In this document: positions 1-64,000 of the stretch, piece by piece | Layout: every line of letters begins with the position of its first letter | How positions within the stretch are numbered: position 1 is the stretch's first letter | IMG/VR virus record: IMGVR_UViG_3300036846_000743 | Span: 124,001-188,000 of that record | Strand: one strand, 5' to 3' | DNA length: 64,000 nt | Made by a program: the position numbers and the translations under genes | The notes under the pieces: model-generated | What the model was told of the DNA's origin: nothing | Databases searched by the model: none | Seen by the model: only the letters and a program-made list of their open reading frames with translations

Positions 1-1329
1 GCCGTCGACACCGGCATGAAAGCTCTCCGGGGTGACCAGGGGATCGATCAGGCCGAAGTGCGACGGCTGAACGTTGCGAGCTTCGGCGGGGATTGCATCA
101 AGCGAAGGAATCCCTCCAGTGCCCAGCCGGCTGACCCGGGCCTGCTGGTCGAAGATCATGGCCGGGTTAATTCCCTCGGTGGGCTGGCCCAGGCCGCTGG
201 ACTGGATAGCGGCGTTGATATTCCGGGTCAGTAACTCGGCCGGGATGTGCTTGAGGCTCCCGGTCATGGACGCTTTCCAGAGGACCTTGCCCAGAAGCAT
301 GCGGTCCTTGCCGACCCGCTCGGATAACAGATCTTCGGGACCCATGGCGTACATGTAGGCCAGGTGATCACGGTCATCGGGTTCTGCTTCTTGTTTGTTT
401 ATCGCAGCCAGTTTCCTGGTGGTATCCAGCATCTGATCCAGCGAGACCTTGTCGTACGGCTTACCGAGGGTCCGCCTGGTGACCTCTGGGTCGAGCTTCA
501 TGGCCTCGAACGCTTCGCGGACTTCCTGCTCCTGGGTCTTGGTCGGATCAGGTTTGCGAACCAACCGGCTATGCAGCTTACCGATGACCGATGGATCATC
601 CTTGAGCATGTTGGGCTGGTAGAGATCACCCCAGGCTTCGCGAAGCTGCTTGTCGCTGGCCCCCATGGCATGGAGCAAGGACGTCAAGGGCATCTTGGAC
701 TGACCGACTTTGAGGCGGAACACGCCGGTCTCGGGCTCCATGAAGATCCGGTGCGCGGCACCCTGGCCGGGCATGACGTTCACATGGGCTTCGAGTTCGC
801 CGTTGGCCTGGCGGCGAGTAAAGACGCCGGGCCGGAGCCTGAGCTGGTGAGCCAGCGTATATTCGGACCCATTCTGGATAAAAGTCCCGTGATCGGTCAG
901 GTACGGGATCGTAGCCACGGTGGATCGTTTCTGATCGATGACCGCGCCGGTCGCGTTATCACGCAGCGTCCAGGTGCCCCGGAGCCGGGCCCCCAGACTG
1001 CGGCCTCCCAGGATGGCCTTCTTCCAGTCGGCCTTGCCGTACCGCTGCGCGCCTTCATAGCCGACGTCGTCAAGGGTCAGGGTGTGTCGCTGGTTCGAGA
1101 CCGGCGGGATCTTGCCAGCTGCCTCCTTGACGCGATCGAAGATCCGGCTCCGGATCGCGGCCGCATCGCCAAAGGCACGAAGGCCGGCCGGAGCGTGTGC
1201 CGGCAAGGCGGGTGATCGCTCAACACCCTGTTCCTTGTGCGTGCCGTCGTTGATCCTGCCGTCGCCGTCACCGTCTCGCGGGACGCTGGACAGCGATCCC
1301 AGGGCCGACTCTGCCAGAACGCTAGGCAC
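1..1329 (-). CDS. rpoB: Phage-encoded multisubunit RNA polymerase beta subunit (N-terminal part; runs off the left edge)
   Basis: Not in ORF track; translated by hand from GTG at 1329, with SD AGGAGG at 1335-1340 overlapping the upstream TAA. Contains IPYLTDHGTFIQNGSEYTLAHQLRLRPGVF (RpoB GTFIING..Q..R.PG), DDRDHL (DDIDHL) and NPAMIFDQQARVSRLGTGGIPSLDAIPAEARNVQPSHFGLIDPLVTPES (RpoB fork-loop region). Confidence 0.9.
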   Translation of the reverse strand, partial: MPSVLAESALGSLSSVPRDGDGDGRINDGTHKEQGVERSPALPAHAPAGLRAFGDAAAIRSRIFDRVKEAAGKIPPVSNQRHTLTLDDVGYEGAQRYGKADWKKAILGGRSLGARLRGTWTLRDNATGAVIDQKRSTVATIPYLTDHGTFIQNGSEYTLAHQLRLRPGVFTRRQANGELEAHVNVMPGQGAAHRIFMEPETGVFRLKVGQSKMPLTSLLHAMGASDKQLREAWGDLYQPNMLKDDPSVIGKLHSRLVRKPDPTKTQEQEVREAFEAMKLDPEVTRRTLGKPYDKVSLDQMLDTTRKLAAINKQEAEPDDRDHLAYMYAMGPEDLLSERVGKDRMLLGKVLWKASMTGSLKHIPAELLTRNINAAIQSSGLGQPTEGINPAMIFDQQARVSRLGTGGIPSLDAIPAEARNVQPSHFGLIDPLVTPESFHAGVDG

Positions 1330-1339
1330 AGGGCCCTCC

Positions 1340-2470
1340 TTACTTGGGGTGCGGCTGTACCAGTTGCTGTCCAGCGACGCGGCCCAGCGATCCAGCCAGG
1401 CTGGGTAATTGCGGCGGGGACGGCTCTGCCGGCTTCTCGGGCTTCGCCGGCTTGCCATCGGTCGGCGTCATGAGCCGGTTCCAGACGGCCATCTGATTGG
1501 CCTTGATCCGGTTCAGGAATTGGTCGGCCGCCTGGCCGACACTGGCGTGCTTCTCTTTCTTCGCCGGCTCCTCGTCTGGTTCCTTCCTGGCCCCGAACGC
1601 ACGGTGCCAGATCGACGGCTTCGGCCGCATGATCGGTGTCGGCATCGGGATCGCCATGATCGGGCTCGGGGCCTGCTCGGCAATCTGGGCCTGCCGCCGC
1701 TTCACTGCCTCCTCGACGGCCTTGTCCTCGGCCGTTGATCTGGCCCAGTGATAACCACCCAGGCCGGCACCCAGCATGAGGCCGCCGCCCAGCGTCAGGG
1801 CACCACCCATAAGCGGACCGTACCAGCCTTCTGCCTGCTTCTCGTAGAGACTGGCCAGCACATCGAGCGAGCTGGGCTTCGGATCTGCCGAAGCCAGCTT
1901 GCGCCGGCCGGCCAGCGCACTCTCGTAGCCCTTGCGCGCCTCTTCCAGCTCACTCTCCTGCTCGGCCGTCCGGGTCTTGTCGAGCAGATAGTCAGTCAGC
2001 TTCCAGCCGCCATAGCCACCGGCGCCGACGGCTGCGACGCCAGCCGGAATGGCCCATGGCATGTCCAACGGACTTTTCGCGCCCCAGCCCCCCAGCCAGT
2101 TCTGGGCCGTATTCGCCACCTGACCGGGCCGACGAAGCAGACCCATCCAGTCGGCCACATGCCGCATGTCAAAAGCCAGCTTGGCGAACTCGGCCTCCTT
2201 CTCCTCTGTCGCTGCGAGCATGGCATCTCGCTCCGCAGGAGTGCGGACTGCGACCGGCACCGGAATTCGCACGAACGACTGGCGCATCGGAGTCCGCGCC
2301 GGGCCGCCCAGGTTGCGACCCAGGAAGTTGCCGACACCGGACATGGCTCGCGATCCGGCCCCGAGCGCCGTTGCTCCAAGGCCCAGCCCGATGATGGTGC
2401 GAAGCGCATCCACCTGGGCCTGGTTGTTGGGGCCAAGTCCCGTGCGGCCGAACAGATCGTCTATGGACAT
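1340..2470 (-). CDS. Glycine-zipper protein with K-x-A motifs, putative virion/ejection protein
   Basis: 376 aa; three Gly-rich hydrophobic hairpins (GLGLGATALGAG, AGVAAVGAGGYGGW, GGALTLGGGLMLGAGLGGYHW); motifs AKLA, RKLA, EKQA, EKHA; SD AAGGAGG. Confidence 0.75.
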   Translation of the reverse strand: MSIDDLFGRTGLGPNNQAQVDALRTIIGLGLGATALGAGSRAMSGVGNFLGRNLGGPARTPMRQSFVRIPVPVAVRTPAERDAMLAATEEKEAEFAKLAFDMRHVADWMGLLRRPGQVANTAQNWLGGWGAKSPLDMPWAIPAGVAAVGAGGYGGWKLTDYLLDKTRTAEQESELEEARKGYESALAGRRKLASADPKPSSLDVLASLYEKQAEGWYGPLMGGALTLGGGLMLGAGLGGYHWARSTAEDKAVEEAVKRRQAQIAEQAPSPIMAIPMPTPIMRPKPSIWHRAFGARKEPDEEPAKKEKHASVGQAADQFLNRIKANQMAVWNRLMTPTDGKPAKPEKPAEPSPPQLPSLAGSLGRVAGQQLVQPHPK

Positions 2471-2485
2471 CGCTCGCCTCCTTGC

Positions 2486-2884
2486 TTACCCCAGCACGCT
2501 GAGATCATTTTCGCGCGACCGGACCATCATGCTGATGGCATCCGACTCCTTGGGAGCGACCCCGTAAACCTGGATCCACTCGAGCCAGATCCGATAGCCG
2601 CGCTTGACCGGGTTGTACATCTTCTCACGATCGATGACCTTGAACCAGCCGTTCACCGCCCGCTCCTGGACGTAAAGATATTCCCTGACGTCAGGTGCTT
2701 CCCACATCTCGAACCAGCGAGCGTGATAGGTGAACTTGTGCTCCAGCTCCTCGTACTCGTGCTGCTTCATTGCCCCGGCGACACGGCCCAGGATGGGGAA
2801 TCCCGCATCGGTGCCGGGCCACGTCAGGTGATCGCCGTGCCGCTCCCGTGATTGTTCGGCTCCGAACTTCTCCACCAGGCCCAT
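2486..2884 (-). CDS. Hypothetical protein
   Basis: 132-aa globular-looking ORF tightly packed in the minus-strand operon. Confidence 0.7.
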   Translation of the reverse strand: MGLVEKFGAEQSRERHGDHLTWPGTDAGFPILGRVAGAMKQHEYEELEHKFTYHARWFEMWEAPDVREYLYVQERAVNGWFKVIDREKMYNPVKRGYRIWLEWIQVYGVAPKESDAISMMVRSRENDLSVLG

Positions 2885-2893
2885 GGCATTCTC

Positions 2894-3337
2894 TCAGATC
2901 TTGTGGAAAGACCGGGGTCGTGGCTGAGCCGCAAGTGCGGCATCCATGATCGCCTTGCGCCGGGCCAGATCGGCCTGCGTGTTGTAGGTGGCGATCAGTT
3001 CTTCGCGCTGCACATCCTGGGGATCGATATCCCCCTCCCGCATCTTGCCAATCCCGTAACCGATGCCACCAGCACCGAGAGCTGCGGCGCCGAGGCCGAT
3101 GGGCACTCCTGTCGTGAGAGCCCAGGTAGGAACCCCCGTGATGACATCCCCCGCAGTGGATATCACCTTTTTCCCGATGTCCTTCGCCATATCCATGAGG
3201 AAGCCGTTGGCACGCTTCTCGAGCCCGCAGGCGGCACGCACCTCGGCCTGTTCGGCAGTCAGGCCCTCCTCGGCACAGCGAAGAAGGAAGCCATATTTGA
3301 ACCCTTCCCTGGGGGTCATCGCAGCCCTCCGTGTCAC
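2894..3337 (-). CDS. Small glycine-zipper membrane/virion protein
   Basis: 147 aa; EKRA motif followed by GVPIGLGAAALGAGGIGYGIG; ATGA overlap with upstream gene. Confidence 0.75.
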   Translation of the reverse strand: MTRRAAMTPREGFKYGFLLRCAEEGLTAEQAEVRAACGLEKRANGFLMDMAKDIGKKVISTAGDVITGVPTWALTTGVPIGLGAAALGAGGIGYGIGKMREGDIDPQDVQREELIATYNTQADLARRKAIMDAALAAQPRPRSFHKI

Positions 3338-3786
3338 TGAGAATTGTTATCATCAGGCAGGATAAGCGATGACATGCCGGCCACGCTCGTTCCAGTCGGT
3401 CGCCGTATCTCGCCCTGATAGCTGTAAACGACTTCAGGCATCATAACCTGCGTGGGTAGCCGACGCACGGCCTCGGTGATGCCCTCGCGGGTGTGCGGAT
3501 CGCCCTGGGCCCTGGCCTGGCGAGCCACCTTGACCATGTTCTCGACCAGCGTAACGATCTGGCCGCGCTCATCGGGATACTTCTCGCGCCACGCCTGGTC
3601 AGAGAGAGCCTTGGCCCGCAGTAGCCATTCTCTCACCGAACACTCGGTGTACTCGCCAGTCACCTCGTGGACCGTGTGGACCAGCCCGCGTTCGGCCCAG
3701 AACTTGGTCTGGCGGAAGTCGAAGACCTTGCGATTGGACGACGTCCGGACGTAGGGCGCCCGGCCGTTGTGTCGCTTACTCATCAC
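3334..3786 (-). CDS. Hypothetical protein
   Basis: 150-aa ORF with SD (GGAAAGGA) and overlap with next gene. Confidence 0.7.
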   Translation of the reverse strand: MMSKRHNGRAPYVRTSSNRKVFDFRQTKFWAERGLVHTVHEVTGEYTECSVREWLLRAKALSDQAWREKYPDERGQIVTLVENMVKVARQARAQGDPHTREGITEAVRRLPTQVMMPEVVYSYQGEIRRPTGTSVAGMSSLILPDDNNSQ

Positions 3787-3800
3787 GCATCCTTTCCAGC

Positions 3801-3814
3801 GTTACGCAGCGTAA
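3801..3814. promoter_or_regulatory. Palindromic intergenic element GTTACGCAGCGTAA (copy 1 of 4)
   Basis: Intergenic, 15 nt upstream of 3786; near-identical copies at 32473, 39590, 49956. Confidence 0.6.
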
Positions 3815-3826
3815 GCACCGAGAGCC

Positions 3827-4678
3827 TCAGCCAAGACCGGAAATGATAGCACGGCCGGTCTCTCGCGCGGTCAAGTAAGGACTGATACTGTGTGCCTTGG
3901 CGCCATTGTGAACAAGAAAGTTCTCGACGTAGGGACCGAATACCGGACGCAGATCCTTGACCAGCGCGACGATGTCACCGTCGTCGGCGATATTGAACCA
4001 CTGCTTCACCGTCATGCCTGGCCAGACGCCAAGCCCAACCACAGGAGCAGGCTGGAGCCGATCGAAGATCAGGTTCCTGATGCCCAGTGGCGATCCCAGC
4101 GTGATCAAGGTCGTGACTGGCCAATCATGATGGGCGCAGAGGCATTCATACGCGACCACGGACCCCAGCGAATGCCCGATCAGCACGCGGGTATCATCGG
4201 TGACTACCTTCTCGACATGCTCCAGCGCCATGCGGCGAAAGCCGTCATCCTGAAAGTACGCGGACACTTGCTTCAAGTTGAAGATGAGCGCCTTCTCTGC
4301 GAGCCCAGCGAAGAAACTAGAATGGCTCAGTGCCTCGAGAGCGCGCTGGACAAACCAGGAAGTGTGGCCCGTCACAAACCGATCGGGGGGTACAACCTTG
4401 TCAGGCTCGGCCTTGGCAGCGGCAAGGCACCAGGCGTTAAGCAGATCTTCCTCGAAAGGATCGGTGATGGAGTCCGCATCATAGAGCTGCTCGCTTGGCA
4501 TCAGGCCCTTGGGCCGGAAAAGCTCAGCATAAAAAGTACAGACCAGGTCCTCGGGCGCCGGAGGTGTTCCCCCGGCGAGCGAGATACCGTCGCACAGGGG
4601 CGCGAACCATTCCTGATGGAGAATGCTCGGCCCCTTGTACTGCTGGGCAATACCGTGGACGGCAACAATCCGGGACAA
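3827..4678 (-). CDS. Alpha/beta hydrolase
   Basis: VAVHGI oxyanion motif, GHSLG nucleophile elbow, LITLGSP, DGDIV acid and late AHS histidine. Confidence 0.85.
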   Translation of the reverse strand: MSRIVAVHGIAQQYKGPSILHQEWFAPLCDGISLAGGTPPAPEDLVCTFYAELFRPKGLMPSEQLYDADSITDPFEEDLLNAWCLAAAKAEPDKVVPPDRFVTGHTSWFVQRALEALSHSSFFAGLAEKALIFNLKQVSAYFQDDGFRRMALEHVEKVVTDDTRVLIGHSLGSVVAYECLCAHHDWPVTTLITLGSPLGIRNLIFDRLQPAPVVGLGVWPGMTVKQWFNIADDGDIVALVKDLRPVFGPYVENFLVHNGAKAHSISPYLTARETGRAIISGLG

Positions 4679-4694
4679 CTGGTCTTCTTCCTTG

Positions 4695-5189
4695 TTAGCC
4701 CCAAAGCCGATGAATACGACGGGCTACTAGCACGAAAACAAGCCCGATGGCGAATAACAAGAATGTACTCGGTTCCGGAACTCCGCCGCCGCCACCACCC
4801 GGCGGCATGACCGGCGGACATTCCGTCGCCAGGTCCTGCTTGATGAGCGCACCAAGCACGGGATGATAGTACGTGAACCTGGCCGGAGCTAGTTCGTACC
4901 TGTGGCGGAGCATGTCGAAGAACGGCGTGTTCGGCAGTTCGCCGACACATTCGGCAGGGGTGAACAGCCCGGCCAGGGCCGGATGAAAGTGATCGAAGCG
5001 CGTGGGATTGATCTCGTACCGGTGTTCCAGCTCGCGCCACTCGGTGACGAATGAGTGACGAACCGCCCTTCCATCCACGATCAAGCCATAGGTGAGCGGC
5101 ACATGGCCGTACTCTGAATATGACTCGACTCCAGCCAGATAGAAGGGCTGCTTGTACACGGGCTCCTGATGTACGAATACCGTTCCCAC
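4695..5189 (-). CDS. PEP-CTERM sorting-domain protein
   Basis: C-terminus GGGGGGVPEPSTFLLFAIGLVFVLVARRIHR = VPEP + TM helix + basic tail; internal duplication HRYExxPxRFxxxHPxLxxL twice. Confidence 0.85.
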   Translation of the reverse strand: MGTVFVHQEPVYKQPFYLAGVESYSEYGHVPLTYGLIVDGRAVRHSFVTEWRELEHRYEINPTRFDHFHPALAGLFTPAECVGELPNTPFFDMLRHRYELAPARFTYYHPVLGALIKQDLATECPPVMPPGGGGGGVPEPSTFLLFAIGLVFVLVARRIHRLWG

Positions 5190-5229
5190 GCGACAACCTC
5201 ACGCGGGGCCGACGACCGCCGGCACGAGC

Positions 5230-6000
5230 TTACCGACAACTGCCGCTCACGCAGACGCCACCAGCCCCAAAAAAGCCAGATGAGAATGTAGCTGGAGCCG
5301 CTGACCCGAAGCCGGCCGACCGGATCGATTGCCGGAAGCCGCCGAAGGGACCAATCCGGGTCTTCTCGCGGTAGACACCACCACCCATGGCCGGCATCGC
5401 GGAAAAGACCGGCATCGAAGAGTAGGTGACCGGGGCCGCAGCAAAGACCGGGGCCTCAGCATAGACCGGGGCTGCCCGATAGGTGACCTGGGGCGACGAG
5501 TAAACCGATGTCGGCGGCGAGTAAGACGATGAGTAGCAGCCATTCGAGCCCCCCTGGAAGACCATGGGCGGCGGCGCCGCGGAAACCGGCGGCGGTGCCG
5601 AGTAGGTCGGCGGCGATGAATAGGACTCCGAGTAGCAACTCGAACCGCCCTGGTAGGCCACCGGCATCTCCTCGATCCCGTTGCCGGAGACGATCGTCTG
5701 GACGGCCGGCCGCGCGGTGACGACCCGTGGCGCCGCCGATGCCACCGGGTCGCGCCGGGCCTGCGCCTTGACCTGGGCCCTGACCTGAGCCTTGACGTTG
5801 GCCAGCTCCCGAGTCAGCGTGCGCACTTGCTCGCGAGTCTCGGCCAGATCAGCAGCCAGGCCAGGAGCAATCTCTTCCTCGGTAGGCGCAGGTCCAAGCC
5901 TGACTCTTGGAATAGGATCAGGCTGGACCTGCGCGATCAGGTTATAGTCCGATGGCGTTTGCCCCGTCATGGTCAGGGCAAGAAGTAGCGCGTTCAACAT
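5230..6000 (-). CDS. Secreted low-complexity protein (signal peptide, coiled coil, Tyr/Ser/Pro-rich, Cys-containing C-terminus)
   Basis: N-terminus MLNALLLALTMTGQ; ends GGVCVSGSCR. The style recalls Planctomycete secreted proteins (inference). Confidence 0.75.
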   Translation of the reverse strand: MLNALLLALTMTGQTPSDYNLIAQVQPDPIPRVRLGPAPTEEEIAPGLAADLAETREQVRTLTRELANVKAQVRAQVKAQARRDPVASAAPRVVTARPAVQTIVSGNGIEEMPVAYQGGSSCYSESYSSPPTYSAPPPVSAAPPPMVFQGGSNGCYSSSYSPPTSVYSSPQVTYRAAPVYAEAPVFAAAPVTYSSMPVFSAMPAMGGGVYREKTRIGPFGGFRQSIRSAGFGSAAPATFSSGFFGAGGVCVSGSCR

Positions 6001-6302
6001 GATTGATCTGGCTCCTTTGGTTCTGTCATACCGGACAATACTACCAGCACATCATTCGCTGGTCCTGAATTACGCCCACTGTACCCGGTCGTGATGTAGG
6101 AGACTATGTAAGGATCGGCCGCTACTGCGCAGATGTCGACCGGCCCGGAGTCGAGATAACAGTCCTGGATATGGTCTGTCAGGGCAGGAAGCTGTGACTG
6201 GGGGAATAGAACTGGCTGCGACATGACTGGTTGCGACGGCGAGCGTCGCGCGCGCCGTCGTGCTGAGAGATGGGTCATCGGTCCGCACGGTATCTCTGAC
6301 AT
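5994..6302 (-). CDS. Hypothetical protein
   Basis: Fills the gap between neighbours with SD GAGGT; composition not clearly protein-like. Confidence 0.4.
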   Translation of the reverse strand: MSEIPCGPMTHLSARRRARRSPSQPVMSQPVLFPQSQLPALTDHIQDCYLDSGPVDICAVAADPYIVSYITTGYSGRNSGPANDVLVVLSGMTEPKEPDQSC

Positions 6303-6310
6303 GGTGCACC

Positions 6311-7252
6311 TCAGATCAGCATGTACTCCAGGTTGTCTTGGGGCGGATAACCAACGTATCCCGAAACGGCAAAGCTGTCACCTTCGCGGAGCATGGCGTC
6401 AACCGTGTCAGCGTCAACCCAGAAACTACCTTCCGGTTGTTCGTGTCGTCGCGGCCCGGTGATCCAGGTGGTTCCCCAGGAATTGATGCACAGCAGACCG
6501 GGGCGCTTGAAAGCATCGTCCACGCCAGCGAAGAGCATGCAGTGGGGCCACGATCCGTTGCGCTTGGCAAAGCCATCCTGATCACGCTTGGTCTGATTGC
6601 CACCCTGGCCATCGAAGCCGACCGTCGAGCAGACCGGAACCGGATAGCCGTTGGCGATCGCGTCCCTCGCTTCCGGATAGCCACGAACTAGCGAAGTCGT
6701 CTTGATCGGATGCTCACGAACTGCGGGCTCGAGCGGATCAGGAACACCGGCATTGGGGGCACCGAGCTTTTGTGCCGTCTGGCCGTTGTACGTTGTCAGG
6801 TCGAGCGATCCGTACTTGCCCCGGACGATCGTGCCGTACTTGGTCACGAATTGAGCCGCCCAGGCGCCGACCGAACCGTCCTGGAGGCCGCAGGCGCCCT
6901 TACCGATCTCGACGCGGCTGCCGGCATAGATGATCTCGCTGGCCTCTTCGCCAGGGAACTTGCCGGCTTGACTGGCCTGGATCTCGGCCCCTTGAAGAAC
7001 ATCGATGCCCAGGCTCCAGCCGTGGGAGACGCAGTCGCCGATGGTCTGCTTATGGATCGGGAACTTGCCGCCGCAGTGCTGCGCCAGGAACTGATATAGC
7101 AGCACGACCTTGCCGGCGCCCGTATCCTTGATCGGATAGGCAGCCGCGTAGAAGAGCGGCTGCGCCAGCGCGGCCATGGCCTGGTCGACTGCCGCCTTGA
7201 CGACCGCCAGGTCCTCGACACGTCCAAAGAGCTTCTCGAAGGGCTGGGGCAT
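6311..7252 (-). CDS. Papain-like (C1 family) cysteine peptidase
   Basis: QTIGDCVSHG (Gln and catalytic Cys), WPHCMLFAG (His), INSWG (Asn). Confidence 0.85.
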   Translation of the reverse strand: MPQPFEKLFGRVEDLAVVKAAVDQAMAALAQPLFYAAAYPIKDTGAGKVVLLYQFLAQHCGGKFPIHKQTIGDCVSHGWSLGIDVLQGAEIQASQAGKFPGEEASEIIYAGSRVEIGKGACGLQDGSVGAWAAQFVTKYGTIVRGKYGSLDLTTYNGQTAQKLGAPNAGVPDPLEPAVREHPIKTTSLVRGYPEARDAIANGYPVPVCSTVGFDGQGGNQTKRDQDGFAKRNGSWPHCMLFAGVDDAFKRPGLLCINSWGTTWITGPRRHEQPEGSFWVDADTVDAMLREGDSFAVSGYVGYPPQDNLEYMLI

Positions 7253-7268
7253 GCTCGGGATCTCCGTG

Positions 7269-8345
7269 TCAGGGTGCGGCTGCGCGTAGCCCGGCCGCGA
7301 TGTCCTGCCAGACCCCGATATGCCCGCCAGCGGTGGAGAGTGTAGTCGTGGATAACGGCTTCAGGATCCCGTTGAGCGCATTGAAGAACGGGACATACGG
7401 ATCGCGATCGCCAGCTACGGCCGCCCGGTTGGACGCGACAGTGGCATCGATGATCGCCTTGGGCTGCTTCAGGTGCGCATAGGCAGGAACGCCGGCCACG
7501 GCCTGGGAGACGTCGTTGGCGATAGTTTCGTGAGATACCGCCAGGGCAAGCACCTGGGCCTTGTGGTTCTTGATATCAGGGATGTACTGGATCGCCAGGT
7601 CCTTGACCTGCTGGGCCATGGCCGACAAGGGCGGCTGCGGTGGTATGTCCGGGTCTGGCGGCTTCGGATCTGGCGGCACCGGCCCTGGTCCTGGTCCTGG
7701 CCCAGGACCATCACCATCGCCAGGCTCGTTGGGATCAGCCCGGACCACGATCGTCGCCGTCGTCATATCGAAAGTATCGTCCTTGGCCACGTAGAGCGTG
7801 ACCCGGATCGTCTTGGGCTTCGTACCGGTAGCCAGGTTAAGTGACCGGCCGTCAGGACTACGATTGGTCCACTTATTGACCCATAAGGGCCAGATCTCCC
7901 ACCTGATCGACTGAGGATGATCACCGGCGATCGACTTGACGCACGTCAGACCGATCGGCACACCAAGCGGCCAAGCCTTGGGAGCGGGCTCGCCATTCAT
8001 TGTCGTGATGACGGCCTTGGCCAGCGGCCGCAGATCATCAGGTTCATCGGGTCCAGGCGGCTTGGGCGGCTTGGGTTCGTCCGGGCCAGGCGGCTTCGGT
8101 TTATCGGGCTCGTCCGGTTTGGGCGGTTCAGGCTGGGCAACCTTGGACTTGACTACTTTCTCCTGGGCCGGCGGCGCCGCTTCAGCCGGCGGCATCTCGT
8201 GAGTAGCATGAGTTGCTGCTACTTTCTCTGTAGCCTGTCGCGTGGCAATACGGACCGGCTGCCTGCGCATCCCGTTGCGGACGATGAACGGCGTGCCGAC
8301 GAGCAAACCGGCGGCTGCGGCAGCGATCAGGAGCATCCTACCCAT
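7269..8345 (-). CDS. Membrane-anchored or secreted proline-rich protein
   Basis: N-terminal hydrophobic helix; PKPPGPDEP and GPGPGPGP linkers separating a beta-rich and a helical domain. Confidence 0.75.
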   Translation of the reverse strand: MGRMLLIAAAAAGLLVGTPFIVRNGMRRQPVRIATRQATEKVAATHATHEMPPAEAAPPAQEKVVKSKVAQPEPPKPDEPDKPKPPGPDEPKPPKPPGPDEPDDLRPLAKAVITTMNGEPAPKAWPLGVPIGLTCVKSIAGDHPQSIRWEIWPLWVNKWTNRSPDGRSLNLATGTKPKTIRVTLYVAKDDTFDMTTATIVVRADPNEPGDGDGPGPGPGPGPVPPDPKPPDPDIPPQPPLSAMAQQVKDLAIQYIPDIKNHKAQVLALAVSHETIANDVSQAVAGVPAYAHLKQPKAIIDATVASNRAAVAGDRDPYVPFFNALNGILKPLSTTTLSTAGGHIGVWQDIAAGLRAAAP

Positions 8346-8371
8346 GTGAATCCTGCTGGGCTTCCGCCCGC

Positions 8372-8533
8372 TCAGATCGGCGTTTTCCCGAACTTCGCTT
8401 TTCCCGTTGCCGTTGACTCCGGTGTAGGCGCTTGCGGCACACTGGTCGCTGGAGTTTTCGACTGCGACTTGGACTTGTCCTTCTTGCCCTTGTCCTTGTC
8501 CTTGTCCTTGGACTTATTCGGCTTCTTTGTCAT
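8372..8533 (-). CDS. Small Lys-rich basic protein
   Basis: MTKKPNKSKDKDKDKGKKDKSKSQSK; start overlaps end of upstream gene. Confidence 0.45.
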   Translation of the reverse strand: MTKKPNKSKDKDKDKGKKDKSKSQSKTPATSVPQAPTPESTATGKAKFGKTPI

Positions 8534-9110
8534 CAGAGTTCTCCGGAATAGATGTTGAATTTCCCTCATGAGGCTCTCTGGCGATCATGGGTACAGGCAA
8601 CCAGCCAGTCTTGCGACCCCACAGGGCCTCCCATAGCTCCTTGTCCTTGACGGCGGCGCCTGCCGCCTCGATGGCCGCGCGGGATAGCCAGTACCGCCCC
8701 GTGTCATCGAGCTGAGCCACAGCCTCGGCAGGCAGACTGCGGGCAAACCGGCGCCGCAGCACACGGGCCAGCAGCCCGCGCTTCTTCTCGTCGGCCTCGA
8801 TCGTTTCGAGGGCCTTCATGATGCTCTCTTCGGGACAGCGATTGGTCACCGCGACAGCCAGGTCGACGAACACGATGAACCAGCTGCGGTCGAACCGGAC
8901 GGCAGTCTCGGGGGATAACTCGAGAAGCTGGTCCATGACCGCGACGGCAAACAGCTCGGCGGCGTCGGCCGGTACCAGCGGGCTGGTCAGGTCATCGAGG
9001 ATCACCTTGGTGACGGTTGCCCGCGCGGGCGTCTTCAGGGAGACCGCCCAGTCCTTCACCGGTATCTGCCCTTCACCCTTCGATGTTGCCTGGGATCTAG
9101 GTCTGCCCAT
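8514..9110 (-). CDS. Hypothetical protein
   Basis: 198 aa, SD GGAGG. Confidence 0.65.
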   Translation of the reverse strand: MGRPRSQATSKGEGQIPVKDWAVSLKTPARATVTKVILDDLTSPLVPADAAELFAVAVMDQLLELSPETAVRFDRSWFIVFVDLAVAVTNRCPEESIMKALETIEADEKKRGLLARVLRRRFARSLPAEAVAQLDDTGRYWLSRAAIEAAGAAVKDKELWEALWGRKTGWLPVPMIAREPHEGNSTSIPENSDDKEAE

Positions 9111-9158
9111 AAGGATCCTCCGGCTTGCAGAATACTGCGGCGCACAACAAGACGCAAC

Positions 9159-10385
9159 TCAGCGAAAGAGCGAATTAGCCACCCCGGTGATCAGTCCGCC
9201 CCAAACACCAAGGCTCTGGAGCTTCTCCTGAGCTTCCGGCTTGAGCCCGGCCAGCGCACCTAAGATCTTGCCTGCGGCCATGCCGGTAAGCCAGCCCTTG
9301 CCGGCGCCGATCGCTGCCGACGTCGCGACTTCGAACGGGCTCACCTCATTCGACTGGGTCGCCGCAGCCGTGCCTGACAGCAGGCCGGCCGTCGCGGCTG
9401 CCGCATAGGGCGGCGTATACATGGGCTGCTCGTTGGTCCCCCAGGGACTCTTGGTGCCAAAAGCATTGGCTGGGTTACGCACGTCATTCCAGATGACCTG
9501 GTTGAATGCATCAACTGGAATGCTGCGCATGAACAGGGCGCCAGTCTGGCCGAAGTCCTGGGCTGCTTTACGGAACCATGGGTTAATTCTGGGTTCAAGC
9601 GGATCAAGGACCGACGCTCGCTTGAGCCCGGGCAGCACAGGAGGCCCCATTTCCTCTTCGAGATCCTGATACGACACCTCGTGCTTCGGCAAGGGCGGAA
9701 GCGGCGTCCCTGGCGTACCCGGCGCACCGGTCGCTTCCGGCCCCATCAGGGGATGCCTGGTCCCCTGCATCCCCGGAAAGGCACCCAGTCCCTTGGCGCG
9801 TCGCTGAGCAGTCCACTGCCACAGCCCGGGCGCGGCACCCAGCCCGGCACCGGCCAGCCCCAGAGTGATTGGCAGGTGACCCCGCTCGGCATACTCCTCG
9901 GGGAGAAACTTCTCGGCCAGCCAGCCAGTACCATAGCCCAGGCCGCCGCCGATCAGGCTGTTGACGATCGCCGCGTGCAGCCCGGTGGGGTGCTTGCCAC
10001 CGATCAAGTGCTGGAGGGCAAAACCCGGGCGAGCCAGCGGCGCCAGATAGCCGTTGGCTGCCTTGACCAGGACCCAACCCTCGACAGGCGGCGGTGCAAT
10101 CGGCTCGACGTACAAGGCCACACCGGGCACATCCGGCACATCGGGCAGCGCCTCCCAGTCGGCCCGCTTCTCGATGTCGGCGACATGAGCCCAGGCGGTC
10201 CTGGTATCCGGATGCCACCACAGCTGATCCTCGGGGCCGGCAGCGCGCGTGGCCCAGGCTGCCAGCCGACATGCGGCCGGAGCAGCCTTCTTGTAGAGCG
10301 CCACGACCATATCGGGCACTCGCCGCCACGCTTCGTACTCGACGGCATCGACGATTGCGCCAAGCTGCTCTTCGAGCCGGCCCAT
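9159..10385 (-). CDS. Glycine-zipper protein with K-x-A motifs, putative virion protein
   Basis: 408 aa; motifs KKAA, EKRA, VKAA, LKRA, RKAA; Gly-zipper hairpins GGGLGYGTGW, GLAGAGLGAAPG, GAGKGWLTGMAAG. Confidence 0.75.
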   Translation of the reverse strand: MGRLEEQLGAIVDAVEYEAWRRVPDMVVALYKKAAPAACRLAAWATRAAGPEDQLWWHPDTRTAWAHVADIEKRADWEALPDVPDVPGVALYVEPIAPPPVEGWVLVKAANGYLAPLARPGFALQHLIGGKHPTGLHAAIVNSLIGGGLGYGTGWLAEKFLPEEYAERGHLPITLGLAGAGLGAAPGLWQWTAQRRAKGLGAFPGMQGTRHPLMGPEATGAPGTPGTPLPPLPKHEVSYQDLEEEMGPPVLPGLKRASVLDPLEPRINPWFRKAAQDFGQTGALFMRSIPVDAFNQVIWNDVRNPANAFGTKSPWGTNEQPMYTPPYAAAATAGLLSGTAAATQSNEVSPFEVATSAAIGAGKGWLTGMAAGKILGALAGLKPEAQEKLQSLGVWGGLITGVANSLFR

Positions 10386-10388
10386 CGA

Positions 10389-10670
10389 TCATCCTCCTGA
10401 CATCGTCGGGATCCCTGGCCCGAACAGGCCGTGCGCAGCAGGCTGGCTCTGCGTCATTCGCTGCCGGGCAAATGCCTGGTCCTGATGCCACCGATCCAGC
10501 GCTTCGTTCATGCGGCGGGCCTGATCACTCCAATGCTGTCGGGTGACAGCCTTGTCGATGCCGCGCGTCATGTTCTCGCCGATATTGGAGAGCAGGCCCT
10601 GCTGCGGGTTGTAGCGAACATCCTCGGCGAGAACATTCATGAACGGCTTCTTGACGATCTCGAACATCAC
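10389..10670 (-). CDS. Hypothetical protein
   Basis: 93 aa, SD GGAGG, packed between neighbours. Confidence 0.6.
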   Translation of the reverse strand: MMFEIVKKPFMNVLAEDVRYNPQQGLLSNIGENMTRGIDKAVTRQHWSDQARRMNEALDRWHQDQAFARQRMTQSQPAAHGLFGPGIPTMSGG

Positions 10671-10680
10671 GCCCTCCGTG

Positions 10681-13600
10681 TCAGCCGAAGAGACTCCAGG
10701 GCCGCTGATAGCCTGGCGACCCTACTCTGCGAAGAACTTCCCGGAATTGTTCGTTGAGTTCTTCTTTTCGCTCGGACATCCGCTCGAGCACCTCGTCGGC
10801 TGATGGCCGGGGCTTCTCGCCGAACACCTTGCCGAGCCAACCGGGCGGCGGCATCTTTGCAACAAACCGCTGTATCTTCACGTGTCGTAATTCCTCGGGC
10901 AAGCCTTCATGGCTGTCGAACCGCAGCCCGCGGCCGCGCGCCTGGCCAAGTCTGGCCTCATTCCAGTGCGGATCGAGTAGCTGGATCAGCTGGGTGCCCT
11001 TGGCCGAGATTCCCTCGGCGGCGGCTGGCCCCAGCAGGAGCACCCGGCTCCGGCCCGAGTTGTAGTCATCCAGCGCTTTCTTGCGGGCCTCTTCGGGCAT
11101 GCTGCCGTGGAATTGCCCGAACGGGATCTTGGCCTCAGCCAGGCCGGCGGCATAAGGCGTCAAGCCGGCGTCGATGAAGTTCGAATAGATAATGGCCTTG
11201 GCTCTCGGATCTTTCGCCAGAGTTTCTTGGAGATGGCTCATGGCCGACTGGAGCTTGGACGACGTCTGGAACGCCCGGATCGGGTCGTGCGACGAGTGAT
11301 ACGGATAGAGTGATAACGCAGCCTGACGTGGCCCCGTCATGAAGGCAGACAGATGGCCGATCTCCTGCTTGGTGAGCGGATAGTCGTTGGACAGCTTCCA
11401 GCGCATGAGCCAGGGGAGCTTGCCCCACATCAGCTTGTAGAAGTCCTGCTGCTCGGAGCCCATGTCGACTTCGACCCGCTCGTCCTTGGTCGAGACCCCT
11501 TCGGGAGTCCGGGACGGCTGATAGTCCACGTGCCCTTCGAGCATGCGCTCCAGGTCTTCCTCGTTCTGGATCTTGGGCACCTTGACCGGTTTGACGCCCT
11601 GGAGCCAGCCGAAGAACCCGGGATTGACCGTCTCGTTGCCAACATACTTCTTGGTGAACGCGCCCGGACTCATCTCCTCGCCGCGCAGGATCGATAGCGG
11701 CACGGCCAGATCACTGGGTGCGTTCACGATGGGCGTGCCCGAAAGCAAGATCCGGTGCGGGGCTCGCATGCCCAGCTCCATCGCGGCCCGGGCACCGGCC
11801 GACTGCGGGTTCCGGATCCGCTGAACTTCGTCCATGATGACGGTGTTCGGCGTGACCGATGGCTGCTTACCCATGCCAATCCCAGTATATGACATCACGT
11901 TGGTCGGTGTAGACTGATCAGTAAATTTACCTAATTCCTTGAGGTAATTACCTCTGAGGCTCGCCGGCACGACAGCTGTGAATGGCCCGCCGGTCTCCTC
12001 GGCGGCAGCCAGGCTGGCCAAGGACTTTCCTGAGCCCAGACCATGGTAGACCAGCAGGTTCTGGCCCTCGCCGACCCGTTTGGCCACGCGTTCCTGCTGG
12101 GGCTGGAGCCGGACCCAGGGCAGCAGGTCGGCCCGCTTCTCGCCCCAACTGTGACCACACCTGTTGCACTTACCGTCGTCCGGATCGCGCTCGAGCCGGG
12201 CATGGCACTTCGGGCAGCACTCGCCGGCCGGACACGGGTCGCCCTTCTCGTCGGTGGGGCTGCCGACGGCCCGGGCCCAGGCAGCAGCCTTCGCAGGCAA
12301 AAGCCTGATCCTGGACTTGTCGATCGGGTCTCCCTTCGGGGCCTTCTCTCCGTTATAGACCACGGCATCCAGGTCTTCCGGTGTCACGCGCACGGCCCTG
12401 ATATGACTCAGTCCCTCATCGATGTGCCGGGACAGGCGGTGCCGGCCATCCCAGAGCGTACCATCGATGCCAACCAGAATTGGCTTGTTCATGTTGACGG
12501 CAGCGTATCGCTTCTTCGAATAGCCAGTGCTTGCCGACCGGTTGGGCTTCTCGATGTCGCCCAGGGGAATGTTCTCGACCTTGCGCCCGGCCGTACGGCT
12601 GACCAGGTCATCGATGTCGTAGGTCTTGCCGCCCCTGCTGACGGTGTTGGTGCGAACCCAGTCGGCGACCTTGAGCCGACCACCGACCATGGCGAGGGAA
12701 GCATGGATCCTGAAGCCCGTCGGCTTGTGAGTCAGGCCGGCCATGTCCCGGATGGTCGAGTCGATCTTGAACTCACTGGGGCGCTCGTGGATCAGCCTGG
12801 AGAGGATCTGGTACTTGGCACGGTAATTCTTCCGGTCACTCTCGGCCTTGGCCAGCTTCAGGTCGGCCAGGGCCGGATGCACCTTGGCGGTCTTCTCTTC
12901 CTCTTCTTCGATCTGCTGGATGACCTCGGGGATGATCGCATTGGGTTTGCCCAAGAGCGATCCCTGGATCGCGTCCCACCATGATGGGGCCGGCGGCGGC
13001 AGCCGGCGACGACTGCGCGGGGTGACAACAGGAGGTGGCGGATCAGTGATCCCGAGCAGCCCGGCCAGCTTCAGCGTCGCAGCAGTGTCAGCATGGCTGG
13101 CCACCTTGTTGATGTCTTCGTGCAGGCCCAGGAACGACGGCACCCGCAGGGCGCCTGATGGCAGCTTCTGCTGCGCGCGGACCCGGGCCACCCGGCCGAT
13201 ATAAGCCGACGGGTCCCTGGCGATGTCGGCCAGGGTCTCGTCGCTGAAGCCCGTGCCAACCCGGCCCACGGTCTTGCCCGGCTCATGGCCGTAGGTCAGG
13301 CCGCCCACAGTCGCAGCCCGCTGGCCTTCGCCCGGAAAAGTCCCGGTGACGTGTACATCGTGTTCCTCGAAGAGCTTGGCCTTCGAGGGCACGCCGGTTC
13401 TGGGATGATAGACAATTCCCTCTTCGGTAAGAGGATGTTCACCCGATCGGATCATGTCCCAGAGCTTGGTTGCGCTTGCTGGATCTCTGAATTCCTCGGA
13501 GACGTGGAACTTATCTGAAGGCAGGTGTCCAGCAATCTCTTCAAGCATTCGCCGACGATCTGATCGGGATGTAACGGCGGGATCGATGGGCTTCTTGCCG

Positions 13601-16600
13601 TACTGCTGAACGTCGTAGAGCATGTTGCGAAGCGTGAGGCCCTTTGCCTTCTGGAGCTGGAGACTGCGCGCAATACTGGAATTAAGTAGCTGGCCGACAT
13701 CCTGGGGACCGGTTCGGCGAGTTGTGACTTCAGGATCGCCTGGAAGGCCAGCAGCCCCGCTGCCACGCGGTGTTCCGTTGGCGTGTACCGTTTCCAGCCC
13801 TTCATGGCCCGTACCCACATCCGGACCACCATCAGGCGATCTTCGTCCAGTCTCCGTATCCGGTTGCGTTGCCTTACTTCCTCCTCCTGGTTGTAGTCGT
13901 GAGGCATACAGCTCGCCCTTCAAGATCGATCCTTCGAGGTGCCTGGGGACCGGGACCTCGGGGCGCCCGCCAAACAGGCGTTCCGTGTGGAAGATGGGCC
14001 GGCCGGTTGTCTTCGACGTCCTGAAGGATAACGCCTCGGCATGACCGCCTGCTAGTCTGATGAGCTGACTGGCGCCATCGACCTTGGCTTCTACCGTGTC
14101 GCCTTCCTGCATAGCTTTCAGGGCTGGCTCGACATCTTCGGGCGCGATCTTCTTGTAGCGAACTTTTTCGTAAGGGACCTGGTCCCGAGGGGTCGTGTTC
14201 ATGAGCAGCCAGTTCTTGTTGCCCCAGCCCTTGGGCCGGACCAGCGTGAACCGCTCGGGATGTCTCTGATGGGCCGTCGTGAAGTGTATTGACTCAGGAG
14301 TGGCTTTCGTGATCAGGATCTGGCCCTTGGTATGGGTCTTGACCGTGCCCTTGCCGTAGCCCTGGGGAATTTCTCCCTCGAAATTCCCGTACTCATGCCG
14401 ATGCACGGGCTGCTGCACGGCAAGATGTCGTTCCCCCGGTGGGGGTACTCCCTTGCGCGCGGCCCAGGAGAGCAGGCCCATGTCCGGGTTGCCGAACCTG
14501 ATGTCATGATGAAGACCCGCGCGCTCGGCTTCGTGCCTTTGCACTATGTAGTCCAGCATCTGGCCAACCTGGAGCTTATCAAGCTGGCCCATGTTGGACC
14601 TGGACGGCAGCCCGGGAGCGTAGTCGGCTTCGGCCTTCTTGCCCAGCTGGTAAGCCAGCGCCGGCGCTGCGACGCCACCAGCGATCATGCCGAGCATCGA
14701 CATGAGATTGCGGCGGCGCTCCTGCCGGCGCCGCTCGTAGTAGTCAAGCTCATCCTCGTCGTCGGGCGACACGACCCCGCCCAGCGCGCCGCCGAGCAAG
14801 TGACCACCCAGGAGGCCGGCGCCAGCGGCCCCGGCCAGGGTCAAGACCCGGTTGCGGATCTCGGGATCGGCCCAGCTCTCGCGTACCCCTGCCCACATGC
14901 CGGCCTGGGTTGCCGGCCGCGCCGCCGCCAAGAAGTCGGCTGGCCTGGGCGACCCGGCCGCCCTGGCAGCCACCGCGATGGGATCCTGCGATAGCGCCGC
15001 TCCGGGGCCAAGGCCCAGCCAGCTGCGGGCCTGCTGCTGTACCGTGTTGGCCGTCTGTCTGGCGATCTGGGACTGCATCTCCGGGCGGCTCGCGATATCG
15101 ACGGCCATGCTCTGGAACTCGGGCTTCTGGGCCATCTCGAGCAGCTTTGCTTGCAGCGCCGGATTGTTTGCCGCCTGCGAGATAACTTTCTGCCCTTCCG
15201 GAGTGCTGGCGAAGTTCGTGAGCGCCTGCACGACTTCGGGCTTCTGGGCCATCTCGCCCAGCACTTTCTGTCCCTCCGGGGTGCTGGCATAGTTCGTGAG
15301 CGCTCCCGTGACTTCGGGCTTCTGGGCCATCTCGCCCAGTGTTTTTCGCCCTTCCGGAGTACCGACATACTTCGTGAGTGCCCCTACGACTTCGGGCTTC
15401 TGGGCCAGCCCGCTTATGGTCTTCTGTCCCTCCGGGGTACCAACATACTTCGTGAGTGCCCCCATGACTTTGGGCTGCTGCGCCAACCCGCCCAGCGCCT
15501 TCTGTCCCTCCGGGGTACCGGCGTAGTTGCCAATGGCCTCCGTAACTGCGGGCTGCTGCGCCAGCCCGCCCAGTGTCTTCTGTCCCTCCGGAGTACTGGC
15601 GAAGTTGGTGATGGCCTCTGTAACTTCGGGCCGCTGGAAGAACCCGCCTATGGTCTTCTGCCCCTCTGGGGTGTTGGCGTAATTGGTGATGGCCCCCATG
15701 ACTTCGGGCTTCTGGAAGAGCCCGCCTATGGTTTTCTGCCCTTCTGGAGTGCTGGCATAATTCGTGATCGCTTTCGTGACTTCGGGCTGATCAGCCAGTC
15801 CAGCCAAGGTCTTTTGCATATCCGGATTGGTCAAGGACTGGGTAAACGCTTTCTGTACTGCTGGGTTGGCCGCGGTATTCGCAAGGAACTGCTGCATCTT
15901 GGGATCGTTCAGGGTCTGCGACAGCATCGCCTGGCCCTGGGGATTGTTCAGCTGCTCCCCGATGAACTTCTGCGTCTCGGGACTGGTCACAAGCTGTTGC
16001 ACGCCCTTCTGGACAACCGGACTATCCATCACGTGCTGCCGCATCCGGGGATCGGTGAGTGTCCGGGTGAGCGGCTGAACGATCGGGCTGGTCATGCTGG
16101 CAATCGGGTTGGCCTTCATCTCGGGCGTGTACTTGGCTATGGCCTCATCGACAGCCTTCTGGTAAATGGGCGCGGGATCCTCCTTCATGGGGATGAACTG
16201 GCCGGCCGCACTCATCGCGAGACCGAACGGCGAGGCCAGCCGGGCAGCATCCACGAAGCCCATGGTATTGGGATACTTCTGGCGCGCCGTGTAATAGTCG
16301 TGCCGCAGGAACGGGATCGTGGACTTGGCAGCCACGTCGCCCACCATCTTGCCGATGGCCGACTCGTCGGGCTTGCCGGTAACCCAGCTCACTCCCGGAA
16401 TATTCCGGGAAGCCCAGCTCACTCCTGGAATTCTGTGCAGCAGCTGGGTTGCCACCGGGCCGCGCAGGCCCCGCAGTTCCTCCTTGGCCCACGGCTGCTT
16501 CAACTCCTTGATGCCTGCTTCCGACAATCCCAGCCCCCTGCCCAGCATGGTCGCTTCCTGGCTCTCGAAGACCGGCTGCGTCGCCATGTTGTAGCCGGCC

Positions 16601-19600
16601 AGGCCCAGGCCAGTACCGGTCGCAGCAGTGCTCCCGTAACGCAGCGTCTGGCCCAGCGCCTGCCGCTGCCAGTCCCAGCGACGCTGCGGTGGCTGCGGGG
16701 CAGGGTTATTCAGGAGCTTACTCCACGGAGTAGTCGCAGCTTGCGGAACGCCACCTTTCGGGATGGGGACTTTGGGAGTGACTTCCCGGTGCAGGCCCGG
16801 GATCTGCGGGCTGAAGGTGAACCTGGCAGCATTGCCGGCGCCGATAAGAGGGCGCTTCCAGCCCTCGCCACTCACGCCCCAGAACTGACCCGGCGCCGCG
16901 CCGGACATGTGATACGCGCCACGGCCTATGGCACCAAGGCCCCCCTTGGCCCGTGACCACAGTCCTCCCGCCTCCTTGGTCATCGCCACCTTGAGATTGG
17001 GATCAATCCTGGCGACGTTGTGAACGAGCCCCGGCATCCGCCTGGTCGCAGCACCCTCGATAACCTGCCAGTCCGGCGCTGCAAACATATCCTTCCAGTA
17101 CTGCTCGTCGTCACCAAGGTTGCTCGGATTCAGGGTGTTCCACCATGAGTTGACGTGGCCCTTGAACCAGTCCAGCGCCTTCTTGGCCTCGGCCGGCGAT
17201 GTCACTTCCCTGCCGGTGTTCTGGGCATATACCCGCTTGACGAGGGCCAGCCGGGGATCAAGCTCGTCGGGCGAAAAGAGATAGTTCAGGTTATGTTTCG
17301 GTCCGAATGACGGCGTACCGCCCAGCGTCTTGACCAGCTTCTGCCCCGACGACGTGATCTCCGGATCAATCTTCGCGAGATTGGCCAGCTCCTTGGCCGT
17401 GCCTCCACGCTCAAGGACCCGCTTGATCGGCGCCATCTGCATTCCCGAGTGCGTCAGCTCGTGCCCCACGGTTTGCTGCTGATCGTGCACATTGACCAGG
17501 CTGTCCTTCGGCATCGTGATGACTGCCGGTGGCGCTGCTGGCCTGTTGACCATAGGCGTGGTCACGCCGGCGTAAGTCTCGTTTTCCGCGCCCGGTATCG
17601 CGATCCCTTTAGGGAGCTTGACGGTCTTCCCGGGCACCTCGACGACCGGTACCTTGGTGTGAAGATCCTCAGCCTTCCAGGGAACCGAGGGGATCGACGG
17701 AGCATAGGGCACCTGCTTGCCTTCCGCTCGCCGGATGACCCCTTCGACACCGCCCTCCATCTTCCCGTAATACGGATCGAGGCTCTCGGCCAGGCTCTTC
17801 ATCTTCGCCCCGGGAGGTACCACGTAAGGCGCATCCGGCGCGGGAGCTACAGGCGGCTGCTGCTGTTGCTGCTGCTGTAGCCGCTGTGCCTTGGCCCTGC
17901 CGATGTAGTAGGCCCCGCCCAGGCCACCCAGACCGGCGCCGTAGATCACGTCGCGTAACGGGTCTTCGCTGCCGAAGAGCTTCCCGAGCCCCCAGCCGCC
18001 CAGGCCGCCGGCACCAGCGCCGATCAGCATCGGAGCATAGTCCTTGAAGTCGCCTTGCTTCTCGCCAAGCCGGGCCAGCCAGCCGACCGCGCGGCCCCTG
18101 TCACCGCGCTGCCGCAGCCGATCCATGAACTCGACCAAAGGATCGCTATCTTCGCCATCTTCGTCATCATCTTCGCCAGCGCCGTCTGGCTTGGGGAAGG
18201 ATATCCGGGTGATGGAGATTCGCTGTATCGAGATCGGTATCCTGATCTTACGTCCGCCGTTATCTTCGCCATTATGTACATCGTCGCTAGCCCCACTGTG
18301 TACATCTTCGTCATCATCTTCGCCGTCGGTGGTTGTAGCTACTTTGGCTATCGAGACGGTATTCCCAGCATCTCCTCGACCGTCCAGCCATTGTGCAACC
18401 GATCGTAGAGGGTGCTCACGGGAATACCCAGCTGCGATGCCCATTGACCGATTGTCTGTTTCTTTCCGTGGAAGGAGAACTGGCGCCGTGGCTGCTTTGG
18501 TCGTGAAAGCGGTATTCCCCGTGACAATCGATAAGTCACGTGTGCCCGCGAGCAACCCAGCAGACGAGCTGCGTCCGCCGTACTCATCTTCTGGCCGTCG
18601 AATTCGACCCAGTGAGTCGTCCGTCGGGGCCGACCACGTGGCGTTAGAATTGCCTCCTCGTCTGTCCAGCCGAGCCTCACTATGCGTCCGCGGAGTACCG
18701 TCGGATGCAAGCCAGTCCGTTCGGCCCACTCGGCGATCGTCCGAGTCTCGCCCTGGCATGTCAGCAGCCGATTGGTTCGCGTATTTCGTGCTTGCGCTTT
18801 CCGTGATGCCCAAATGCAGTTTGCTTTGGAATAGCCCTTGCTGTTTTCCTTTCGCTCGAGGGTCATTCCCGCCGGCCGATCTCCCATGTCCCGGTAGAAC
18901 GCCATGAAGCGCCGCTGCCAACTTTGACACACCGTAATTCCGCGCCCGCCATAATTCTTGTAACCGCGGCTCGTCGGATTCAGACAACGCTCCTTCATCT
19001 TGCACCAAGTCGTGTACGCTCGCGTCTTGACCAGACCGTGATACTGCCGTTTGATCATTGGCCGCCTTGCTGACTTCGTTAGGTTTGAGAACATTGCGAC
19101 GTCTTACACCTATAGTGATGTGAAATTCATGATCACCATTGGGCAAAGGAGTCAGACCATAGCTCTTCCGCAGGGCCTTGAGATCGGAAGAGCTAACCCG
19201 TACAAACCACGCCTTGGACATCTCGGGCCAGCCCTTGGGTTCGACTTCCATGATCGGTCCAAGTTGATAACTGAACGGATGACCACGTTCACTTATCTTG
19301 TCAGGACCACCGATCTTTTTGACATCCTGATCGGTGAGGGCGCTAATATGGGCGTTGAGCACGCCGTCTCGCAGCGGCAATTCAGCGCCTGGCGCTTCGA
19401 GCGCATCGAATAATCCCCTAACAAGTGCATTGGGGACGCTGACCAAACCCCAGCCGCTCGCACTGACATATAACCGACCATGGAGTATGGGTACCGCCAC
19501 CGGGGCGCCGCCTGCCTTGATCAACATACCGTAAGCTGCGGCGACCTGGTAATAGTCCAGGTCTTCGGCTGCCCGGCGGCGAGCCAGTGTGGCCGGATCG

Positions 19601-19614
19601 ATCGTGAGCGACAT
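10681..19614 (-). CDS. Giant multidomain polyvalent protein/polyprotein (2H phosphoesterase, Gly zippers, HExxH peptidase, helical repeats, LigD phosphoesterase, ATP-dependent DNA ligase, ParB-like, Zn finger, SNF2 helicase)
   Basis: 2977-aa uninterrupted ORF, SD AAGGAGG; domain motifs listed in the sub-features. Confidence 0.9.
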   Translation of the reverse strand: MSLTIDPATLARRRAAEDLDYYQVAAAYGMLIKAGGAPVAVPILHGRLYVSASGWGLVSVPNALVRGLFDALEAPGAELPLRDGVLNAHISALTDQDVKKIGGPDKISERGHPFSYQLGPIMEVEPKGWPEMSKAWFVRVSSSDLKALRKSYGLTPLPNGDHEFHITIGVRRRNVLKPNEVSKAANDQTAVSRSGQDASVHDLVQDEGALSESDEPRLQELWRARNYGVSKLAAALHGVLPGHGRSAGGNDPRAKGKQQGLFQSKLHLGITESASTKYANQSAADMPGRDSDDRRVGRTDWLASDGTPRTHSEARLDRRGGNSNATWSAPTDDSLGRIRRPEDEYGGRSSSAGLLAGTRDLSIVTGNTAFTTKAATAPVLLPRKETDNRSMGIAAGYSREHPLRSVAQWLDGRGDAGNTVSIAKVATTTDGEDDDEDVHSGASDDVHNGEDNGGRKIRIPISIQRISITRISFPKPDGAGEDDDEDGEDSDPLVEFMDRLRQRGDRGRAVGWLARLGEKQGDFKDYAPMLIGAGAGGLGGWGLGKLFGSEDPLRDVIYGAGLGGLGGAYYIGRAKAQRLQQQQQQQPPVAPAPDAPYVVPPGAKMKSLAESLDPYYGKMEGGVEGVIRRAEGKQVPYAPSIPSVPWKAEDLHTKVPVVEVPGKTVKLPKGIAIPGAENETYAGVTTPMVNRPAAPPAVITMPKDSLVNVHDQQQTVGHELTHSGMQMAPIKRVLERGGTAKELANLAKIDPEITSSGQKLVKTLGGTPSFGPKHNLNYLFSPDELDPRLALVKRVYAQNTGREVTSPAEAKKALDWFKGHVNSWWNTLNPSNLGDDEQYWKDMFAAPDWQVIEGAATRRMPGLVHNVARIDPNLKVAMTKEAGGLWSRAKGGLGAIGRGAYHMSGAAPGQFWGVSGEGWKRPLIGAGNAARFTFSPQIPGLHREVTPKVPIPKGGVPQAATTPWSKLLNNPAPQPPQRRWDWQRQALGQTLRYGSTAATGTGLGLAGYNMATQPVFESQEATMLGRGLGLSEAGIKELKQPWAKEELRGLRGPVATQLLHRIPGVSWASRNIPGVSWVTGKPDESAIGKMVGDVAAKSTIPFLRHDYYTARQKYPNTMGFVDAARLASPFGLAMSAAGQFIPMKEDPAPIYQKAVDEAIAKYTPEMKANPIASMTSPIVQPLTRTLTDPRMRQHVMDSPVVQKGVQQLVTSPETQKFIGEQLNNPQGQAMLSQTLNDPKMQQFLANTAANPAVQKAFTQSLTNPDMQKTLAGLADQPEVTKAITNYASTPEGQKTIGGLFQKPEVMGAITNYANTPEGQKTIGGFFQRPEVTEAITNFASTPEGQKTLGGLAQQPAVTEAIGNYAGTPEGQKALGGLAQQPKVMGALTKYVGTPEGQKTISGLAQKPEVVGALTKYVGTPEGRKTLGEMAQKPEVTGALTNYASTPEGQKVLGEMAQKPEVVQALTNFASTPEGQKVISQAANNPALQAKLLEMAQKPEFQSMAVDIASRPEMQSQIARQTANTVQQQARSWLGLGPGAALSQDPIAVAARAAGSPRPADFLAAARPATQAGMWAGVRESWADPEIRNRVLTLAGAAGAGLLGGHLLGGALGGVVSPDDEDELDYYERRRQERRRNLMSMLGMIAGGVAAPALAYQLGKKAEADYAPGLPSRSNMGQLDKLQVGQMLDYIVQRHEAERAGLHHDIRFGNPDMGLLSWAARKGVPPPGERHLAVQQPVHRHEYGNFEGEIPQGYGKGTVKTHTKGQILITKATPESIHFTTAHQRHPERFTLVRPKGWGNKNWLLMNTTPRDQVPYEKVRYKKIAPEDVEPALKAMQEGDTVEAKVDGASQLIRLAGGHAEALSFRTSKTTGRPIFHTERLFGGRPEVPVPRHLEGSILKGELYASRLQPGGGSKATQPDTETGRRSPDGGPDVGTGHEGLETVHANGTPRGSGAAGLPGDPEVTTRRTGPQDVGQLLNSSIARSLQLQKAKGLTLRNMLYDVQQYGKKPIDPAVTSRSDRRRMLEEIAGHLPSDKFHVSEEFRDPASATKLWDMIRSGEHPLTEEGIVYHPRTGVPSKAKLFEEHDVHVTGTFPGEGQRAATVGGLTYGHEPGKTVGRVGTGFSDETLADIARDPSAYIGRVARVRAQQKLPSGALRVPSFLGLHEDINKVASHADTAATLKLAGLLGITDPPPPVVTPRSRRRLPPPAPSWWDAIQGSLLGKPNAIIPEVIQQIEEEEEKTAKVHPALADLKLAKAESDRKNYRAKYQILSRLIHERPSEFKIDSTIRDMAGLTHKPTGFRIHASLAMVGGRLKVADWVRTNTVSRGGKTYDIDDLVSRTAGRKVENIPLGDIEKPNRSASTGYSKKRYAAVNMNKPILVGIDGTLWDGRHRLSRHIDEGLSHIRAVRVTPEDLDAVVYNGEKAPKGDPIDKSRIRLLPAKAAAWARAVGSPTDEKGDPCPAGECCPKCHARLERDPDDGKCNRCGHSWGEKRADLLPWVRLQPQQERVAKRVGEGQNLLVYHGLGSGKSLASLAAAEETGGPFTAVVPASLRGNYLKELGKFTDQSTPTNVMSYTGIGMGKQPSVTPNTVIMDEVQRIRNPQSAGARAAMELGMRAPHRILLSGTPIVNAPSDLAVPLSILRGEEMSPGAFTKKYVGNETVNPGFFGWLQGVKPVKVPKIQNEEDLERMLEGHVDYQPSRTPEGVSTKDERVEVDMGSEQQDFYKLMWGKLPWLMRWKLSNDYPLTKQEIGHLSAFMTGPRQAALSLYPYHSSHDPIRAFQTSSKLQSAMSHLQETLAKDPRAKAIIYSNFIDAGLTPYAAGLAEAKIPFGQFHGSMPEEARKKALDDYNSGRSRVLLLGPAAAEGISAKGTQLIQLLDPHWNEARLGQARGRGLRFDSHEGLPEELRHVKIQRFVAKMPPPGWLGKVFGEKPRPSADEVLERMSERKEELNEQFREVLRRVGSPGYQRPWSLFG
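10750..12135 (-). other. SNF2/SF2 helicase domain of polyprotein
   Basis: LQPQQ Q-motif, HGLGSGKS Walker A, IMDEVQRIRN, LLSGTP, IIYSNF, AEGISAKG, DPHWN, QARGRGLR. Confidence 0.9.
12150..12260 (-). other. Zinc finger in polyprotein
   Basis: CPKCHARLERDPDDGKCNRCGH (CxxC...CxxC). Confidence 0.7.
12340..12660 (-). other. ParB/Srx-like domain of polyprotein
   Basis: KPILVGIDGTLWDGRHRL, matching the ParB-N DG.HR signature. Confidence 0.7.
13100..14190 (-). other. ATP-dependent DNA ligase (adenylation + OB domains) of polyprotein
   Basis: EAKVDG (motif I), LKGELY (III), MLYDV (IIIa), EEGIVY (IV), KAK (V); OB fold with GRVGTGFSDE and ALRVPSF. Confidence 0.85.
13452..13907 (-). CDS. Possible nested +1-frame ORF within the ligase insertion
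   Basis: Over ~13700-13907 codon bias favours this frame (CAC GAC TAC AAC CAG GAG GAG) over the host frame (TCA CGA CTA CAA CCA GGA GGA). Confidence 0.4.
   Translation of the reverse strand: MPHDYNQEEEVRQRNRIRRLDEDRLMVVRMWVRAMKGWKRYTPTEHRVAAGLLAFQAILKSQLAEPVPRMSASYLIPVLRAVSSSRRQRASRFATCSTTFSSTARSPSIPPLHPDQIVGECLKRLLDTCLQISSTSPRNSEIQQAQPSSGT
14200..14620 (-). other. LigD-type 3'-phosphoesterase (PE) domain of polyprotein
   Basis: YIVQRHEAERAGLHHDIRF..LLSWAARKG..RHLAVQQPVH..EYGNFEGEIPQGYGKGTV matches the LigD_N consensus. Confidence 0.9.
15142..15765 (-). repeat. Eight tandem 78-nt (26-aa) coding repeats
   Basis: TNYAxTPEGQKTxGxLAQKPEVxxAL; first and last TPEG at 15750 and 15204 are 546 nt = 7x78 apart; degenerate 13-aa units extend to ~16050. 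Confidence 0.9.
17040..17700 (-). other. Zincin-like metallopeptidase domain of polyprotein
   Basis: VGHELTH (HExxH at 17449-17463) with downstream YLFSPDELDPRL as candidate third ligand. Confidence 0.6.
18348..19058 (-). mobile_element. HNH-type homing endonuclease gene overprinted in the +1 frame inside the polyprotein ORF
   Basis: WCKMKERCLNP..YKNYGGRGITVC..W..FMAFYRDMGDRPAGMTLERKENSKGYSKANCIWA..Q.RN, then two HTH-like repeats (GETRTIAEWA, GKKQTIGQWA); likely start ATG 19058 after AAGGCGG (track start 19094). Confidence 0.85.
19090..19510 (-). other. 2H phosphoesterase domain of polyprotein
   Basis: Two H-x-S/T motifs: NAHIS (19348) and FHITI (19120), with spacing typical of LigT/Acb1-like enzymes. 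Confidence 0.7.
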
Positions 19615-19628
19615 CAGCGACCTCCTTG

Positions 19629-20021
19629 TCAGTGCTCAATCGGAGGTGATCCCGGAGGCCCCTTGCTTCCATTGCGAACGGCCTTCACGGCGATCTCGGC
19701 CAGCTGCCGGGCAGCCGCAGCAGCCCGATCTTCAGGCCAGGGCTTGTCCTTGCCAGCGTCGGCCTGTCCCTGCAAATAGCTGACCTTGAGTGCGGCCTTG
19801 ATCTCCTCGGCGACTTCGTCGATCTGGACGTCTGCCTTTTCCAGGATCCGGGTGGATGTGCGCGCGATCAACCGCAGTAGCTCAGCTCGACCTTCGTCGT
19901 GCTGCTCGTTGATCTTGTCCTGCTTCTTGGCCAGCTGCGCCACCGACCAGCGTGTATAGACCTGCAACCCGGCAACGATCAAGAATGCAAGCAGCTGGTA
20001 GATATTGCTGATGTTTTCCAT
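19629..20021 (-). CDS. Single-TM membrane protein with coiled coil (holin/spanin-like unproven)
   Basis: IYQLLAFLIVAGLQVY TM; its RBS GACAAGGAGGTCGC is identical to that of the polyprotein gene. Confidence 0.7.
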   Translation of the reverse strand: MENISNIYQLLAFLIVAGLQVYTRWSVAQLAKKQDKINEQHDEGRAELLRLIARTSTRILEKADVQIDEVAEEIKAALKVSYLQGQADAGKDKPWPEDRAAAAARQLAEIAVKAVRNGSKGPPGSPPIEH

Positions 20022-20321
20022 CTTGCGACCTCCTTGTCACCAGAATTGATAATGTCAAGGGATCAAGCCCCTGGGATCCCCTACCCCAGGTCCGTCCGCC
20101 CTTGCGAGCGGCGCTACTCCTGTACCGGGAGCAGCCTGGCGCGGCATCTATTGGACACAGCCGTCGCCCTCCTCCCACGCGTCGACTTTCGTCAGAGCAA
20201 TGGTTGCCATGGCCCGTTGGTTCCTCCTTGAAACCGCCAGGCCGCCTAACCGGCCGGTGTCGCGGCCAACCTGATCCCCTGGACATATTGCGGCAGCGCC
20301 GAAAGCTCTGCCCCAGCCCGC

Positions 20322-20350
20322 ATTGTAGCAGCTGGGTGATCAGATGCCAG
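20322..20350 (-). promoter_or_regulatory. Putative sigma70-like promoter
   Basis: CTGGCA-17 nt-TACAAT with an extended -10 TG; upstream of a ~300-nt leader and the polyprotein operon. Confidence 0.35.
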
Positions 20351-21416
20351 CCTGCCCGCTGGGCGGCGCGTAAAGCCCGGGCGGCGAAATATCATCGTTG
20401 ATGCTCGCGCGCCAGTGCCGCGCGCCGTGCTCGATCCTGTCCTTGATGTAGCTCCAGACGGCGATCGGCGTGCAGAATTCCTGGAAGAAGAGCCAGGCGT
20501 TGTGGCTCATGGCCCTGGCCTCGTCGGGGTGGGCGTCGAGCCAGCGGACCAGATCGGGCACATCCAGGAAGTCCTGGCGGCAGGCCAGATAGTGAATACC
20601 TGGCTGGAGCAAGCCGTCGCAGCACTGCTCGTACAGGATCGGTGATATGGTCGGCATGCCCAGGCCGATCATCTGGAGCTGACCGCGCGCCATCTGGTTC
20701 TCCCAGTCGCCGGGCACCGACACGAAGCACAGAGCTTGCGCGGCCGCCTGGTGGAACACGTCCAGCGGCAGAATGTTGAATTCCGTGCGATCGCCGAAGA
20801 ACTTGTGCATCAGGCCCCTGACCATGAGCCGGCGACGGTAATTCCTGTCATTGGCGAAAGACAGGTGCTGATTGCACATGATGGTCCTGACCGTGTACGG
20901 GTCGCGCTGCTCGCGGACCTGCTGCTGGAGCTGATCATACCGGGCCCAGTCCGAGAAGCTGGTCATCGTGAGCGCACCCAGCTGGGGATAGGGCTTGCAG
21001 TTGGAATGGAACCGGAACCGGAGCCAGTGAGAGTATTGGAACGATAACCCGTTGAAGTTGTGGCCGTCGTTGAAGTCGATGATGACCGGAGTGCCGTCGA
21101 CCAGGATCGGGAAGCTCGACCAGTCGATCGGCTTCAGGTCATCCGACTCCCTGATAATAACTGTGTCTTTTCCCGAAAGATCGATCTTGGCCGGCGGGAA
21201 GCCGCGTACATAAGGCGGCGCCGGCTTCTGGCCTTCCAGCCGCCATTTGTCGACAGCCAGCCCCCTGGCCAGGTTGAAGATATGGTCAATATAGGTCACG
21301 CGATCGAACTTCTTGAAGTTCTGCTCGAGGACCGCGTCGGACGGGAAGATGATCTCTCTGGGCAAGGTCCTGACCCAGCTGTGGTCCGTGGCAGGGAATT
21401 GCGGCACCAGAGCCAT
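20340..21416 (-). CDS. Glycosyltransferase-like protein (GT-B C-terminal lobe, GT90/CgeB-like); paralog of the C-half of 21424..23736
   Basis: Start MALVPQF after SD GGAG; GMPTISP..LQPGIHYL..D..D...W...HPDEARAMSHNAW. Confidence 0.65.
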   Translation of the reverse strand: MALVPQFPATDHSWVRTLPREIIFPSDAVLEQNFKKFDRVTYIDHIFNLARGLAVDKWRLEGQKPAPPYVRGFPPAKIDLSGKDTVIIRESDDLKPIDWSSFPILVDGTPVIIDFNDGHNFNGLSFQYSHWLRFRFHSNCKPYPQLGALTMTSFSDWARYDQLQQQVREQRDPYTVRTIMCNQHLSFANDRNYRRRLMVRGLMHKFFGDRTEFNILPLDVFHQAAAQALCFVSVPGDWENQMARGQLQMIGLGMPTISPILYEQCCDGLLQPGIHYLACRQDFLDVPDLVRWLDAHPDEARAMSHNAWLFFQEFCTPIAVWSYIKDRIEHGARHWRASINDDISPPGLYAPPSGQAGI

Positions 21417-21423
21417 GCTGTGA

Positions 21424-23736
21424 TCACTCCAGAAGCGCCTTGGCCCCTTCGGGCGAATAGAGCCCGGGCGGACAGAGATCATTGTCGATCGTGTCCCGCA
21501 TGTGGCGGGGGCCATTATCGATGCGGTCCTTCACGTAGCTCCAGACGGCCAGCGGGGTACAGAACTCCTGGAAAAACAACCAGGCGTTATGCCCGATAGC
21601 AGCAGCTTCCTCGCGGTTCCGCTCGCACCAGTTGACCAGCTCCGGGATGTCCATGTAGTCCTGCCGGCACATCAGGTAGTGCACGTTGGGCTGGAGCAGG
21701 CCGTCGCAGCACTGATCGATCATGTAGGGCGAGATCGTGGGAATTCCCAGTCCCATCATCTGGAGCTGGCCCCGATCGAGGATATTCTCCCAGGAGCCCG
21801 GGACCTGGATATAGCACAGAGCGTTCACGGCTTTGGCGTGCCAGGTCTGGGCATCGGTGAACTCGAAGTCCATGCGATCGCCGAAGTAGTGGGCGAGCAT
21901 TCCCTGGACCATGAACCGGCGGCGCGCACGGCTGTCCTTGAACCCGTGCGTGTACTGGTTGTTCATGATCACGCTGGCCGTCATGGGATTGCGCCGCTCG
22001 CGCACCTGGCGCTGGATCCGGTCGTAATAGGCCCAGTCCATGAAGGTCGCTGGCGGAAAAGAACCTGCCCACGGATAGGCTTTGTAGCTGGAATGAAAAT
22101 GCATCCGGAGCCAGTGCTTGTGGTCGGCGGCGCCGGCCCTGATGATGTTCCAGTCGCCGTAGTCGACGACCACCTCGACGCCGTCCACCAGGCAGGGGAA
22201 ACTTGACCAATCTATAGGTTTCAAGTCTTCAGACTCCCGGACCACGGTCTTCACGGACGGGTCCACCCGGATCGGCGGGAATGCGCGCAGCGAGTTCCGG
22301 CCTTTCGGCTTCTCGCCGTCCAGCCGCCAGACGTCATCGGCAATCCCCCTGGCCAGCTTGACCACGAAGCCAACCAGGGCGTTATAGGCCCACTCGATGT
22401 AGTAAGCCTTGAGGCTGGCATCGGTCGGGAAGATGATCTCCTTGGGCAAGGTCCGGGGCTTGGCGGGATCCACGATCGGGAATACGTAGGGCTCGTAGTC
22501 CTTGGGATGCGGGCTCAACGGGTCCAGGGCCAGTTCCGGCGCTGCGAATCGCGACTGGATCGTACCGCACTGGGCAATCCGGGTCTTGACGTCTTCCGGG
22601 TAGTCCCACCCGGCAGCCACCTCTTCGAGATAATTGGCCCAGCGCTCGCACATGGCCGTGGCAGTCCAGTGCTTCCAGGCAGCTGCCTGCATCTTGGTCA
22701 GGATCGGGTTTGACCTGCCGTCCGCGGCGCGCTGGATCTGCTCGGCGGCCTCGTCCGCGTCGGTATCGTCCCCGTCGGCCGGCTGAAAGTTGACCTTCCA
22801 GCCGATCGGTCCCAACTCTTCTTCCATCTCGGGAATGGCACCGACTGAGGTGTGCACCAGGGGCAGCCCGGCAAAGAACGACTCCTTGACCGTCAGGCTG
22901 TCGGCCTCGCGGCGCGACAGATGCACCATGCAATCGGCCCCGGCCAGCGCATCACCGACGAACGGGATCGGTGGCAGGAACTTCACGCGGCCCTCGACGC
23001 CCAGCTCACGAACCAGCTCGACCAGGTCCGGCATCGGCTCCTCGGGCTTGTGCGCCTGGTTGCCGATCAGGATGAGCTTGTAATTACCGGGGAGCTTCGC
23101 CAGGGCGCGCACGGCTGCGTGCGGGTTCTTGACCGTGGCCTGACGGCCCAGGTAGAGCAGGACCTTGTCATCGGCCCCGACGCCCCACTGCTCACGCTGC
23201 CAGACGCGGCCCTTGCGCGGGCACGCCCGGTCAACCTCGATGCCGTTGGGTATAACGCGCACCGGGAACTGATCGGCATTGGGGGCGGCCGTGAAGAACT
23301 TGCAGGCAGCCTGCGAGACGCCCACTAGGTGAGTGACCCCGTTGATCTCCTGGTGCCACGGTTCGGAGCAGTGCGACACGCAGATCACCGGGATCGGCAC
23401 CCCGGCGGTGAACCGGGCCAGCGACAGCGAGCCCCAGGCAATAAGGGCATGCGCCGTGGAGCAGACATACTTGACCGCGTCGATCAGGGATTCGTAGTGC
23501 GTATCAACCTTGGGCCACTTGGACTTGGGCCACCGTCCCCACTGGGTATCCCCGTGCAGCGTGGTGTATCTGAGCATGTCGCAGCCCAGGTTCTCGTCGA
23601 GGCCGGCATGTCCCGCGACGGCAACGCCCGAGCAGGTTACCCTCGAGAGATCACTGTAGCGTAGCTGGATCAGGATGGTCCGCTCAGCGCCGCCAGGTTG
23701 CGCCAAGCTCGGGGTCAAGGCGGCAAAACGGATCAT
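21424..23736 (-). CDS. Bifunctional glycosyltransferase (GT4 + GT90/CgeB-like)
   Basis: VIPNGIE, YLGRQATVKN, SRREADSLTVKESFFAGLPLV (GT4 motif); C-half aligns by eye with the neighbouring gene. Confidence 0.85.
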   Translation of the reverse strand: MIRFAALTPSLAQPGGAERTILIQLRYSDLSRVTCSGVAVAGHAGLDENLGCDMLRYTTLHGDTQWGRWPKSKWPKVDTHYESLIDAVKYVCSTAHALIAWGSLSLARFTAGVPIPVICVSHCSEPWHQEINGVTHLVGVSQAACKFFTAAPNADQFPVRVIPNGIEVDRACPRKGRVWQREQWGVGADDKVLLYLGRQATVKNPHAAVRALAKLPGNYKLILIGNQAHKPEEPMPDLVELVRELGVEGRVKFLPPIPFVGDALAGADCMVHLSRREADSLTVKESFFAGLPLVHTSVGAIPEMEEELGPIGWKVNFQPADGDDTDADEAAEQIQRAADGRSNPILTKMQAAAWKHWTATAMCERWANYLEEVAAGWDYPEDVKTRIAQCGTIQSRFAAPELALDPLSPHPKDYEPYVFPIVDPAKPRTLPKEIIFPTDASLKAYYIEWAYNALVGFVVKLARGIADDVWRLDGEKPKGRNSLRAFPPIRVDPSVKTVVRESEDLKPIDWSSFPCLVDGVEVVVDYGDWNIIRAGAADHKHWLRMHFHSSYKAYPWAGSFPPATFMDWAYYDRIQRQVRERRNPMTASVIMNNQYTHGFKDSRARRRFMVQGMLAHYFGDRMDFEFTDAQTWHAKAVNALCYIQVPGSWENILDRGQLQMMGLGIPTISPYMIDQCCDGLLQPNVHYLMCRQDYMDIPELVNWCERNREEAAAIGHNAWLFFQEFCTPLAVWSYVKDRIDNGPRHMRDTIDNDLCPPGLYSPEGAKALLE

Positions 23737-23751
23737 CCATACCAGCCTTTC

Positions 23752-26700
23752 TCACTGTGCTTGGGCAGCCTCGACAACCTGGAGCAGATCATAAACGTCG
23801 GCCGGCGTGAGCGTCGGGTTCCCGACCGCATCCTGCACCATCTTGGTGGCTGCGGCCGGGTCTTGCTGCCATTTGCTTCGCACGGCGTTGAATTTTGTTG
23901 TGAGCGGTATCCTGCCACTCCAGATGCCACCCTTCGCCGCGTCTTCGGCTAGCATGCTCTTCACGCGCTGGGTTTTGTCAGCCATCGGCAGGGCCCTAAG
24001 ATTGGCCACGGTCGCCGGATCTTTGAACGAGTCCATGGTGATCTCGTCAGGAACCGTCGCTGTGGCTTGCGCCGGGGCCACTGGGGCTGCCGGTTCTGCC
24101 GCCGCTGGTGCTGGCGCAGGTGCTGCCGGAGCTGCCGGAGCTGTCGGAGCTGTCGGAGCTGTCGGCGTGGCTGCTGGTGTTGTGGCTGGAGCTGTCGGTG
24201 CTGGCGCAGGTGCCGCTGGCGCTCCTGTTGGAGCCGGAACCGCCGGGGTCGTTGCCGGCGCCGCTGGCACTCCGGCTGCGGCTGCTCCTGCCGCCCCTGC
24301 GCCCGCTCCTGTCGCTGCCGTTCCCGGTGGCGGCTTGAGGGCCCCCGCCTGGGTACCACCTGCGGCGAGATGGCTCAGGCCGAACCCGCTCAAGATGTTA
24401 TTGATCAGATCCTGCACACCGCCGGGCAGCATGTTCCCCTGGTGCAACCCGCCGATGACGCCGGCGCCACCCAGAAGCGTCATCAGCATCGAGCCCATGC
24501 CGCCTTCGCCCATGAACGAGTTCATGAGCCCGAAGAGAGCTACTGGCAAACCGAGACCGACCATCAGCTGGCCAGCCGTGCCCAGGCCGTCCCACATGCC
24601 CTTGACGGCCGAGATCGGGTCGGGATACTCACCTGCCTCGGTCTTCTGCTTGGCCTCATCGGCTAGCCCTGTCTGCGGGTTCTGGACGGCCTTGGCCATT
24701 CCCTGCGGTCCCGTGTTCTGCTCCTTCATCGCCTGCATGTTGCCGTAATACGGCTCCTGCTGGGCCTTCAGCAGCAGGAATGACTGCGAGGCATTGTGGG
24801 CCGCATCCGTGGCCTGGGCAGGGTCGACGCCGGCCTTCTGCATGGCCACCATATCCTCCGGAGTCAGCGGCTCCTGCTGCGTGATCCGCATCGATGTCTC
24901 CGGAGGCAGCTTCTTAGCCATGATCTCGAGTGTCTCGTTAGCCTGCCGGTTCACGTGGCCCACACCCTCCGCACGACCTGGCGAACTCATCCACTTTCTC
25001 GTATCCGTGGGATTGTAGTCCGGACCGGAAAGATCGATCTTGCCCTTCGCCTGCATCCCGGGCACTGTTTTGTCGACGAAATTCTTCCGCTGCGCAGTAT
25101 ATTGGTTGATCACCTCGCTCCGGACCGTCTTTTCGGTCTGAGCGATCTGCTCCGGGGTCAACGGTACGCCCGTGTTGATCAGAGATTGCTCGTTGGCGGC
25201 ATTGACCCGTCCCTGCGCGATCTGGCCTGCATAGGTGCCCCACTGCTCCATGTCCAGGCCGGCCGGCGTCGGCCCTTTGCCCAGCCGCTGGTCCTCCTGC
25301 ATCCGTTCCACCTGGCGGGCCGTCATGTTGCCCTTTCCCGGCGTCAATCCCTCCATCATGGCGCCCCATGTTGCAAAGCCGCCCGGCACGGATAGCTCGG
25401 GAATGGCTTTCGCCGCCTGTATCGCCCGGCTGAGCATCGGAATACGGCCGAGCAGCCCCGCCGCGGCCGGGGCGGCAGCGCCGGCCTCACCAGCCGCAGC
25501 ACCACCTCCTGCACCGCCCAGGCGACTGTAGCCCGCAATGTTGGCGATCAGGTCGTACTGCTTCGCCAGATCCGAAGCGCCCCCGGCAATGTATTGCATC
25601 GGAGTCGATGTGCCCGGAGCTGTCGCATAGTCTTCGAGATTCTTGGACCAGCGCGGCATGACCTGGCCCGAGAAGCTGAGCCCGCCCGGCCTCGCAGCTC
25701 GCGCATCCTGGGGGCCATAAGCCGCAAACGGGATCGACGCGAAGTCCCGCCAGGCCGACCGGGAATTCGTCAGGCTCGGGTCCATGTTGTAAAGGTCGGA
25801 GGCTGCGCCAAGGACCTGACCGTAGAGCGCAGGATAAGTCTTGGTCAGCACGTTCTTGGTAGTCCCGAGCGCATAGCTCTGGAGCGTCGGATCGTTCTGT
25901 GCCGACGAAAAATTCAGGCGCTGTGCCAGCGCCGGGTTCATGCCTTCATTGATCCGCTTGGCCATCAGCTCCTGGTCGGTCTTGACGCCGGAAACCGTGG
26001 GCATCCACTGCGTGGTACCCATTTCCTTGCCGAGGGCTTCGGTGGCCGCATCGAGGACCTCTTGCTGGCGAGCATCACGGAGATTGCGCATCTCCAGCTG
26101 ACCCGGAACCGGCCGATTGGCCCCGGCCACACCAGCCGCTTCACCCCCGGCCGGTTCCGCAGCCAAGACCCTCTGGTAGTTGGCGCGGGCATCGACTTGC
26201 TCCTCCGGAGAGAGACCAGGGGTGCTCAGAGCGCGGCTGGCCTCATCAACCTGCTTCTGCCACATCCGGCGCATCACGATATCCCTGTTGGAGGGCGCCC
26301 TCGCCATGTCCTTCTGGATCTGGGTCATGCCGGCATAAGGGTCGACGGGCGGTGCCGGAGCCGCAGCCGCAGCCGGTTCCGGTGCCGCAGCCGGTGCCAC
26401 GGCCCTGGCGCCCGGCGTGGCTGCTGCCACCGATGCTGGCGGTGCCACTCCTGGTGCTGGTGCCTGCGGCGGCACCGGCGCCTTGGGCGCCGCTGTTCCG
26501 GTCACGCCCGGCACAGGGGGTATGCCCTGTGCCGCGGTCTGCGGCGTAGCCTGCTGACCAGCCCGCTGCGCCGCGGCTGCGGCATCTTCCGCGCCGCCGC
26601 CAGTACTCTGAAGTGGATTGACCTTGACCTTCTTGATCGGGTCCTGGGCGGCCTTGGTCAATCCCGACGTGGCTCCGGCCTCAAGCCCCGCCGCACCGAC

Positions 26701-27585
26701 GAAAAAACGTGTCCACTCGTCGGCGATATCATCGGAGAGAGCCGCACACTTCTCGACAGCCATCCGGACCTCCGTGCCGGTAAGACCTCGCTCACCGCAG
26801 CGCGCCAGGAAGCCGATCTGGATCGGGAACTCGGCCGCCAGCTTGACCATGGCCGCCTTGGGATGCATGCCCTCCAGGAGCGCCTGCTCTTCCTCTTCCT
26901 GCTCGCGATCACGCTTGTTCTTGTACCACAGGCCCAGCCCGCCCAGGCCCAGACCAATCCCGAGCGCAGGCAGATAATGCTTCGGCTGCACGAGCCAGTC
27001 CCGGCCCTTGCCGACTGTGCTTGCGAATTGGTCCATGACCCCCGGCACCTTGGGAGTGGGATTGACGGCTGCATCCGTGGCAGCCCGCTGCGCCGCTTCC
27101 TCCTGGAGCTTCTTGTAGCCGGCCCGAATTTTCATGTCGGCATTTTCACCGCCTCCGACAATCGCGTTCCAGGCTTCGCCAGCATGAGTCTTTTCAGCGA
27201 TCTGGTTGCCGGCAGTTCGAAAGGCTTCCGGCAGCGCACTCCCGATCTCACGAACCGCGCGCGGCGCATCGGCGATGCCCTGGCCAAGCTGCCGGAACGA
27301 CTGTGCCGCCGTGTTGTAGGCTTGCGGCATCCTGGGACCAACCGCGCTGCCCAGCGCGGTACCGGCTTCCGGCACCCCGAACAGGTAACTCCCGCCGAGT
27401 GCGCCACCCAGGGCGGCACCTCCGAGCGCGCCGGTCGTCCGACGGTTTCGCTGTATCCAGGGACTGGGCTTTGACCAGGCCCCCAGCCGCCGCATCCAGC
27501 CAGGAGCGGCAGACTTGACCATGCCGTCCGCGGCCAGGACATTCCAGGCCGATGCATAAGGGCGAGGACACGTCATGACGCTCAT
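23752..27585 (-). CDS. Large Ala/Gly/Pro-rich glycine-zipper protein, putative virion/ejection protein
   Basis: 1277 aa; motifs VKSA, PKAA, VKLA, EKCA, TKAA; several Gly-zipper TM-like segments; PAT/APA linker near C-terminus. Confidence 0.8.
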   Translation of the reverse strand: MSVMTCPRPYASAWNVLAADGMVKSAAPGWMRRLGAWSKPSPWIQRNRRTTGALGGAALGGALGGSYLFGVPEAGTALGSAVGPRMPQAYNTAAQSFRQLGQGIADAPRAVREIGSALPEAFRTAGNQIAEKTHAGEAWNAIVGGGENADMKIRAGYKKLQEEAAQRAATDAAVNPTPKVPGVMDQFASTVGKGRDWLVQPKHYLPALGIGLGLGGLGLWYKNKRDREQEEEEQALLEGMHPKAAMVKLAAEFPIQIGFLARCGERGLTGTEVRMAVEKCAALSDDIADEWTRFFVGAAGLEAGATSGLTKAAQDPIKKVKVNPLQSTGGGAEDAAAAAQRAGQQATPQTAAQGIPPVPGVTGTAAPKAPVPPQAPAPGVAPPASVAAATPGARAVAPAAAPEPAAAAAPAPPVDPYAGMTQIQKDMARAPSNRDIVMRRMWQKQVDEASRALSTPGLSPEEQVDARANYQRVLAAEPAGGEAAGVAGANRPVPGQLEMRNLRDARQQEVLDAATEALGKEMGTTQWMPTVSGVKTDQELMAKRINEGMNPALAQRLNFSSAQNDPTLQSYALGTTKNVLTKTYPALYGQVLGAASDLYNMDPSLTNSRSAWRDFASIPFAAYGPQDARAARPGGLSFSGQVMPRWSKNLEDYATAPGTSTPMQYIAGGASDLAKQYDLIANIAGYSRLGGAGGGAAAGEAGAAAPAAAGLLGRIPMLSRAIQAAKAIPELSVPGGFATWGAMMEGLTPGKGNMTARQVERMQEDQRLGKGPTPAGLDMEQWGTYAGQIAQGRVNAANEQSLINTGVPLTPEQIAQTEKTVRSEVINQYTAQRKNFVDKTVPGMQAKGKIDLSGPDYNPTDTRKWMSSPGRAEGVGHVNRQANETLEIMAKKLPPETSMRITQQEPLTPEDMVAMQKAGVDPAQATDAAHNASQSFLLLKAQQEPYYGNMQAMKEQNTGPQGMAKAVQNPQTGLADEAKQKTEAGEYPDPISAVKGMWDGLGTAGQLMVGLGLPVALFGLMNSFMGEGGMGSMLMTLLGGAGVIGGLHQGNMLPGGVQDLINNILSGFGLSHLAAGGTQAGALKPPPGTAATGAGAGAAGAAAAGVPAAPATTPAVPAPTGAPAAPAPAPTAPATTPAATPTAPTAPTAPAAPAAPAPAPAAAEPAAPVAPAQATATVPDEITMDSFKDPATVANLRALPMADKTQRVKSMLAEDAAKGGIWSGRIPLTTKFNAVRSKWQQDPAAATKMVQDAVGNPTLTPADVYDLLQVVEAAQAQ

Positions 27586-27621
27586 GGAACCTCCTTGTCT
27601 CTGAGCTAACCGGATACGCGA

Positions 27622-27843
27622 TCACCCACCAGGATGCAACTTGGCCCTGACCGCGGCGTCCTTGGCTTCCAGGAGCTTCCTGAGCGCCACGGTCCGCTCA
27701 GGCCCTGACTCTATCTGCGCACAAATGATCTGCGCCAGGTTCGAGAAGCACGACGATACTTCCTGGAGATGCTTTGGAAGGTGAGCGAACTCGAACCACT
27801 TCAGCATGCGGTCAGGTTGGTCAGGCATTATTTCCTCCGGCAT
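27622..27843 (-). CDS. Conserved small phage helical-hairpin protein
   Basis: WFEFAHLPKHLQEVS..F..LA......GPERTVALRKLLEAKDAAVRA, a recognisable widespread phage family. Confidence 0.8.
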   Translation of the reverse strand: MPEEIMPDQPDRMLKWFEFAHLPKHLQEVSSCFSNLAQIICAQIESGPERTVALRKLLEAKDAAVRAKLHPGG

Positions 27844-28766
27844 CAGCTTACCGTATCGGCGGTCGCAACGGAATCAGCCGGGGCCTCCTCGAGCACGGGC
27901 TGGATCTTCGAGACGGGCGCCAGCCTGTTGTACCGCACCAGCAGCTGGGGCTGGCTCGAGATATGCGGCCATTGGATCTCGGAGGCATAGTGCACACACA
28001 GGGCGTCGCCGCAGGCTTCGTGAATTCGAGACTGGGCAGCCGGCATCCGCAGGCAGATCCACTGCTCCTCGTGCACATGGGGCGGGCAGATCCCCCGCCA
28101 GATGACGAAGTCGCGGCCGAACCAGCTGAGCAGATTGGCATCATTATGCTCGCCGGCGCCAAAGACATGCCGGCCCAGAGCTGTCCAGGGCCTTAGCAGG
28201 GCTTCCTGGTTGCCGCCGTGGGCAATCGCTTCGGCCGTCTGGAGAATGGCCTCGTGCGCAGCCAGCCCGGCCGGGAATGACTGCCGGTTGGTGCGGTGAT
28301 TGATCGCATAGCTGATCGGAAACCCCGGATTGAAAGCCCCGTGCTTCTGGTGCAGGTGCATGAACCTGGAGCTATTCACGATGTTCCCGTAGACCAGATA
28401 CGCATCCGGATACCGGACCCGGTGCGCCAGCAGCTTCTCGAGACAGCCCTCGACCATCCAGACGACATCGTCGTCGATGCGGATATAGATCGTCCGGGTG
28501 TCGATCGCGAACACGTAGAACCGGCCGATGGTCATGGCCCGATGCCAGTAGTTCATCGGCCCTGGCAGCGAGATCGTGCGATAGAACTCAGGGGCAGCGC
28601 GCTCCAGGCCCCGGAAGTATTCCTGGTCTTGCTGGTCCGGCGTGTTCAGCCACCAGTGGAATTCGTCCACGGCCGGCCGTGCCAGCTCGACGTGCCGGCG
28701 CATCAGGTCGGCCACGTGGCGCCGGCCTGCTGGACACACGACAACAACTCGGTAGCCCTCGAACAT
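27843..28766 (-). CDS. GT-A fold glycosyltransferase-like protein
   Basis: VVVVCPAGRR, YIRIDDDVVW (DxD), YGNIVN, HYAS. Confidence 0.7.
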   Translation of the reverse strand: MFEGYRVVVVCPAGRRHVADLMRRHVELARPAVDEFHWWLNTPDQQDQEYFRGLERAAPEFYRTISLPGPMNYWHRAMTIGRFYVFAIDTRTIYIRIDDDVVWMVEGCLEKLLAHRVRYPDAYLVYGNIVNSSRFMHLHQKHGAFNPGFPISYAINHRTNRQSFPAGLAAHEAILQTAEAIAHGGNQEALLRPWTALGRHVFGAGEHNDANLLSWFGRDFVIWRGICPPHVHEEQWICLRMPAAQSRIHEACGDALCVHYASEIQWPHISSQPQLLVRYNRLAPVSKIQPVLEEAPADSVATADTVS

Positions 28767-29488
28767 CAGAAGACCTCGATGGCACGGACTTCAAGATCGG
28801 CGATGATGCTTCGGATCTGGTCGAGCGTGTGCCTGTGCGCATTCCAAGCCGGTTCAGCCGGCGGCTGGTTGTTCCGCCACTCCCATCGCTTGGCGTACCG
28901 GGCCGCCACCCGCTCCGCACTCATGTAGTGATAATGCAGCAGCTTCAGGCCCGGGTACGGCAGCATCAGGATAGTGCCTGAAGGAGCGTTGAAATGCGCC
29001 CCCACATAGTAGCCGATCTCGTGGATCTTCTTAGGGTTGAAGCAGCAGTTCTTCGAGTACATGGGGGAGATCTCGCCGCGGCGCACCGCGTAGGGGAGTG
29101 GCTGGTCCGCGATGGGCGGATGGGGCGAGACCATCTGGTAGCCGCTAGGCGACAGAATGGTAGCCTTGAGTTCCCGGGCATGCCGGAGCGCGCCGACCAG
29201 GTCCTCATGATAGAGAAACTCGTCCACGTCGACCACGATCATCCAGTCGTACTGATCACGCCACTTTTTCCAGCCGTCATTCTTGACCCACAGCAGACGA
29301 TATTCGAGTTCCGGTTCGTGCTGCGAAAGCGACAGTACCGTGGCGCCTTCGGCACGCGCCACGGCGGCCGTGTCGTCGTCGCTCTGGTCGTCCCAGATCG
29401 TCACATCGCTGAACTGGCGGTAATACCGGACGAAGTGAAGGACCATATCCTGCTCATTGCGCGCCATCGCAACGGTCAGAATTTTCAT
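28766..29488 (-). CDS. Family 2-like glycosyltransferase
   Basis: Start MKILTVAMARNE; WDDQSDDDT, IVVDVDEFL, LLHYHY. Confidence 0.85.
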   Translation of the reverse strand: MKILTVAMARNEQDMVLHFVRYYRQFSDVTIWDDQSDDDTAAVARAEGATVLSLSQHEPELEYRLLWVKNDGWKKWRDQYDWMIVVDVDEFLYHEDLVGALRHARELKATILSPSGYQMVSPHPPIADQPLPYAVRRGEISPMYSKNCCFNPKKIHEIGYYVGAHFNAPSGTILMLPYPGLKLLHYHYMSAERVAARYAKRWEWRNNQPPAEPAWNAHRHTLDQIRSIIADLEVRAIEVF

Positions 29489-29489
29489 G

Positions 29490-30221
29490 TCAGACGACGT
29501 CGGCGGCCTGGGCGTCGAGCGCGGCGACGACTCCTCGCACGTACTCGGGGGTGTCCGCCAGTTCTCGCCAATAAGTGAACGGTCTATCACGGTCCTGCCA
29601 TGTCCTGTTACGCCGTGCGTAACGCTCGAGGGTGTACTCCACGCCCAGGTAATGATAGTGCAGCAGCTTCAGGCCCGGATAGGGCAGGAGCGTGACGCCG
29701 GCCCCCGTGGGCGCAGTGTAATGCCCGCCGATGTCGAAGTTGATCTCATCGATCTTCAAGGGATTGAAGCAGCAGAGTTTCGAGTACAAGGGAGAGATCA
29801 CGCCGCGGCAGATCTCGTTGGTGATCAGGCCCGAGCCGCGCGGCGGTCGGTCCGAGACCATCTGGTAGCCGCAGGGCGCCAGGACCGTAGCCTCGAGTTC
29901 CCGGGCGCGCCGCAGCACATAGCTCATGTTCTCGTGGTAGAGAAACTCATCGACATCGACGGCGATGATCCAGTCCACGGTCTCCCGGACCGGCTTCCAG
30001 GCGTGATTCTTGGCCCGCAACAGCCGTTCCTGGAGCCCCAGGCTGTCGTCTTCGTCATCGACCGGCCGGACACTGGCCCCCTCGGTGGCTGCGATCGCCG
30101 CAGAATTGTCGGTGCTATGATCATCGAAGATCAGCACGTCGCTGAACTGGCGGTAGTGCCTCACGAAGTAAGGCACTATCGGAGCGTCGTCGCGCATCAT
30201 CGCGATGGTCAAGACCTTCAT
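29490..30221 (-). CDS. Family 2-like glycosyltransferase (tandem paralog)
   Basis: Start MKVLTIAMMRDD; FDDHSTDNS, IAVDVDEFL, LLHYHY; TGATG overlap upstream. Confidence 0.85.
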   Translation of the reverse strand: MKVLTIAMMRDDAPIVPYFVRHYRQFSDVLIFDDHSTDNSAAIAATEGASVRPVDDEDDSLGLQERLLRAKNHAWKPVRETVDWIIAVDVDEFLYHENMSYVLRRARELEATVLAPCGYQMVSDRPPRGSGLITNEICRGVISPLYSKLCCFNPLKIDEINFDIGGHYTAPTGAGVTLLPYPGLKLLHYHYLGVEYTLERYARRNRTWQDRDRPFTYWRELADTPEYVRGVVAALDAQAADVV

Positions 30222-30655
30222 CAGATGCGACCTGACCAGGACACTACCGGGATCCATACGGGCTGCATGCCAAACGTTCCGACATAAGCGACGATCCAGT
30301 AGCCTGGCAGCCCCTGGTCTGGCGGCTGCGGCACATGCCCTGGACTGGTATCCCAGGACAGCTGGACCCAGCCCCACCTGTAACTGTTGTCGCTCGCGAG
30401 GACGTGAGCGCAGAAGCCTGGACTGTTCAGGTCGGGCAAGACGGGTGGTCGTTCCTCGGGCGGCGCCGGCGGGATCACGATCGGATGCGATGGTCCCGGC
30501 ACGATCGGGTGTTCAACATGGCCTGGCCACCACGGAGGCAGATCAGGCGGTTGGGGTGGCCAGATCTCGGGCGGATAGTAGATGGGGGGCTCCGGATGAG
30601 CCCCGAGAGTGGGCAGAAATACCGTCGTCTTCTCCCATACCTCATTGAACGGCAT
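30221..30655 (-). CDS. Short Pro-rich protein, paralog of 30750..31994
   Basis: Start MPFNEVWEK; shares C-terminal PDLxSPG..GLPG.W..Y.G.FG.Q..WIP. Confidence 0.7.
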   Translation of the reverse strand: MPFNEVWEKTTVFLPTLGAHPEPPIYYPPEIWPPQPPDLPPWWPGHVEHPIVPGPSHPIVIPPAPPEERPPVLPDLNSPGFCAHVLASDNSYRWGWVQLSWDTSPGHVPQPPDQGLPGYWIVAYVGTFGMQPVWIPVVSWSGRI

Positions 30656-30749
30656 CGCTGCGCCTCGAACATCAGATGGACGAGGGGCCGGCATCTGGTA
30701 CATGCCGGCCCCCGGAAGACGTCGTGAACCAACAAACCGGCGCCTTAGC

Positions 30750-31994
30750 TCAATGCTTGGGCCCAGATCCAGGCCCAGACCCGATATGCTTCTCTGGTTT
30801 CTCCGCTTTCTCCGACCTTGCCTTGGCAGGCTCTGTCGGCGGAGGTTCCACCGGTGGTGGCGTCGCCGGCGTCGGGATCCACGCGGACTGTGCCCCGAAC
30901 GCCCCTGCATAAACGTCCATCCACGTGCCGGGTAGGCCCGTGGTAGGCGGCTTGGGCTCGTGATCAGGACCACTAATAACTGCCGTCTGGATGAAGCCCA
31001 GCGTGCGCGAAACATCATCCACGACGATACACCAGTAACCCGGGCTCGCCAGATCCGGCGGCCCCGACGGGGATTCCGACGGTGGTTGGATATCAGGCGG
31101 CAAAGGCCCAAAGATCGGCGGCGGCTCGGGATGCGGCCGCTCCGGTGGCGTCCCGGGCCAGAAGCCCGGCGGATAGCCACCACCGCCACCGGGCGGATAG
31201 AAGATCGGCGGCATCACCCACGGAGGAAGACCGCCGGCTCCACCCCAGATGCCCGGAGGTGAACCACCACCGCCACCACCACCGCCCGGAGCGATTGGTG
31301 GCATGACCCACGGAGGAAGACCACCGGCTCCACCCCAGATCCCAGGCGGGTAGTAAATGGGTGGCATGATTCCCGGTGGCAAGGGCCGAGCCCACGGCGG
31401 TGAATACCCCGGATCAACCGGGATCGGCGGCCCTGGTCTCGGCGGTGGGTCGCCAGGCCAGAAGCCCGGAGGGCCGGGCCGGCCAAAGCCAGGATCGGGC
31501 GGATAGAAGATCGGCGGCATGATGCCCGGCCCTGGTGGAAATGGTCCCGGCTGGCCGCCACCGCCGCCCCAGGTTGGCGGCGGACCGGGGCGCGGCGGAG
31601 GCGTCCCGGGCCAGAAGCCCGGAGGGCCCGGTTGCCCGAAGCCGGGATCGATCGGGTTGTAGATGGGTGGCATGATACCCGGCCCTGGTGGAAATGGTCC
31701 CGGCTGTCCGGCGCCACCCCATATACCCCAAGGCGGATGAGGCCGTTCCGGAGGTGTTCCCGGCCAGAAGCCCGGAGGGCCCGGCACACCCCAACCGGGA
31801 TCGATCGGGATCGGTGGTCCCGGCCTTGGTGGCGGCGTCCCCGGCCAGAAGCCCGGAGGGCCCGGCACGCCGAAGCCCGGATCAACCGGCCCACCGGGAC
31901 CCGGCGGCGGAACGATCGGACCGCCACCGATACCAGTCCCCGGAGGCGGCGGAATGTAAAAAACCTTCTTCTCCCACACTTCTTGGAACGGCAT
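30750..31994 (-). CDS. Pro/Gly/aromatic repeat protein
   Basis: DPG[FW]GxPGPPGFWPG[TD]PP four times, GIMPPI three times, GIWGGAG three times; small C-terminal domain. Confidence 0.8.
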   Translation of the reverse strand: MPFQEVWEKKVFYIPPPPGTGIGGGPIVPPPGPGGPVDPGFGVPGPPGFWPGTPPPRPGPPIPIDPGWGVPGPPGFWPGTPPERPHPPWGIWGGAGQPGPFPPGPGIMPPIYNPIDPGFGQPGPPGFWPGTPPPRPGPPPTWGGGGGQPGPFPPGPGIMPPIFYPPDPGFGRPGPPGFWPGDPPPRPGPPIPVDPGYSPPWARPLPPGIMPPIYYPPGIWGGAGGLPPWVMPPIAPGGGGGGGGSPPGIWGGAGGLPPWVMPPIFYPPGGGGGYPPGFWPGTPPERPHPEPPPIFGPLPPDIQPPSESPSGPPDLASPGYWCIVVDDVSRTLGFIQTAVISGPDHEPKPPTTGLPGTWMDVYAGAFGAQSAWIPTPATPPPVEPPPTEPAKARSEKAEKPEKHIGSGPGSGPKH

Positions 31995-32062
31995 GATGAA
32001 TTCCCTTATTCCTGAGACCTGAAAAAGTTATTCCCCGAGGGACCGCAAGACACTCACAGCGG

Positions 32063-32458
32063 TCAATCCATGGTGGTCACCTCCTGCGCTTTGGCATACT
32101 GTTCGTGTTGATAGCGCCGGCATCCTTCCTCGAATTCCGGGCGGGACGGCAGGTCCGGCTCGGTCGCAGGTGTCACCTCAAGACAATCTGCGAGCTGATG
32201 AAAGAGATCAGGGTAATACCAGCAGCGCTCGTTGCCCTGCTTGTCCAGCCATTCTTGAACAATCCGCCTGGCTTCGACCAGATGACCAACATCCGTCGTC
32301 CCCAGTATCTCGGCGCAGACTGCTATCATGAGCCGCCGGTTCTGCTCGGGCACTTCGGCCCATGGCCTGGCTGACTCTTTCCGGGTTTCATATCCAAACG
32401 CCGGAGCAAGTCGCTCGTAAGTCTCGTGGAACCGTTGCGCCAGCTGCTCAGCAGCCAT
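32063..32458 (-). CDS. Conserved phage hypothetical protein
   Basis: AQRFHETYERLAPAFGYETR..SA.PW..VPE.N..LMIAVC; SD GGAGG. Confidence 0.75.
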   Translation of the reverse strand: MAAEQLAQRFHETYERLAPAFGYETRKESARPWAEVPEQNRRLMIAVCAEILGTTDVGHLVEARRIVQEWLDKQGNERCWYYPDLFHQLADCLEVTPATEPDLPSRPEFEEGCRRYQHEQYAKAQEVTTMD

Positions 32459-32472
32459 GGATCCTCCACTTG

Positions 32473-32487
32473 GTTACGCAGCGTAAC
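32473..32487. promoter_or_regulatory. Palindromic element GTTACGCAGCGTAAC (copy 2; perfect 7-1-7 palindrome)
   Basis: Intergenic, 15 nt upstream of 32458. Confidence 0.6.
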
Positions 32488-32489
32488 GC

Positions 32490-32786
32490 TTACTTGGACT
32501 TTTTCTTCTTACCTTCGCCGACCTTGCCGCCGCCGCGAGCCTCGTAGTGAACCTTGGACGGGATTCGTGTCGCGGCCAGCCGCTTGACCAGGGAAGGATG
32601 TGGGACTTCGAACGGCTCGCACACGACCATGATGCCAAAGGGCGGATCGGCTTCGGGCAGCTCAGCGATCAGAGCGCCCAGCAGGTCCTCGTCACTGCCG
32701 GCCTCAGCCGCAGGGTCATAGTCCGCGTTCTCGAATTCCTTCCACTCTTCCGGTTCGCCGGGGACCAGCGTCGTTTCGCTCGCCAT
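32490..32786 (-). CDS. Hypothetical protein (acidic N-terminus, Lys-rich tail)
   Basis: Start MASETT after SD AAGGAG. Confidence 0.6.
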   Translation of the reverse strand: MASETTLVPGEPEEWKEFENADYDPAAEAGSDEDLLGALIAELPEADPPFGIMVVCEPFEVPHPSLVKRLAATRIPSKVHYEARGGGKVGEGKKKKSK

Positions 32787-32854
32787 GTTTCGTGTCTCCT
32801 TTCTCATGGATGACCAGCGCTCCGGCGCCGGCCTTCTCAGGGTAGCAGTCAAAC

Positions 32855-33688
32855 TCAACTCGTGGAAGCACCCAGCACCCAGATTGCCTCGTGCACCGGT
32901 GAGAACGGCCTGAGTTCCGGAGAATATTTCCTGATCGCCACTGGCCCCGGATCGATCTGGCTGACATAGATCCCCACCAGATCGACCTTCTGGTTCTGCT
33001 GGCGCACGGGAAACGCGATTCGCTGCGGCTCGAACGGGACGGCTCGCGCGAAGAAGTCCCGCAGCCCCTGGCGCCGGACATCATACTGGCAAGCGTAAGG
33101 CAGGTCTTCATAGAACCGGACGTCGAAGAGGCCGCGCAGCTCGGTGATGTTCTCCAGGATTGTCTCCCGGATGATCAGATGGTCGACATGGCCGCCGATG
33201 CCAATGGGACAATACAGCCCGGGCAAGCCCCCGACGGGCAGAACGGCGAGATCACGAATATGCCGCATGACGGTGAAGGCCATATCGCCGTAGTCCCGGG
33301 AGACGATCGCGGGATCGAATGGGTGGCAATCACGCAGCGTGGCTTCATCGAGATTGCAGTACTCGTACTTCAAGCTGGTCCGCTCGGCGAACTTCTTGTC
33401 CTCGGCAAGCCTGGTGGTCGAGGCCAGCGCGATCTGAGCTTCGAGCGGCAGCTCGAGGAACCTCTCGGCCTTGATCATCGCGGTATTGCCCAGGAACTTC
33501 GAGCGCGAGCAGACCCCCAGTAAAGTTCCTTCGCCCCGCTCGGCGACATGACAGCCCAGTGAGAAACAGATATCGTCGCAGTGCGGCGAGATGTAGACAT
33601 CGTGCTCGCTGGACGGCCCCAGCTGGTGTATCGGCAGGAACGAGCACATGTCCCGACCGATCTCGAGCAGCTCGGTCATCTTGGTCAT
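32855..33688 (-). CDS. PIG-L/LmbE family deacetylase
   Basis: ISPHCDDICFSLG (PHxDD), GIGGHVDH (HxDH), FYEDLPYA. Confidence 0.85.
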   Translation of the reverse strand: MTKMTELLEIGRDMCSFLPIHQLGPSSEHDVYISPHCDDICFSLGCHVAERGEGTLLGVCSRSKFLGNTAMIKAERFLELPLEAQIALASTTRLAEDKKFAERTSLKYEYCNLDEATLRDCHPFDPAIVSRDYGDMAFTVMRHIRDLAVLPVGGLPGLYCPIGIGGHVDHLIIRETILENITELRGLFDVRFYEDLPYACQYDVRRQGLRDFFARAVPFEPQRIAFPVRQQNQKVDLVGIYVSQIDPGPVAIRKYSPELRPFSPVHEAIWVLGASTS

Positions 33689-33885
33689 GGGTCCCGCCAG
33701 GATGCTTGGTCTACTGGACCAGGCTTATCGTGATCAGCCTGCCCTGATTGCTTTGTTTGCGCATCGGCTGTGACAGCCGGCACGAAGACACCATGACCGC
33801 AAAGCGGGCAAAGATCAAGAAAGCAGTTCAAGCCGCCCTTGATCTTGATGCCGCAGCATGTACAGCACATCGGTATTCTGCGCAT
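33685..33885 (-). CDS. Small zinc-ribbon protein
   Basis: CTCCG...CPLCGH. Confidence 0.55.
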   Translation of the reverse strand: MRRIPMCCTCCGIKIKGGLNCFLDLCPLCGHGVFVPAVTADAQTKQSGQADHDKPGPVDQASWRDP

Positions 33886-33890
33886 GGATA

Positions 33891-36800
33891 TTACCGGCCA
33901 GCTGGCGAGGACAGGGCCAGGGAAGCTGCCTGATGGCCCAGCGCTCCGGCCTTGGTGCCGAAGTGGTCATACATCGGGTCGTCTTTCACGGAGTCAGCGC
34001 CCTTGCCCTTCCAGGCATACTGGCCCCTGTTGGTCCTGACTTCCGGGCCGTGAATCACGCGGACTTTCTGCTTGGGACCGGTGCCGCAAGCTGCGCAAGT
34101 CGAACAGCCGCAGCCGCACTTCAGGGCGGCTGCCCGCTTGACGATGCCCGCCAGCACCCAGGGCAGATAAGCCTCAGCGTGCTTGCGCCTCATGCGCCGC
34201 CTGGAAGTTGCACGCTGCTTGCCCTGGTGCTTGCGGCTCTTCTTGCAGCCCGGATAGTGACTTTCCTTCTCGTGGCCTTCGTGATGTTGCTTTCGCTGTT
34301 TCTCCTGTGCGGCCTCCTCGTGCAGGCGCTGGGCCTCCCCGTAGCCGGCCAGGCCGCCCAGCCCGCCGCCGAGAGCCAGACCGGCAATCTGGCCCGGACC
34401 GCTGACACCGAATATGTCGGGAGACTGCGGCTCGTCGGCCAGCACCCGGCCGCCAATACCGCCCAGGCTGGCCAGGGAGCCGCCCATCATGCCCGTCATC
34501 ATGCCAGTCCCCAGGCCCCGCCCGGCCCCTTCCCAGCGATGACCCTTGCCGGCCATGAGCGCACCCAGCGGCGCCCCGATCGCTGCACCGCCAAGTGTGG
34601 TCGCCCCGATGAGTGGCAGGGTGCCCATGGCGGTCTTGACCCGGCCCTGCTTGGTGCGGCCGTCGGACTCGGACTTGTCATCATCCTTGTCCGACCATTC
34701 CCAGCTCGGCTTGCCCAGCATCCAGTTGCCCAGACCATAACCGCCGGCGCCGCCGCCCAGGGCACCGAGCCCGGCACCGACCGGGACCGCCAGGCCCCGG
34801 AGCCGCTCGGGCAGATACTCGCTCAGGCGATCGCCGGCCAGACCACCCATCAGGCCGCCAGCCGCGCCCAGCGTGCCGACGTTGCTGCCCACCAGGATGC
34901 CGCGGCCCAATCCCTCGCGCTTCTTGCCGTGCGGGGCCATGGTGCTCCCGAGCGTACCGCCGACAAGTCGCCCGGCGCCGCCGCCGATCATGGGGCCGGC
35001 CATGAGCCCTGCGGCCAAGGGGAGTGAAATAGCGCCCTTCTTGGTCATGGGCTTGTGGGGCTTACTGGGCTTTCCCACCTTATGAGGCAGACGGCCCAGA
35101 TGCTCGATGAGTTTCATGACCCGGTAAAACTGGGCTGGATTCACGCTCTCCTTGACCATGGCTTCCTTCCCGGTTGCCTCGGCCTCGATGATCTCGGCCA
35201 GCCGGCGGCGACGTTCGAGCAGCTTGCGCTTGCGCTCCTGCTCGGGCGTCTCCTGGTTCAAGTACGAATATAGCCCGTAGCCGCCGGCACCCAGGGCGCC
35301 CAGTCCGGCGCCGACCGCATAGGGCAGCGGCCAGTTCTTGATGTCCTGCATGGCACCCTGGCCCCAGCCCTGGACCTTGTTCCAGGCGCCCTGGCCCATC
35401 GTCTTGGCCTGGTCCCACCACGGCGGCGACGCCGGACCAGGCGTGGTTATGCTCGAAGTCATCGCGGCGCCGGGCGAACCACCAGTTGGCGCCGGGTTGA
35501 GATCACCTGTCGCGATTGCCCCGCCAGCAGCCGGTGCCGGCGTATCGTCGGGGAGCTTCGCACGATCACTCACACCAATCTGGCTTCGCTTCTCATATAC
35601 TCTTCCCCCTATGGGGGAAGAGTACATGCCAGCTCCCTTTTCGGCCATCGGTGCGGCCATGACGGCCTTGGTGTCGATGCCTGACAGCTGGGGGCTCGGG
35701 GCGAACGCGTCGCACATCTGGGTGGGGGCCACAGGCGTCTGCAAGAGCTGGCAGTCCTGGCCGGTGAAATTCACGCACGAAGCACACGAGACGGCCGCCG
35801 AAGTCGCATCCCGCAGGTTCACGTCTTCAGGGCTAGGCGCGTTATCACCGCCGTCTCCGCCGCCATCACCGTCGTGCTGGTTCGGGGCCGGCGGCATGGC
35901 CACGTCGCCAGGCTCGGGGTTCAGGGGCATGCCCATAGGGCGGTCCTCGTCGTCTTCCATGGGGCCGGCGAGCTTGGATAGCCAGGCCAGCTTGATAAGC
36001 CGGGCTCGAAGCGGCACAAGCTGCGCTGCACTCTTCTTGTGCGGCTTGTGATCTTTGTCTCCCTGCTGGGCTTGCTGCCGACTCGCGTCGAGAGCCACAC
36101 GAAATGACTTGGGAAGATAGAGCGGCTCGGTCATCCGGTTCCAGAGATTGGGCTGCGTCCGGTACTCGTCGATCCGCATGGGGTTGAGGTTGACATGCCC
36201 GATATGCTCGGGCTGGCGCGGACTGGGCATTATCATCGGATAATACTCGTCCTTGTGCTTGTCCTTGGTCACGGTATGCATGGGCTTGCCATAGCCGAAG
36301 AGCCCTCGCTTCTCGCGAGACTTCTTCTTGCCCTTGCCAGCCGGCTCGCCCAGCATGCCGCCTGATAGCCGCCAGCCGCCGTAGCCGCCCAGACCGGCAC
36401 CCAGCGTACTGCCAAGCGTGGTAGCGGCATTAGTCGGGATCGCACTGGTCAGACCGGAAAGAGCGCGGCCTCCGAGAGCGCCTGCCAGACCGCCCAGACC
36501 GGCACCCAGGCCCGTGGCTGATCCCCGGATCACGCCCCGACCAAGACCTTCAGGCGCATTACCGCGGCCAAGACCTAGCAAGCCACCCGCGGTACCACCC
36601 AGTGCTCCACCCGCAAGAGCCAGCCCGGGAATACCGAACGCGCCGAAATTCGCAAACGACTGCGATGGATCGTCGCCGTGATAGTCCGGCGGATAATAAG
36701 GCGTCCGGGTCGTCCCATCCGGCGACACCTTCCAGCCGAATGGCGCATCCTCGATGCCGGCTTTCTTCTGTCGTTTCTTCCTGTCTGGAGTACCAGCACC

Positions 36801-38612
36801 GACTGGTTCGCCCATCGTGTGGCTGGCCAGGCCCCAGCCGCCCAGGCCACCGAGGCCGGCTCCGAGCGCGCCGCCAGCCAGGGTCCCGCCAACGCCGCCG
36901 CCCAGCGCATTCCCTGCTGCGGCGCCCAGGCCAGCACCCAGGCCAATCCCGCTGCCAGTCAGTCCACCCCGGATCATGCCCCGGCCCAGGCCCTCGGACA
37001 CGTTACCACGGCCAGCGCCGACCAGGCTGCCGCCCAGACCGCCTGCGCCCGTGCCAGCCAGCCCGCCCAGGGCACCGGCGCCCAGACCAGCGGCGCCCAG
37101 TGCTGCTGGACCGGCCCAGCCGGGAACACCTCCTCCCGCGTATTCGCCCAGTCTTCCTATTCCCTCACTCAGCGCTTGCAGCGCCTCCATCGGATAACCC
37201 TGTGGATCACCCTGGGCTCGTTTGGCCAGGGCACTGCTCTTGGTGACGCCCAGCCCAGTGGCCCTGGGACCGTTCAGGTTGGCCAGGCCGCCAGAGATCA
37301 TGCTCGGGCCGGGTTTGATCGCTCCAGCCCCAGGGACGGGCATTCCCGGGGCTCCTGGCCGCATTCCCATCCTGGGCACGGCTGTGGGCGGGACCCTGGG
37401 AGCCAGCAAGTTCTGATTGCTCGCCACGGCGGCCGGTCCAAGGCGGGGCTGCATGGCCACTTGCTGCATGGTTGCACCCGGGCGAGTAGCCGCAACACCC
37501 ATGACGTTAGCGAACTTAGGCAATCTGGGTAAGTTATTTGTAGCTTGGTGATAAGTGGATGGATGCGTGGATTGACCAACTGATGCCCATTTGTCTTCTG
37601 AGCCTCGAACAGCTAGTCCACCGCCGATATTGGTGCCGATACCGGTCCAGGCTTGCCGGTTGAGATCACCCGACACGGCCGGATCGGCGATATAGTCCCG
37701 CTTGGTCGCCCCGGCCGGCATTCGCTTCATCAGGTCCGTGAGCCCCTGGTTCTGGGCGTTCCGGGCGTGATAACTGACCAAGCCTCCCAGCCCCGCCCCT
37801 CCCAGTCCCATCGCAGCGCCAGCGATTGGATTGCCGCCGGTTGCAGCCAGACCAAGGCCACCACCTAACAGACCACCCAGGCCCGCGCCCCCCGCCCCGG
37901 CCCAGCCTGGGCTCGACATCATCTCGGGCAAGGGAGTGCCATAACCCTGGAAGATGGTCGGGAAGATGCGCGACTGCGCGCGCTCGATGGCCTCTTCCTC
38001 GTCCGGTCTGAGCGCACGATGCAGCGGGCGAGGCGCCGCCTGCTTCGAAGCACCGGTCTTCTGTCCCCACCGGCTGGCCAGGTTCTCCCGGCGTGGAGAC
38101 AGCGCAGGATCACGCAGCGGGGTCAAGCCCGGATCGGCCTGCTTCGCGGAGCTACCCCAGTCGTCCATGGCAGCTCGAAGTGCCGCCATCTTCATGCCAC
38201 CAGCCTGGGGCGGGCCCGTGGGGGGCTGCGCGCCGGGCGGCAAGGCCGCGCCCTGGGCCTGGGCAGCCTGCTGCTGCTGGGCCTGCATCTTGATCGCACA
38301 CTCGGCGCCTTGCTGGCTGTTGGGGTCGGCCACCGAGCAGGCAATCGCGTCGGGGGGCGGTGGCGGCGGGGGCATCGGCTGTCCGGTGGCCGGGTCTACC
38401 GGTGGAGCACCGCCGCCGCCAGCCATAGCATTCGGGTCCATGCCTGGGGGTGGAGCACCACCAGGCGGCGGCTGTCCCCCGCCCTGCTGCTGGGCTTGCA
38501 GTGCTTGCTGGGCCAGTTGCATCTGGACATCAGGCGTCGCGGCCTGGGGGTCCATGCTGGGAGTAATTATGGCCAGCTTGGTGAGTCGCTGCGTCAGATC
38601 GGCGCGCATCAA
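33891..38612 (-). CDS. Large modular glycine-zipper polyprotein, putative virion/ejection protein
   Basis: 1573 aa; four paralogous Gly-zipper modules containing EG[LA]GRG; many K-x-A motifs between modules; Cys clusters (CASC..C..C and CGCGCSTCAAC). Confidence 0.85.
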   Translation of the reverse strand: MMRADLTQRLTKLAIITPSMDPQAATPDVQMQLAQQALQAQQQGGGQPPPGGAPPPGMDPNAMAGGGGAPPVDPATGQPMPPPPPPPDAIACSVADPNSQQGAECAIKMQAQQQQAAQAQGAALPPGAQPPTGPPQAGGMKMAALRAAMDDWGSSAKQADPGLTPLRDPALSPRRENLASRWGQKTGASKQAAPRPLHRALRPDEEEAIERAQSRIFPTIFQGYGTPLPEMMSSPGWAGAGGAGLGGLLGGGLGLAATGGNPIAGAAMGLGGAGLGGLVSYHARNAQNQGLTDLMKRMPAGATKRDYIADPAVSGDLNRQAWTGIGTNIGGGLAVRGSEDKWASVGQSTHPSTYHQATNNLPRLPKFANVMGVAATRPGATMQQVAMQPRLGPAAVASNQNLLAPRVPPTAVPRMGMRPGAPGMPVPGAGAIKPGPSMISGGLANLNGPRATGLGVTKSSALAKRAQGDPQGYPMEALQALSEGIGRLGEYAGGGVPGWAGPAALGAAGLGAGALGGLAGTGAGGLGGSLVGAGRGNVSEGLGRGMIRGGLTGSGIGLGAGLGAAAGNALGGGVGGTLAGGALGAGLGGLGGWGLASHTMGEPVGAGTPDRKKRQKKAGIEDAPFGWKVSPDGTTRTPYYPPDYHGDDPSQSFANFGAFGIPGLALAGGALGGTAGGLLGLGRGNAPEGLGRGVIRGSATGLGAGLGGLAGALGGRALSGLTSAIPTNAATTLGSTLGAGLGGYGGWRLSGGMLGEPAGKGKKKSREKRGLFGYGKPMHTVTKDKHKDEYYPMIMPSPRQPEHIGHVNLNPMRIDEYRTQPNLWNRMTEPLYLPKSFRVALDASRQQAQQGDKDHKPHKKSAAQLVPLRARLIKLAWLSKLAGPMEDDEDRPMGMPLNPEPGDVAMPPAPNQHDGDGGGDGGDNAPSPEDVNLRDATSAAVSCASCVNFTGQDCQLLQTPVAPTQMCDAFAPSPQLSGIDTKAVMAAPMAEKGAGMYSSPIGGRVYEKRSQIGVSDRAKLPDDTPAPAAGGAIATGDLNPAPTGGSPGAAMTSSITTPGPASPPWWDQAKTMGQGAWNKVQGWGQGAMQDIKNWPLPYAVGAGLGALGAGGYGLYSYLNQETPEQERKRKLLERRRRLAEIIEAEATGKEAMVKESVNPAQFYRVMKLIEHLGRLPHKVGKPSKPHKPMTKKGAISLPLAAGLMAGPMIGGGAGRLVGGTLGSTMAPHGKKREGLGRGILVGSNVGTLGAAGGLMGGLAGDRLSEYLPERLRGLAVPVGAGLGALGGGAGGYGLGNWMLGKPSWEWSDKDDDKSESDGRTKQGRVKTAMGTLPLIGATTLGGAAIGAPLGALMAGKGHRWEGAGRGLGTGMMTGMMGGSLASLGGIGGRVLADEPQSPDIFGVSGPGQIAGLALGGGLGGLAGYGEAQRLHEEAAQEKQRKQHHEGHEKESHYPGCKKSRKHQGKQRATSRRRMRRKHAEAYLPWVLAGIVKRAAALKCGCGCSTCAACGTGPKQKVRVIHGPEVRTNRGQYAWKGKGADSVKDDPMYDHFGTKAGALGHQAASLALSSPAGR

Positions 38613-38636
38613 CGAGCCCTCCTTGGCGGTAAAGAC

Positions 38637-38870
38637 TTATGTTCGGTCCAGGCCAAGCATCGCGGCCCCCGCCCGGATGCCCAGCAGCTCCGAGACGGAC
38701 CTGGCCTGCTTCTCCAGCTCGGCCACGGCCTGGGCGCCCTTCACGTGCTCGGGCAGCTTCTTGATGCTCGGAGTCTTGTGTGCCCATTCCTCGCAATTCC
38801 AGCCTTTGGCCTGACCGCGGCCCTTCATTGCGAAGCATTTTTTTGCCTGGGCTTTACTTGTAAACGGCAC
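38637..38870 (-). CDS. Small phage protein of MPF[KT]SKAQ type
   Basis: MPFTSKAQ N-terminus, EWAHKTP..KKLPEHV, EKQA motif. Confidence 0.7.
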   Translation of the reverse strand: MPFTSKAQAKKCFAMKGRGQAKGWNCEEWAHKTPSIKKLPEHVKGAQAVAELEKQARSVSELLGIRAGAAMLGLDRT

Positions 38871-38886
38871 GATATGTTCCTCCGTG

Positions 38887-39525
38887 TCAGGGGGTATTCA
38901 ACCAGAGGCCCTTGCGCCGGCAACCAAGAACGTACTGGCAGCCGCAAGGACACCGGGCCGGGTTAATATCCTTGGTTTCCTTGTCGTAAAGCATGCCTTC
39001 GATCTTCTCGAGATCCGCCCTGACGGAGTCAGGATTGCGAATGGCCGGGATCTCGATCTCGCCGGAGAAGAGCCGCTTCCAGCGCTCCTGGGCTCGCATC
39101 CAGCGCTCGGGGATCACGCCGGTGTTTTCCCCCGTGTCGTCATCAGCCGGCCGGGAAAACTGACTGGCAGACAACGAAGGCGCATCGCCGGCCGGTCGCC
39201 GGTTAAGCTCCCGCTGGATCGACTCGCGCAGGTCGGACATGCCGTGAACAGCAGCGAGTTCATCAGGCATCATGTCCTCACTGATACACCTGCCAAAGTT
39301 CGCTGACTCGTCGACCAGCTCGTTCACATCGATCATCTCGACCATGGGCCGGAGATCGGGATTGATCGGCTCGAAACAGCGCTCCCTGCCGGCGTACGAG
39401 TCCTGCGGGCCCTGGATACCAGGCACCATCGGGTCCAGCAATTCGCAAAGCTCGGCCTTCTGGGCAGGCGTCATGGCCCGGACACAATTCAGCAGTCCTT
39501 CAGGTCGAAGCAGCATCAGCTTCAT
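38887..39525 (-). CDS. Hypothetical protein
   Basis: 212 aa, SD GGAGG, C-terminal CPCGC. Confidence 0.65.
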   Translation of the reverse strand: MKLMLLRPEGLLNCVRAMTPAQKAELCELLDPMVPGIQGPQDSYAGRERCFEPINPDLRPMVEMIDVNELVDESANFGRCISEDMMPDELAAVHGMSDLRESIQRELNRRPAGDAPSLSASQFSRPADDDTGENTGVIPERWMRAQERWKRLFSGEIEIPAIRNPDSVRADLEKIEGMLYDKETKDINPARCPCGCQYVLGCRRKGLWLNTP

Positions 39526-39589
39526 CCTCCGTGCAGAGCGGGCTCACACAGTATCAGCGACCAAGGCTCAGCCCGCAAGCACCTCAGTC

Positions 39590-39603
39590 GTTACGCGGCG
39601 TAT
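39590..39603. promoter_or_regulatory. Palindromic element GTTACGCGGCGTAT (copy 3)
   Basis: In the spacer immediately after the stop of 39603..40256. Confidence 0.5.
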
Positions 39604-40256
39604 CACGTGTCGATGACCCGCACTCGCGGCGGTCTCGGTACAGCAATTCCCGGCTCAGGGGCCGGTAGTTTCACATTCTCGACCAGGGCGGCGAACTTGC
39701 CCGAGGCCAGCATGCCGTTATCGGCGGCCTCCTGCAAGACCAGGTCCCTGTCGATGCCGTCGTTGTTGCCGGCCGCCAGCTTGATCAGGTCCCGCATCAC
39801 GGACTTGAGCGGCCTGAGCTGGACGGTCGAATCCCAGTCCACCGGCGTCCCGAAGGGCTTCGTGACCGGCGGAAGCGGATTGTCGAACCCCTTGGACCAG
39901 GCCCAGGGCGACATCCCCAGCGCGAGCAAAAACGGCGGCACGATCTCGCGCTCGATCAGCTCCCGGACGCCGGTCTCGATCAGGTCCAGGAGCGTGTCGA
40001 TGTGCAGGGCAAGGCAGCGACACCGGAAGTCGACAGCGAGCACGCCGTCGGTCGTCTTCTGGGGCCGGCTCACTTCCATGCGCTCGATGATCCGCTCGTG
40101 CTCCCACCATTCATTGGGGATCACGACCCCCGGGGTGAGCACCCCGCGGCCCATGATCCGCAAGTAAGGATCAGCCTTGGCCTGACGCCGCAGTTCCGTG
40201 TGCAGCTCCGAGAGGATGACCGACGCGACCGGCGTGCCTGGCGGCGGAGCAGCCAT
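39603..40256 (-). CDS. Hypothetical protein with C-terminal RVRVIDT tail
   Basis: 217 aa, SD AGGAG. Confidence 0.75.
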   Translation of the reverse strand: MAAPPPGTPVASVILSELHTELRRQAKADPYLRIMGRGVLTPGVVIPNEWWEHERIIERMEVSRPQKTTDGVLAVDFRCRCLALHIDTLLDLIETGVRELIEREIVPPFLLALGMSPWAWSKGFDNPLPPVTKPFGTPVDWDSTVQLRPLKSVMRDLIKLAAGNNDGIDRDLVLQEAADNGMLASGKFAALVENVKLPAPEPGIAVPRPPRVRVIDT

Positions 40257-40267
40257 GTCCTGGTCTC

Positions 40268-40759
40268 CTACGTGTCGATGATCCTGCGGCGAGGTGCAGC
40301 CAGCTTCGGCTGGCCAATGGACGATGGCGACTTGGGCTGGGGCGGCGGTCTGGATACTGGCTTCTTCTGCACGTTGTGAATCACGGCCGTGTCGGGCAGC
40401 GGCTTGAGCCCCGGCCCCGACTTCGCCAGGAAGTCCCTGGCCTGGAGCGGGGCCGACTGCATCACGATGACCTCGCCGGGCCGGACATGCGCGGATCGCT
40501 TGATCGCGACGGAGTACGGCCTGTTGGAATACGCCGCGGTCATGGCCAGCTGATCGAGCACGTTGAAGACGTCGGGCGCGGCCACGAAGATGGTGCCCGG
40601 CGCGGCGGTATTGAGCAGATCATTGAGCTGACTGACGTTCACGGACATCAAGCTACCCTGCTTCAAAGGGCACCAGGACAGCAGCGGCGAGAAAGTCGCT
40701 AAACGCCGCTGCCACCCCGGACCGCCGGAGTGCACGACGGTGCCGTCGATCCTACTCAT
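40268..40759 (-). CDS. Hypothetical protein with C-terminal RRRIIDT tail
   Basis: Start at 40759 (overlapping upstream stop) or at 40648. Confidence 0.65.
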   Translation of the reverse strand: MSRIDGTVVHSGGPGWQRRLATFSPLLSWCPLKQGSLMSVNVSQLNDLLNTAAPGTIFVAAPDVFNVLDQLAMTAAYSNRPYSVAIKRSAHVRPGEVIVMQSAPLQARDFLAKSGPGLKPLPDTAVIHNVQKKPVSRPPPQPKSPSSIGQPKLAAPRRRIIDT

Positions 40760-40985
40760 TCACGACCCGGGCCGCTATCTCACGAATTCTCAGGTCCAAG
40801 ATCAGGTCCATGGAGCCCCGGGGCTGAGCTTTGCGCTCGTGGTGCAGGCAGAGCGCCTGGATCAGCAGATCGGGATAGGCAATGCAGCCCTTGTCCATGC
40901 TGTAGATCGCCACCGCCGGGCTATCGCACAGCGAGCAGTGCAGGACAGGGCCAAGGCCCCGACCGGGGCTGTCACCGCAGGGCAA
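40752..40985 (-). CDS. Small Cys/His-containing hypothetical protein
   Basis: CSLC...C...CLHH; packed in operon. Confidence 0.5.
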   Translation of the reverse strand: MPCGDSPGRGLGPVLHCSLCDSPAVAIYSMDKGCIAYPDLLIQALCLHHERKAQPRGSMDLILDLRIREIAARVVNE

Positions 40986-41423
40986 TCACCTGGCCTTGCG
41001 GGGCTGCGCGCCCACGTTTCCCGTCGTGATCGGCATGGAGCTGTCCCGGACATCCATGTTCCTCATGCCCTTGGTCTCCCTGGGCATGGTGATCGGGATC
41101 GTGCTGTCGGGCCGTGGCCGCGGCAGCTTCCCGGGCTCGGTGTCCACGACGGGAACAGCCATACCCCCCTGGAAGACCAGGGAGAACTGACCATCGACGA
41201 CGCCGGTCGAGATGACCGGATGCTCCTTCAGGTACGCGCAGCCGATCTTGATGAAGCGCTCGATGTGCTCCCACGACTCCTGGGGCGGGGAGCCCGGCAG
41301 GAAGCTCCCCAGGTAGACGTTGTGCAGCAGATCCAGCAGGTCGATGCCGATGTATGGCTCGTCATCGCCGCCGGACGTGCCGGCGACCTGTCCCTGCTTC
41401 TGTGCGAATTCGTGCGGGTCCAT
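40986..41423 (-). CDS. Hypothetical protein
   Basis: 145 aa, TGATG overlap. Confidence 0.7.
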   Translation of the reverse strand: MDPHEFAQKQGQVAGTSGGDDEPYIGIDLLDLLHNVYLGSFLPGSPPQESWEHIERFIKIGCAYLKEHPVISTGVVDGQFSLVFQGGMAVPVVDTEPGKLPRPRPDSTIPITMPRETKGMRNMDVRDSSMPITTGNVGAQPRKAR

Positions 41424-41767
41424 CAGGTGTCAACTATCCTCCGGCGAATGGAAGGGACCGCAACCGGTGACTTCGCCCCTGGGCCGGTAGCAGAACTAAC
41501 CGGCTGGTCATCCAGCGATGAAGGCGGCTGCGGTTGTATCACAGTTTTCTGGGGCCCTGCGTTGATGATCACGGGCTTCTCGGCGATGGTCTTGTAGAAT
41601 GGCTTGACTTTCACGGGCTTGCCCGTATCGACGTCAAGTCCCACCAGGCCATTCGCCGCGGGAGCCAGCTGGACCACGTAGCCACTGTCCAGCTCGACTG
41701 GCTCGGTGGCGGCCAGCTCGGCCCCGACTTGCTCGAAGAAGTCCCGCAAGCATAGCTGCGTTGACAT
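41423..41767 (-). CDS. Hypothetical protein with C-terminal RRRIVDT tail
   Basis: 114 aa. Confidence 0.7.
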   Translation of the reverse strand: MSTQLCLRDFFEQVGAELAATEPVELDSGYVVQLAPAANGLVGLDVDTGKPVKVKPFYKTIAEKPVIINAGPQKTVIQPQPPSSLDDQPVSSATGPGAKSPVAVPSIRRRIVDT

Positions 41768-41771
41768 TTAC

Positions 41772-41984
41772 TCACTCCGGCGACTCGTGATCTTCCGGGT
41801 GCTGCTGGATGTGCTCGCCCTGCTTCAAGACCTTGTAGTGCATGGCATCGTCCTTGATGGCGAGTGTGACCTGGAAAGTGGTACCGACAGGATCAACCCG
41901 GTTGATCTGGAACGAGATCGTTTCCCCTGTCTTTACATTAACACAGTGTACCCATCGGCCGCACTTTCGCCTTACCATGAGCAT
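41772..41984 (-). CDS. Small beta-rich hypothetical protein
   Basis: 70 aa, SD-like AAGGG. Confidence 0.55.
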   Translation of the reverse strand: MLMVRRKCGRWVHCVNVKTGETISFQINRVDPVGTTFQVTLAIKDDAMHYKVLKQGEHIQQHPEDHESPE

Positions 41985-42006
41985 CGGTCAAAAGCCCTTC
42001 CGTGGT

Positions 42007-42636
42007 TCACGTCCTTGCGACATCTGATCGGACAGCACTACGAGCAGCCCGCGCGTCATCGATCCCGTGCGAGACCTTGGTCAGCGAATCTCGTGCTGCA
42101 TCGATCAGCGCCATGAGCGACTTGTGCCCGACCAGTCTGGGCATTGCCTGGAGAAGCTGGCCATGGCGTTCGATGATGTGCTTGAGCTGCTGGCCATGAC
42201 GCAGATACTCTCCCGGGGTGAGGTCAGTTAGCACCTTGTGCGCGAATGCAGCGATCTCGGCGAGCTTGATCAGCTGAGCTACCTCGGAGGCCAGTCCGAG
42301 AGCCTCGCGTAGCTTGAGATGACGGGTAGGCTCGGTCATGCGGTTGTCGGGCGTCACCTGGGCCAGCAAGTTCGCGACTTCCGGGCTGGCCAGCCCGCAG
42401 ATCTCCTCGAAGGTAAGACCGTAGCCATCCATGGCGTAGATCAGGATGCCGGCGCAGCGCGCCACAATCACGGAGCTGGTCTCGCCGTCGTAGAGGTGAG
42501 CCCGGCGCCCGACGTACTGTTCGGCAAAACGCCCTACGCCCGGCGGATCGGCCCGGCATGGGACGGCGTCTCGCACGACCAGGTCTCTGTGCGGTAAATA
42601 AACATATAGCTCCAGCGCAGTTGGGTCGAGTGGCAT
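42007..42636 (-). CDS. Degenerate HD-domain ((p)ppGpp hydrolase/Mesh1-like) protein
   Basis: LTFEEICGLASPEVANLLAQVTPD and AQLIKLAEI match the HD_4 scaffold, but the HD/ED positions read IYAMDG; start after GGAGGA. Confidence 0.55.
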   Translation of the reverse strand: MPLDPTALELYVYLPHRDLVVRDAVPCRADPPGVGRFAEQYVGRRAHLYDGETSSVIVARCAGILIYAMDGYGLTFEEICGLASPEVANLLAQVTPDNRMTEPTRHLKLREALGLASEVAQLIKLAEIAAFAHKVLTDLTPGEYLRHGQQLKHIIERHGQLLQAMPRLVGHKSLMALIDAARDSLTKVSHGIDDARAARSAVRSDVART

Positions 42637-42710
42637 TGGATCCTCCAATGGTAAATTCCATGAAGATGCCTCCCGCACCTTACCCAACAAGCACTTGGAG
42701 CTTCAATGCG

Positions 42711-43709
42711 TTACTTCTTGTGTTCCGGCGGCTTATGTTCCGGCGGCCGATGCGTTTCGGGTGACCTGGCATGGTGCTCGGCCGGCTTGGCATGGTGCTC
42801 GGCCGGCTTGGCATGGTGCTCGGCCGGCTTGGCATGGTGCTCGGCCGGCTTGGCGTGATGTTCCGCCTGCTTGGCCGCCGCCTCCTTCTTTTCGGCCTCG
42901 CCTTCGGTCTGGAGCCTGGGCGGCTCGACGAACGAACCATCGGGATGGACCGTGCCCTGGGCTGGCACGCTGCCGAAGCTGGCCCGCCGGGGCAGCCCAA
43001 ACGCCCCGGTGATGCCGCCACCAGCACTGGGCGGAGTCACAGGCGCGCCGGCCGAGCCGCCAGGTGCTTCCGGCTGGAAATGGCCATCCGGCGTCCTGGC
43101 CGACACGGTACGCATTGTCTTGGGCGCCATCTTGGCCTGTTCGAGCGCCGTGACGACGCGCGAGCCCCGCGGGGTCACAACCGGGGTGACTGCGCGCACA
43201 ACCGGCACGCCGCCGGCGATGCCCGTGCCGCTGTGGGTCGGGACCGTCATGTTCGCCATGGCTCGCAGCCGGGGATCGGCCTTGGCGATCTCATCCTCGT
43301 CCATCTCGGCCAGTATATTCATGACTTCGACGCGGGCACGTAGCCGGTCACGGTAGCCAATCTGGTTCTGCCGGTAGCCATCACCGCCGACGGTATAGGC
43401 CGTGCTGTAGCCGCCGCCTCGCTGCCCCTTGGTGGCAACCTGTGGTACTCCGACGTTGCGCAGCTTGGGACGGTTGGGATAGCGGCGGCCGCTGCGTCCC
43501 ACGATCGCATCGGGATAACCGTCGCGATCGTAGTCGATCATGACCGGGCTGACCGCCCTGGCGCCGCGCTCGACCCGGGCATCGAAGCTCTCGATAGGTC
43601 CGCCGCCAGCAGCAGCATCACCATTCTCGATCGCCTCCTTGCGGCGAGCCTTTTCTTCGGGCGTCAGCTGACGATGACCTTTGTGCGCTGTCTCGTGTGC
43701 TTTGGCCAT
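42711..43709 (-). CDS. Hypothetical protein with DxDxDG motif and His-rich C-terminal repeats
   Basis: DYDRDGYPD; AKPAEHH repeats; SD AAGGAG. Confidence 0.75.
   Translation of the reverse strand: MAKAHETAHKGHRQLTPEEKARRKEAIENGDAAAGGGPIESFDARVERGARAVSPVMIDYDRDGYPDAIVGRSGRRYPNRPKLRNVGVPQVATKGQRGGGYSTAYTVGGDGYRQNQIGYRDRLRARVEVMNILAEMDEDEIAKADPRLRAMANMTVPTHSGTGIAGGVPVVRAVTPVVTPRGSRVVTALEQAKMAPKTMRTVSARTPDGHFQPEAPGGSAGAPVTPPSAGGGITGAFGLPRRASFGSVPAQGTVHPDGSFVEPPRLQTEGEAEKKEAAAKQAEHHAKPAEHHAKPAEHHAKPAEHHAKPAEHHARSPETHRPPEHKPPEHKK
42771..42875 (-). repeat. 21-nt tandem repeat: four exact copies plus one variant (AKPAEHH)
   Basis: Unit atggtgctcggccggcttggc at 42771, 42792, 42813 and 42834. Confidence 0.95.
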
Positions 43710-43801
43710 GGGAGCGAACTCCTTCTCAAGGATCGGCCTTCCGAACGACTGAACAACGGATCTCTTATCTTACGCATCAGCACGGTGTGACGGTAGAGCG
43801 T

Positions 43802-44458
43802 TCAGAAATGCGCCGCCACAACTCCCGGTTGGTGAATCACTGGCAGCTTGTGCGCGCAGCGCAGATAAGCCCCGAAATAGTCGGCGTCATGCCGCTCCTG
43901 TGCGTGCTTGAAAACGCCCAGCTCACAGGCCCTGATCGTGGGGAAAGCCATGCAGGTCAGATCAACTTCGCCGGGCCTGAGATCATCGACCGGGTGCTTG
44001 CGGCTCGGCCGCACGCCCAGATACATGGGATGCGGCAGCAAGACCTGGGGATTGTATTCGCGCGTCACCCACCAGTCGATGTCGACCAGCGACAAACAGC
44101 CAGGCACCCTGGCGATGTTCTCGGCGTGGGCCAGTAAGTAGTCAGGATACAGCATACAGTCGTGTCCGATGATCACCGTGTAGTCGCCGGTCGCCAGCTC
44201 CAGCCCGCGGCGGCGTGAGACATTGCCCCATTTACCCGGCGCGCTGGGTAAGGTAACGAAGCTGAACCGCTCGGGCATGCCCGGTTCCATCAGCGTCGTG
44301 AGAAAGTCATCGAAGATAGCGCGGGCAACAGGGTGCGCGCCGTCGGCCACGAAGATCACGTTCCAGTCAGCCAGCTTTTGCCGCAATATCGTGGAAAGAA
44401 TATTGGGCATGAGCCCTTCCCGCTCATAAACCGTGACGACGATGGTGAACTGGCTCAT
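43802..44458 (-). CDS. Family 2 glycosyltransferase
   Basis: Start MSQFTIVVTVYERE; FVADG, GNVSRRRGLELATGDY..IGHDC. Confidence 0.85.
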   Translation of the reverse strand: MSQFTIVVTVYEREGLMPNILSTILRQKLADWNVIFVADGAHPVARAIFDDFLTTLMEPGMPERFSFVTLPSAPGKWGNVSRRRGLELATGDYTVIIGHDCMLYPDYLLAHAENIARVPGCLSLVDIDWWVTREYNPQVLLPHPMYLGVRPSRKHPVDDLRPGEVDLTCMAFPTIRACELGVFKHAQERHDADYFGAYLRCAHKLPVIHQPGVVAAHF

Positions 44459-45171
44459 AGCGCGACCCACGGCTTGATCGGGTGATGTCGGCAGCGGAAG
44501 AACGGGTTCCCCAGCCGTTGCTTGTTCCAGGGATCCCTGGTGCGGCCCGGCGAGAGCGAAATGCACTGCATATTCAACCGCCACAGACAGTACGCAAATG
44601 ACAGCTGGTCGCGCCGGCTGCCACGCTCGATCTCGCCCCACCACAGCTCGGAAAGCCGTCTGAGCTGCCCGCTGTGCCGCCGCAACAAGATCGATGTTTC
44701 GTGCAGCTTGTAACCCTTGCTGTCAAAGCCTTCCTCGCAGTAGCGCAGCATCTGGGCCTGAACCACGGCCGGATCGTCAACCGGGATGGAGATGACCTGC
44801 TCGGCTTCTTCTTCGAGCGTATTCCGCGAAGGATGCCGGAAGCTGGCGATGTCCGGCCCCCGCAGGAACCATTCGGGGAACCAGGAGATATCGGCCACCG
44901 GTTCGTAATTTGCGTCCATCCAGATCGAGTATTCGTACTCCGGAAAACACTCCATGGGATTGTGCTTGTGCCAGCGGGCCGTACGCACCGGATCGGTCGC
45001 GTGTCGCCAGAGCAGCGGCCGCACGACCCACGGCGCTGTGCTGATCTGGGGATCAAGCTCCTTATCGAGGAAAAGCACATAGTCGAACTGAGGACAGACG
45101 AACGATACCTGCGGGCAAGGATCTCGGTCGGCGACGATGCAGGTGTAAAAGACCGTCTTCATGCTGATCAT
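44455..45171 (-). CDS. DUF616 (TOD1/MUCI70-like) glycosyltransferase
   Basis: VFYTCI, RWHKHNP, YSIWMDA, FRHPSR, RDQLSFAYCLW. Confidence 0.8.
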   Translation of the reverse strand: MISMKTVFYTCIVADRDPCPQVSFVCPQFDYVLFLDKELDPQISTAPWVVRPLLWRHATDPVRTARWHKHNPMECFPEYEYSIWMDANYEPVADISWFPEWFLRGPDIASFRHPSRNTLEEEAEQVISIPVDDPAVVQAQMLRYCEEGFDSKGYKLHETSILLRRHSGQLRRLSELWWGEIERGSRRDQLSFAYCLWRLNMQCISLSPGRTRDPWNKQRLGNPFFRCRHHPIKPWVAL

Positions 45172-45992
45172 CCGCGGTAATGGTGGGTGATGTCCTCGTG
45201 GAGCCGGGCCAGGGACATCTCACGGACTTCTCCTCGCCAGTGATAGTCGGCTTCGACGGCGTCATTCCCCGTGTGGATGTGATAACACCGGGCGATGCTC
45301 CGGCACATGTTCTCGTGCAGGAGCCTGAGCTGTCGGTGCGAGTTGAAGTCATGCCCGAGCCGGATCAGTAATTCGATCTTGTCGAGATGGCCGAAATGAT
45401 AGGACTCATCGTAGCGAATGCCCAGGTTCCAGCCGTGCCGAGTGATGATGAGCTGAGGCTCGTCCAGCTCAGCAGTCGGCACTGGCACACCTGCCAGCGC
45501 AGCATTCCAGGATGCATGACTGATCCGGAGCATCGGCAGCGAGTAGGCCAGCTTGCCTTTGCCGTCGACGTGATCACTCACGATCTCGGCCATGACTTCT
45601 TCCCATAGGTCCCATGTAAACCCGCAGTCGCCATCCAGGACGGCTGCGAACTGGGCGCCATGCTCATCGAAAGCGATGCGGAGGCCCTCGTTGCGGGCGT
45701 GGTTAATTCCGGGGCAGTAAAGCAAGCGATCGTCGCGACCCTTGGCCTTGAAGTAGGGATCTTCCCTGAACACCAGTTCGCGAAGTCGGCCCCGGTACCC
45801 GGGCGCGAGCAGCTTGCAGTAGGCCGCGACCAGCTCCGGGTTCCAGACCCGGTTGATGATCCAGTACTTGGTCACGCCGCCCAGTTCTGGCTCCCTGAGT
45901 AATTGCTCGAGCACGACCAGCCTGCTGCCTGGCAGATCACGAGGTGGCAGCTCATTGCCCAGGATCCTGATCACGAAGAAAAGCGGTCTCAT
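45168..45992 (-). CDS. GT-A fold glycosyltransferase-like protein
   Basis: Start MRPLFFVIRILGN; INHARN, AVLDGDC. Confidence 0.65.
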   Translation of the reverse strand: MRPLFFVIRILGNELPPRDLPGSRLVVLEQLLREPELGGVTKYWIINRVWNPELVAAYCKLLAPGYRGRLRELVFREDPYFKAKGRDDRLLYCPGINHARNEGLRIAFDEHGAQFAAVLDGDCGFTWDLWEEVMAEIVSDHVDGKGKLAYSLPMLRISHASWNAALAGVPVPTAELDEPQLIITRHGWNLGIRYDESYHFGHLDKIELLIRLGHDFNSHRQLRLLHENMCRSIARCYHIHTGNDAVEADYHWRGEVREMSLARLHEDITHHYRG

Positions 45993-47026
45993 CGCGTCTT
46001 CCACACCTCCCGCGGAACAGCGTCTAACCATGCGGCCTCGAAGTCAAGCCGCCGCTGTTCCAGACCGATCGAGCAGCCTGCGGATATCCGCGACAATTCG
46101 GCCGGTTCGGTGAGGAGCATGAGCGCGTCGATCAGGCTCTGTCGATCTGCCGGCATGAGCAGTGTCAGCTCATCGGGGACGAAACTGGCAGCCGAGCAGG
46201 GAACCAGTATCGAATTCCTGGGGTTTGCCAGCTCATCGAGCGTCTGGGTGTCGAACCCCACGATGGGCGTTCCCATGTGGAGCGAGAACAAGGCCCACAT
46301 GCCGAAGTTGTAGATGGTCGACGAGAGCAGAGTTACCGAGTGCTCGCCACAGCGCAGAAGCTGTTGCTGATAGTTCACCGGCCGATCGAGAGTCAGCCGG
46401 GGCTCGATCTTCGCCAGGTTTTCGAGCCGCTTGACCAGGACACCGCGGCGACCATCCATCGAAACTGTAACCTGAACAGACTGATCATATTCGAACAACG
46501 CCTCGACGACATCGATGACCGAGCCGTCACCGCTATCTTCCGGTCGGTCGACCGGGGGCACGTAAACCTTGAGTGATCCATCGGGTTGCCGGTTCGTGAC
46601 CGGCAGCATCGGGCTCCACGGACATAAGGTCGCATTGCGCAAGCCGCGATCCTTGAGTATATGGACCCAGTGCTGACTGGGAGCCATGACCCGCCAGAAC
46701 TGCCGACCAGCTTCACCGATCGCGCGCAGATCATCCCAGTCAGGTACCAGGATAGCGCGCTTGCCAGCCTTGGCCACCCAGGTCGGCTGAGCTGGCTGCG
46801 GGCAAAATGTCCAGATCACGATATCGAGCGTGGCCGCCCAGTCAGTAAACCGGATCTGCGAATCATGCCGGACCCGTTTGTCCCAGAAACTGCTCACCAG
46901 TGGCTTCCTGGGCGTCGGCGTCAGGATGGTCACATCATGCTGCCACTGGCTCATCAGATCGGCGATCTGGATGGCCGCGTAGGTTGAGATCCGACGTTGC
47001 CATCGGGTATAGATGCCGACGTTCAT
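45989..47026 (-). CDS. GT-B fold (GT4-like) glycosyltransferase
   Basis: VMAPSQHW, FGMWALFSLHMGTPIVGFD (GT4 C-terminal motif variant). Confidence 0.65.
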   Translation of the reverse strand: MNVGIYTRWQRRISTYAAIQIADLMSQWQHDVTILTPTPRKPLVSSFWDKRVRHDSQIRFTDWAATLDIVIWTFCPQPAQPTWVAKAGKRAILVPDWDDLRAIGEAGRQFWRVMAPSQHWVHILKDRGLRNATLCPWSPMLPVTNRQPDGSLKVYVPPVDRPEDSGDGSVIDVVEALFEYDQSVQVTVSMDGRRGVLVKRLENLAKIEPRLTLDRPVNYQQQLLRCGEHSVTLLSSTIYNFGMWALFSLHMGTPIVGFDTQTLDELANPRNSILVPCSAASFVPDELTLLMPADRQSLIDALMLLTEPAELSRISAGCSIGLEQRRLDFEAAWLDAVPREVWKTR

Positions 47027-47039
47027 TCACCACCCCGGC

Positions 47040-47927
47040 TCAACCAGCCTTCGGCCGGACTTGCTGCGACCGGTGCGGCATATCCTTTCCGCGATCATAA
47101 AGGACCCAATCCAGGTCTTCCGGAAGCGACGCCGCGATGGCGTCTGCCACACCCGGTTCGAGTAGCTCGCGCCACTCGTCAACAGTTGAATGGTCTAGTC
47201 CCACCGGCCGCGCCTTGCGCTGCTCTTCGACCCAGTGCGGATAAGTGAACATGGTCTTCCCGTCCTGCGCGTAGCTGTTCGCCGGGCTCGTCATGGCCGG
47301 GTCGTAGTCGATCCCGATGAACTCAGCGATCCGTGACATCTGCTGCTCGGGAAAGAGCACCACATCCTCGAATCGCACCAGCAGGACCGGCCTGTCAGCA
47401 TCCAGCGCAGCCACGGCATCACTGGTCATGTGTGCGTAACGGTGCGCGGCGCTGACGGGGTTTTCCTTGTACCAGGGTCGCTTGCACCACGAGCAGTAAA
47501 CTGCTCGCGGATCTCTGACCATGACGAGCGTCGGTATGTCCGGCATTTTGGAAAAGACGTGGCTGATCAGGTAGCCGATGTAGAAAACGCTCCTGTCGAC
47601 CAGGATATCCCGATCATGGATCCCGTAGTGCGCAACTATATGGTCGAAGACTTCCGCGTACATGCTTTGCCAGCTACCAGTGGCCCTGATGGTCTTGTCG
47701 GCAATCTTCTCCAGTTCGGCTTCAGTTATGACTCGGCCGAGCGGTGGCAGGGGCCCTTCCCCCGATATTGGCGCAAATGGATCTACGTATGGAGGTTTGG
47801 TGTTAATGTTTAGAATCCCCACCTCAGTCTCCGCGAGGATCCGGGGATGAGCCCGCAGCAGGTCCAGCATCAAGGTGGTGCCGCTGTTCGTGACCCCGCA
47901 AAGAGCCAAGACCTTTGTAAGTAGCAT
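47040..47927 (-). CDS. Sulfotransferase family protein
   Basis: LCGVTNSGTTLM (5'-PSB loop), MVRDPRAVYCSW (3'-PB), LLVRFEDVV. Confidence 0.85.
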   Translation of the reverse strand: MLLTKVLALCGVTNSGTTLMLDLLRAHPRILAETEVGILNINTKPPYVDPFAPISGEGPLPPLGRVITEAELEKIADKTIRATGSWQSMYAEVFDHIVAHYGIHDRDILVDRSVFYIGYLISHVFSKMPDIPTLVMVRDPRAVYCSWCKRPWYKENPVSAAHRYAHMTSDAVAALDADRPVLLVRFEDVVLFPEQQMSRIAEFIGIDYDPAMTSPANSYAQDGKTMFTYPHWVEEQRKARPVGLDHSTVDEWRELLEPGVADAIAASLPEDLDWVLYDRGKDMPHRSQQVRPKAG

Positions 47928-47951
47928 TGGTCGTCTCCGTTCGCTGGCAGC

Positions 47952-49946
47952 TCAGACATCCACTATCCGCACCCGCCGAGGTCGCTTCAGCATCAGCCCC
48001 GTCGGCACCGGCAGCGGTGCCGCCGCGCCTTGCTTGCCATACTGCTGGGCTAGTACCTGCTGTCCTCCCTGCATCTGGGCCTCCTGCTTCTGGTCGTCCA
48101 TCCGCGACTTGACGAGCGCGTGCAACGTAGGATCAGTCTTCTTGAGGGAGATCAGCTCGCTCTGTCGCTGACTGTCGGGCAGGCTCTGAAGCTGGCCCGC
48201 GATCTCCTCGGCCTTGGCCATCAGTTCCTGGGGTGTAACCGGCGTATTGGCACCACCACCTGCTGCGCCAGCGGCCCCTCCACCGCCTGGAGGCGCGCCA
48301 CCCGGAGGAGCGCCGCCACCGCCGCCAGCGTCCGGAGGTGCACCTCCTGCTGGAGCACCTCCCGGCGGCGCTCCACCCGCAGCAGCGCCTTGGACCGCCT
48401 GTTGCATCTGTGCTTCATCGGCCATCTCCTCCTGCATCTTCTGGGTCTCGTCGGCAACGAACTTCTCTTCCTCCAGCATCTGCTTCTGCTCATCCTCGAA
48501 GTCCATGCCGACCGAGCGAAGCCCGGTGGTTTGCGAGATCTGCTTGCCCATCATGAGCTGGAGCTTGGCCGCCTGACGGTTCATGTCGTCGGCGTGAGTG
48601 ACCTTCATGAGCCGCGCGGTGACTGGCTCCCAGTTCAAAGCCTTGGCGAGCGATTCGACCAGCCAGCCCAGGAAGCCATTCATGTTGTGCGTGAGCGGTG
48701 CCCAGTAGCTCTCGAAGAGCCGCAGGGCCGGCGGAGCCGCCGACATGGTCAAGGTCCCCTTGTACATGTCGGCCGGGATACCAGCTGCGTTCAACAGGTG
48801 ATCAATGCCCTGGTCAAGCAGGTCCTTGGGTGCCAGCTGGTTGGCATCGCCACCCATGGCCTTGTATTCCAGTGGGAACGGGATCACGTTCCAGCGGGCT
48901 GGATCTTTGCGGCGCGCCGCCAGCATGCGGTTCACCCGCGAGACGAACGTACCCATGTTGGCACCGAGCACGGGATCCTGGGCCGCCGGATCGGCAGCCC
49001 CGCCCTTGGACGCCGGCATGATCACCCGGAATGGGATCACGTAGTCCAGGGCGATGGCTTCGTTGTATCTGTGCAGGACCTGGACGTACCAAGCCTGGCC
49101 GAAGTTCGACAGGACTTTCGAGATGCCCCAGCCCTTGTTGCGGACACCGGCTAGAGCATCGTCTTTCATGTGATAGATGATGCCGGGGTCGAACTGGAGC
49201 ATCTTGTTGTTCTTGACCGCCTGGATCACTTCCCAGTTGGCACGCTCGAGATGGAACAGCTTGCCGCGGCGAATGTCCTGCCGGTAGTCCTCGGGGATCT
49301 TCCAGATGTAGGACGTATCGTCGGTCAACGTGTCATAGAGGATCTCCATGTAGTGGGGGTCCCACCGCTTGACATGAACGTCCGCTTCCTCGCCAGAGCG
49401 ACGATCGATGTGATGCCAGGCGCCGTTGTAATTGCACTCCGAGTTGGGACACTTGGCATGGAAGTCGAAGTCCTGCCACTGAAAGTGGAAGTCAGGTGTG
49501 CTGTAAACTTTTCGTAAGGGCCACTCGGTATAGCAGCGAGGGCAGCTCAGATAGCGCCGGAACGGTATAACTACAGATGTGAATGAGTTTCCGTAGCATG
49601 CATAGTCCGTGGCCACGTAGTTCAGGACGCTCTTGTAGTCGATCGTCTCGTCAAGGAACTCCTTGAATTTATCTTTCTCCTCGCGGCTGGCATCCTGGGA
49701 GCTGACTTCGATATCGGTGATGAAGTAAGAGACGATGCGCCTCATGGCCTCCCGGTACACGCCCATCTTGCTAAAGATGAACTCGCACCAGTACATTATA
49801 TCTCTGGGATGCTCAGGCATCACAGTTGAAGCCATGTCGCAAAATGGATCTGGGAAATTCTCGCTGCCTCGCATCGTGAAGTTCCCCGATGCGAAGAGCT
49901 TGTTGTCGCTGACGGTAAGACTCATCGTGTCGTCCTTGACGGCCAA
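47952..49946 (-). CDS. Probable portal protein with zinc-ribbon insertion
   Basis: DYACYGNSF and IYHMK..LAG...WGISKV resemble portal motifs; CPRC..CPNSEC insert; Q/E coiled coil and G/P-rich tail; possible start at 49925. Confidence 0.6.
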   Translation of the reverse strand: MAVKDDTMSLTVSDNKLFASGNFTMRGSENFPDPFCDMASTVMPEHPRDIMYWCEFIFSKMGVYREAMRRIVSYFITDIEVSSQDASREEKDKFKEFLDETIDYKSVLNYVATDYACYGNSFTSVVIPFRRYLSCPRCYTEWPLRKVYSTPDFHFQWQDFDFHAKCPNSECNYNGAWHHIDRRSGEEADVHVKRWDPHYMEILYDTLTDDTSYIWKIPEDYRQDIRRGKLFHLERANWEVIQAVKNNKMLQFDPGIIYHMKDDALAGVRNKGWGISKVLSNFGQAWYVQVLHRYNEAIALDYVIPFRVIMPASKGGAADPAAQDPVLGANMGTFVSRVNRMLAARRKDPARWNVIPFPLEYKAMGGDANQLAPKDLLDQGIDHLLNAAGIPADMYKGTLTMSAAPPALRLFESYWAPLTHNMNGFLGWLVESLAKALNWEPVTARLMKVTHADDMNRQAAKLQLMMGKQISQTTGLRSVGMDFEDEQKQMLEEEKFVADETQKMQEEMADEAQMQQAVQGAAAGGAPPGGAPAGGAPPDAGGGGGAPPGGAPPGGGGAAGAAGGGANTPVTPQELMAKAEEIAGQLQSLPDSQRQSELISLKKTDPTLHALVKSRMDDQKQEAQMQGGQQVLAQQYGKQGAAAPLPVPTGLMLKRPRRVRIVDV

Positions 49947-49955
49947 GGTGCATCA

Positions 49956-49969
49956 ATACGCTGCGTAAC
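49956..49969. promoter_or_regulatory. Palindromic element ATACGCTGCGTAAC (copy 4, inverted orientation)
   Basis: Intergenic directly upstream of the portal gene. Confidence 0.55.
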
Positions 49970-49976
49970 GCCGAAC

Positions 49977-50156
49977 TCACCCTGTCTTCAGCTTATCCTT
50001 GACCATGTCGGAGTCTCGCTTGTGCTGATCTTGCTGATCCAGCTCTTCCACAGTCTTCCTGGGCTGAACCGCAGCCTCCTTGGGGCTCAGTGACTTGGGA
50101 TTGCTAAGATCAGGCGTGATGTCAGGACCAATCACGCCGCGTTTTTCCATGCTCAT
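49977..50156 (-). CDS. Small hypothetical protein (59 aa, below track cutoff)
   Basis: MSMEKRGVIGPDITPDLSNPKSLSPKEAAVQPRK...; ATGA overlap and SD GGGAGG. Confidence 0.6.
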   Translation of the reverse strand: MSMEKRGVIGPDITPDLSNPKSLSPKEAAVQPRKTVEELDQQDQHKRDSDMVKDKLKTG

Positions 50157-51130
50157 GACTCGCCTCCCTGTGATACGCGTTCCTCGATCAGCAAACTGAC
50201 GTAGGTTCGACCCGTATCCGGGTCCGTGAATGATTGATCAGGCCAGACCAGCTTGTAGTCCATCGGGTCGCCTTCGACTCGAGCGGCAAACGGTCCATCG
50301 ATCTGGGGGAGATACTTGTTGCCGCCCTGGTATCGCTCATCGTAAACCAGGACGAATTGCTGGTTGCTGATGATGACCCGGTGATAGTAGGCTTCATGCA
50401 GCCCGAAGCCAGGCACGCCAAAGGTCACTTTCTTGGTCGGCGGGCTGACCGGCATGGATGCCGCTGCGACTTCGACAGGCTGCGCGCGGGACTTCTGAAA
50501 AGCACCAAGCAAACCGCCTTGCGGTTCGCCGGACTTTGTTTGAGGCTGGGTCTGGACGACCGTGTTATTGAAGCTCGCGGCCTTGATGGTTCGTGGGCCA
50601 GTTTCTGGCGGGGCCGACGGGATTGACCCCTGAACATCATTCTGGGGAACCGTGATGACCTGCTTGGGCTCGGGCGATTGTGGCGGTGCTGGAGCATCCT
50701 GGGATCGCTGGGAAGCGCCGATCAGATGGAAGGCAGCCGCACCCTGGAGCCGTACCTGCTCGATTGCGGGAAGCTGACTGCCGTGTTTTTCTGCGTATTC
50801 CCTACCCAAGGTCGCGGCCTCCTCAGCAATGTCCTGAGTAACCCGATCCAGGTCCACGACGACCGACTGGCCTTCGATATGGGGGTCGATGTGAATGCGC
50901 CTGTGCGGCGGCTTGTGCGGGTCGTAAGCCCTTGATCCACCAAGTGGTTTGGCATGCGGAACCACTACCCCGCGCAGTTGTTTCCCGCCGACCGACGACG
51001 GCATGTACCTGGCCAAGCTGGTGCCGTCGTCGAAGCCGACTTGTTCGGGCCGCTGGTATTCCGCGGATGCTTGCCGGTCCGTCTGATCGATGAACGGATG
51101 CAGCGAGATGCCCATAATGCCGCCTTTCAA
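50153..51130 (-). CDS. Hypothetical protein (two domains joined by a P/Q-rich linker)
   Basis: About 320 aa; alternative start at 51115. Confidence 0.75.
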   Translation of the reverse strand: MKGGIMGISLHPFIDQTDRQASAEYQRPEQVGFDDGTSLARYMPSSVGGKQLRGVVVPHAKPLGGSRAYDPHKPPHRRIHIDPHIEGQSVVVDLDRVTQDIAEEAATLGREYAEKHGSQLPAIEQVRLQGAAAFHLIGASQRSQDAPAPPQSPEPKQVITVPQNDVQGSIPSAPPETGPRTIKAASFNNTVVQTQPQTKSGEPQGGLLGAFQKSRAQPVEVAAASMPVSPPTKKVTFGVPGFGLHEAYYHRVIISNQQFVLVYDERYQGGNKYLPQIDGPFAARVEGDPMDYKLVWPDQSFTDPDTGRTYVSLLIEERVSQGGES

Positions 51131-51693
51131 TTGACTTTGGATCCTTTGCGCAGGTTATCGTCGCGCCACAGCGGTTGCAAGTTAGTCAGGGCCCAACAAG
51201 CCACAAAGTCAGGATCATCAACTGTTCTATACTTGAACTTCGCTTGAGGAATGACATGGTCAATATGCCATTCACCATAATTATCCCAAGTCATGCCTGG
51301 GAGGAATCTCGACTCCAAATGGGTCTTGAGTTCCTGAACCGTATAGCCGACGAGCCCAAAGCAGCGGCCGCGGCGCAACCCTCGTTTGATGGTGTGGCTG
51401 ATCGTCGTTGCAATACCAGTCCGGATCCGCCAATTGATGCTGCGTCTCTGCCACGCCCTCGTGTTCGCCAGAACTTTAGCCGTGTTCTTGCGATAATATC
51501 CCCTCACAGACTTTCTGACAGAGCTGCGATAACGCTCGAGATTCGCTGGATTCGCCAACCATTGACCTTGGTAGTTTTTCTTGCATTCCTTGCAATAGGT
51601 ATCCAGACCATCCTTTCGCCGCAACAACTTGTGAAAGTCGGCAACTGGTTTCGTGCGCTTGCATCGATAACACGACTTCACAAGCACCTTCAC
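51127..51693 (-). mobile_element. Free-standing HNH homing endonuclease
   Basis: CYRC..DG....CKEC, HLESRFLPGMTWDNYGEWHIDHVIP, NLQPLWRDDNLRK; AT-richer than flanks. Confidence 0.9.
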
Positions 51694-51725
51694 CTCCTTG
51701 GGACCTACTCTAGCATCGAATAGCT

Positions 51726-51782
51726 AAAAAAAAGAGGCCGGCTGCCGCTTGACCCCTGATGGGACCAAACAACAGCCGACCC
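51726..51782 (-). terminator. Rho-independent terminator
   Basis: About 22-bp hairpin (GGGTCGGCTGTTGTTTGGTCCC-ATCA-GGGGTCAAGCGGCAGCCGGCCT, several G:U pairs) followed by C then T8. Confidence 0.85.
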
Positions 51783-51872
51783 GTCCCCACGTCACCACCA
51801 CGCGACGCGTACCTGGTTAATTCTTGCACCCAAGCGATCTTCACCGCCCGAAGACGACCAGAGCGTCGACGA

Positions 51873-52433
51873 TCAGTTGAGTTCAGCCTCAGCCTTGGCC
51901 TTGGCTCGTGCAGCTGCCGCCTGGTTAGCCGCCTGGTCAGCAGCCTTCTCTTTGGCATCCCTCTTGGCCTTGGCATCCTTGATGAACTTCTTGGCCTTCT
52001 TGGCCATCTCTGCCGCTTCAGCTTTGGCTTGGGCTTGAACCTTGTGCTTGTGCTCCGTGACAGCCATGGTCCTCGCGGTGAGATCTCTGAGCATCGAAGT
52101 AGCTGCCTGCGTAACCTGCATGTCACCGTCCGCTGCAAGTACCAGGTCGGCGACCAGCGAGACCAGCATGGCCGCGCCTGGCTGACTATTCTCGCAGAAC
52201 CGCCAAGACATCTTCTGGAGTTCGATCATATCGGTTGCGACCTGCGCGCCGAATCGCTTGGTCAGTTCGCTGCGCATGGACTCCCACCGCTGTATCATCC
52301 CCTGATGGTACTGATCATGATCCTGCCAGATCTTGGCGTCGCTCATGGGCGGAAACCCGAAATGCGAACCAATTAACTCGAGAATGATCATCAGCCCCGG
52401 TGGGATATCATCGTCGTTCTTGCGCGTTTTCAA
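51873..52433 (-). CDS. Hypothetical helical protein with Ala/Lys-rich tail
   Basis: TTG start after AAGGAGG. Confidence 0.7.
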   Translation of the reverse strand: MKTRKNDDDIPPGLMIILELIGSHFGFPPMSDAKIWQDHDQYHQGMIQRWESMRSELTKRFGAQVATDMIELQKMSWRFCENSQPGAAMLVSLVADLVLAADGDMQVTQAATSMLRDLTARTMAVTEHKHKVQAQAKAEAAEMAKKAKKFIKDAKAKRDAKEKAADQAANQAAAARAKAKAEAELN

Positions 52434-52486
52434 GGCATACCTCCTTCGTAGGGAACGAGAACAGGACATGGCAGAGCCACAGCGGC

Positions 52487-52870
52487 TCACCGCTTGTCGG
52501 CCTGGAAGCCGTAGTAGAGCCTGGGTCGATGGGTAAAGTAAAGTGACCCCAGCTGATTGTCCACCAGACGACGAACCACGAGCATCGGGGCCGCGAAGCC
52601 GACCGGCTCGAAGTGTTCGGAGAGTTCCTTGGTGTTGAAGACGTTGTCCTTGCCGTGCTGAGCTTCGAGTTGTGCGCGGAGCAATTCCTCGGCCATGTCG
52701 TCGCGCGCTCTGAGAAGCTCCTGGGCTTCTTCGTCGGTCACCTCGGTCGTCCCGGCCGCCTCTGCGGCCTGGATGATCATTGCGCCGGCCGTGGCCAGCG
52801 CATCATGCGCTGGCTGGTTGACCTCCGGCAACAGCTCTCGCCTTCTCGCTTCAGTCGGATCGGTGCTCAT
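52487..52870 (-). CDS. Conserved phage hypothetical protein
   Basis: F.T.EL...FE..GFAAP..VVRR..D...GSL.F.H.PR.Y.GF. Confidence 0.8.
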   Translation of the reverse strand: MSTDPTEARRRELLPEVNQPAHDALATAGAMIIQAAEAAGTTEVTDEEAQELLRARDDMAEELLRAQLEAQHGKDNVFNTKELSEHFEPVGFAAPMLVVRRLVDNQLGSLYFTHRPRLYYGFQADKR

Positions 52871-53172
52871 GGAAGATGCTCCTTGGCAGTTAAAGTACGT
52901 TCGATCATCTCGTCCTTGAGCCGATGCCTGGCCACTGTGAACCAGAGAATCTTGTACTCATGATTGGTCAGGAGATGGTCCATCTCCCCCGGAGTGGTGA
53001 CCCAGAGAGCACGCGTATGCGCCTCGTTCCGCGGTCCGGGATTCCGGATCACCGCAATCAAGGCGAACCGCTCGCTCTCGGGCCACTCCGGAGCACGATG
53101 AACCTTCCCGATCATCACGCTGCGAGCCCAGTCAGCCGGCTCAACTGATAACTGAAGCAGATGCACGGCCAT
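52867..53172 (-). CDS. Hypothetical protein
   Basis: 101 aa, overlaps both neighbours. Confidence 0.6.
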   Translation of the reverse strand: MAVHLLQLSVEPADWARSVMIGKVHRAPEWPESERFALIAVIRNPGPRNEAHTRALWVTTPGEMDHLLTNHEYKILWFTVARHRLKDEMIERTLTAKEHLP

Positions 53173-54421
53173 GATCGAAACTCCCTGTTGGCCGCCCCAT
53201 AGCCGGCACTACCCGGCTGGCCCAGATCCGCTTGGTGGAATACAGATCCACATGACCGCCAGGGAACTGCCAGGTCAATGCGTCAGGCCGCGGCGGGATG
53301 TTATAACGCACCACGCGCACACCAGTCGCATGCGACAGGGTCATGGGCAAGTGCGGATCATCGAGGGCCGCCTTGATGTCCGCGTCCGTGGCCATCTCGC
53401 TGTTGCGGCCCAGCTCCTGCCTCATCATTCCGACCAGCACCTCGATGATCGTGTCATTGGCTTCGAGAGCATCGAGAAGCTGTCGATCCAAGTTCGCGAT
53501 ATCGGGAGCCGCCATGAACTGCGGATAGCTCAGATCGGCTGGGAAGAAGCTGTTCGCTCTCAGCACCGTGAAGGCCGGGTTGCGAAATGGCCTCCCGAGT
53601 ACAGTTGCCATGTTGGCGTAGACTCGATGCGGTCGCTGAGCGCCAGGGTTCCACCGGCCATCGCCAAAATACCACAGTCCCTTCCATTGCCCTGATGAGC
53701 CGGCCTCATCAGGACGAGTACTGCCGTCAACGGGATGCACAGGGTAGTCGCCCTGGCGCGCAAAGTAGCGTTGCGGCAGCAAAATACAACCATTCTCCTC
53801 GAAGCTGTGAGCCCAGAAGAAGTCCTCCAGTTCCTGATCGGTGATGTCGTCGATTGCCTTACCAAGAGCAGACGATGCCTCACGCTTGATCACGGCTCCT
53901 CGCTCGAAGACGGGTCTTTGAAGAAACGCACAGTAGAATTCCGGCAGGGTAGGCTGATGGGGGATTGGTTCATCAGCCTCGACGACCCTGTTGGCCTCTC
54001 GGGCCAGCATGACCGCCAGGTGAGCCGCAGTCTTGTTCTGGTCGGGGTCAAGATGGTGGCGACACGCGCCCCATGTGCTGCGAGGCAGCGCGCAGTCAAA
54101 AACTGCTGGGCTGCACTCCTCGTTCTGCTTCGCGTCCACGTAGACTCGGCCACTATGGACATCAAAGGCGAACTTCAGCGTGAGTAGAATGACCGACCGC
54201 TGCGGGGTTTTGGCATCTGGCCGCATTGTACGCTGCCAGCGCATGACGAACATCGTCGGGCCGGATAAAGGAGTAAGTCCGTGCTCGGCGAACGAGTCGC
54301 TCCGGCGGCTCGGTGGCCGGAACCCGATCGCGATGAGCCCGGAAAGTGTGGTCCAGCGGACCTCGTCAACAGACGTAAGCTCAGGAAAAGCGCTAGACTT
54401 GAGACGTCTGGGATTGAACAA
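53141..54421 (-). CDS. Hypothetical protein
   Basis: 426 aa, TTG start after AGGAGGA; no motif recognised. Confidence 0.7.
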   Translation of the reverse strand: MFNPRRLKSSAFPELTSVDEVRWTTLSGLIAIGFRPPSRRSDSFAEHGLTPLSGPTMFVMRWQRTMRPDAKTPQRSVILLTLKFAFDVHSGRVYVDAKQNEECSPAVFDCALPRSTWGACRHHLDPDQNKTAAHLAVMLAREANRVVEADEPIPHQPTLPEFYCAFLQRPVFERGAVIKREASSALGKAIDDITDQELEDFFWAHSFEENGCILLPQRYFARQGDYPVHPVDGSTRPDEAGSSGQWKGLWYFGDGRWNPGAQRPHRVYANMATVLGRPFRNPAFTVLRANSFFPADLSYPQFMAAPDIANLDRQLLDALEANDTIIEVLVGMMRQELGRNSEMATDADIKAALDDPHLPMTLSHATGVRVVRYNIPPRPDALTWQFPGGHVDLYSTKRIWASRVVPAMGRPTGSFDHGRASASVIS

Positions 54422-54475
54422 GATAAGATCCTCCTGACTGACATCCCCTCATTAGTCTCGTACCGAAATGTAGGG

Positions 54476-54504
54476 TCAGTGCATGGCGGATCACCTCCTT
54501 CCTT
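54476..54504 (-). promoter_or_regulatory. Maximal Shine-Dalgarno (AAGGAGGTGATCC) followed by ATG-CAC-TGA minigene
   Basis: Plus strand 54488-54500 GGATCACCTCCTT equals the 16S rRNA 3' end; ATG at 54484. Confidence 0.5.
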
Positions 54505-54581
54505 GGCAAGGGCGCAGAATCTCCGGGCACACCGCCGGATAGCGCTGCTCATTAGTAGATGACAGGTTTTGCTACGAATCT

Positions 54582-55172
54582 TCAGTCGTCGTCTTCGACG
54601 CCTTCATCTTCATCTTCGTCGTCATTGCCTTCATCATCGAAGTCATCATCATCGTCAGCGTGATCGAGCACTTCCACGTCGGGCGCAAGTATCTCGACAA
54701 CGCTGGCTGCCGGCGCAGGGACCGGCTGGAGAATGGGTGGGACCGGGCCGATAAAGCCATCCACGTCAACTTCAGTCTCGTCATCACTCACGAACAAGGG
54801 ATAGCGGCCTTCCGGTGCTACCAGATAATGCCCGCCTCGGGATGGCAGCAAGAGATCGCCGCGAAAGGCAAACATCTGCCCGCCCTGCGAGCGACGTGCA
54901 CGCATCGTGGTCAATAGTTCATCGAATGTGTTCAGGGTCGTGACAGTCCCTTTGCCGTAGTCGTCGGGGACATGCACGAGGTGGCACTTGGCCGGCGGGG
55001 TCAAGAGCGACGCCCTGGCGCGTTGCAGCGCATCAGCTAGCAAGTCCAGAAGCATGATCGGGCGACTGGACAGGTAAAGTCGCAGCAGCTCGGTCATCTG
55101 ATCGAGATCATCGGCACTGGATTGATCACCGTCAAGCGACGGTTCCTGGATCTGCTCTTGAGCTACGCTCAC
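54582..55172 (-). CDS. Hypothetical protein with very acidic C-terminus
   Basis: Ends DDDDDFDDEGNDDEDEDEGVEDDD. Confidence 0.75.
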   Translation of the reverse strand: MSVAQEQIQEPSLDGDQSSADDLDQMTELLRLYLSSRPIMLLDLLADALQRARASLLTPPAKCHLVHVPDDYGKGTVTTLNTFDELLTTMRARRSQGGQMFAFRGDLLLPSRGGHYLVAPEGRYPLFVSDDETEVDVDGFIGPVPPILQPVPAPAASVVEILAPDVEVLDHADDDDDFDDEGNDDEDEDEGVEDDD

Positions 55173-55888
55173 GGGATCTTCTCCTCGGCTTCCTGGATCT
55201 TCTGTTTGATGTCGGCTGGATCGGCCGGCTTCACTTCTAGCGTCTCCATGAGCGGGGCCATGTCACCGGCCAGGATAGCCTCGCCGACTCGTTTTGTCTC
55301 CGGGCGAATCGGCAGATGAACGACCGCCGCCGTATCTTGCGGGTTAGCCGTTCGCGCTGCGAAGCCCACGTGATAGTGGGTCCCGTCGATCCCGAAGGCC
55401 GTGATGGTTATCGTGGGGGGCCTGGGTTCCGCGATGATCGCGTTGTAGACGGCCAGGTAGTCGACGATCTCCAGCTCCTGCGCAACCGGCTGCGCATAAC
55501 GGCCCCGTTTGCGATCGACCAGGCCGGTCTGCGCGATGAAGGTCCGCAGATCTTCCCAGTACTCCAGGGGCGTGGCAAGCAGCACATTCTCGACCTCATG
55601 CGGATCCGCTTTCCAGCCTGGCGGGCACATGCCGCTGAAGAATGGCCTTATGGACTGGAGTCGCATCACCGAGCAATCTGGGTCTCCGTGACGGCTGGTG
55701 AACTCAGCGACAATATCGCGATCAAGCCCGCCGTAAGTGTAGATGCATCCGACCGAGAAAAACATCCAGTCAGACGTCATCTCCTTCCAGCTGCCCGCAG
55801 CTCGCAACGTGTCGTCACAGTGAAGCGCGATCCGGTTGGTCCGATCGACTCCTGAGATACCTTCGGGCAAGAGCGGCTTCCATCCCAT
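55169..55888 (-). CDS. Hypothetical protein
   Basis: 239 aa, SD AGGAG, GTGA overlap. Confidence 0.75.
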   Translation of the reverse strand: MGWKPLLPEGISGVDRTNRIALHCDDTLRAAGSWKEMTSDWMFFSVGCIYTYGGLDRDIVAEFTSRHGDPDCSVMRLQSIRPFFSGMCPPGWKADPHEVENVLLATPLEYWEDLRTFIAQTGLVDRKRGRYAQPVAQELEIVDYLAVYNAIIAEPRPPTITITAFGIDGTHYHVGFAARTANPQDTAAVVHLPIRPETKRVGEAILAGDMAPLMETLEVKPADPADIKQKIQEAEEKIP

Positions 55889-55903
55889 GAGTGATCACTC
55901 CTG

Positions 55904-56137
55904 TTAGTTCCGCTTCCGGTAAGTCAATCCCAGGTTAGTGTGCAACGCACCGCATGAACAGCGTTTGCCGCCCCCGGCAAGCGACCAGACGAACGCCTTG
56001 GTCTCCGCCTGACAGAAGGGGCAGGTGATGTAACAATGAGAACGACCGAAGGCCGAATAGACGCCTGTGCGCTGATGCACGGCGCTCTCGGTCTTCGTGT
56101 TCTGAATGTCCTTGTAAGTCGTTTTTGGCATGTACAC
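55904..56137 (-). CDS. Small zinc-ribbon protein
   Basis: CPFC...CSCG. Confidence 0.7.
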   Translation of the reverse strand: MYMPKTTYKDIQNTKTESAVHQRTGVYSAFGRSHCYITCPFCQAETKAFVWSLAGGGKRCSCGALHTNLGLTYRKRN

Positions 56138-56154
56138 CCCGCATGCTGGCGGCC

Positions 56155-56178
56155 GCCGGCCGGCAATTGCCGGCCGGC
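56155..56178. repeat. Perfect 24-bp palindrome
   Basis: GCCGGCCGGCAATTGCCGGCCGGC, intergenic. Confidence 0.9.
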
Positions 56179-56188
56179 ATGCTCACCA

Positions 56189-56704
56189 TCAGGACAAGCG
56201 ATCGAGCATGGCCCGGATGTCTTCCTCTTTCAGCTCCGTAGTGCGGATCTCGACGTCGGTGTGCTTGACGTAACAGGTCCAGTGAAAGTCCACCATGCCT
56301 GGCCGCTCGTGCGACACGGCACCGACCACGAGCAGCTGCTCGCATTCCACCCTGGTATTTCCGTGCTCGGGTAGTTCCGGGGTAGCATCCGAGAAGCCAT
56401 CGGTAGGATATTCCTCATCCTCGAAAATGGCCTTGAGCCGCGCACGTTGCTCGGATGGAACATCGAAGTCCTTGTCATCTTCCTTGCCGGACTCGAAGTA
56501 TTCCACGACATAGTCGTGATAGGTCATCTCGTAGAGTGCATCGTCCAGCTTGTGAGCTGCCCGCCAGTAACCAGCTCGATGTAGGAGCTGATCGATCATG
56601 GGCTTGCCCAGGGTCAGGGTAGCGAAGAACGGCCCGAAGGCATCTCCGCCACCGTGAACCGACAGCATCAGCCTGATCATCTTGGAGCTACGAGTCTTCG
56701 GCAT
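56189..56704 (-). CDS. Hypothetical protein
   Basis: 171 aa, SD GGAGG. Confidence 0.75.
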   Translation of the reverse strand: MPKTRSSKMIRLMLSVHGGGDAFGPFFATLTLGKPMIDQLLHRAGYWRAAHKLDDALYEMTYHDYVVEYFESGKEDDKDFDVPSEQRARLKAIFEDEEYPTDGFSDATPELPEHGNTRVECEQLLVVGAVSHERPGMVDFHWTCYVKHTDVEIRTTELKEEDIRAMLDRLS

Positions 56705-56757
56705 CTTCTTCCTCCACGAGGAATATCAGGTCGACCTTGCTCGGGTTGGTTCCGACT

Positions 56758-57123
56758 TCACTCTGCGGCGGGCGTCGGCTCCTGGAGGACCGGCTTGTAG
56801 ACGATGGCCTTCCGGCCGCTCTTGTTGCGCCGGGTGACGCCGGTATCGTACAACTTGTTCATCAGAACCAGCTCCCGGATCCGGGCCGATACCGTCTGAT
56901 GCTTCGCGGCCAGGATATCCTCGATCTCCTCGCAGGTTGCCCCGTCGGGCTGCTCCGCGATCGCATCGAGGACGATCTGGCCGAGCTGGCTCGCGACGGT
57001 CCGCATCGAGATCGCAGCCGCCCATGACGTTGGCTTTCCGACGTGCGGTGGCGTCCCATCGTAGAGGTTGTATTCACCATCTGTGGTTACCATCGGCCGT
57101 ACCTCACGAAAGACGAACTTCAT
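56758..57123 (-). CDS. Winged-helix DNA-binding protein
   Basis: GATCEEIEDIL..KHQTVSARIRELV....YDTGVTRRNKSGRKAIV. Confidence 0.8.
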   Translation of the reverse strand: MKFVFREVRPMVTTDGEYNLYDGTPPHVGKPTSWAAAISMRTVASQLGQIVLDAIAEQPDGATCEEIEDILAAKHQTVSARIRELVLMNKLYDTGVTRRNKSGRKAIVYKPVLQEPTPAAE

Positions 57124-57428
57124 CCACCATCGGCCTCATCATCCTCCTCCTCCTCGTCATCGTCATCATCCACAGGAAAGATCAGGTCGGGGCGAGCCTT
57201 CGGATCAGGCTCGCCAAGCAACTCGTGCGTGCCCTCCTGGGGGTCGTAGTCATCTTGGTCGCACCAGTCATGACTGGTGCCGTCGACTTCCTCGTAGATA
57301 TCGGTGAGCCTTCCCTTGATCACCTCGTCGGTCCAGCCTTCAGGGACCGCCACGGTGAGCGTGACGGTCCGCGGGTGAAGCTGCTGAAACTGGATCTGGA
57401 CCAGCCGTGTCGGTCTAGCCATCTGCAA
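57120..57428 (-). CDS. Hypothetical protein (tandem paralog of 57415..57735)
   Basis: RLVQIQFQ..VAVPEGWTDEVIKGRLTDIY. Confidence 0.7.
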   Translation of the reverse strand: MQMARPTRLVQIQFQQLHPRTVTLTVAVPEGWTDEVIKGRLTDIYEEVDGTSHDWCDQDDYDPQEGTHELLGEPDPKARPDLIFPVDDDDDEEEEDDEADGG

Positions 57429-57735
57429 TCTCCTCGTGATCGAAGGTCACGTCGGCCTGGGGCTTGGCCTCGCCCAGTAACTGATGGTCGCCTTCTCCGT
57501 CAGTCATGGCCTCTTCGTCCTCCCAGAGCCCTGCAAACTCCGCGTACGGCGCAGCTTGCTGGTAGATGGTAGACAGTCGGGCCTTGACCTGATCGTCGGT
57601 CCATGTGGCGGGAACCGCCACATTGAGTCTGGCGAATTGCGGGACCCACCGCTGGAGGCGAATCGCGACCAGTCGCCGCTCGATCTTGGGCTTCTTGCCC
57701 TTCTTCTTGTCTTTCTTCTTGCTGTTCTTCCCCAA
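57415..57735 (-). CDS. Hypothetical protein with Lys-rich N-terminus (tandem paralog)
   Basis: RLVAIRLQ..VAVPATWTDDQVKARLSTIY. Confidence 0.7.
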   Translation of the reverse strand: MGKNSKKKDKKKGKKPKIERRLVAIRLQRWVPQFARLNVAVPATWTDDQVKARLSTIYQQAAPYAEFAGLWEDEEAMTDGEGDHQLLGEAKPQADVTFDHEEIADG

Positions 57736-57753
57736 TGCACATTCTCCTTGTCG

Positions 57754-58173
57754 TTAGTCGAGCATGTGCACCCCGCACCTTTCACCATCGAGCAGCCGCT
57801 CCGAGAGCTGCACGAACCCTTTGCTCCGGGGTGATCCGCTCTGATCTGCGGAATTGAAGAGAAAGATCGGGTGCTTTTCGCAGATATCCAGGAACCGAGT
57901 GATGAAGTGGATCGCCACACGTTCACTGACGTGCTGGATATCACGACGACCAGGGTGCCGGTATGTATGCACCTCCCAGTAGTAAGTCGTGGCCTGACCA
58001 CCACGTACCCGGAACTTGAAAGACAGCTCGCGCTGATAGCCATACTGGTCGAGTATCTGAACTTCGAGCTTGGGCACGGCCCCGTCTTTCCCGGGTACGT
58101 GCTCGACGTTGTAGATCACGGTCGCCTGCTCGAACTCGTAGAACTTGCGCTCGGTAGGTAAGTCGTCTCTCAC
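57754..58173 (-). CDS. Hypothetical protein
   Basis: 139 aa. Confidence 0.65.
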   Translation of the reverse strand: MRDDLPTERKFYEFEQATVIYNVEHVPGKDGAVPKLEVQILDQYGYQRELSFKFRVRGGQATTYYWEVHTYRHPGRRDIQHVSERVAIHFITRFLDICEKHPIFLFNSADQSGSPRSKGFVQLSERLLDGERCGVHMLD

Positions 58174-59102
58174 TCATCCTCCTCCTCTTCATCTTCGTCT
58201 TCGTAGTTATCCAGAGTGTCGCTAATGGTCTCCCAGTTCTTGGCAGCCTTGCCCAGGCGCGCCTTGGCGTCCTCCTCGCGCGTCATGGCCTCGGCCCAGG
58301 TGGCATCGTCGCGGTGGTTGCCGATGGCATCCTGGATCAACGTCACAAGTACGGCCGGGTCCAGAGCGTCAAGCTCCCACGACTCATCGCCGTGGAGCGC
58401 CTGATAGCCCACGAACCGGGCATCAGTCACCTTGGCCGGGTTAGGCGGCGGATGGTACTGCTGGACCTGGTCCATGTTTAGGGCTAGCCGCTTGAACTCG
58501 ACGTTCACTCCGAAGATCTTGAGCCGATCCACGATGTCCCGGGACATGTCAATCCCGGACGGATCGTGATCGCCCAGATGCAGGATCAGGATCTTCTGCC
58601 CGTCGCGCTTCCACTTCTTGAGCCTCATCGCAGCCGACCAGACTTCACTGATCGATGTATAGCCGCGGCAGCTGAAGTAAGGGACATCGAGCGGCTCGCA
58701 AGCCGACTCCAAGATGCCCACCAGCGCATCCTTCTCGATCCAGACTTCGATGCGGTAGTCCTGATCTTCCCACTTATCGTAGGCGAACGAGGAAGCTGCC
58801 GACTTGATGATGTCGGCCGGGGAATCCCAGTGAGAGTTGCTTCGTAGATTGCGCGTGCGATCCGTGATCGCTTCCCAGTCGATCAATCCCAACAAGCGAC
58901 CATCAGCGATGGTATCACCGAGCTTCTTGTATTCGGTGTCCTTATTGGGGATCAATCCACGCGCGACAAACTGATAATAAAGTTGGCGAAGAGTCAAGTC
59001 GAATCCTTGCGCCTGATACTCGTCAATGATCTCATTCGCCTTACTGATGACGTTGAGACGATCTTGAGATAGTCTCTTCGTGATATACCGTATCTTCGGC
59101 AA
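58170..59102 (-). CDS. Topo VI-A/Spo11/JetD-like CAP + Toprim protein
   Basis: TLRQLYYQ (CAP domain Tyr), EVWIEKDAL, LHLGDHDPSG (Toprim E and DxD). Confidence 0.85.
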   Translation of the reverse strand: MPKIRYITKRLSQDRLNVISKANEIIDEYQAQGFDLTLRQLYYQFVARGLIPNKDTEYKKLGDTIADGRLLGLIDWEAITDRTRNLRSNSHWDSPADIIKSAASSFAYDKWEDQDYRIEVWIEKDALVGILESACEPLDVPYFSCRGYTSISEVWSAAMRLKKWKRDGQKILILHLGDHDPSGIDMSRDIVDRLKIFGVNVEFKRLALNMDQVQQYHPPPNPAKVTDARFVGYQALHGDESWELDALDPAVLVTLIQDAIGNHRDDATWAEAMTREEDAKARLGKAAKNWETISDTLDNYEDEDEEEEDE

Positions 59103-59297
59103 AGCTGTGGTCCTTCCAGGCTATGGCCACGGCTGTCTCGTCCGCGTACTTGGGTTTCCAAGCCGGACGTGTATGGACCCTCGAGTTTCTGTAGCGGCGC
59201 TTGGCCGCGACCGGAAGCCCCATACATCGTTTCTCCGACAAGACCCTTCTTTCGGCGACCGTCCAGCCAAACGGCCAGACAGTGTAAACGAGTTGCT

Positions 59298-59585
59298 TCA
59301 GATCTTCGTGGACTTCTTCGACACGCCTACCTCCTTTCTGCTTTCACCGGCAAGCAGCCGCAGAACATGGGTCTGGCTAATGTGGTATTTCCTCGCCAAT
59401 GCCGCCTGCTTCCCGCGAACCGGATCGGCAGCATACTCAGCGCGCAACGCAGCAACCTGCGCATCGTCGAGTTTCACCATCGGATGCTTTTCTCCGCGCA
59501 GGCCGGGCCCGCCACCACGAACAAACGGGCTAGCCTCATCAGCGATATCGCTGATCGTCTGCCGTTTCGCCTTTGCTCTCGACAT
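59298..59585 (-). CDS. HTH protein (HNH-associated HTH type, without nuclease domain)
   Basis: GEKHPMVKLDDAQV..LR..Y....QAALARKYHISQTHV. Confidence 0.7.
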   Translation of the reverse strand: MSRAKAKRQTISDIADEASPFVRGGGPGLRGEKHPMVKLDDAQVAALRAEYAADPVRGKQAALARKYHISQTHVLRLLAGESRKEVGVSKKSTKI

Positions 59586-59588
59586 CGC

Positions 59589-59819
59589 TCAGATCTCCAG
59601 GATGTCTTCCCTGACGAACTTCGCCAGGAACGCGGCTGCATTGATAATTCTCTCCTGCCTGTCCTGCGAAGTTCTGCTGAACCAGCGGGAAGCAGCAGCA
59701 GTAGTCTTGCCCGAAAGGGCACTGTCAATCTGCTCGACAGCTTCGACCAGCATTGTGTACTCCGTATGCGTGATGTTGAACATCACATCCGCACTCTCTC
59801 CGATAGCGGGTGCTTCCAT
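59589..59819 (-). CDS. Small hypothetical protein (tandem paralog of 59822..60031)
   Basis: EY..L.EA...RW.S...IINAAAFLAKF; start after AAGGAG. Confidence 0.65.
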   Translation of the reverse strand: MEAPAIGESADVMFNITHTEYTMLVEAVEQIDSALSGKTTAAASRWFSRTSQDRQERIINAAAFLAKFVREDILEI

Positions 59820-59821
59820 AG

Positions 59822-60031
59822 TTACTCCTTGGGCCCGGTGATATTCTCCTTGGCGAATCTCGCCAGGAACGCAGCTGCTTTGATGATCTTCACCTGATCG
59901 ACATACCTGCTGTCGCTGAGCCAACGCATGATTGTCTGGGCGTCGTTGTTCCGGACAGTACTGTAAACTAGGTCAGTAGCTTCGATCAGCTTCTCATACT
60001 CATCTCGTGTGAGTTCGAGCTGTATCTTCAT
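59822..60031 (-). CDS. Small hypothetical protein (tandem paralog)
   Basis: EYEKLIEA...RWLS...IIKAAAFLARF. Confidence 0.65.
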   Translation of the reverse strand: MKIQLELTRDEYEKLIEATDLVYSTVRNNDAQTIMRWLSDSRYVDQVKIIKAAAFLARFAKENITGPKE

Positions 60032-60399
60032 CAGTTGTCCAGGGTCGGGGGCCTGTATGGTTGTTCCTCGGGCTCTCGTTCGAGTGCTTCATTCACCTCC
60101 TTTAATGCCGCTTCCTTCACCTTCCTGCCGTTTGCGAATTGTTCGACCCATTTCTGGTACGCCTGGACGGAGCCGTGGCAGGCAGCCGGGACTTCGTTGT
60201 GGAAGTAGGCACAGAAGGCCGGCAGGTTTTCCAGGTTCTCGTCGTCGGCACGTCCGATGACGATGAACACGTCACGATGACAGATCAATGCTTCGAGGAA
60301 ACCACCTTCCTCGACTGGCCAGCCTTCGTCGACGTAATTCCTGATCGTGACCATCATGCGGTCCGGGACGTAGTACTTACGGAACCTGTACTCTGCCAT
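60031..60399 (-). CDS. Conserved phage hypothetical protein
   Basis: GFLEALI..D...IGRADDENL.NL..F..Y..NEVP..C.GS. Confidence 0.75.
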   Translation of the reverse strand: MAEYRFRKYYVPDRMMVTIRNYVDEGWPVEEGGFLEALICHRDVFIVIGRADDENLENLPAFCAYFHNEVPAACHGSVQAYQKWVEQFANGRKVKEAALKEVNEALEREPEEQPYRPPTLDN

Positions 60400-60662
60400 C
60401 AAGGTCGCCTCTTGTTGATGTTGATACCGATCGGGACGAAGTCCAGGACATAGAGATGAAAGATGTCCTGTTCGTCGACCAAGTCCTCGACCGGCGGGAA
60501 GAACTGGATGGCCCACTTGCCGGGATAGCGATCCCGGAAGACTTCCCATGCTTCGCGCCAGGAAAGCGAACCGTAATTCTCACGGCGGATGCGAATGTAG
60601 AGCACTTCGCCGAGATCCGTCGTGACTGGGCCCATCTCCTGGACGAACGCGAAGTTGACCAT
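60399..60662 (-). CDS. Conserved phage hypothetical protein
   Basis: IRIRR..LSWRE.W....YPGKWAIQFFPP..DLVDEQDIFHLYV. Confidence 0.75.
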   Translation of the reverse strand: MVNFAFVQEMGPVTTDLGEVLYIRIRRENYGSLSWREAWEVFRDRYPGKWAIQFFPPVEDLVDEQDIFHLYVLDFVPIGININKRRP

Positions 60663-60671
60663 GAAAGCTCC

Positions 60672-60953
60672 TCATACTTCATAAGGAACCACATAAGCGA
60701 TGTAGCGACCCTCGAAACCAGGAACCTCAAGAGTCTGATACGCTTTGGTGCAGTAAAGCTCTTGAAGGGCGTCGTAGGCTTCCTGATGTTCCTCGTTCTC
60801 GGGCTTCTGCCAGTCTTCTTCGGTCTCGTGCACCCGGAACATCTCCAGGTGATGACTGACGCCGAGGATCTCGATCGTGCCCAGAAGCCGGCTACCGTCC
60901 TTCTCCTCGGAAACGTCCCTGGGCTCCTGGATAACCTTGAGTCTGATCCTCAT
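60672..60953 (-). CDS. Hypothetical protein
   Basis: 93 aa, ATGA overlap. Confidence 0.7.
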   Translation of the reverse strand: MRIRLKVIQEPRDVSEEKDGSRLLGTIEILGVSHHLEMFRVHETEEDWQKPENEEHQEAYDALQELYCTKAYQTLEVPGFEGRYIAYVVPYEV

Positions 60954-61711
60954 GACAGCTCCTCACTGAGCATCTCCTCGATATGGTTCTTGGCCTCGGT
61001 AAACTGATCATCGGCGTAAGCAAAAGACTGAGCAGCACGCTGAAGTCGTTCGGTCGCTGAATTGCGCCGTTCCTCGAATTCGCGCAGATAAGCGGCAGCA
61101 GCTTCTTCTCGCGAACCAGCACCTCCTTCTTCGATAAAGGTCCTGGTTCGCTTCTCGATCTCGCGGCCACTGCCGAGCTTGTAGGTTATCTTGCCGCCGC
61201 CCTGCTTGACGATCTTGCCTTCGGCGAACTTGTATTTACCGTCTTCGTCGCGAAAGACCCGGTAGACGCAGTCGGATTCGATCCGGGGATGCATGACTTT
61301 CTTAGCTGGGTCCCGCGGCGGCGGCCCATCGACTTCGCCCGGCTCGTCGAGCAGGAGCGTATGCTTCAAACTAACTAATTCAAGCGGGAATTCGGTCTGT
61401 AAGTGACTGTAGATCTCAAGAGCGATCTCTTCCCACTTCGCCCTGGTCATGCGCCCTTCTGCGAGGGCTTTCTGCCTGCACCCACTGCCATCGTCAGTCG
61501 GGTAAATGGCGATCTCCGTCGCCCCGTAGTAGCGACCAGCACCGATGCCTCCCCAGTGCTTGGAGCCGCCGACGTGGATGAGCTGAACCTTGATTCGCCC
61601 CTTCTTGGGATGCGTGATCGTGTTCTGGACCAGAACCGAGCGACGGCCACAACCATAGTCGCAGCCATTCTCATGCTGTGGCCGGACGATCTGCTCGTCT
61701 GCATACCTCAT
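60950..61711 (-). CDS. Hypothetical protein
   Basis: 253 aa, C-terminal coiled coil. Confidence 0.7.
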   Translation of the reverse strand: MRYADEQIVRPQHENGCDYGCGRRSVLVQNTITHPKKGRIKVQLIHVGGSKHWGGIGAGRYYGATEIAIYPTDDGSGCRQKALAEGRMTRAKWEEIALEIYSHLQTEFPLELVSLKHTLLLDEPGEVDGPPPRDPAKKVMHPRIESDCVYRVFRDEDGKYKFAEGKIVKQGGGKITYKLGSGREIEKRTRTFIEEGGAGSREEAAAAYLREFEERRNSATERLQRAAQSFAYADDQFTEAKNHIEEMLSEELS

Positions 61712-62163
61712 GGACTTTCCTTCCGCCGAGGTCCCTCCAACTGTAAGTGTTGCTCATTGAGAATTTGGAAGACAGTCCGGTCGCCGTCCAGGAGGAGATA
61801 CGGCAGCATGACTTCGTCAACAGTTACCAGCCCTGCTTCCACAAGTGCCATCTGCACTTCGACCCAATTGAGCAAGATCCGCCAGGCCACACGAGTAGCA
61901 TGCTCCCGCGTGGCCTGGCTGTTCGTGACCTTGCGACGTTTACGATGTTGCTGGAGTGTACGCTCCACGCCGTCGATATTTGCGGGCAGTCGGAATGGCC
62001 GGTCGCCATGCCGGGTCGCGATCGTGAACGAGAGCCCGCTGGGCTGACGATCTTGACCGTACTCGACCAGGATCCTCGATGCACCGTGCGCGCTCAGGAC
62101 CTTACTGATCTGACCGACAGTGCGATCAGCACTGATCGAAGTGGTGTAGTTCAGGAGCGGCAT
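61708..62163 (-). CDS. Conserved phage hypothetical protein
   Basis: MPLLNYTTSI..RT.G.I...L..HGA...F.LPA...A.RVAWRI..WV..Q.A...EV.LPY. Confidence 0.85.
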   Translation of the reverse strand: MPLLNYTTSISADRTVGQISKVLSAHGASRILVEYGQDRQPSGLSFTIATRHGDRPFRLPANIDGVERTLQQHRKRRKVTNSQATREHATRVAWRILLNWVEVQMALVEAGLVTVDEVMLPYLLLDGDRTVFQILNEQHLQLEGPRRKESP

Positions 62164-62503
62164 CTGATGGATCCTCCTTCTTGCAGCCGGGGCAACCCAG
62201 CCGTTCCCATTCGCGGTGCGTCAAAGCATGCGCCCCGCACAGAGTGCACTGTAGCGGTTGGGGAAGCTGGCCAGAGAGTGGCAAGTTTTCCCACTGGAAT
62301 ACCTTGATCGGTTTCCACTCATGGGCCCTGGGGACACATGGCGGATCATCTCTGCTGGGTATGTCGGCGTACGTACAATAGCCGCACTTCATACAGCGCA
62401 GAACGCCGAGTTTGCCATCATCCATGCGGATGCTGATGGCCCGTGTGAACACATGCTGTTCAGGGAACAACATGCGCATCACGGCCGCGATCAACCTATT
62501 CAC
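62126..62503 (-). CDS. Zinc-finger protein
   Basis: CMKC, CTLC, CPGC. Confidence 0.6.
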   Translation of the reverse strand: MNRLIAAVMRMLFPEQHVFTRAISIRMDDGKLGVLRCMKCGYCTYADIPSRDDPPCVPRAHEWKPIKVFQWENLPLSGQLPQPLQCTLCGAHALTHREWERLGCPGCKKEDPSDAAPELHHFDQC

Positions 62504-62573
62504 ATACCCTCCAGATAGGTACTGGGCGTCCTTGCCCTGGTTCGAGAGATCGAACAGCTATGGTGATTCGCTC

Positions 62574-62813
62574 TTACCTGGACTTGCGCTCTGGACCGTG
62601 GCCCAGCGGGCAAAACCATTTTCCGGCGAATGAACCATCTGGCTCGTAGGCAGGTTCCATACGGTGGCATGGACCTCCCTTATGGTTACAGTAAAACACA
62701 TCGCTTGGATCGGTGTGTTTGGCGATCTCCCAGATCTTGGTTCCATCTGCCAGTTTATTGCCCTTGGCGTCGCAATAACCACGGTCTGGGGAACCAACGA
62801 TGATCAACTTCAT
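62574..62813 (-). CDS. Small Cys/His-rich hypothetical protein
   Basis: True start MKLIIVG after AGGAG; C-terminal part of the track ORF 62574..63023. Confidence 0.6.
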   Translation of the reverse strand: MKLIIVGSPDRGYCDAKGNKLADGTKIWEIAKHTDPSDVFYCNHKGGPCHRMEPAYEPDGSFAGKWFCPLGHGPERKSR

Positions 62814-62856
62814 GAAACCAACTCCTGAAAAACGAAAAAGGGACAGACACCACGAA

Positions 62857-63372
62857 CTAGGACAGCAAGTAACGCACGCCGCCCACGACCAGGGACTCAA
62901 GAGTGCGGTGATCGACCAGCCGCAGGTTATCATCCTGCTCGAGTTCGAGATCGAGGCAGAGGCAGCGGCCGAACTTCTCTTCGTGGCGAATGAGGTAGCC
63001 GCGCAGCACGCGCTGCTGGCCATCCTTCTTGACGAAAGCCACGGTGAACGGCACGCCGAAGCTGGTAGTCAGGATCTCGACCATCTGGCTCTTGCTGATC
63101 CGGACTGTGTCGGCGAAATAGTCGGCCGAGGCCAGGCCGACGATCATGTCGCGGCCGTCGATAGTGAACTCGCCGCCATCGATCAGGTCCTTGACGGTCA
63201 TGGACTCGGCGCCAGCGGTCACGTCCAGGACCTGCACGTAATTGCGAATGCAGAGAATATTGCCCTTCTCGATCTTGTCGGGATCGAGTGGATGCGTAGG
63301 CCGGTCATGGACTGGATCGGGCTTGGGAAGCGGCTCGTCCATGTTGTCGAACTTCTTGGTCGCCTTGGCCAT
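62857..63372 (-). CDS. Hypothetical protein
   Basis: About 170 aa; VAFVKKDGQQRVLRGY and LRLVDHRTL resemble SH3-like phage domains. Confidence 0.75.
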   Translation of the reverse strand: MAKATKKFDNMDEPLPKPDPVHDRPTHPLDPDKIEKGNILCIRNYVQVLDVTAGAESMTVKDLIDGGEFTIDGRDMIVGLASADYFADTVRISKSQMVEILTTSFGVPFTVAFVKKDGQQRVLRGYLIRHEEKFGRCLCLDLELEQDDNLRLVDHRTLESLVVGGVRYLLS

Positions 63373-63926
63373 CAATATCTCCTTCGCGGTTGAAGTAACG
63401 GACTGGACGGCCGGCGCCGGCGAAGCTCCACAGCCATCGCCGCTCGCTTCTCGTCCGGTCCTGGTGCACGCAAGTTTTCATCCCACAACAGCTGCCAGAG
63501 CCTGGAGTATAGCTCGCCGGTCTTATGGGCTTCCATGATCGCACCAAGCCCGGGCGCCGAGATGATATCGGACTGTTGCTGATTCTGCCCACAGTAGAAG
63601 AACGCGCATCCGAAAGGCGCATTCTCGTGGATCTCGCAGCGGCCGTTCTTCAGCCAGTGACAGGCCATGCCGCCCGTGATGTGGGCCGGCACCAACGTGC
63701 CGATCTGGATCACCTGCCGTTCGCCAGTTGCATTGTTGATGCGTAGGATCTTGGCGCCAGGTGAAGCCCGCAAGTGCTCACGGGCCCAGGTCTCCGGATC
63801 GGCCTCGGGCGGAATCATCCGCCCAAGGTCATCCGGGATCAGGTAGCCAGGTATGAACTGACAGTTCAGCACACAGTGCTGGCAGGTACACGCGTTGCGG
63901 TTGAAGCCGAATTCGGTCCGGGGCAT
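63372..63926 (-). CDS. YkgJ-like Cys-cluster (Zn/Fe-S chelating) protein
   Basis: CTCQHCVLNC, CHWLKNGRCEIHENAPFGC. Confidence 0.7.
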   Translation of the reverse strand: MPRTEFGFNRNACTCQHCVLNCQFIPGYLIPDDLGRMIPPEADPETWAREHLRASPGAKILRINNATGERQVIQIGTLVPAHITGGMACHWLKNGRCEIHENAPFGCAFFYCGQNQQQSDIISAPGLGAIMEAHKTGELYSRLWQLLWDENLRAPGPDEKRAAMAVELRRRRPSSPLLQPRRRY

Positions 63927-64000
63927 GGGTCCTCCTGAGAACCTGTGGTCTGGTTCTTGGGGGTAAGCTGCTTGAGCGTCTCACAGAGACACTTGTAGTT

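What the first reader, a model, noticed from the sequence alone, without database searches (positions are those of the whole stretch)
18340..19070. HNH homing endonuclease overprinted inside a polyprotein and bracketed by putative protease sites: a splicing-free way for a selfish gene to sit in a host ORF
Seen: a complete HNH gene (18348-19058) lies on the same strand in the +1 frame, wholly inside the 2977-aa ORF, whose own frame stays stop-free across about 237 codons. Codon usage shows the HNH frame is native: host-frame codons here often end in A/T (GTA TCA, TTA CAA GAA TTA), unlike the rest of the gene. In the host frame, K-A-A (AAG GCG GCC, which doubles as the SD-like AAGGCGG) sits directly before the HNH ATG, and K-V-A follows directly after its TAG. 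Three more sites (SKLA, TKYA, TKAA) lie inside. There is no room for group I/II intron structure and no intein motif. Inference: the junk peptide read through the HNH is cut out by the same K-x-A protease that separates the polyprotein modules, so polyprotein processing takes the place of splicing.
Basis: partly seen in the sequence, partly recalled or inferred. Interest (0 to 1): 0.92.

Follow-up and report, generated by a model that had tools for sequence, protein, structure and literature searches.

The report
Hidden endonuclease gene inside phage polyprotein
A selfish endonuclease gene sits in a shifted reading frame inside a giant phage multi-enzyme gene, and the giant gene is apparently translated straight through it with no splicing; this arrangement was first described in 2025, and this is a well-supported new example.

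Summary
A 236-codon ORF (18348-19058, minus strand) lies in the +1 frame inside a 2977-codon ORF (10681-19614). It matches PHROG "HNH endonuclease" families (E=2e-63). The host frame has no stop across it.

This is unlikely to be chance. Synonymous shuffles give P=0.0006, and native genes of the window give 0.5-2.4%. None of 43 at-risk codon junctions carries the T needed for a stop.

Eight relatives of the host protein join the 2H domain directly to the acidic linker. The insert is therefore 720 nt, almost exactly the ORF. I found no intron, no intein blocks and no restart codon.

The same nuclease family sits in the same +1 frame, stop-free, in 11 other loci. Three are polyvalent proteins without inteins, including cultured Ralstonia phage Gamede gp42. 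Eight are inside mini-inteins; annotated Hamiltonella phage APSE-1 P46-in-P45 shows the same nesting.

Splicing-free read-through is supported. The kind is already published: the ShiLan/Pacc40 "hidden HNH" elements (Arsenault et al. 2025) and out-of-frame intein endonucleases.

The K-x-A protease idea is only weakly supported. A refined motif, K[AVLI]A[AD], is enriched at module borders, but cleavage is untested.

The "HNH" label rests on PHROG annotation alone.

The parts
10681..19614 (-). Host ORF, 2977 aa: a phage polyvalent (multi-enzyme) protein. Modules: 2H-SAK phosphoesterase, an HExxH stretch, GerD-like repeats, LigD 3'-phosphoesterase, ATP-ligase OB domain, SNF2 helicase.
   Evidence: relatives P0001-P0008
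19060..19614 (-). N-terminal 2H-SAK module (aa 1-185), ending in the conserved SKAA.
   Evidence: Pfam PF22547 at aa 82-175. 51-79% identical in 8 relatives. AF2 pLDDT 65-84.
19060..19071 (-). S-K-A-A codons (AGC AAG GCG GCC). This is the conserved end of the 2H module. Its AAGG lies 6 nt before the inner ATG and could serve as a Shine-Dalgarno sequence.
18340..19059 (-). The insertion as delimited by insert-free relatives: 720 nt, host aa 186-425. Read in the host frame it is a stop-free peptide with no family match and no confident structure.
   Evidence: junction alignment; no Pfam hit; pLDDT 25-51
18348..19058 (-). Overprinted endonuclease-family ORF, 236 aa, +1 frame. An N-terminal nuclease-like core (predicted beta-beta-alpha) is followed by three helix-turn-helix repeats.
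   Evidence: phrog_3377 E=1.9e-63. 916 phage records by tblastn. All 13 family-invariant residues are present. AF2 pLDDT 89.5. 41% identical to APSE-1 P46.
18337..18345 (-). K-V-A codons just after the inner stop. They are part of the 3' end of the insert and recreate a K-x-A next to the resumed host linker.
18139..18336 (-). Resumed host linker (aa 427-492): an acidic tract plus the conserved RKIRIPISIQRISITRISFPKP-type segment. It has no in-frame ATG/GTG/TTG.
18100..19400 (.). Island of low G+C and low GC3 covering the insert and roughly 300 nt on each side. It may be a co-conversion or recombination tract from a lower-GC donor.

Best explanation
A homing-endonuclease-type gene has inserted as a bare ORF into the disordered acidic linker that follows the 2H domain of a phage polyvalent protein gene. 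It belongs to the 'YGGRGI' family that PHROGs labels HNH and is a homologue of APSE-1 P46. The insertion is 720 nt and the ORF 711 nt.

The nuclease lies in the +1 frame. It is probably made by internal initiation at ATG 19058, using the AAGG supplied by the host's K-A codons.

Ribosomes translating the host gene read straight through the element in the host frame. This adds about 240 unstructured residues between two modules. There is no RNA splicing and no protein splicing.

The element stays harmless for two reasons. It sits in a linker. And every potential host-frame stop (T|AA, T|AG, T|GA) needs a T at the nuclease's third codon position, so stops can be avoided by synonymous codon choice alone. 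That choice is under selection.

Shown here: the insertion and its limits, the frame relation, stop depletion, absence of intron and intein signals, and recurrence in other loci.

Inferred: translation of both frames, nuclease activity and homing, and the fate of the extra peptide. The peptide may be kept as a spacer, or trimmed when the modules are separated.
For: - Stop depletion in the window: P=0.0006 and 0.0001 by shuffling; 0 of 43 risk junctions. Empirical bounds are 0.005 and 0.024.
- The same test in independent embedded copies: L003 P=0.00015 and L004 P=0.0078; L072 none of 20000 shuffles stop-free and L073 P=0.00025; Gamede P=0.005.
- About 230 other homologues were sampled. Nearly all had 1-38 stops in that frame. 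The exceptions were three very GC-rich loci with no real host ORF.
- Relatives P0001, P0003 and P0004 join host aa ~188 to aa ~420-438. The alignment places the insert between SKAA and the acidic tract.
- No Rfam hit at E<=10. No Pfam or NCBIfam intein hit in the host-frame insert.
- No start codon between the inner stop and the conserved linker segment.
- The inner ORF keeps all family-invariant residues and folds confidently. The host-frame insert does not.
- Published precedent for the same architecture: PMC11855218.
Against: - There are no expression data of any kind, because the phage is an uncultured metagenomic contig.
- 2.4% of equally long windows in native genes are open in this frame by chance.
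- In L003 the host frame stays open through the element but stops 44 nt later, and the downstream half restarts at an overlapping GTGA. Read-through can therefore serve translational coupling rather than a continuous protein.
- Nuclease activity is unproven. The canonical first His of HNH appears replaced (E68-R69), and Pfam, hhalign and Foldseek did not place the protein in the HNH superfamily.
- The AF2 model of the host segment used only 6 sequences.
Confidence: 0.75

Rival explanations
1. The read-through peptide must be removed, and it is excised precisely by the protease that separates the polyprotein modules. The cuts fall at K-x-A sites on both sides (SKAA|N and AKVA|T), so proteolysis replaces splicing.
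For: - K[AVLI]A[AD] is enriched in the 9 related polyvalent proteins (26 observed, 5.6 expected). K[AVLI]A is enriched too (62 vs 32.8). Both recur at homologous module borders: after 2H, before the LigD-PE module, before the helicase.
- Both ends of the window insert carry K-x-A.
- The L004 insert lies between INKVA and EKIADLLPWV, and the L003 insert ends in TKLAE.
- The host has an HExxH stretch. Polyvalent proteins are predicted to be processed by zincin-like peptidases (PMC5512222).
Against: - Generic K-x-A is not enriched in the host (14 vs 15.7), and the internal sites are not significant (P=0.06).
- The enrichment test ignores local Ala-rich composition and counts homologous sites repeatedly.
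- The downstream site (KVAT) does not fit the refined motif.
- Gamede gp42 has the same arrangement with no K-x-A immediately adjacent to the insert.
- The upstream K-A codons have another plausible role as the nuclease's Shine-Dalgarno sequence.
- Pfam found no peptidase domain.
- No cleavage data exist.
Confidence: 0.2
2. The open host frame is a coincidence of G+C-rich sequence. The gene is effectively split: the 2H module plus a junk tail is one product, and the rest is made from an internal start.
For: - 2.4% of native 237-codon windows are open in this frame.
- Three very GC-rich free-standing homologues (L187, L192, L223) have 0 stops by chance.
- L003 is truly split after the element.
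Against: - P=0.0006 for the element's own composition.
- Stop depletion repeats in five other embedded copies tested, including two at 49-55% GC.
- No ATG/GTG/TTG lies between the inner stop and aa 493, yet aa 430-492 is conserved in relatives.
Confidence: 0.08
3. The segment is a group I or other self-splicing intron carrying the endonuclease ORF, and it is removed from the mRNA.
For: HNH-type ORFs are common in phage group I introns (established knowledge; PMC3943268 is listed).
Against: - No Rfam match at E<=10 in 17500-20000.
- Only 1 nt (5') and 8 nt (3') of the insert lie outside the ORF, which leaves no room for a ribozyme core.
- An intron would not need a stop-free host frame, yet the frame is depleted of stops.
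Confidence: 0.03
4. It is an intein, or the remnant of one, and the host-frame peptide is removed by protein splicing, as in the related intein-borne copies.
For: Eight homologous copies sit in the same +1 frame inside clear mini-inteins: Cys1, a TxDH block, and C-terminal HN|C or SN|C. APSE-1 P46 is nested in the same +1 frame inside the P45 polymerase gene, which a comparative APSE study reports as intein-bearing.
Against: - The window insert has no Cys/Ser/Thr at either junction in splicing position, no TxxH block and no terminal HN.
- Its length equals the nuclease ORF, which leaves no room for roughly 130 aa of Hint domain.
- No Pfam or NCBIfam intein hit.
Confidence: 0.02

Closest known systems
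ShiLan domain and the Pacc40 gp60 insertion: 'hidden' out-of-frame HNH insertion elements in mycobacteriophage methylase and helicase-methylase genes (Arsenault, Gosselin and Gogarten 2025, PMC11855218)
   Same: - The insertion is almost coextensive with an endonuclease ORF on the same strand in another frame.
- The host frame has no stops.
- No intein blocks and no intron are detectable.
- It is absent from close homologues.
- The host-frame peptide is predicted to be unstructured.
- Pacc40 gp60 is also a multi-domain helicase-methylase protein.
   Different: - ShiLan's ORF starts at base 18 of the insert (the +2 frame), uses GTG, and has no ribosome-binding site. Here the frame is +1, the start is ATG, and an AAGG precedes it.
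- ShiLan's nuclease is a canonical HNH with zinc fingers. This family is not hit by Pfam HNH models.
- ShiLan sits among conserved residues of an enzyme domain. This element sits in an inter-module linker.
- Homology between the two nucleases was not tested.
- The paper gives no statistical test of stop depletion.
Hamiltonella phage APSE-1 P46 nested in P45 DNA polymerase (NC_000935.1), and other inteins with out-of-frame endonucleases (bioRxiv 10.1101/2025.01.02.630785 and 10.64898/2026.09.14.751524)
   Same: P46 is 41% identical to the window nuclease (E=2e-31). It lies on the same strand in the same +1 frame inside the host CDS. Eight metagenomic and genomic homologues show the same arrangement.
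   Different: Those copies lie between the N- and C-terminal splicing blocks of a mini-intein, so the read-through peptide leaves with the intein. The window has no splicing blocks.
Ralstonia phage Gamede gp42, annotated 'DarB-like antirestriction' (NC_054958.1)
   Same: A 184-aa homologue of the nuclease sits in the +1 frame inside a giant polyvalent protein CDS of about 4639 aa. There are no host-frame stops (P=0.005), no intein flanks, and AAAGGAGAAA lies just before the ATG. The inner ORF is not annotated in RefSeq.
   Different: The polyvalent protein family and the insertion site are different. No K-x-A lies immediately next to the insert. It is a cultured phage, so it can be tested.
Fractured genes: split inteins with a free-standing endonuclease gene between the halves (Dassa et al. 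2009, PMC2677866). Also genes split by free-standing HNH genes, such as mobE in nrdA of phage Aeh1 (Gibb and Edgell 2007, as cited)
   Same: A free-standing-type endonuclease gene occupies a host coding region. L003 resembles this: the host gene ends 44 nt after the element and restarts at an overlapping GTGA.
   Different: In the window the host ORF is continuous, with no split and no trans-splicing parts.
Polyvalent proteins of phages and conjugative elements (Iyer et al. 2017, PMC5512222)
   Same: The host is a multi-domain protein combining repair and anti-defence-type enzymes, including the 'Swiss Army Knife' 2H domain. Processing by in-built metallopeptidases is predicted for the class.
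   Different: That paper does not mention homing endonucleases or inteins (0 occurrences of each term).

Membership tests
Out-of-frame 'hidden HNH' insertion element (ShiLan/Pacc40 type, PMC11855218) | Insertion inside a protein-coding gene that homologues lack | tested here: met
   Relatives P0001, P0003 and P0004 join aa ~188 to aa ~420-438. In the alignment of all 8 relatives none carries the ~240-aa insert, which lies between SKAA and the acidic tract.
Out-of-frame 'hidden HNH' insertion element (ShiLan/Pacc40 type, PMC11855218) | Host reading frame passes through the insertion without a stop | tested here: met
   0 stops. P=0.0006 by synonymous permutation.
Out-of-frame 'hidden HNH' insertion element (ShiLan/Pacc40 type, PMC11855218) | Endonuclease ORF on the same strand, in another frame, nearly coextensive with the insertion | tested here: met
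   711-nt ORF in a 720-nt insert, +1 frame. phrog_3377 E=1.9e-63.
Out-of-frame 'hidden HNH' insertion element (ShiLan/Pacc40 type, PMC11855218) | No detectable self-splicing intron or intein | tested here: met
   No Rfam hit. No Pfam or NCBIfam hit on the host-frame insert. No splicing residues at the junctions.
Out-of-frame 'hidden HNH' insertion element (ShiLan/Pacc40 type, PMC11855218) | Patchy distribution indicating active homing | tested here: inconclusive
   3 of 9 related polyvalent genes carry a copy, at two different sites. There is a low-GC3 island around the insert. No close alleles with and without the insert were available.
Out-of-frame 'hidden HNH' insertion element (ShiLan/Pacc40 type, PMC11855218) | Sequence homology to the ShiLan nuclease | not tested
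   No accession or sequence was available in the paper text.
HNH (beta-beta-alpha-metal) endonuclease superfamily | Match to curated HNH domain models | tested here: not met
   Pfam gives only weak helix-turn-helix hits. hhalign against a canonical HNH_3+AP2 protein gives probability 0.3. The PDB profile search found nothing.
HNH (beta-beta-alpha-metal) endonuclease superfamily | Beta-beta-alpha fold with catalytic His / Asn / His-or-Asn | tested here: inconclusive
   AF2 predicts strands 65-69 and 81-85 followed by helix 86-91. N80, N92 and R69 are invariant. The first His position appears to be E68-R69. Foldseek found no significant nuclease match, only the I-TevI DNA-binding domain at probability 0.85.
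HNH (beta-beta-alpha-metal) endonuclease superfamily | Annotated family membership | tested here: met
   Hits to phrog_3377, 374, 2081 and 953, all named HNH endonuclease. RefSeq names APSE-1 P46 an HNH endonuclease. These are annotations, not assays.
Intein | N-terminal Cys/Ser with blocks A and B (TxxH), plus C-terminal His-Asn followed by Cys/Ser/Thr | tested here: not met
   The window junctions read ..SKAA|NDQT.. and ..SIAKV|ATTT.., and there is no intein hit. The blocks are present in L072, L073, L148, L149, L153, L167, L225 and L228.
Group I/II intron with endonuclease ORF | Ribozyme core flanking or overlapping the ORF | tested here: not met
   No Rfam match at E<=10. Only 9 nt of the insert lie outside the ORF.
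Polyvalent protein (Iyer et al. 2017) | Several unrelated enzymatic domains in one phage polypeptide | tested here: met
   2H-SAK, LigD_N, ligase OB, SNF2 and Helicase_C.
Polyvalent protein (Iyer et al. 2017) | Zincin-like metallopeptidase module for self-processing | tested here: inconclusive
   An HExxH (HELTH) is visible in the translation and in P0003, but no Pfam or NCBIfam peptidase hit was found.

The most novel reading that the evidence does not exclude
In this family of polyvalent proteins the short motif K-[AVLI]-A-[AD] marks protease cuts between modules. On this reading the endonuclease gene survives without an intron or intein because it lands next to such a cut site and carries a second one at its 3' end. 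The read-through peptide is then released by ordinary polyprotein maturation, so proteolysis acts as a functional substitute for splicing. A related point: this nuclease lineage keeps a 'passenger frame' free of stops by synonymous codon choice, which would let it move between mini-inteins and linker regions.
Probability: 0.2. Interest if true: 0.75.

Novelty: new member of a known kind. Interest (0 to 1): 0.5.

Why it matters
Homing endonuclease genes are usually thought to need an intron, an intein or an intergenic site to avoid killing their host gene. The 2025 ShiLan report suggested a fourth way: sitting out of frame inside a gene that is read straight through. That report gave no statistics and covered only actinophages.

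This window and the loci found from it add four things:
- Quantitative evidence that the host frame is kept open by selection.
- A simple genetic-code reason for the +1 arrangement: all host-frame stops can be avoided by synonymous changes in the nuclease.
- Evidence that one nuclease family uses both intein-borne and 'naked' insertions.
- The observation that linkers of giant polyvalent proteins are a recurrent landing place.

For annotation, it flags that long 'hypothetical' inserts in giant phage proteins may hide endonuclease genes. One cultured case, Ralstonia phage Gamede gp42, could be used to test the idea directly.

Tried and rejected
- Megablast of the host gene against the phage collection found nothing.
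- The search for related loci with the 2H module and with the downstream segment found only the source contig, IMGVR_UViG_3300036846_000743.
- Rfam at E<=10 gave only two chance-level hits.
- The promoter and terminator scan found nothing on the minus strand.
- Repeat search found no terminal repeats around the insert. It found only the acidic-linker repeats and an unexplained 11-nt inverted repeat.
- Pfam and NCBIfam did not recognise the nuclease core.
- The PDB profile search, hhalign against a canonical HNH_3 protein, and Foldseek against PDB did not place the protein in a solved nuclease fold.
- The maximum-likelihood tree of 34 homologues was unresolved. L003+L004 and L072+L073 form clades, but the window copy is unplaced, so one origin or several cannot be decided.
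- Generic K-x-A enrichment was tested and rejected.
- Pfam and NCBIfam did not recognise the mini-inteins of L072 and L073 either. Their identification rests on motifs, weak PDB hits to RecA mini-inteins and phrog_93 N-terminal hits.
- A +1 frameshift fusing 2H to the nuclease was considered and set aside. The inner ORF has its own ATG, a Shine-Dalgarno-like sequence and a stop, and its frame is closed 36 nt upstream.
Full report
**What is in the window**

On the minus strand an ORF of 2977 codons runs from 19614 to 10681. Pfam and NCBIfam find these modules:
- a 2H-SAK phosphoesterase (aa 82-175)
- GerD-like repeats
- a LigD 3'-phosphoesterase
- an ATP-ligase OB domain
- an SNF2 helicase

An HExxH stretch is visible in the translation. 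This is a phage 'polyvalent protein' in the sense of Iyer et al. 2017 (PMC5512222). The window is part of a 226-kb IMG/VR contig.

Inside this ORF, on the same strand and shifted by +1, lies a 236-codon ORF: ATG 19058 to TAG 18350-18348. Several results identify it as a real gene:
- It matches PHROG families named HNH endonuclease (phrog_3377, E=1.9e-63).
- It has relatives in 916 phage records.
- It keeps all 13 residues that are invariant in an alignment of 34 homologues.
- AlphaFold2 models it confidently (pLDDT 89.5). The model has a small core with a beta-beta-alpha element and three helix-turn-helix repeats.

In this stretch GC3 is highest in the inner frame (0.65, against 0.54 in the host frame).

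**Is the open host frame more than chance?**

The host frame has 0 stops across the inner ORF, and the third frame has 11. Each host codon consists of the third base of one nuclease codon plus the first two bases of the next. A stop therefore needs a T-ending nuclease codon before a codon that starts AA, AG or GA. There are 43 such 'risk' codons, and none follows a T. Elsewhere 37 of 193 codons do.

| Test | Result |
|---|---|
| Synonymous-codon permutation | stop-free in 12 of 20000 (P=0.0006) |
| Resampling with host codon usage | P=0.0001 |
| Junction rate in 29 native genes (11.4%) | P=0.005 |
| Stop-free 237-codon windows in native genes, this frame | 2.4% |
| Stop-free 237-codon windows in native genes, other frame | 0% |

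Chance is therefore unlikely for the window alone, though not absurd. The decisive evidence is replication in other loci, described below.

**It is an insertion, and only the ORF**

A search with the 2H module found eight large relatives. In P0001, P0003 and P0004, host aa 1-188 aligns to their aa 1-190. Host aa ~420-438 then aligns to their aa ~180-200.

All nine proteins end the 2H module with ..NVL.....SKAA, and several then continue with an acidic DEDVHS-type tract. The window reads SKAA, then 240 extra residues, then ATTTDGEDDDEDVHS. The insert is therefore 19059-18340, 720 nt. That is 1 nt more than the ORF on the 5' side and 8 nt more on the 3' side.

- There is no Rfam hit at E<=10.
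- There is no room for a ribozyme.
- The junctions carry no intein residues, and the host-frame peptide gives no intein or other family hit.
- AlphaFold2 gives the host-frame peptide pLDDT 25-51, against 65-84 for the 2H domain. The alignment was shallow.
- Between the inner stop and host aa 493 there is no in-frame ATG, GTG or TTG. Yet aa 430-492 is conserved in relatives.

The simplest way to make that segment is by ribosomes that have come through the insert.

**Replication in other loci**

The host-frame 'junk' unexpectedly matched two relatives at a different position. Their DNA shows why. Both L003 and L004 carry a homologous nuclease gene (42-47% identical). In both it is in the +1 frame, with no host-frame stop, inserted after the ligase module. 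The permutation P values are 0.00015 and 0.0078.
- In L004 the host ORF continues into the helicase.
- In L003 it stops 44 nt after the element, and the next ORF starts at an overlapping GTGA. That gene is split but still coupled.

I then fetched homologues of the nuclease from three collections, 80 loci each:
- viral contigs
- metagenomes
- genomes

Nearly all have 1-38 stops in that frame. The stop-free exceptions fall into two groups:
- Three very GC-rich loci with no real host ORF. These are chance.
- Eight loci where the nuclease lies in the +1 frame inside a long host ORF: L072, L073, L148, L149, L153, L167, L225 and L228.

In all eight the host is a DNA polymerase A or an SNF2 helicase. 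The element is flanked by mini-intein blocks: Cys1, TxDH, and a terminal HN|C or SN|C. For L072, none of 20000 permutations was stop-free. For L073, P=0.00025. These loci have 49-55% GC.

A cultured, annotated example of the nested +1 arrangement exists. In Hamiltonella phage APSE-1, P46 ('HNH endonuclease') is nested in the +1 frame in P45 (DNA polymerase), and it is 41% identical to the window protein. A comparative APSE study notes an intein domain in this polymerase gene.

Finally, a tblastn search with the window's host-frame peptide hit Ralstonia phage Gamede gp42. That gene is a 'DarB-like antirestriction' CDS of about 4639 aa. It contains an unannotated 184-aa homologue with these features:
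- +1 frame
- no host-frame stops (P=0.005)
- no intein flanks
- AAAGGAGAAA directly before the ATG

In total I found 12 embedded copies, all in the +1 frame. Four are intein-less, and all four of those are in polyvalent proteins.

**How it most likely works**

The element is a free-standing-type homing endonuclease gene that lives inside coding sequence.
- The nuclease is probably translated by internal initiation. The host's K-A codons (AAG GCG) provide an AAGG 6 nt before the ATG.
- The host protein is translated through the element.
- The +1 arrangement has a simple rationale. Every host-frame stop requires T at the nuclease's third codon position, so the passenger frame can be cleared of stops without changing the nuclease (inference from the genetic code).
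- In inteins the extra peptide leaves with the intein. In polyvalent proteins it sits in a disordered inter-module linker, where it is probably tolerated.
- The region 18100-19400 has unusually low GC3 (0.48-0.65, against 0.77-0.79 further on). Relatives show no such dip in the 2H region. This fits import of the element with flanking sequence from a lower-GC donor, but no donor is known.

**The protease idea**

Generic K-x-A is not enriched in the host (14 observed, 15.7 expected). The three internal sites are not significant (P=0.06). The upstream SKAA is an ancestral motif present in all nine proteins.

A narrower motif does stand out. K[AVLI]A[AD] occurs 26 times in the nine proteins, against 5.6 expected. 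It sits at homologous module borders:
- SKAAAD after the 2H domain
- MKLAADYAPG, RKVAADFAPG and similar before the LigD module
- EK(L/I)ADLLPW before the helicase

The inserts of the window, L003 and L004 each have a K-x-A at or near an end. Polyvalent proteins are predicted to be cut by built-in metallopeptidases.

This makes cleavage at module borders plausible. However:
- The shuffle test ignores local composition and shared ancestry.
- The downstream site (KVAT) does not fit the motif.
- Gamede has no K-x-A immediately adjacent to the insert.
- Nothing has been measured.

I rate precise proteolytic excision at about 0.2.

**Comparison with what is known**

The architecture was published in 2025 for the 'ShiLan domain' of a mycobacteriophage methylase and for Pacc40 gp60, a helicase-methylase (PMC11855218). 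Those elements have:
- an insertion nearly coextensive with an out-of-frame HNH ORF
- no host-frame stops
- no intein or intron
- an unstructured in-frame peptide proposed to be retained

Inteins with endonucleases in another frame or on the other strand are described in bioRxiv 10.1101/2025.01.02.630785 and 10.64898/2026.09.14.751524. Fractured genes are described in PMC2677866.

The window meets every structural criterion of the ShiLan type that I could test. It differs in several respects:
- frame (+1, not +2)
- start signal
- nuclease family
- host gene
- position (linker rather than enzyme domain)

One caution on the name. Pfam HNH models, a profile comparison with a canonical HNH_3 protein, the PDB sequence search and Foldseek did not place the nuclease in the HNH superfamily. 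The usual first histidine also seems replaced (E68-R69). 'HNH' is therefore an annotation label here, and activity is untested.

**Verdict**

It is a new member of a recently described kind, not a new principle.

What the analysis adds:
- statistics for selection on the passenger frame
- the +1 rule and its rationale
- the link between intein-borne and naked copies of one nuclease family
- polyvalent-protein linkers as a recurrent niche
- a cultured test case

The protease-as-splicing idea remains an attractive, untested add-on.

Noticed in passing
window 18100-19400 (and to the gene start at 19614): The 2H module, the insert and the acidic linker have GC3 0.48-0.65, while the rest of the gene has 0.77-0.79. 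Relatives L003, L004, L005 and L007 show no such dip in their 2H region. It may be a co-conversion or module-exchange tract from a lower-GC donor.
   Followed up: partly
L249 (NC_054958.1, Ralstonia phage Gamede) 6966-7520 inside CDS gp42 (starts at 3797): An unannotated 184-aa homologue of the nuclease lies in the +1 frame inside a 'DarB-like antirestriction' CDS of about 4639 aa. There are no host-frame stops and no intein flanks. This is a cultured example of the same arrangement.
   Followed up: yes
L248 (NC_000935.1, Hamiltonella phage APSE-1) 2931-3353 inside 677-3658: The annotated P46 'HNH endonuclease' is nested in the +1 frame in the P45 DNA polymerase gene and is 41% identical to the window protein. 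tblastn with the intein of L148, read in the host frame through its embedded nuclease gene, also covers 100% of the query under 'DNA polymerase' in Caulobacter phages GB2A, RW, RLK and KcrB, Shewanella phage SFCi1 and Streptococcus Javan phages. Those hits were not checked one by one.
   Followed up: partly
L003 8641-8685: In this relative the host frame stays open through the nuclease gene, stops 44 nt later, and the helicase half restarts at an overlapping GTGA in another frame. LHED is duplicated at both sides of the insert. This is a 'genes-in-pieces' version of the same event.
   Followed up: partly
host protein and relatives P0001-P0008; e.g. window aa 183, 2315, 2442: The short motif K[AVLI]A[AD] is about 4.6-fold enriched (26 vs 5.6) and recurs at homologous module borders. 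Other genes of the window show a mild excess (7 vs 2.9). It is a candidate maturation site.
   Followed up: partly
L228 (uncultured Lachnospiraceae contig) around 3600-4456: The zinc-finger N-terminus of the nuclease reads in the host frame upstream of the nuclease core. The nuclease may be frameshifted or decaying, or may be moving into the intein's frame.
   Followed up: no
L073 4807-5490: A second, canonical HNH_3+AP2 endonuclease gene lies directly after the intein-bearing polymerase fragment and before an SNF2 helicase gene. Endonuclease genes are clustered there.
   Followed up: no
window 19160-19170 / 19185-19195: A perfect 11-nt inverted repeat with a 14-nt spacer lies inside the 2H coding region, about 100 nt upstream of the insertion site. 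Its function is unknown.
   Followed up: no
L003, L004, L006 (genes just upstream of the polyvalent gene): A response-regulator receiver-domain gene immediately precedes the polyvalent gene in three relatives. The 130-aa ORF at the same place in the window (19629-20021) gave no Pfam hit.
   Followed up: no
window 15151-16956 (+) and other long antisense ORFs: Many ORFs of 100-600 aa lie opposite to or overlapping the real genes. This is expected in DNA with ~62% G+C and is not evidence of genes.
   Followed up: no

What the first reader, a model, noticed from the sequence alone, without database searches (positions are those of the whole stretch)
39603..47975. Shared C-terminal tail R-[IV]-[IV]-D-[TV]-COOH on four otherwise unrelated proteins, including the portal
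Seen: 39603..40256 ends PRVRVIDT, 40268..40759 ends PRRRIIDT, 41423..41767 ends IRRRIVDT, and the putative portal ends PRRVRIVDV, each after a Pro-rich linker. In the portal the tail lies just downstream of GKQG, so K-x-G cleavage would remove it. Inference: a docking, packaging or degradation signal read by one phage or host factor (chaperone, AAA+ protease or assembly scaffold).
Basis: partly seen in the sequence, partly recalled or inferred. Interest (0 to 1): 0.7.

Follow-up and report, generated by a model that had tools for sequence, protein, structure and literature searches.

The report
Shared C-terminal docking tag, jumbo phage
A seven-residue C-terminal peptide is shared by at least eight unrelated proteins of this 226-kb phage, portal included, and it matches the tail of a phage Cdc48-like AAA+ ATPase module, so it looks like an undescribed address tag read by one still unidentified partner.

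Summary
All four window ORFs end in R-x-R-[IV]-[IV]-D-[TV]-stop. The whole 226-kb phage genome holds four more exact cases and two near-terminal variants, against about 0.003 expected by chance.

Codons differ between the tails, so selection acts on the peptide. The tails follow Pro-rich, hydrophobic-poor linkers. In orthologues they are about 78% conserved while the linkers are about 22% conserved.

The tag's home is a conserved module: a p97/Cdc48-like tandem AAA+ ATPase (Ycf46 type), DUF1257, DUF2997, a 'RASHVEP' small protein, DUF3150 and SWIM proteins. The ATPase and its partners carry matching tails that change together between lineages (RxRxVDT, LRxIxLD, RxIRT, RALT[LF], GRxLD[FL]). This holds in other phages and in an archaeal-looking contig.

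In this phage family the tag also sits on the portal, apparently since early in the family. In relatives it sits on a DnaB-like helicase and a glycosyltransferase.

The best reading is a beta-strand-type docking motif (R-x-Phi-[D/E]-Phi) read by one co-evolving receptor, probably a module component. The receptor was not identified: the complex prediction gave no answer. Nothing supports the proposed K-x-G cleavage.

The parts
39603..40256 (-). t1: 217-aa protein of unknown function. Tail ..PRPPRVRVIDT is encoded at 39606-39626, with the stop at 39603-39605.
   Evidence: ORF and translation. No Pfam or PHROG hit. Orthologues in L140 and L141 are 47-49% identical and end RVRVVDI and RIRVVDT. The Atlas gives no family.
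40268..40759 (-). t2: protein of up to 163 aa (probably about 126 aa from an internal Met). Tail ..AAPRRRIIDT.
   Evidence: Orthologues in L140 and L141 are 35-37% identical and both end RQRIVDT.
41423..41767 (-). t3: 114-aa protein. Tail ..PSIRRRIVDT. Its stop overlaps the start of the next gene (TGATG).
   Evidence: Orthologues in L140 and L141 are 51-55% identical over the N-terminal domain, have unrelated linkers, and end RQRIVDT and RQRVVDT.
47952..49946 (-). Putative portal protein, 664 aa. It has a Gly/Ala/Pro-rich linker and a helical C-terminal region, then ..QQYGKQG + 17 aa + RPRRVRIVDV.
   Evidence: tblastn finds Salmonella phage Arash gp204 'portal protein' (E 2e-54), a virion protein by mass spectrometry (PMC10585845). 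The family has 1019 members. At least 42 of 118 members carry an R-x-Phi-x-Phi tail; the tail-less ones form two derived clades.
40986..41423 (-). 145-aa gene between t3 and t2, without the tail. It shows that the tag is gene-specific and not a property of the locus.
   Evidence: It ends ..AQPRKAR. Orthologues in L140 and L141 also lack the tail.

Best explanation
The tail is a selected short linear motif. Its general form is R-x-Phi-[D/E/N]-[Phi/T] at or within a few residues of the C-terminus; here it is R-x-R-[IVL]-[IV]-D-[TV]. It sits on a flexible linker.

It is this lineage's version of the C-terminal peptide that marks a conserved module. The module is built around a p97/Cdc48-like tandem AAA+ ATPase of the Ycf46 type, together with DUF1257 and DUF2997. 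In phages it also includes a DUF3150 protein, SWIM zinc-finger proteins and a 'RASHVEP' small protein.

Shown:
- The ATPase and its partners carry the same tail variant within a genome and different variants between lineages.
- The tails are disordered in AlphaFold2 models.
- In this jumbo-phage family the tag has also been placed on the portal and on several unrelated small proteins.

Inferred:
- The tail docks as an extended strand, with the Arg and the two aliphatic side chains on one face, onto one co-evolving receptor.
- The receptor is most likely a component of the ATPase module: DUF1257/DUF2997, or the ATPase ring itself.
- Tagged proteins (portal, SWIM, DUF3150, t1-t3, t8) are thereby tethered to the unfoldase, or handed to it, for assembly or remodelling.
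For: - Enrichment: 8 exact tails against 0.003 expected.
- Peptide-level selection: synonymous codons differ; in relative G001 the Pro at -4 is encoded by CCA, CCC and CCG.
- Conservation: the tail is 78% identical against 22% for the upstream linker across 11 orthologue pairs; orthologues of t1-t3 keep the tails.
- Operon link: three tagged genes lie directly downstream of the ATPase and DUF2997.
- ATPase fold: the model has pLDDT 85 and matches p97/Cdc48 D1-D2 (Foldseek E 2e-18, TM about 0.6); its tail, residues 555-569, has pLDDT below 50. The DUF3150 model's tail is also disordered.
- Co-variation, ATPase tail / partner tails:
  - G003: RSVQVDQT / FRSIDLD, LRGIMLD, portal LRSIIFDDD
  - G004: RSVEIDN / FRAIDLD.., LRGIMLD, LRDIDLG, portal SRFIDLN
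  - L139: KRQIRT / RRSIRT
  - L142: KRALTLQ / PRALTF, PRALTLV
  - L135: GRTLDF / GRVLDL

- Permutation test over 10 systems, ATPase against partners: 1.12 identical core positions against 0.57, P=0.007. Partner against partner: 2.05 within a genome, 0.91 between genomes.
- The Arg is the only invariant C-terminal column of the DUF3150 alignment.
- In 80 cellular ATPase homologues, a Phi-[DE]-Phi tail goes with DUF1257/DUF2997 neighbours: 16/24 against 4/56, Fisher P=8e-8.
- Portal tails are strongly clustered on the tree: 8 changes against 34.8 for shuffled labels.
Against: - No receptor was identified. The one complex prediction (ATPase 1-548 + DUF1257 + DUF2997 + 21-residue tail) scored 0.03 and counts neither way.
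- The core motifs used for the co-variation test were picked by eye, several systems are related, and the Fisher test is not corrected for phylogeny.
- Between G000 and its 89% relative, position -4 changes to Pro in only 4 of about 10 tails, so fine-scale co-evolution is not shown.
- In G000, DUF1257 lies 150 kb from the operon.
- The ATPase's own motif is weaker (Q, N) and is followed by GD.
- Nothing shows that the tagged proteins meet the ATPase in the cell.
Confidence: 0.5

Rival explanations
1. Capsid-targeting (encapsidation) signal. The tail binds the inner face of the major capsid protein, a scaffold or the prohead protease, so that tagged proteins and the portal are built into the procapsid. 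This would resemble encapsulin cargo-loading peptides or the C-terminal targeting tail of the HK97 protease.
For: - In known portals the C-terminus faces the capsid lumen (established knowledge).
- The tails follow flexible linkers.
- A distant relative, Arash, packages RNAP subunits and helicases in virions (PMC10585845).
- The G001 orthologue of one tagged protein has acquired capsid-protein segments.
Against: - The same motif is the C-terminus of the ATPase in cyanobacterial, actinobacterial and archaeal-looking chromosomal loci with no capsid genes within 8-10 kb.
- It sits on a hexameric AAA ATPase, a DnaB-like helicase and a GT9 glycosyltransferase.
- The capsid gene is 60-70 kb from all tagged genes.
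- G005 keeps tagged operon proteins although its portal has no tail.
- Arash has neither the tails nor the ATPase.
Confidence: 0.17
2. Recognition tag for a host factor, such as a C-terminal degron or tether for ClpX/ClpA/Lon/FtsH, a chaperone such as DnaK, or another host hub. It would time the turnover or remodelling of the tagged proteins.
For: - Basic residues followed by aliphatic residues at a free C-terminus on a disordered linker resemble known ClpX C-terminal signals and the SspB tethering peptide. This is from memory and was not tested.
- Lineage-wide shifts of the motif could follow host changes.
Against: - The motif matches the tail of the element's own ATPase in every system examined, across hosts as different as archaea, cyanobacteria and high-GC bacteria. 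This points to a reader carried by the module.
- A degron on a structural portal protein, apparently retained since early in the portal family, is hard to explain.
Confidence: 0.12
3. Substrate or initiation tag threaded directly by the pore of the phage Cdc48-like ATPase, in the way ssrA is handled by ClpX or the RbcL tail by CbbX, rather than a docking site on an accessory subunit. This is a sub-variant of the main model.
For: - The ATPase has a p97/Cdc48-type unfoldase fold.
- The tags are disordered termini next to the ATPase gene.
- Alternating residues fit an extended strand.
Against: - The ATPase carries the tag itself.
- The hexamer could not be modelled within the size limits.
- Sequence-specific pore recognition is rare.
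Confidence: 0.15
4. Not a protein signal: a nucleotide-level element (promoter, terminator or coupling signal) or a translation-termination context that happens to encode similar residues, or chance.
For: Two tails contain TCGACA or TTGACA, which resemble a -35 box. Seven of eight stops are TGA.
Against: - Codons vary synonymously between tails and between genomes.
- Downstream contexts differ: an 11-nt gap, a TGATG overlap, intergenic sequence.
- TGA is 69% of all stops in the genome.
- The chance expectation is 0.003.
- The motif persists in genomes from 47% to 65% GC.
Confidence: 0.02

Closest known systems
HbYX and related C-terminal docking tails of proteasomal ATPases and activators (PAN, Rpt2/3/5, archaeal Cdc48, Mpa, Blm10, Pba1/2), and the HslU C-terminal tail
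   Same: Several otherwise unrelated proteins, including a ring AAA+ ATPase of the Cdc48 type, share a short disordered C-terminal peptide that would be read by one partner.
   Different: The tail has no penultimate Tyr. No proteasome, HslV or ClpP-like partner turned up among the genes examined. The tagged set includes a portal, SWIM proteins and a DUF3150 protein. The motif is R-x-Phi-[D/E]-Phi and is sometimes followed by 1-7 more residues.
MIM motifs of ESCRT-III subunits read by the MIT domain of Vps4; SHP/VIM/VBM motifs of p97 cofactors
   Same: A family of short linear motifs ties many proteins to one classical-clade AAA ATPase encoded nearby.
   Different: Here the ATPase itself carries the motif. 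The ATPase has no MIT or double-psi-barrel N-domain; its N-terminal half is a degenerate AAA-like D1.
Encapsulin cargo-loading peptides; C-terminal capsid-targeting tail of the HK97 prohead protease; herpesvirus scaffold C-terminal tail
   Same: A C-terminal peptide on a flexible linker shared by several proteins of a virus-like particle system.
   Different: The consensus differs. The tagged genes are not next to the shell gene. The motif also occurs in cellular loci without capsid genes and on enzymes that one would not expect to be packaged.
T4 gp45 clamp-binding C-terminal tails (gp43, gp33, gp55); Hsp70/Hsp90 EEVD tails read by TPR domains
   Same: Classic cases of one C-terminal peptide on different proteins read by one hub.
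   Different: There is no sequence resemblance. No clamp or TPR reader has been identified here.
Ycf46 / Ycf35 (DUF1257) / DUF2997 gene cluster of cyanobacteria
   Same: The phage ATPase, DUF1257 and DUF2997 are homologues of this cluster. The cellular ATPases of this cluster also end in Phi-[DE]-Phi, for example GPLEVD.
   Different: The cellular loci add Hsp70-like, GrpE-like, radical-SAM and WD40 proteins, and Hsp70 and Fer4_12 radical-SAM families gave no match in the phage genome. The phage versions add DUF3150, SWIM and RASHVEP proteins and spread the tail to many genes. I found no published function for the cluster.

Membership tests
C-terminal short linear docking motif (generic class) | Short conserved peptide in a disordered region, conserved in orthologues while the flanks diverge | tested here: met
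   The tail is 78% identical against 22% for the linker. Linkers are Pro-rich and hydrophobic-poor. Tail pLDDT is below 50 in two AlphaFold2 models.
C-terminal short linear docking motif (generic class) | An identified receptor domain | tested here: inconclusive
   Complex prediction scored 0.03, which is 'no answer'. Only three candidate receptors were tried.
HbYX proteasome-docking tail | Hydrophobic-Tyr-X at the extreme C-terminus | tested here: not met
   No Tyr occurs in any of the tails.
Encapsulin-type cargo-loading peptide | Cargo gene adjacent to the HK97-fold shell gene, and a G-S-L-x-I-G-S-L-like consensus (consensus from memory) | tested here: not met
   The capsid gene is at G000 103203-104294, while the tagged genes are at 40.8-42.9, 163.6-173.9, 194.3 and 208.9 kb. 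The consensus differs.
PDZ-type C-terminal ligand | The motif must end at the free carboxylate | tested here: inconclusive
   Eight tails are terminal. Conserved variants, however, are followed by 1-7 residues: ATPase ..NTGD, x250 ..DTD, G004 ..IDLDFGRAG. No scan for a PDZ domain was run on the genome.
Cdc48/p97-like type II AAA+ ATPase (for G000 43399-45108) | Two stacked AAA-fold domains | tested here: met
   Foldseek matches p97/Cdc48 D1-D2 over about 600 columns (E 2e-18, TMq 0.6). Pfam AAA matches residues 300-434 only, so D1 is degenerate.
Cdc48/p97-like type II AAA+ ATPase (for G000 43399-45108) | N-terminal double-psi-barrel substrate/adaptor domain | tested here: not met
   The model begins directly with the D1-like alpha/beta domain.
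Phage portal protein (window 47952-49946) | Homology to an experimentally supported portal | tested here: met
   tblastn E 2e-54 to Arash gp204, which is annotated as portal and found in virions by mass spectrometry. There is no Pfam, PHROG or PDB sequence hit, and the fold was not modelled.
DUF3150 (G000 41824-42855) | Pfam PF11348 above the gathering score | tested here: inconclusive
   Score 21.7 bits against a cut-off of 24.9. The Atlas feature score is 0.96 and TM is 0.60-0.66 to DUF3150 clusters. Homologues in L139 and L142 carry Pfam DUF3150 hits marked weak or faint.
Known anti-phage defence systems (PADLOC) | A match of module proteins to a defence family | tested here: not met
   Only generic AAA similarity to IetA and TRIP13 was found; the other module proteins gave no hits.

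The most novel reading that the evidence does not exclude
A previously undescribed 'address-tag' network. A Cdc48-like unfoldase module (Ycf46-type AAA+ with DUF1257 and DUF2997), shared by phages, bacteria and apparently archaea, recognises a co-evolving C-terminal R-x-Phi-[D/E]-Phi peptide. Jumbo phages of this family would then have copied that peptide onto the portal, replication proteins and accessory proteins to wire them to one ATP-driven assembly or remodelling hub. This would be a ubiquitin-free, tag-directed segregase system in viruses, and would give a first functional handle on the Ycf46/Ycf35 cluster.
Probability: 0.35. Interest if true: 0.85.

Novelty: new variant of a known kind. 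Interest (0 to 1): 0.7.

Why it matters
Shared C-terminal docking peptides organise some of the best-understood molecular machines, such as proteasome activators, ESCRT-III with Vps4, clamp partners and encapsulin cargo.

Here such a peptide appears in an uncharacterised family of roughly 200-kb phages known almost entirely from metagenomes. It lies on the portal and on at least seven proteins with no annotation. It also ties them to a conserved AAA+ module whose cellular counterpart (Ycf46/Ycf35/DUF2997) has no function that I could find in the searchable literature.

If confirmed, the tag does three things:
- It gives a direct experimental handle (peptide pull-down, tail swaps) on what this module does.
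- It gives a way to predict the module's clients from sequence alone.
- It provides a portable tag for directing proteins to the module's partner.

It also shows that scanning C-termini for shared endings can reveal interaction networks in otherwise unannotated viral genomes.

Tried and rejected
- Pfam and PHROG searches on all four window proteins and their neighbours gave nothing.
- Gene conversion or a DNA repeat as the source of the tails is rejected, because the codons differ.
- Extra motif hits in G000 are treated as chance. These are the 153-aa protein at 77777-78238 (RVRQVDV, 10 residues from the end) and internal hits at 10715 and 79492. The first is not conserved in G001, and about one internal hit is expected.
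- I first read the G000-to-G001 shift of position -4 to Pro as concerted co-evolution. The t1-t3 orthologues keep I or V, so it is only partial, and I dropped it as a main argument.
- The 243-aa protein upstream of the ATPase was considered as a protease-like receptor. It looks all-helical from its sequence, and the proteins at the same position in L135 and L139 align only weakly (14-19% identity), so I did not pursue it.
- Complex prediction with ATPase(1-548) + DUF1257 + DUF2997 + the t3 tail gave no answer.
- Cis-docking of the tail in AlphaFold2 models of the ATPase and the DUF3150 protein was not seen; both tails are disordered.
- Foldseek of the DUF3150 model against the PDB gave no significant match.
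- Sequence profiles of DUF1257, DUF2997, RASHVEP and the portal against the PDB gave nothing.
- PADLOC gave only generic AAA hits.
- RASHVEP-family fusions gave no clue to a receptor.
- Literature searches on DUF1257, DUF2997, DUF3150 and Ycf46 found no functional description.
- Arash was considered as a model relative, but it lacks both the tails and the ATPase.
- Hsp70-like and radical-SAM partners of the cellular clusters gave no match in the phage genome.

Full report
**1. What is in the window.**

The window is bases 124001-188000 of a single 226,073-bp virus record (61% GC), with nearly all genes on the minus strand. Landmarks found in the genome:
- large terminase, 27519-29459
- major head protein, 103203-104294
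- tail sheath, 82852-85650, and baseplate wedge, 67605-69272
- split multisubunit RNA polymerase genes, 116389-125458
- family-B-like DNA polymerase, 209681-213418

So this is a jumbo myovirus. The 664-aa ORF at window 47952-49946 is the homologue of Salmonella phage Arash gp204 (tblastn E 2e-54). Arash gp204 is annotated as portal and was detected in virions by mass spectrometry (PMC10585845). The ORF belongs to a family of more than 1000 metagenomic proteins, many of them on 190-230-kb contigs.

**2. The observation.**

Scanning all stop-to-stop ORFs of the whole genome for [IVL][IVL]D[TVSA]-stop gives eight minus-strand ORFs that also have R-x-R in front, and four plus-strand ORFs that do not and are probably not genes. 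The four new cases are:
- G000 40808-41155
- G000 41156-41803
- G000 41824-42855
- G000 194316-194819

Two more proteins carry the motif one or two residues from the end: an AAA ATPase (43399-45108..KRARQVNTGD) and a 250-aa protein just downstream of the DNA polymerase (208948-209700..RVRSIDTD).

With 223 called genes, the strict pentapeptide is expected 0.003 times at C-termini. The tails are encoded by different codons. They follow linkers enriched in Pro and depleted in hydrophobic residues. Their carriers are unrelated apart from one paralogous pair. The preference for TGA stops is the genome's own: 69% of all stops are TGA.

**3. Conservation.**

Close relatives were reached through IMG/VR, ENA and JGI contigs. 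G001/L141 has a portal 89% identical to the window's, and L140 one 82% identical.

Orthologues of t1, t2 and t3 are only 35-55% identical and have unrelated linkers. They still end RVRVVDI/RIRVVDT, RQRIVDT/RQRIVDT and RQRIVDT/RQRVVDT. Orthologues of the other tagged proteins end RSRPVDT, RSRQVDT, RVRPVDA, RTRVIDT, RIRPVDT and RVRPVDT+4.

Over 11 orthologue pairs, the last seven residues are 78% identical and the 13-15 residues before them 22% identical.

**4. The portal family.**

Of 118 portal homologues, at least 42 carry a tail of the type R-x-Phi-x-Phi. Examples are LRSIILD, RAIELD, RVIEL, RTIKV and RVIDID. My regex missed at least two more, such as ..KQARSILLDD. The rest end shortly after a conserved QQ[YF]G.

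On a tree built from the first 500 residues, all the basal lineages are tailed. The tail-less proteins form two derived clades, of 64 and 6 rows, both with support 100. The tree needs 8 changes of state against 34.8 for shuffled labels.

With midpoint rooting, the tail looks ancestral to this portal family and was lost at least twice. Nothing bears on cleavage there.

**5. Where the tag comes from.**

Three of the extra tagged genes lie directly downstream of the AAA ATPase and a DUF2997 gene.
- The two small ones are SWIM zinc-finger paralogues (CxC...CxH).
- The 343-aa one is a DUF3150 protein. Its Pfam score is just under threshold. The Atlas feature score is 0.96 and TM is 0.60-0.66 to DUF3150 clusters.

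The ATPase model (pLDDT 85) superposes on p97/Cdc48 D1-D2 over about 600 columns (Foldseek E 2e-18). It has a degenerate first AAA-like domain and no N-domain. Its last 15 residues are disordered. The DUF3150 model also leaves its tail disordered.

Comparison with more distant genomes shows one conserved module. The genomes were G002-G005 (portals 51-60% identical), the phage contigs L137, L139, L142, L143 and L144, and L135. L135 is a contig with archaeal housekeeping genes (Rpb4, L21e, Pus10, SRP54) next to the module. The module consists of:
- the ATPase
- DUF1257 (in G000 it has moved to 196221-196685)
- DUF2997
- a roughly 110-aa protein with a RASHVEP signature (961 representative clusters, no Pfam family)
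- DUF3150
- SWIM proteins

**6. Co-variation.**

Within each system the ATPase and its partners end alike, and between systems the ending differs:

| System | ATPase tail | Partner tails |
|---|---|---|
| G000 | RARQVNTGD | R-x-R-Phi-V-D-T on eight proteins |
| G003 | RSVQVDQT | FRSIDLD, LRGIMLD, SRIIEL; portal LRSIIFDDD |
| G004 | RSVEIDN | FRAIDLD.., LRGIMLD, LRDIDLG, RVIDLD..; portal SRFIDLN |
| G002 | (weak) | KRSVEI; portal RSVLLDE; DnaB-like helicase KKSIELDN |
| G005 (portal has no tail) | none recognisable (..RRKLSSPSQN) | RRRVMRMD, RRLMRMEDA on operon proteins |
| L139 | KRQIRT | RRSIRT |
| L142 | KRALTLQ | PRALTF, PRALTLV |
| L135 | GRTLDF | GRVLDL |

Aligned on the Arg, the common form is R-x-Phi-[D/E/x]-[Phi/T]. 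This pattern puts the Arg and the two aliphatic residues on one face of an extended strand.

A rough permutation test over ten systems gives 1.12 identical core positions between an ATPase and its own partners, against 0.57 for shuffled systems (P=0.007). Partners of one genome share 2.05 of 4 positions, against 0.91 between genomes. The cores were chosen by eye and some systems are related, so these numbers are indicative only.

The Arg is the only invariant C-terminal column of the DUF3150 alignment.

The tag is portable. Orthologues of the G002 helicase and of the G003/G004 255-280-aa and GT9 proteins lack it in other genomes.

**7. Cellular relatives.**

A scan of GTDB genomes with the ATPase alignment returned 80 Ycf46-type homologues.
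- 24 have DUF1257 and/or DUF2997 within 8 kb. These come from cyanobacteria, Actinomadura, Planctomycetota, Gallionellaceae, Syntrophales, an archaeon and others.
- 16 of those 24 end in Phi-[DE]-Phi (GPLEVD, VRLELA, RVRALDI, GGRKIDLL ...), against 4 of the 56 without such neighbours (Fisher P=8e-8, not corrected for phylogeny).
- These loci also hold Hsp70-like, GrpE-like, radical-SAM and WD40/HEAT proteins. The WD40/HEAT proteins end GE[FY]DI[SE]L.

Searches of the phage genome with the Hsp70 and Fer4_12 (radical-SAM) families found nothing. The tail is therefore an old attribute of the ATPase-DUF1257-DUF2997 partnership, not an invention of the head-assembly genes.

**8. Mechanism.**

Shown:
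- a selected, disordered, portable C-terminal peptide
- the same peptide on the ATPase and its partners, changing together across lineages
- extension of the tag to the portal and to unrelated proteins in this phage family

Inferred:
- There is one co-evolving reader.
- DUF1257/DUF2997 are the prime suspects, because their presence predicts the tail on the ATPase.
- The ATPase ring itself (pore or D1) is the alternative reader.

Docking would tether the hexameric unfoldase, the dodecameric portal and monomeric clients to one hub, or would present the clients to the unfoldase.

**9. Rivals.**

- A capsid-targeting signal remains possible for the portal-proximal proteins. It fits the luminal position of portal C-termini and the enzyme-rich virions of Arash. 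It does not explain the motif on ATPases in cellular loci, on a helicase or on a glycosyltransferase, nor the distance to the capsid gene.
- A host-read degron or tether is disfavoured, because the motif tracks the element's own ATPase across very different hosts.
- A nucleotide-level explanation is excluded by codon variation.

**10. Novelty.**

Searches of the held literature for DUF1257, DUF2997, DUF3150 and Ycf46 in this context returned no functional description. PADLOC has no matching system.

The principle (a shared C-terminal docking peptide) is well known. This motif, its module, and its spread onto a portal are, as far as these tools show, undescribed. I file it as a new variant of a known kind, with interest 0.7.

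**Caveats.**
- Gene calls are from my own codon-usage caller.
- Several start codons are approximate.
- All relatives are metagenomic.
- No host is known.

Noticed in passing
L141 / G001 118897-119991 (orthologue of G000 208948-209700, outside the window): The tagged 250-aa protein's orthologue in the 89% relative contains two segments 42-45% identical to the major capsid protein (about residues 53-118 and 281-347 of G000 103203-104294). An acidic linker, the shared C-domain and the tail follow. It is in effect a capsid-protein fragment fusion.
   Followed up: partly
window 47952-49946 (portal), residues about 135-171: Four Cys residues (C135, C138, C166, C171) are invariant across 16 diverse portal homologues. 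This suggests a zinc-ribbon insertion in the portal.
   Followed up: no
window 43802-47927: A run of four or five glycosyltransferase- or sulfotransferase-like genes lies directly downstream of the portal. The relatives carry Sulfotransfer_3, TOD1_MUCI70, Glycos_transf_2 and PhyH genes at the same place. More glycosyltransferase genes lie at window 21424-23736 and 27843-29590.
   Followed up: no
window 33891-38612 and 42711-43709: The first is a 1573-aa Gly-rich protein with many repeated small-residue (GxxxG-like) stretches and Lys-rich spacers. The second is a 332-aa protein with five tandem AEHHAKP repeats at its C-terminus. Both lack annotation.
   Followed up: no
L140 18942-19157: In the 82% relative, a 71-aa gene with an Acb2/Tad1-hairpin domain (anti-CBASS/anti-Thoeris sponge family) sits between the t3 orthologue and the orthologue of window 40986-41423. 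The window has an unrelated 77-aa gene there. This suggests that the t1-t3 neighbourhood is a variable accessory region.
   Followed up: no
L147, L172, L175, L179, L183, L185, L188, L200 (cellular genomes): Ycf46-type AAA, DUF1257 and DUF2997 genes are clustered with an Hsp70-like ATPase (519-535 aa), a GrpE-like protein, a radical-SAM/Fer4_12 protein and WD40/HEAT giants ending GE[FY]DI[SE]L. This is a conserved multi-gene system for which I found no description.
   Followed up: partly
G000 40808-41803 (outside the window): The two SWIM-domain tagged genes are in the same reading frame, separated only by a TGA. The downstream gene has its own AAGGAG Shine-Dalgarno sequence and a GTG start, so read-through is not required but is not excluded.
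   Followed up: no
window 51127-51693; L011 9415-9987; L140 9447-9974: HNH-type endonuclease genes lie just upstream of the portal gene: Pfam HNH_3 in L140, and Vibrio phage D69 annotates a homing endonuclease under the portal match. For window 51127-51693 this is read from the sequence motifs only.
   Followed up: no
G000 42852-43196 (outside the window): The 114-aa 'RASHVEP' protein belongs to a large unannotated family: 961 representative clusters at 50% identity, with no Pfam, PHROG or PDB match.
   Followed up: partly
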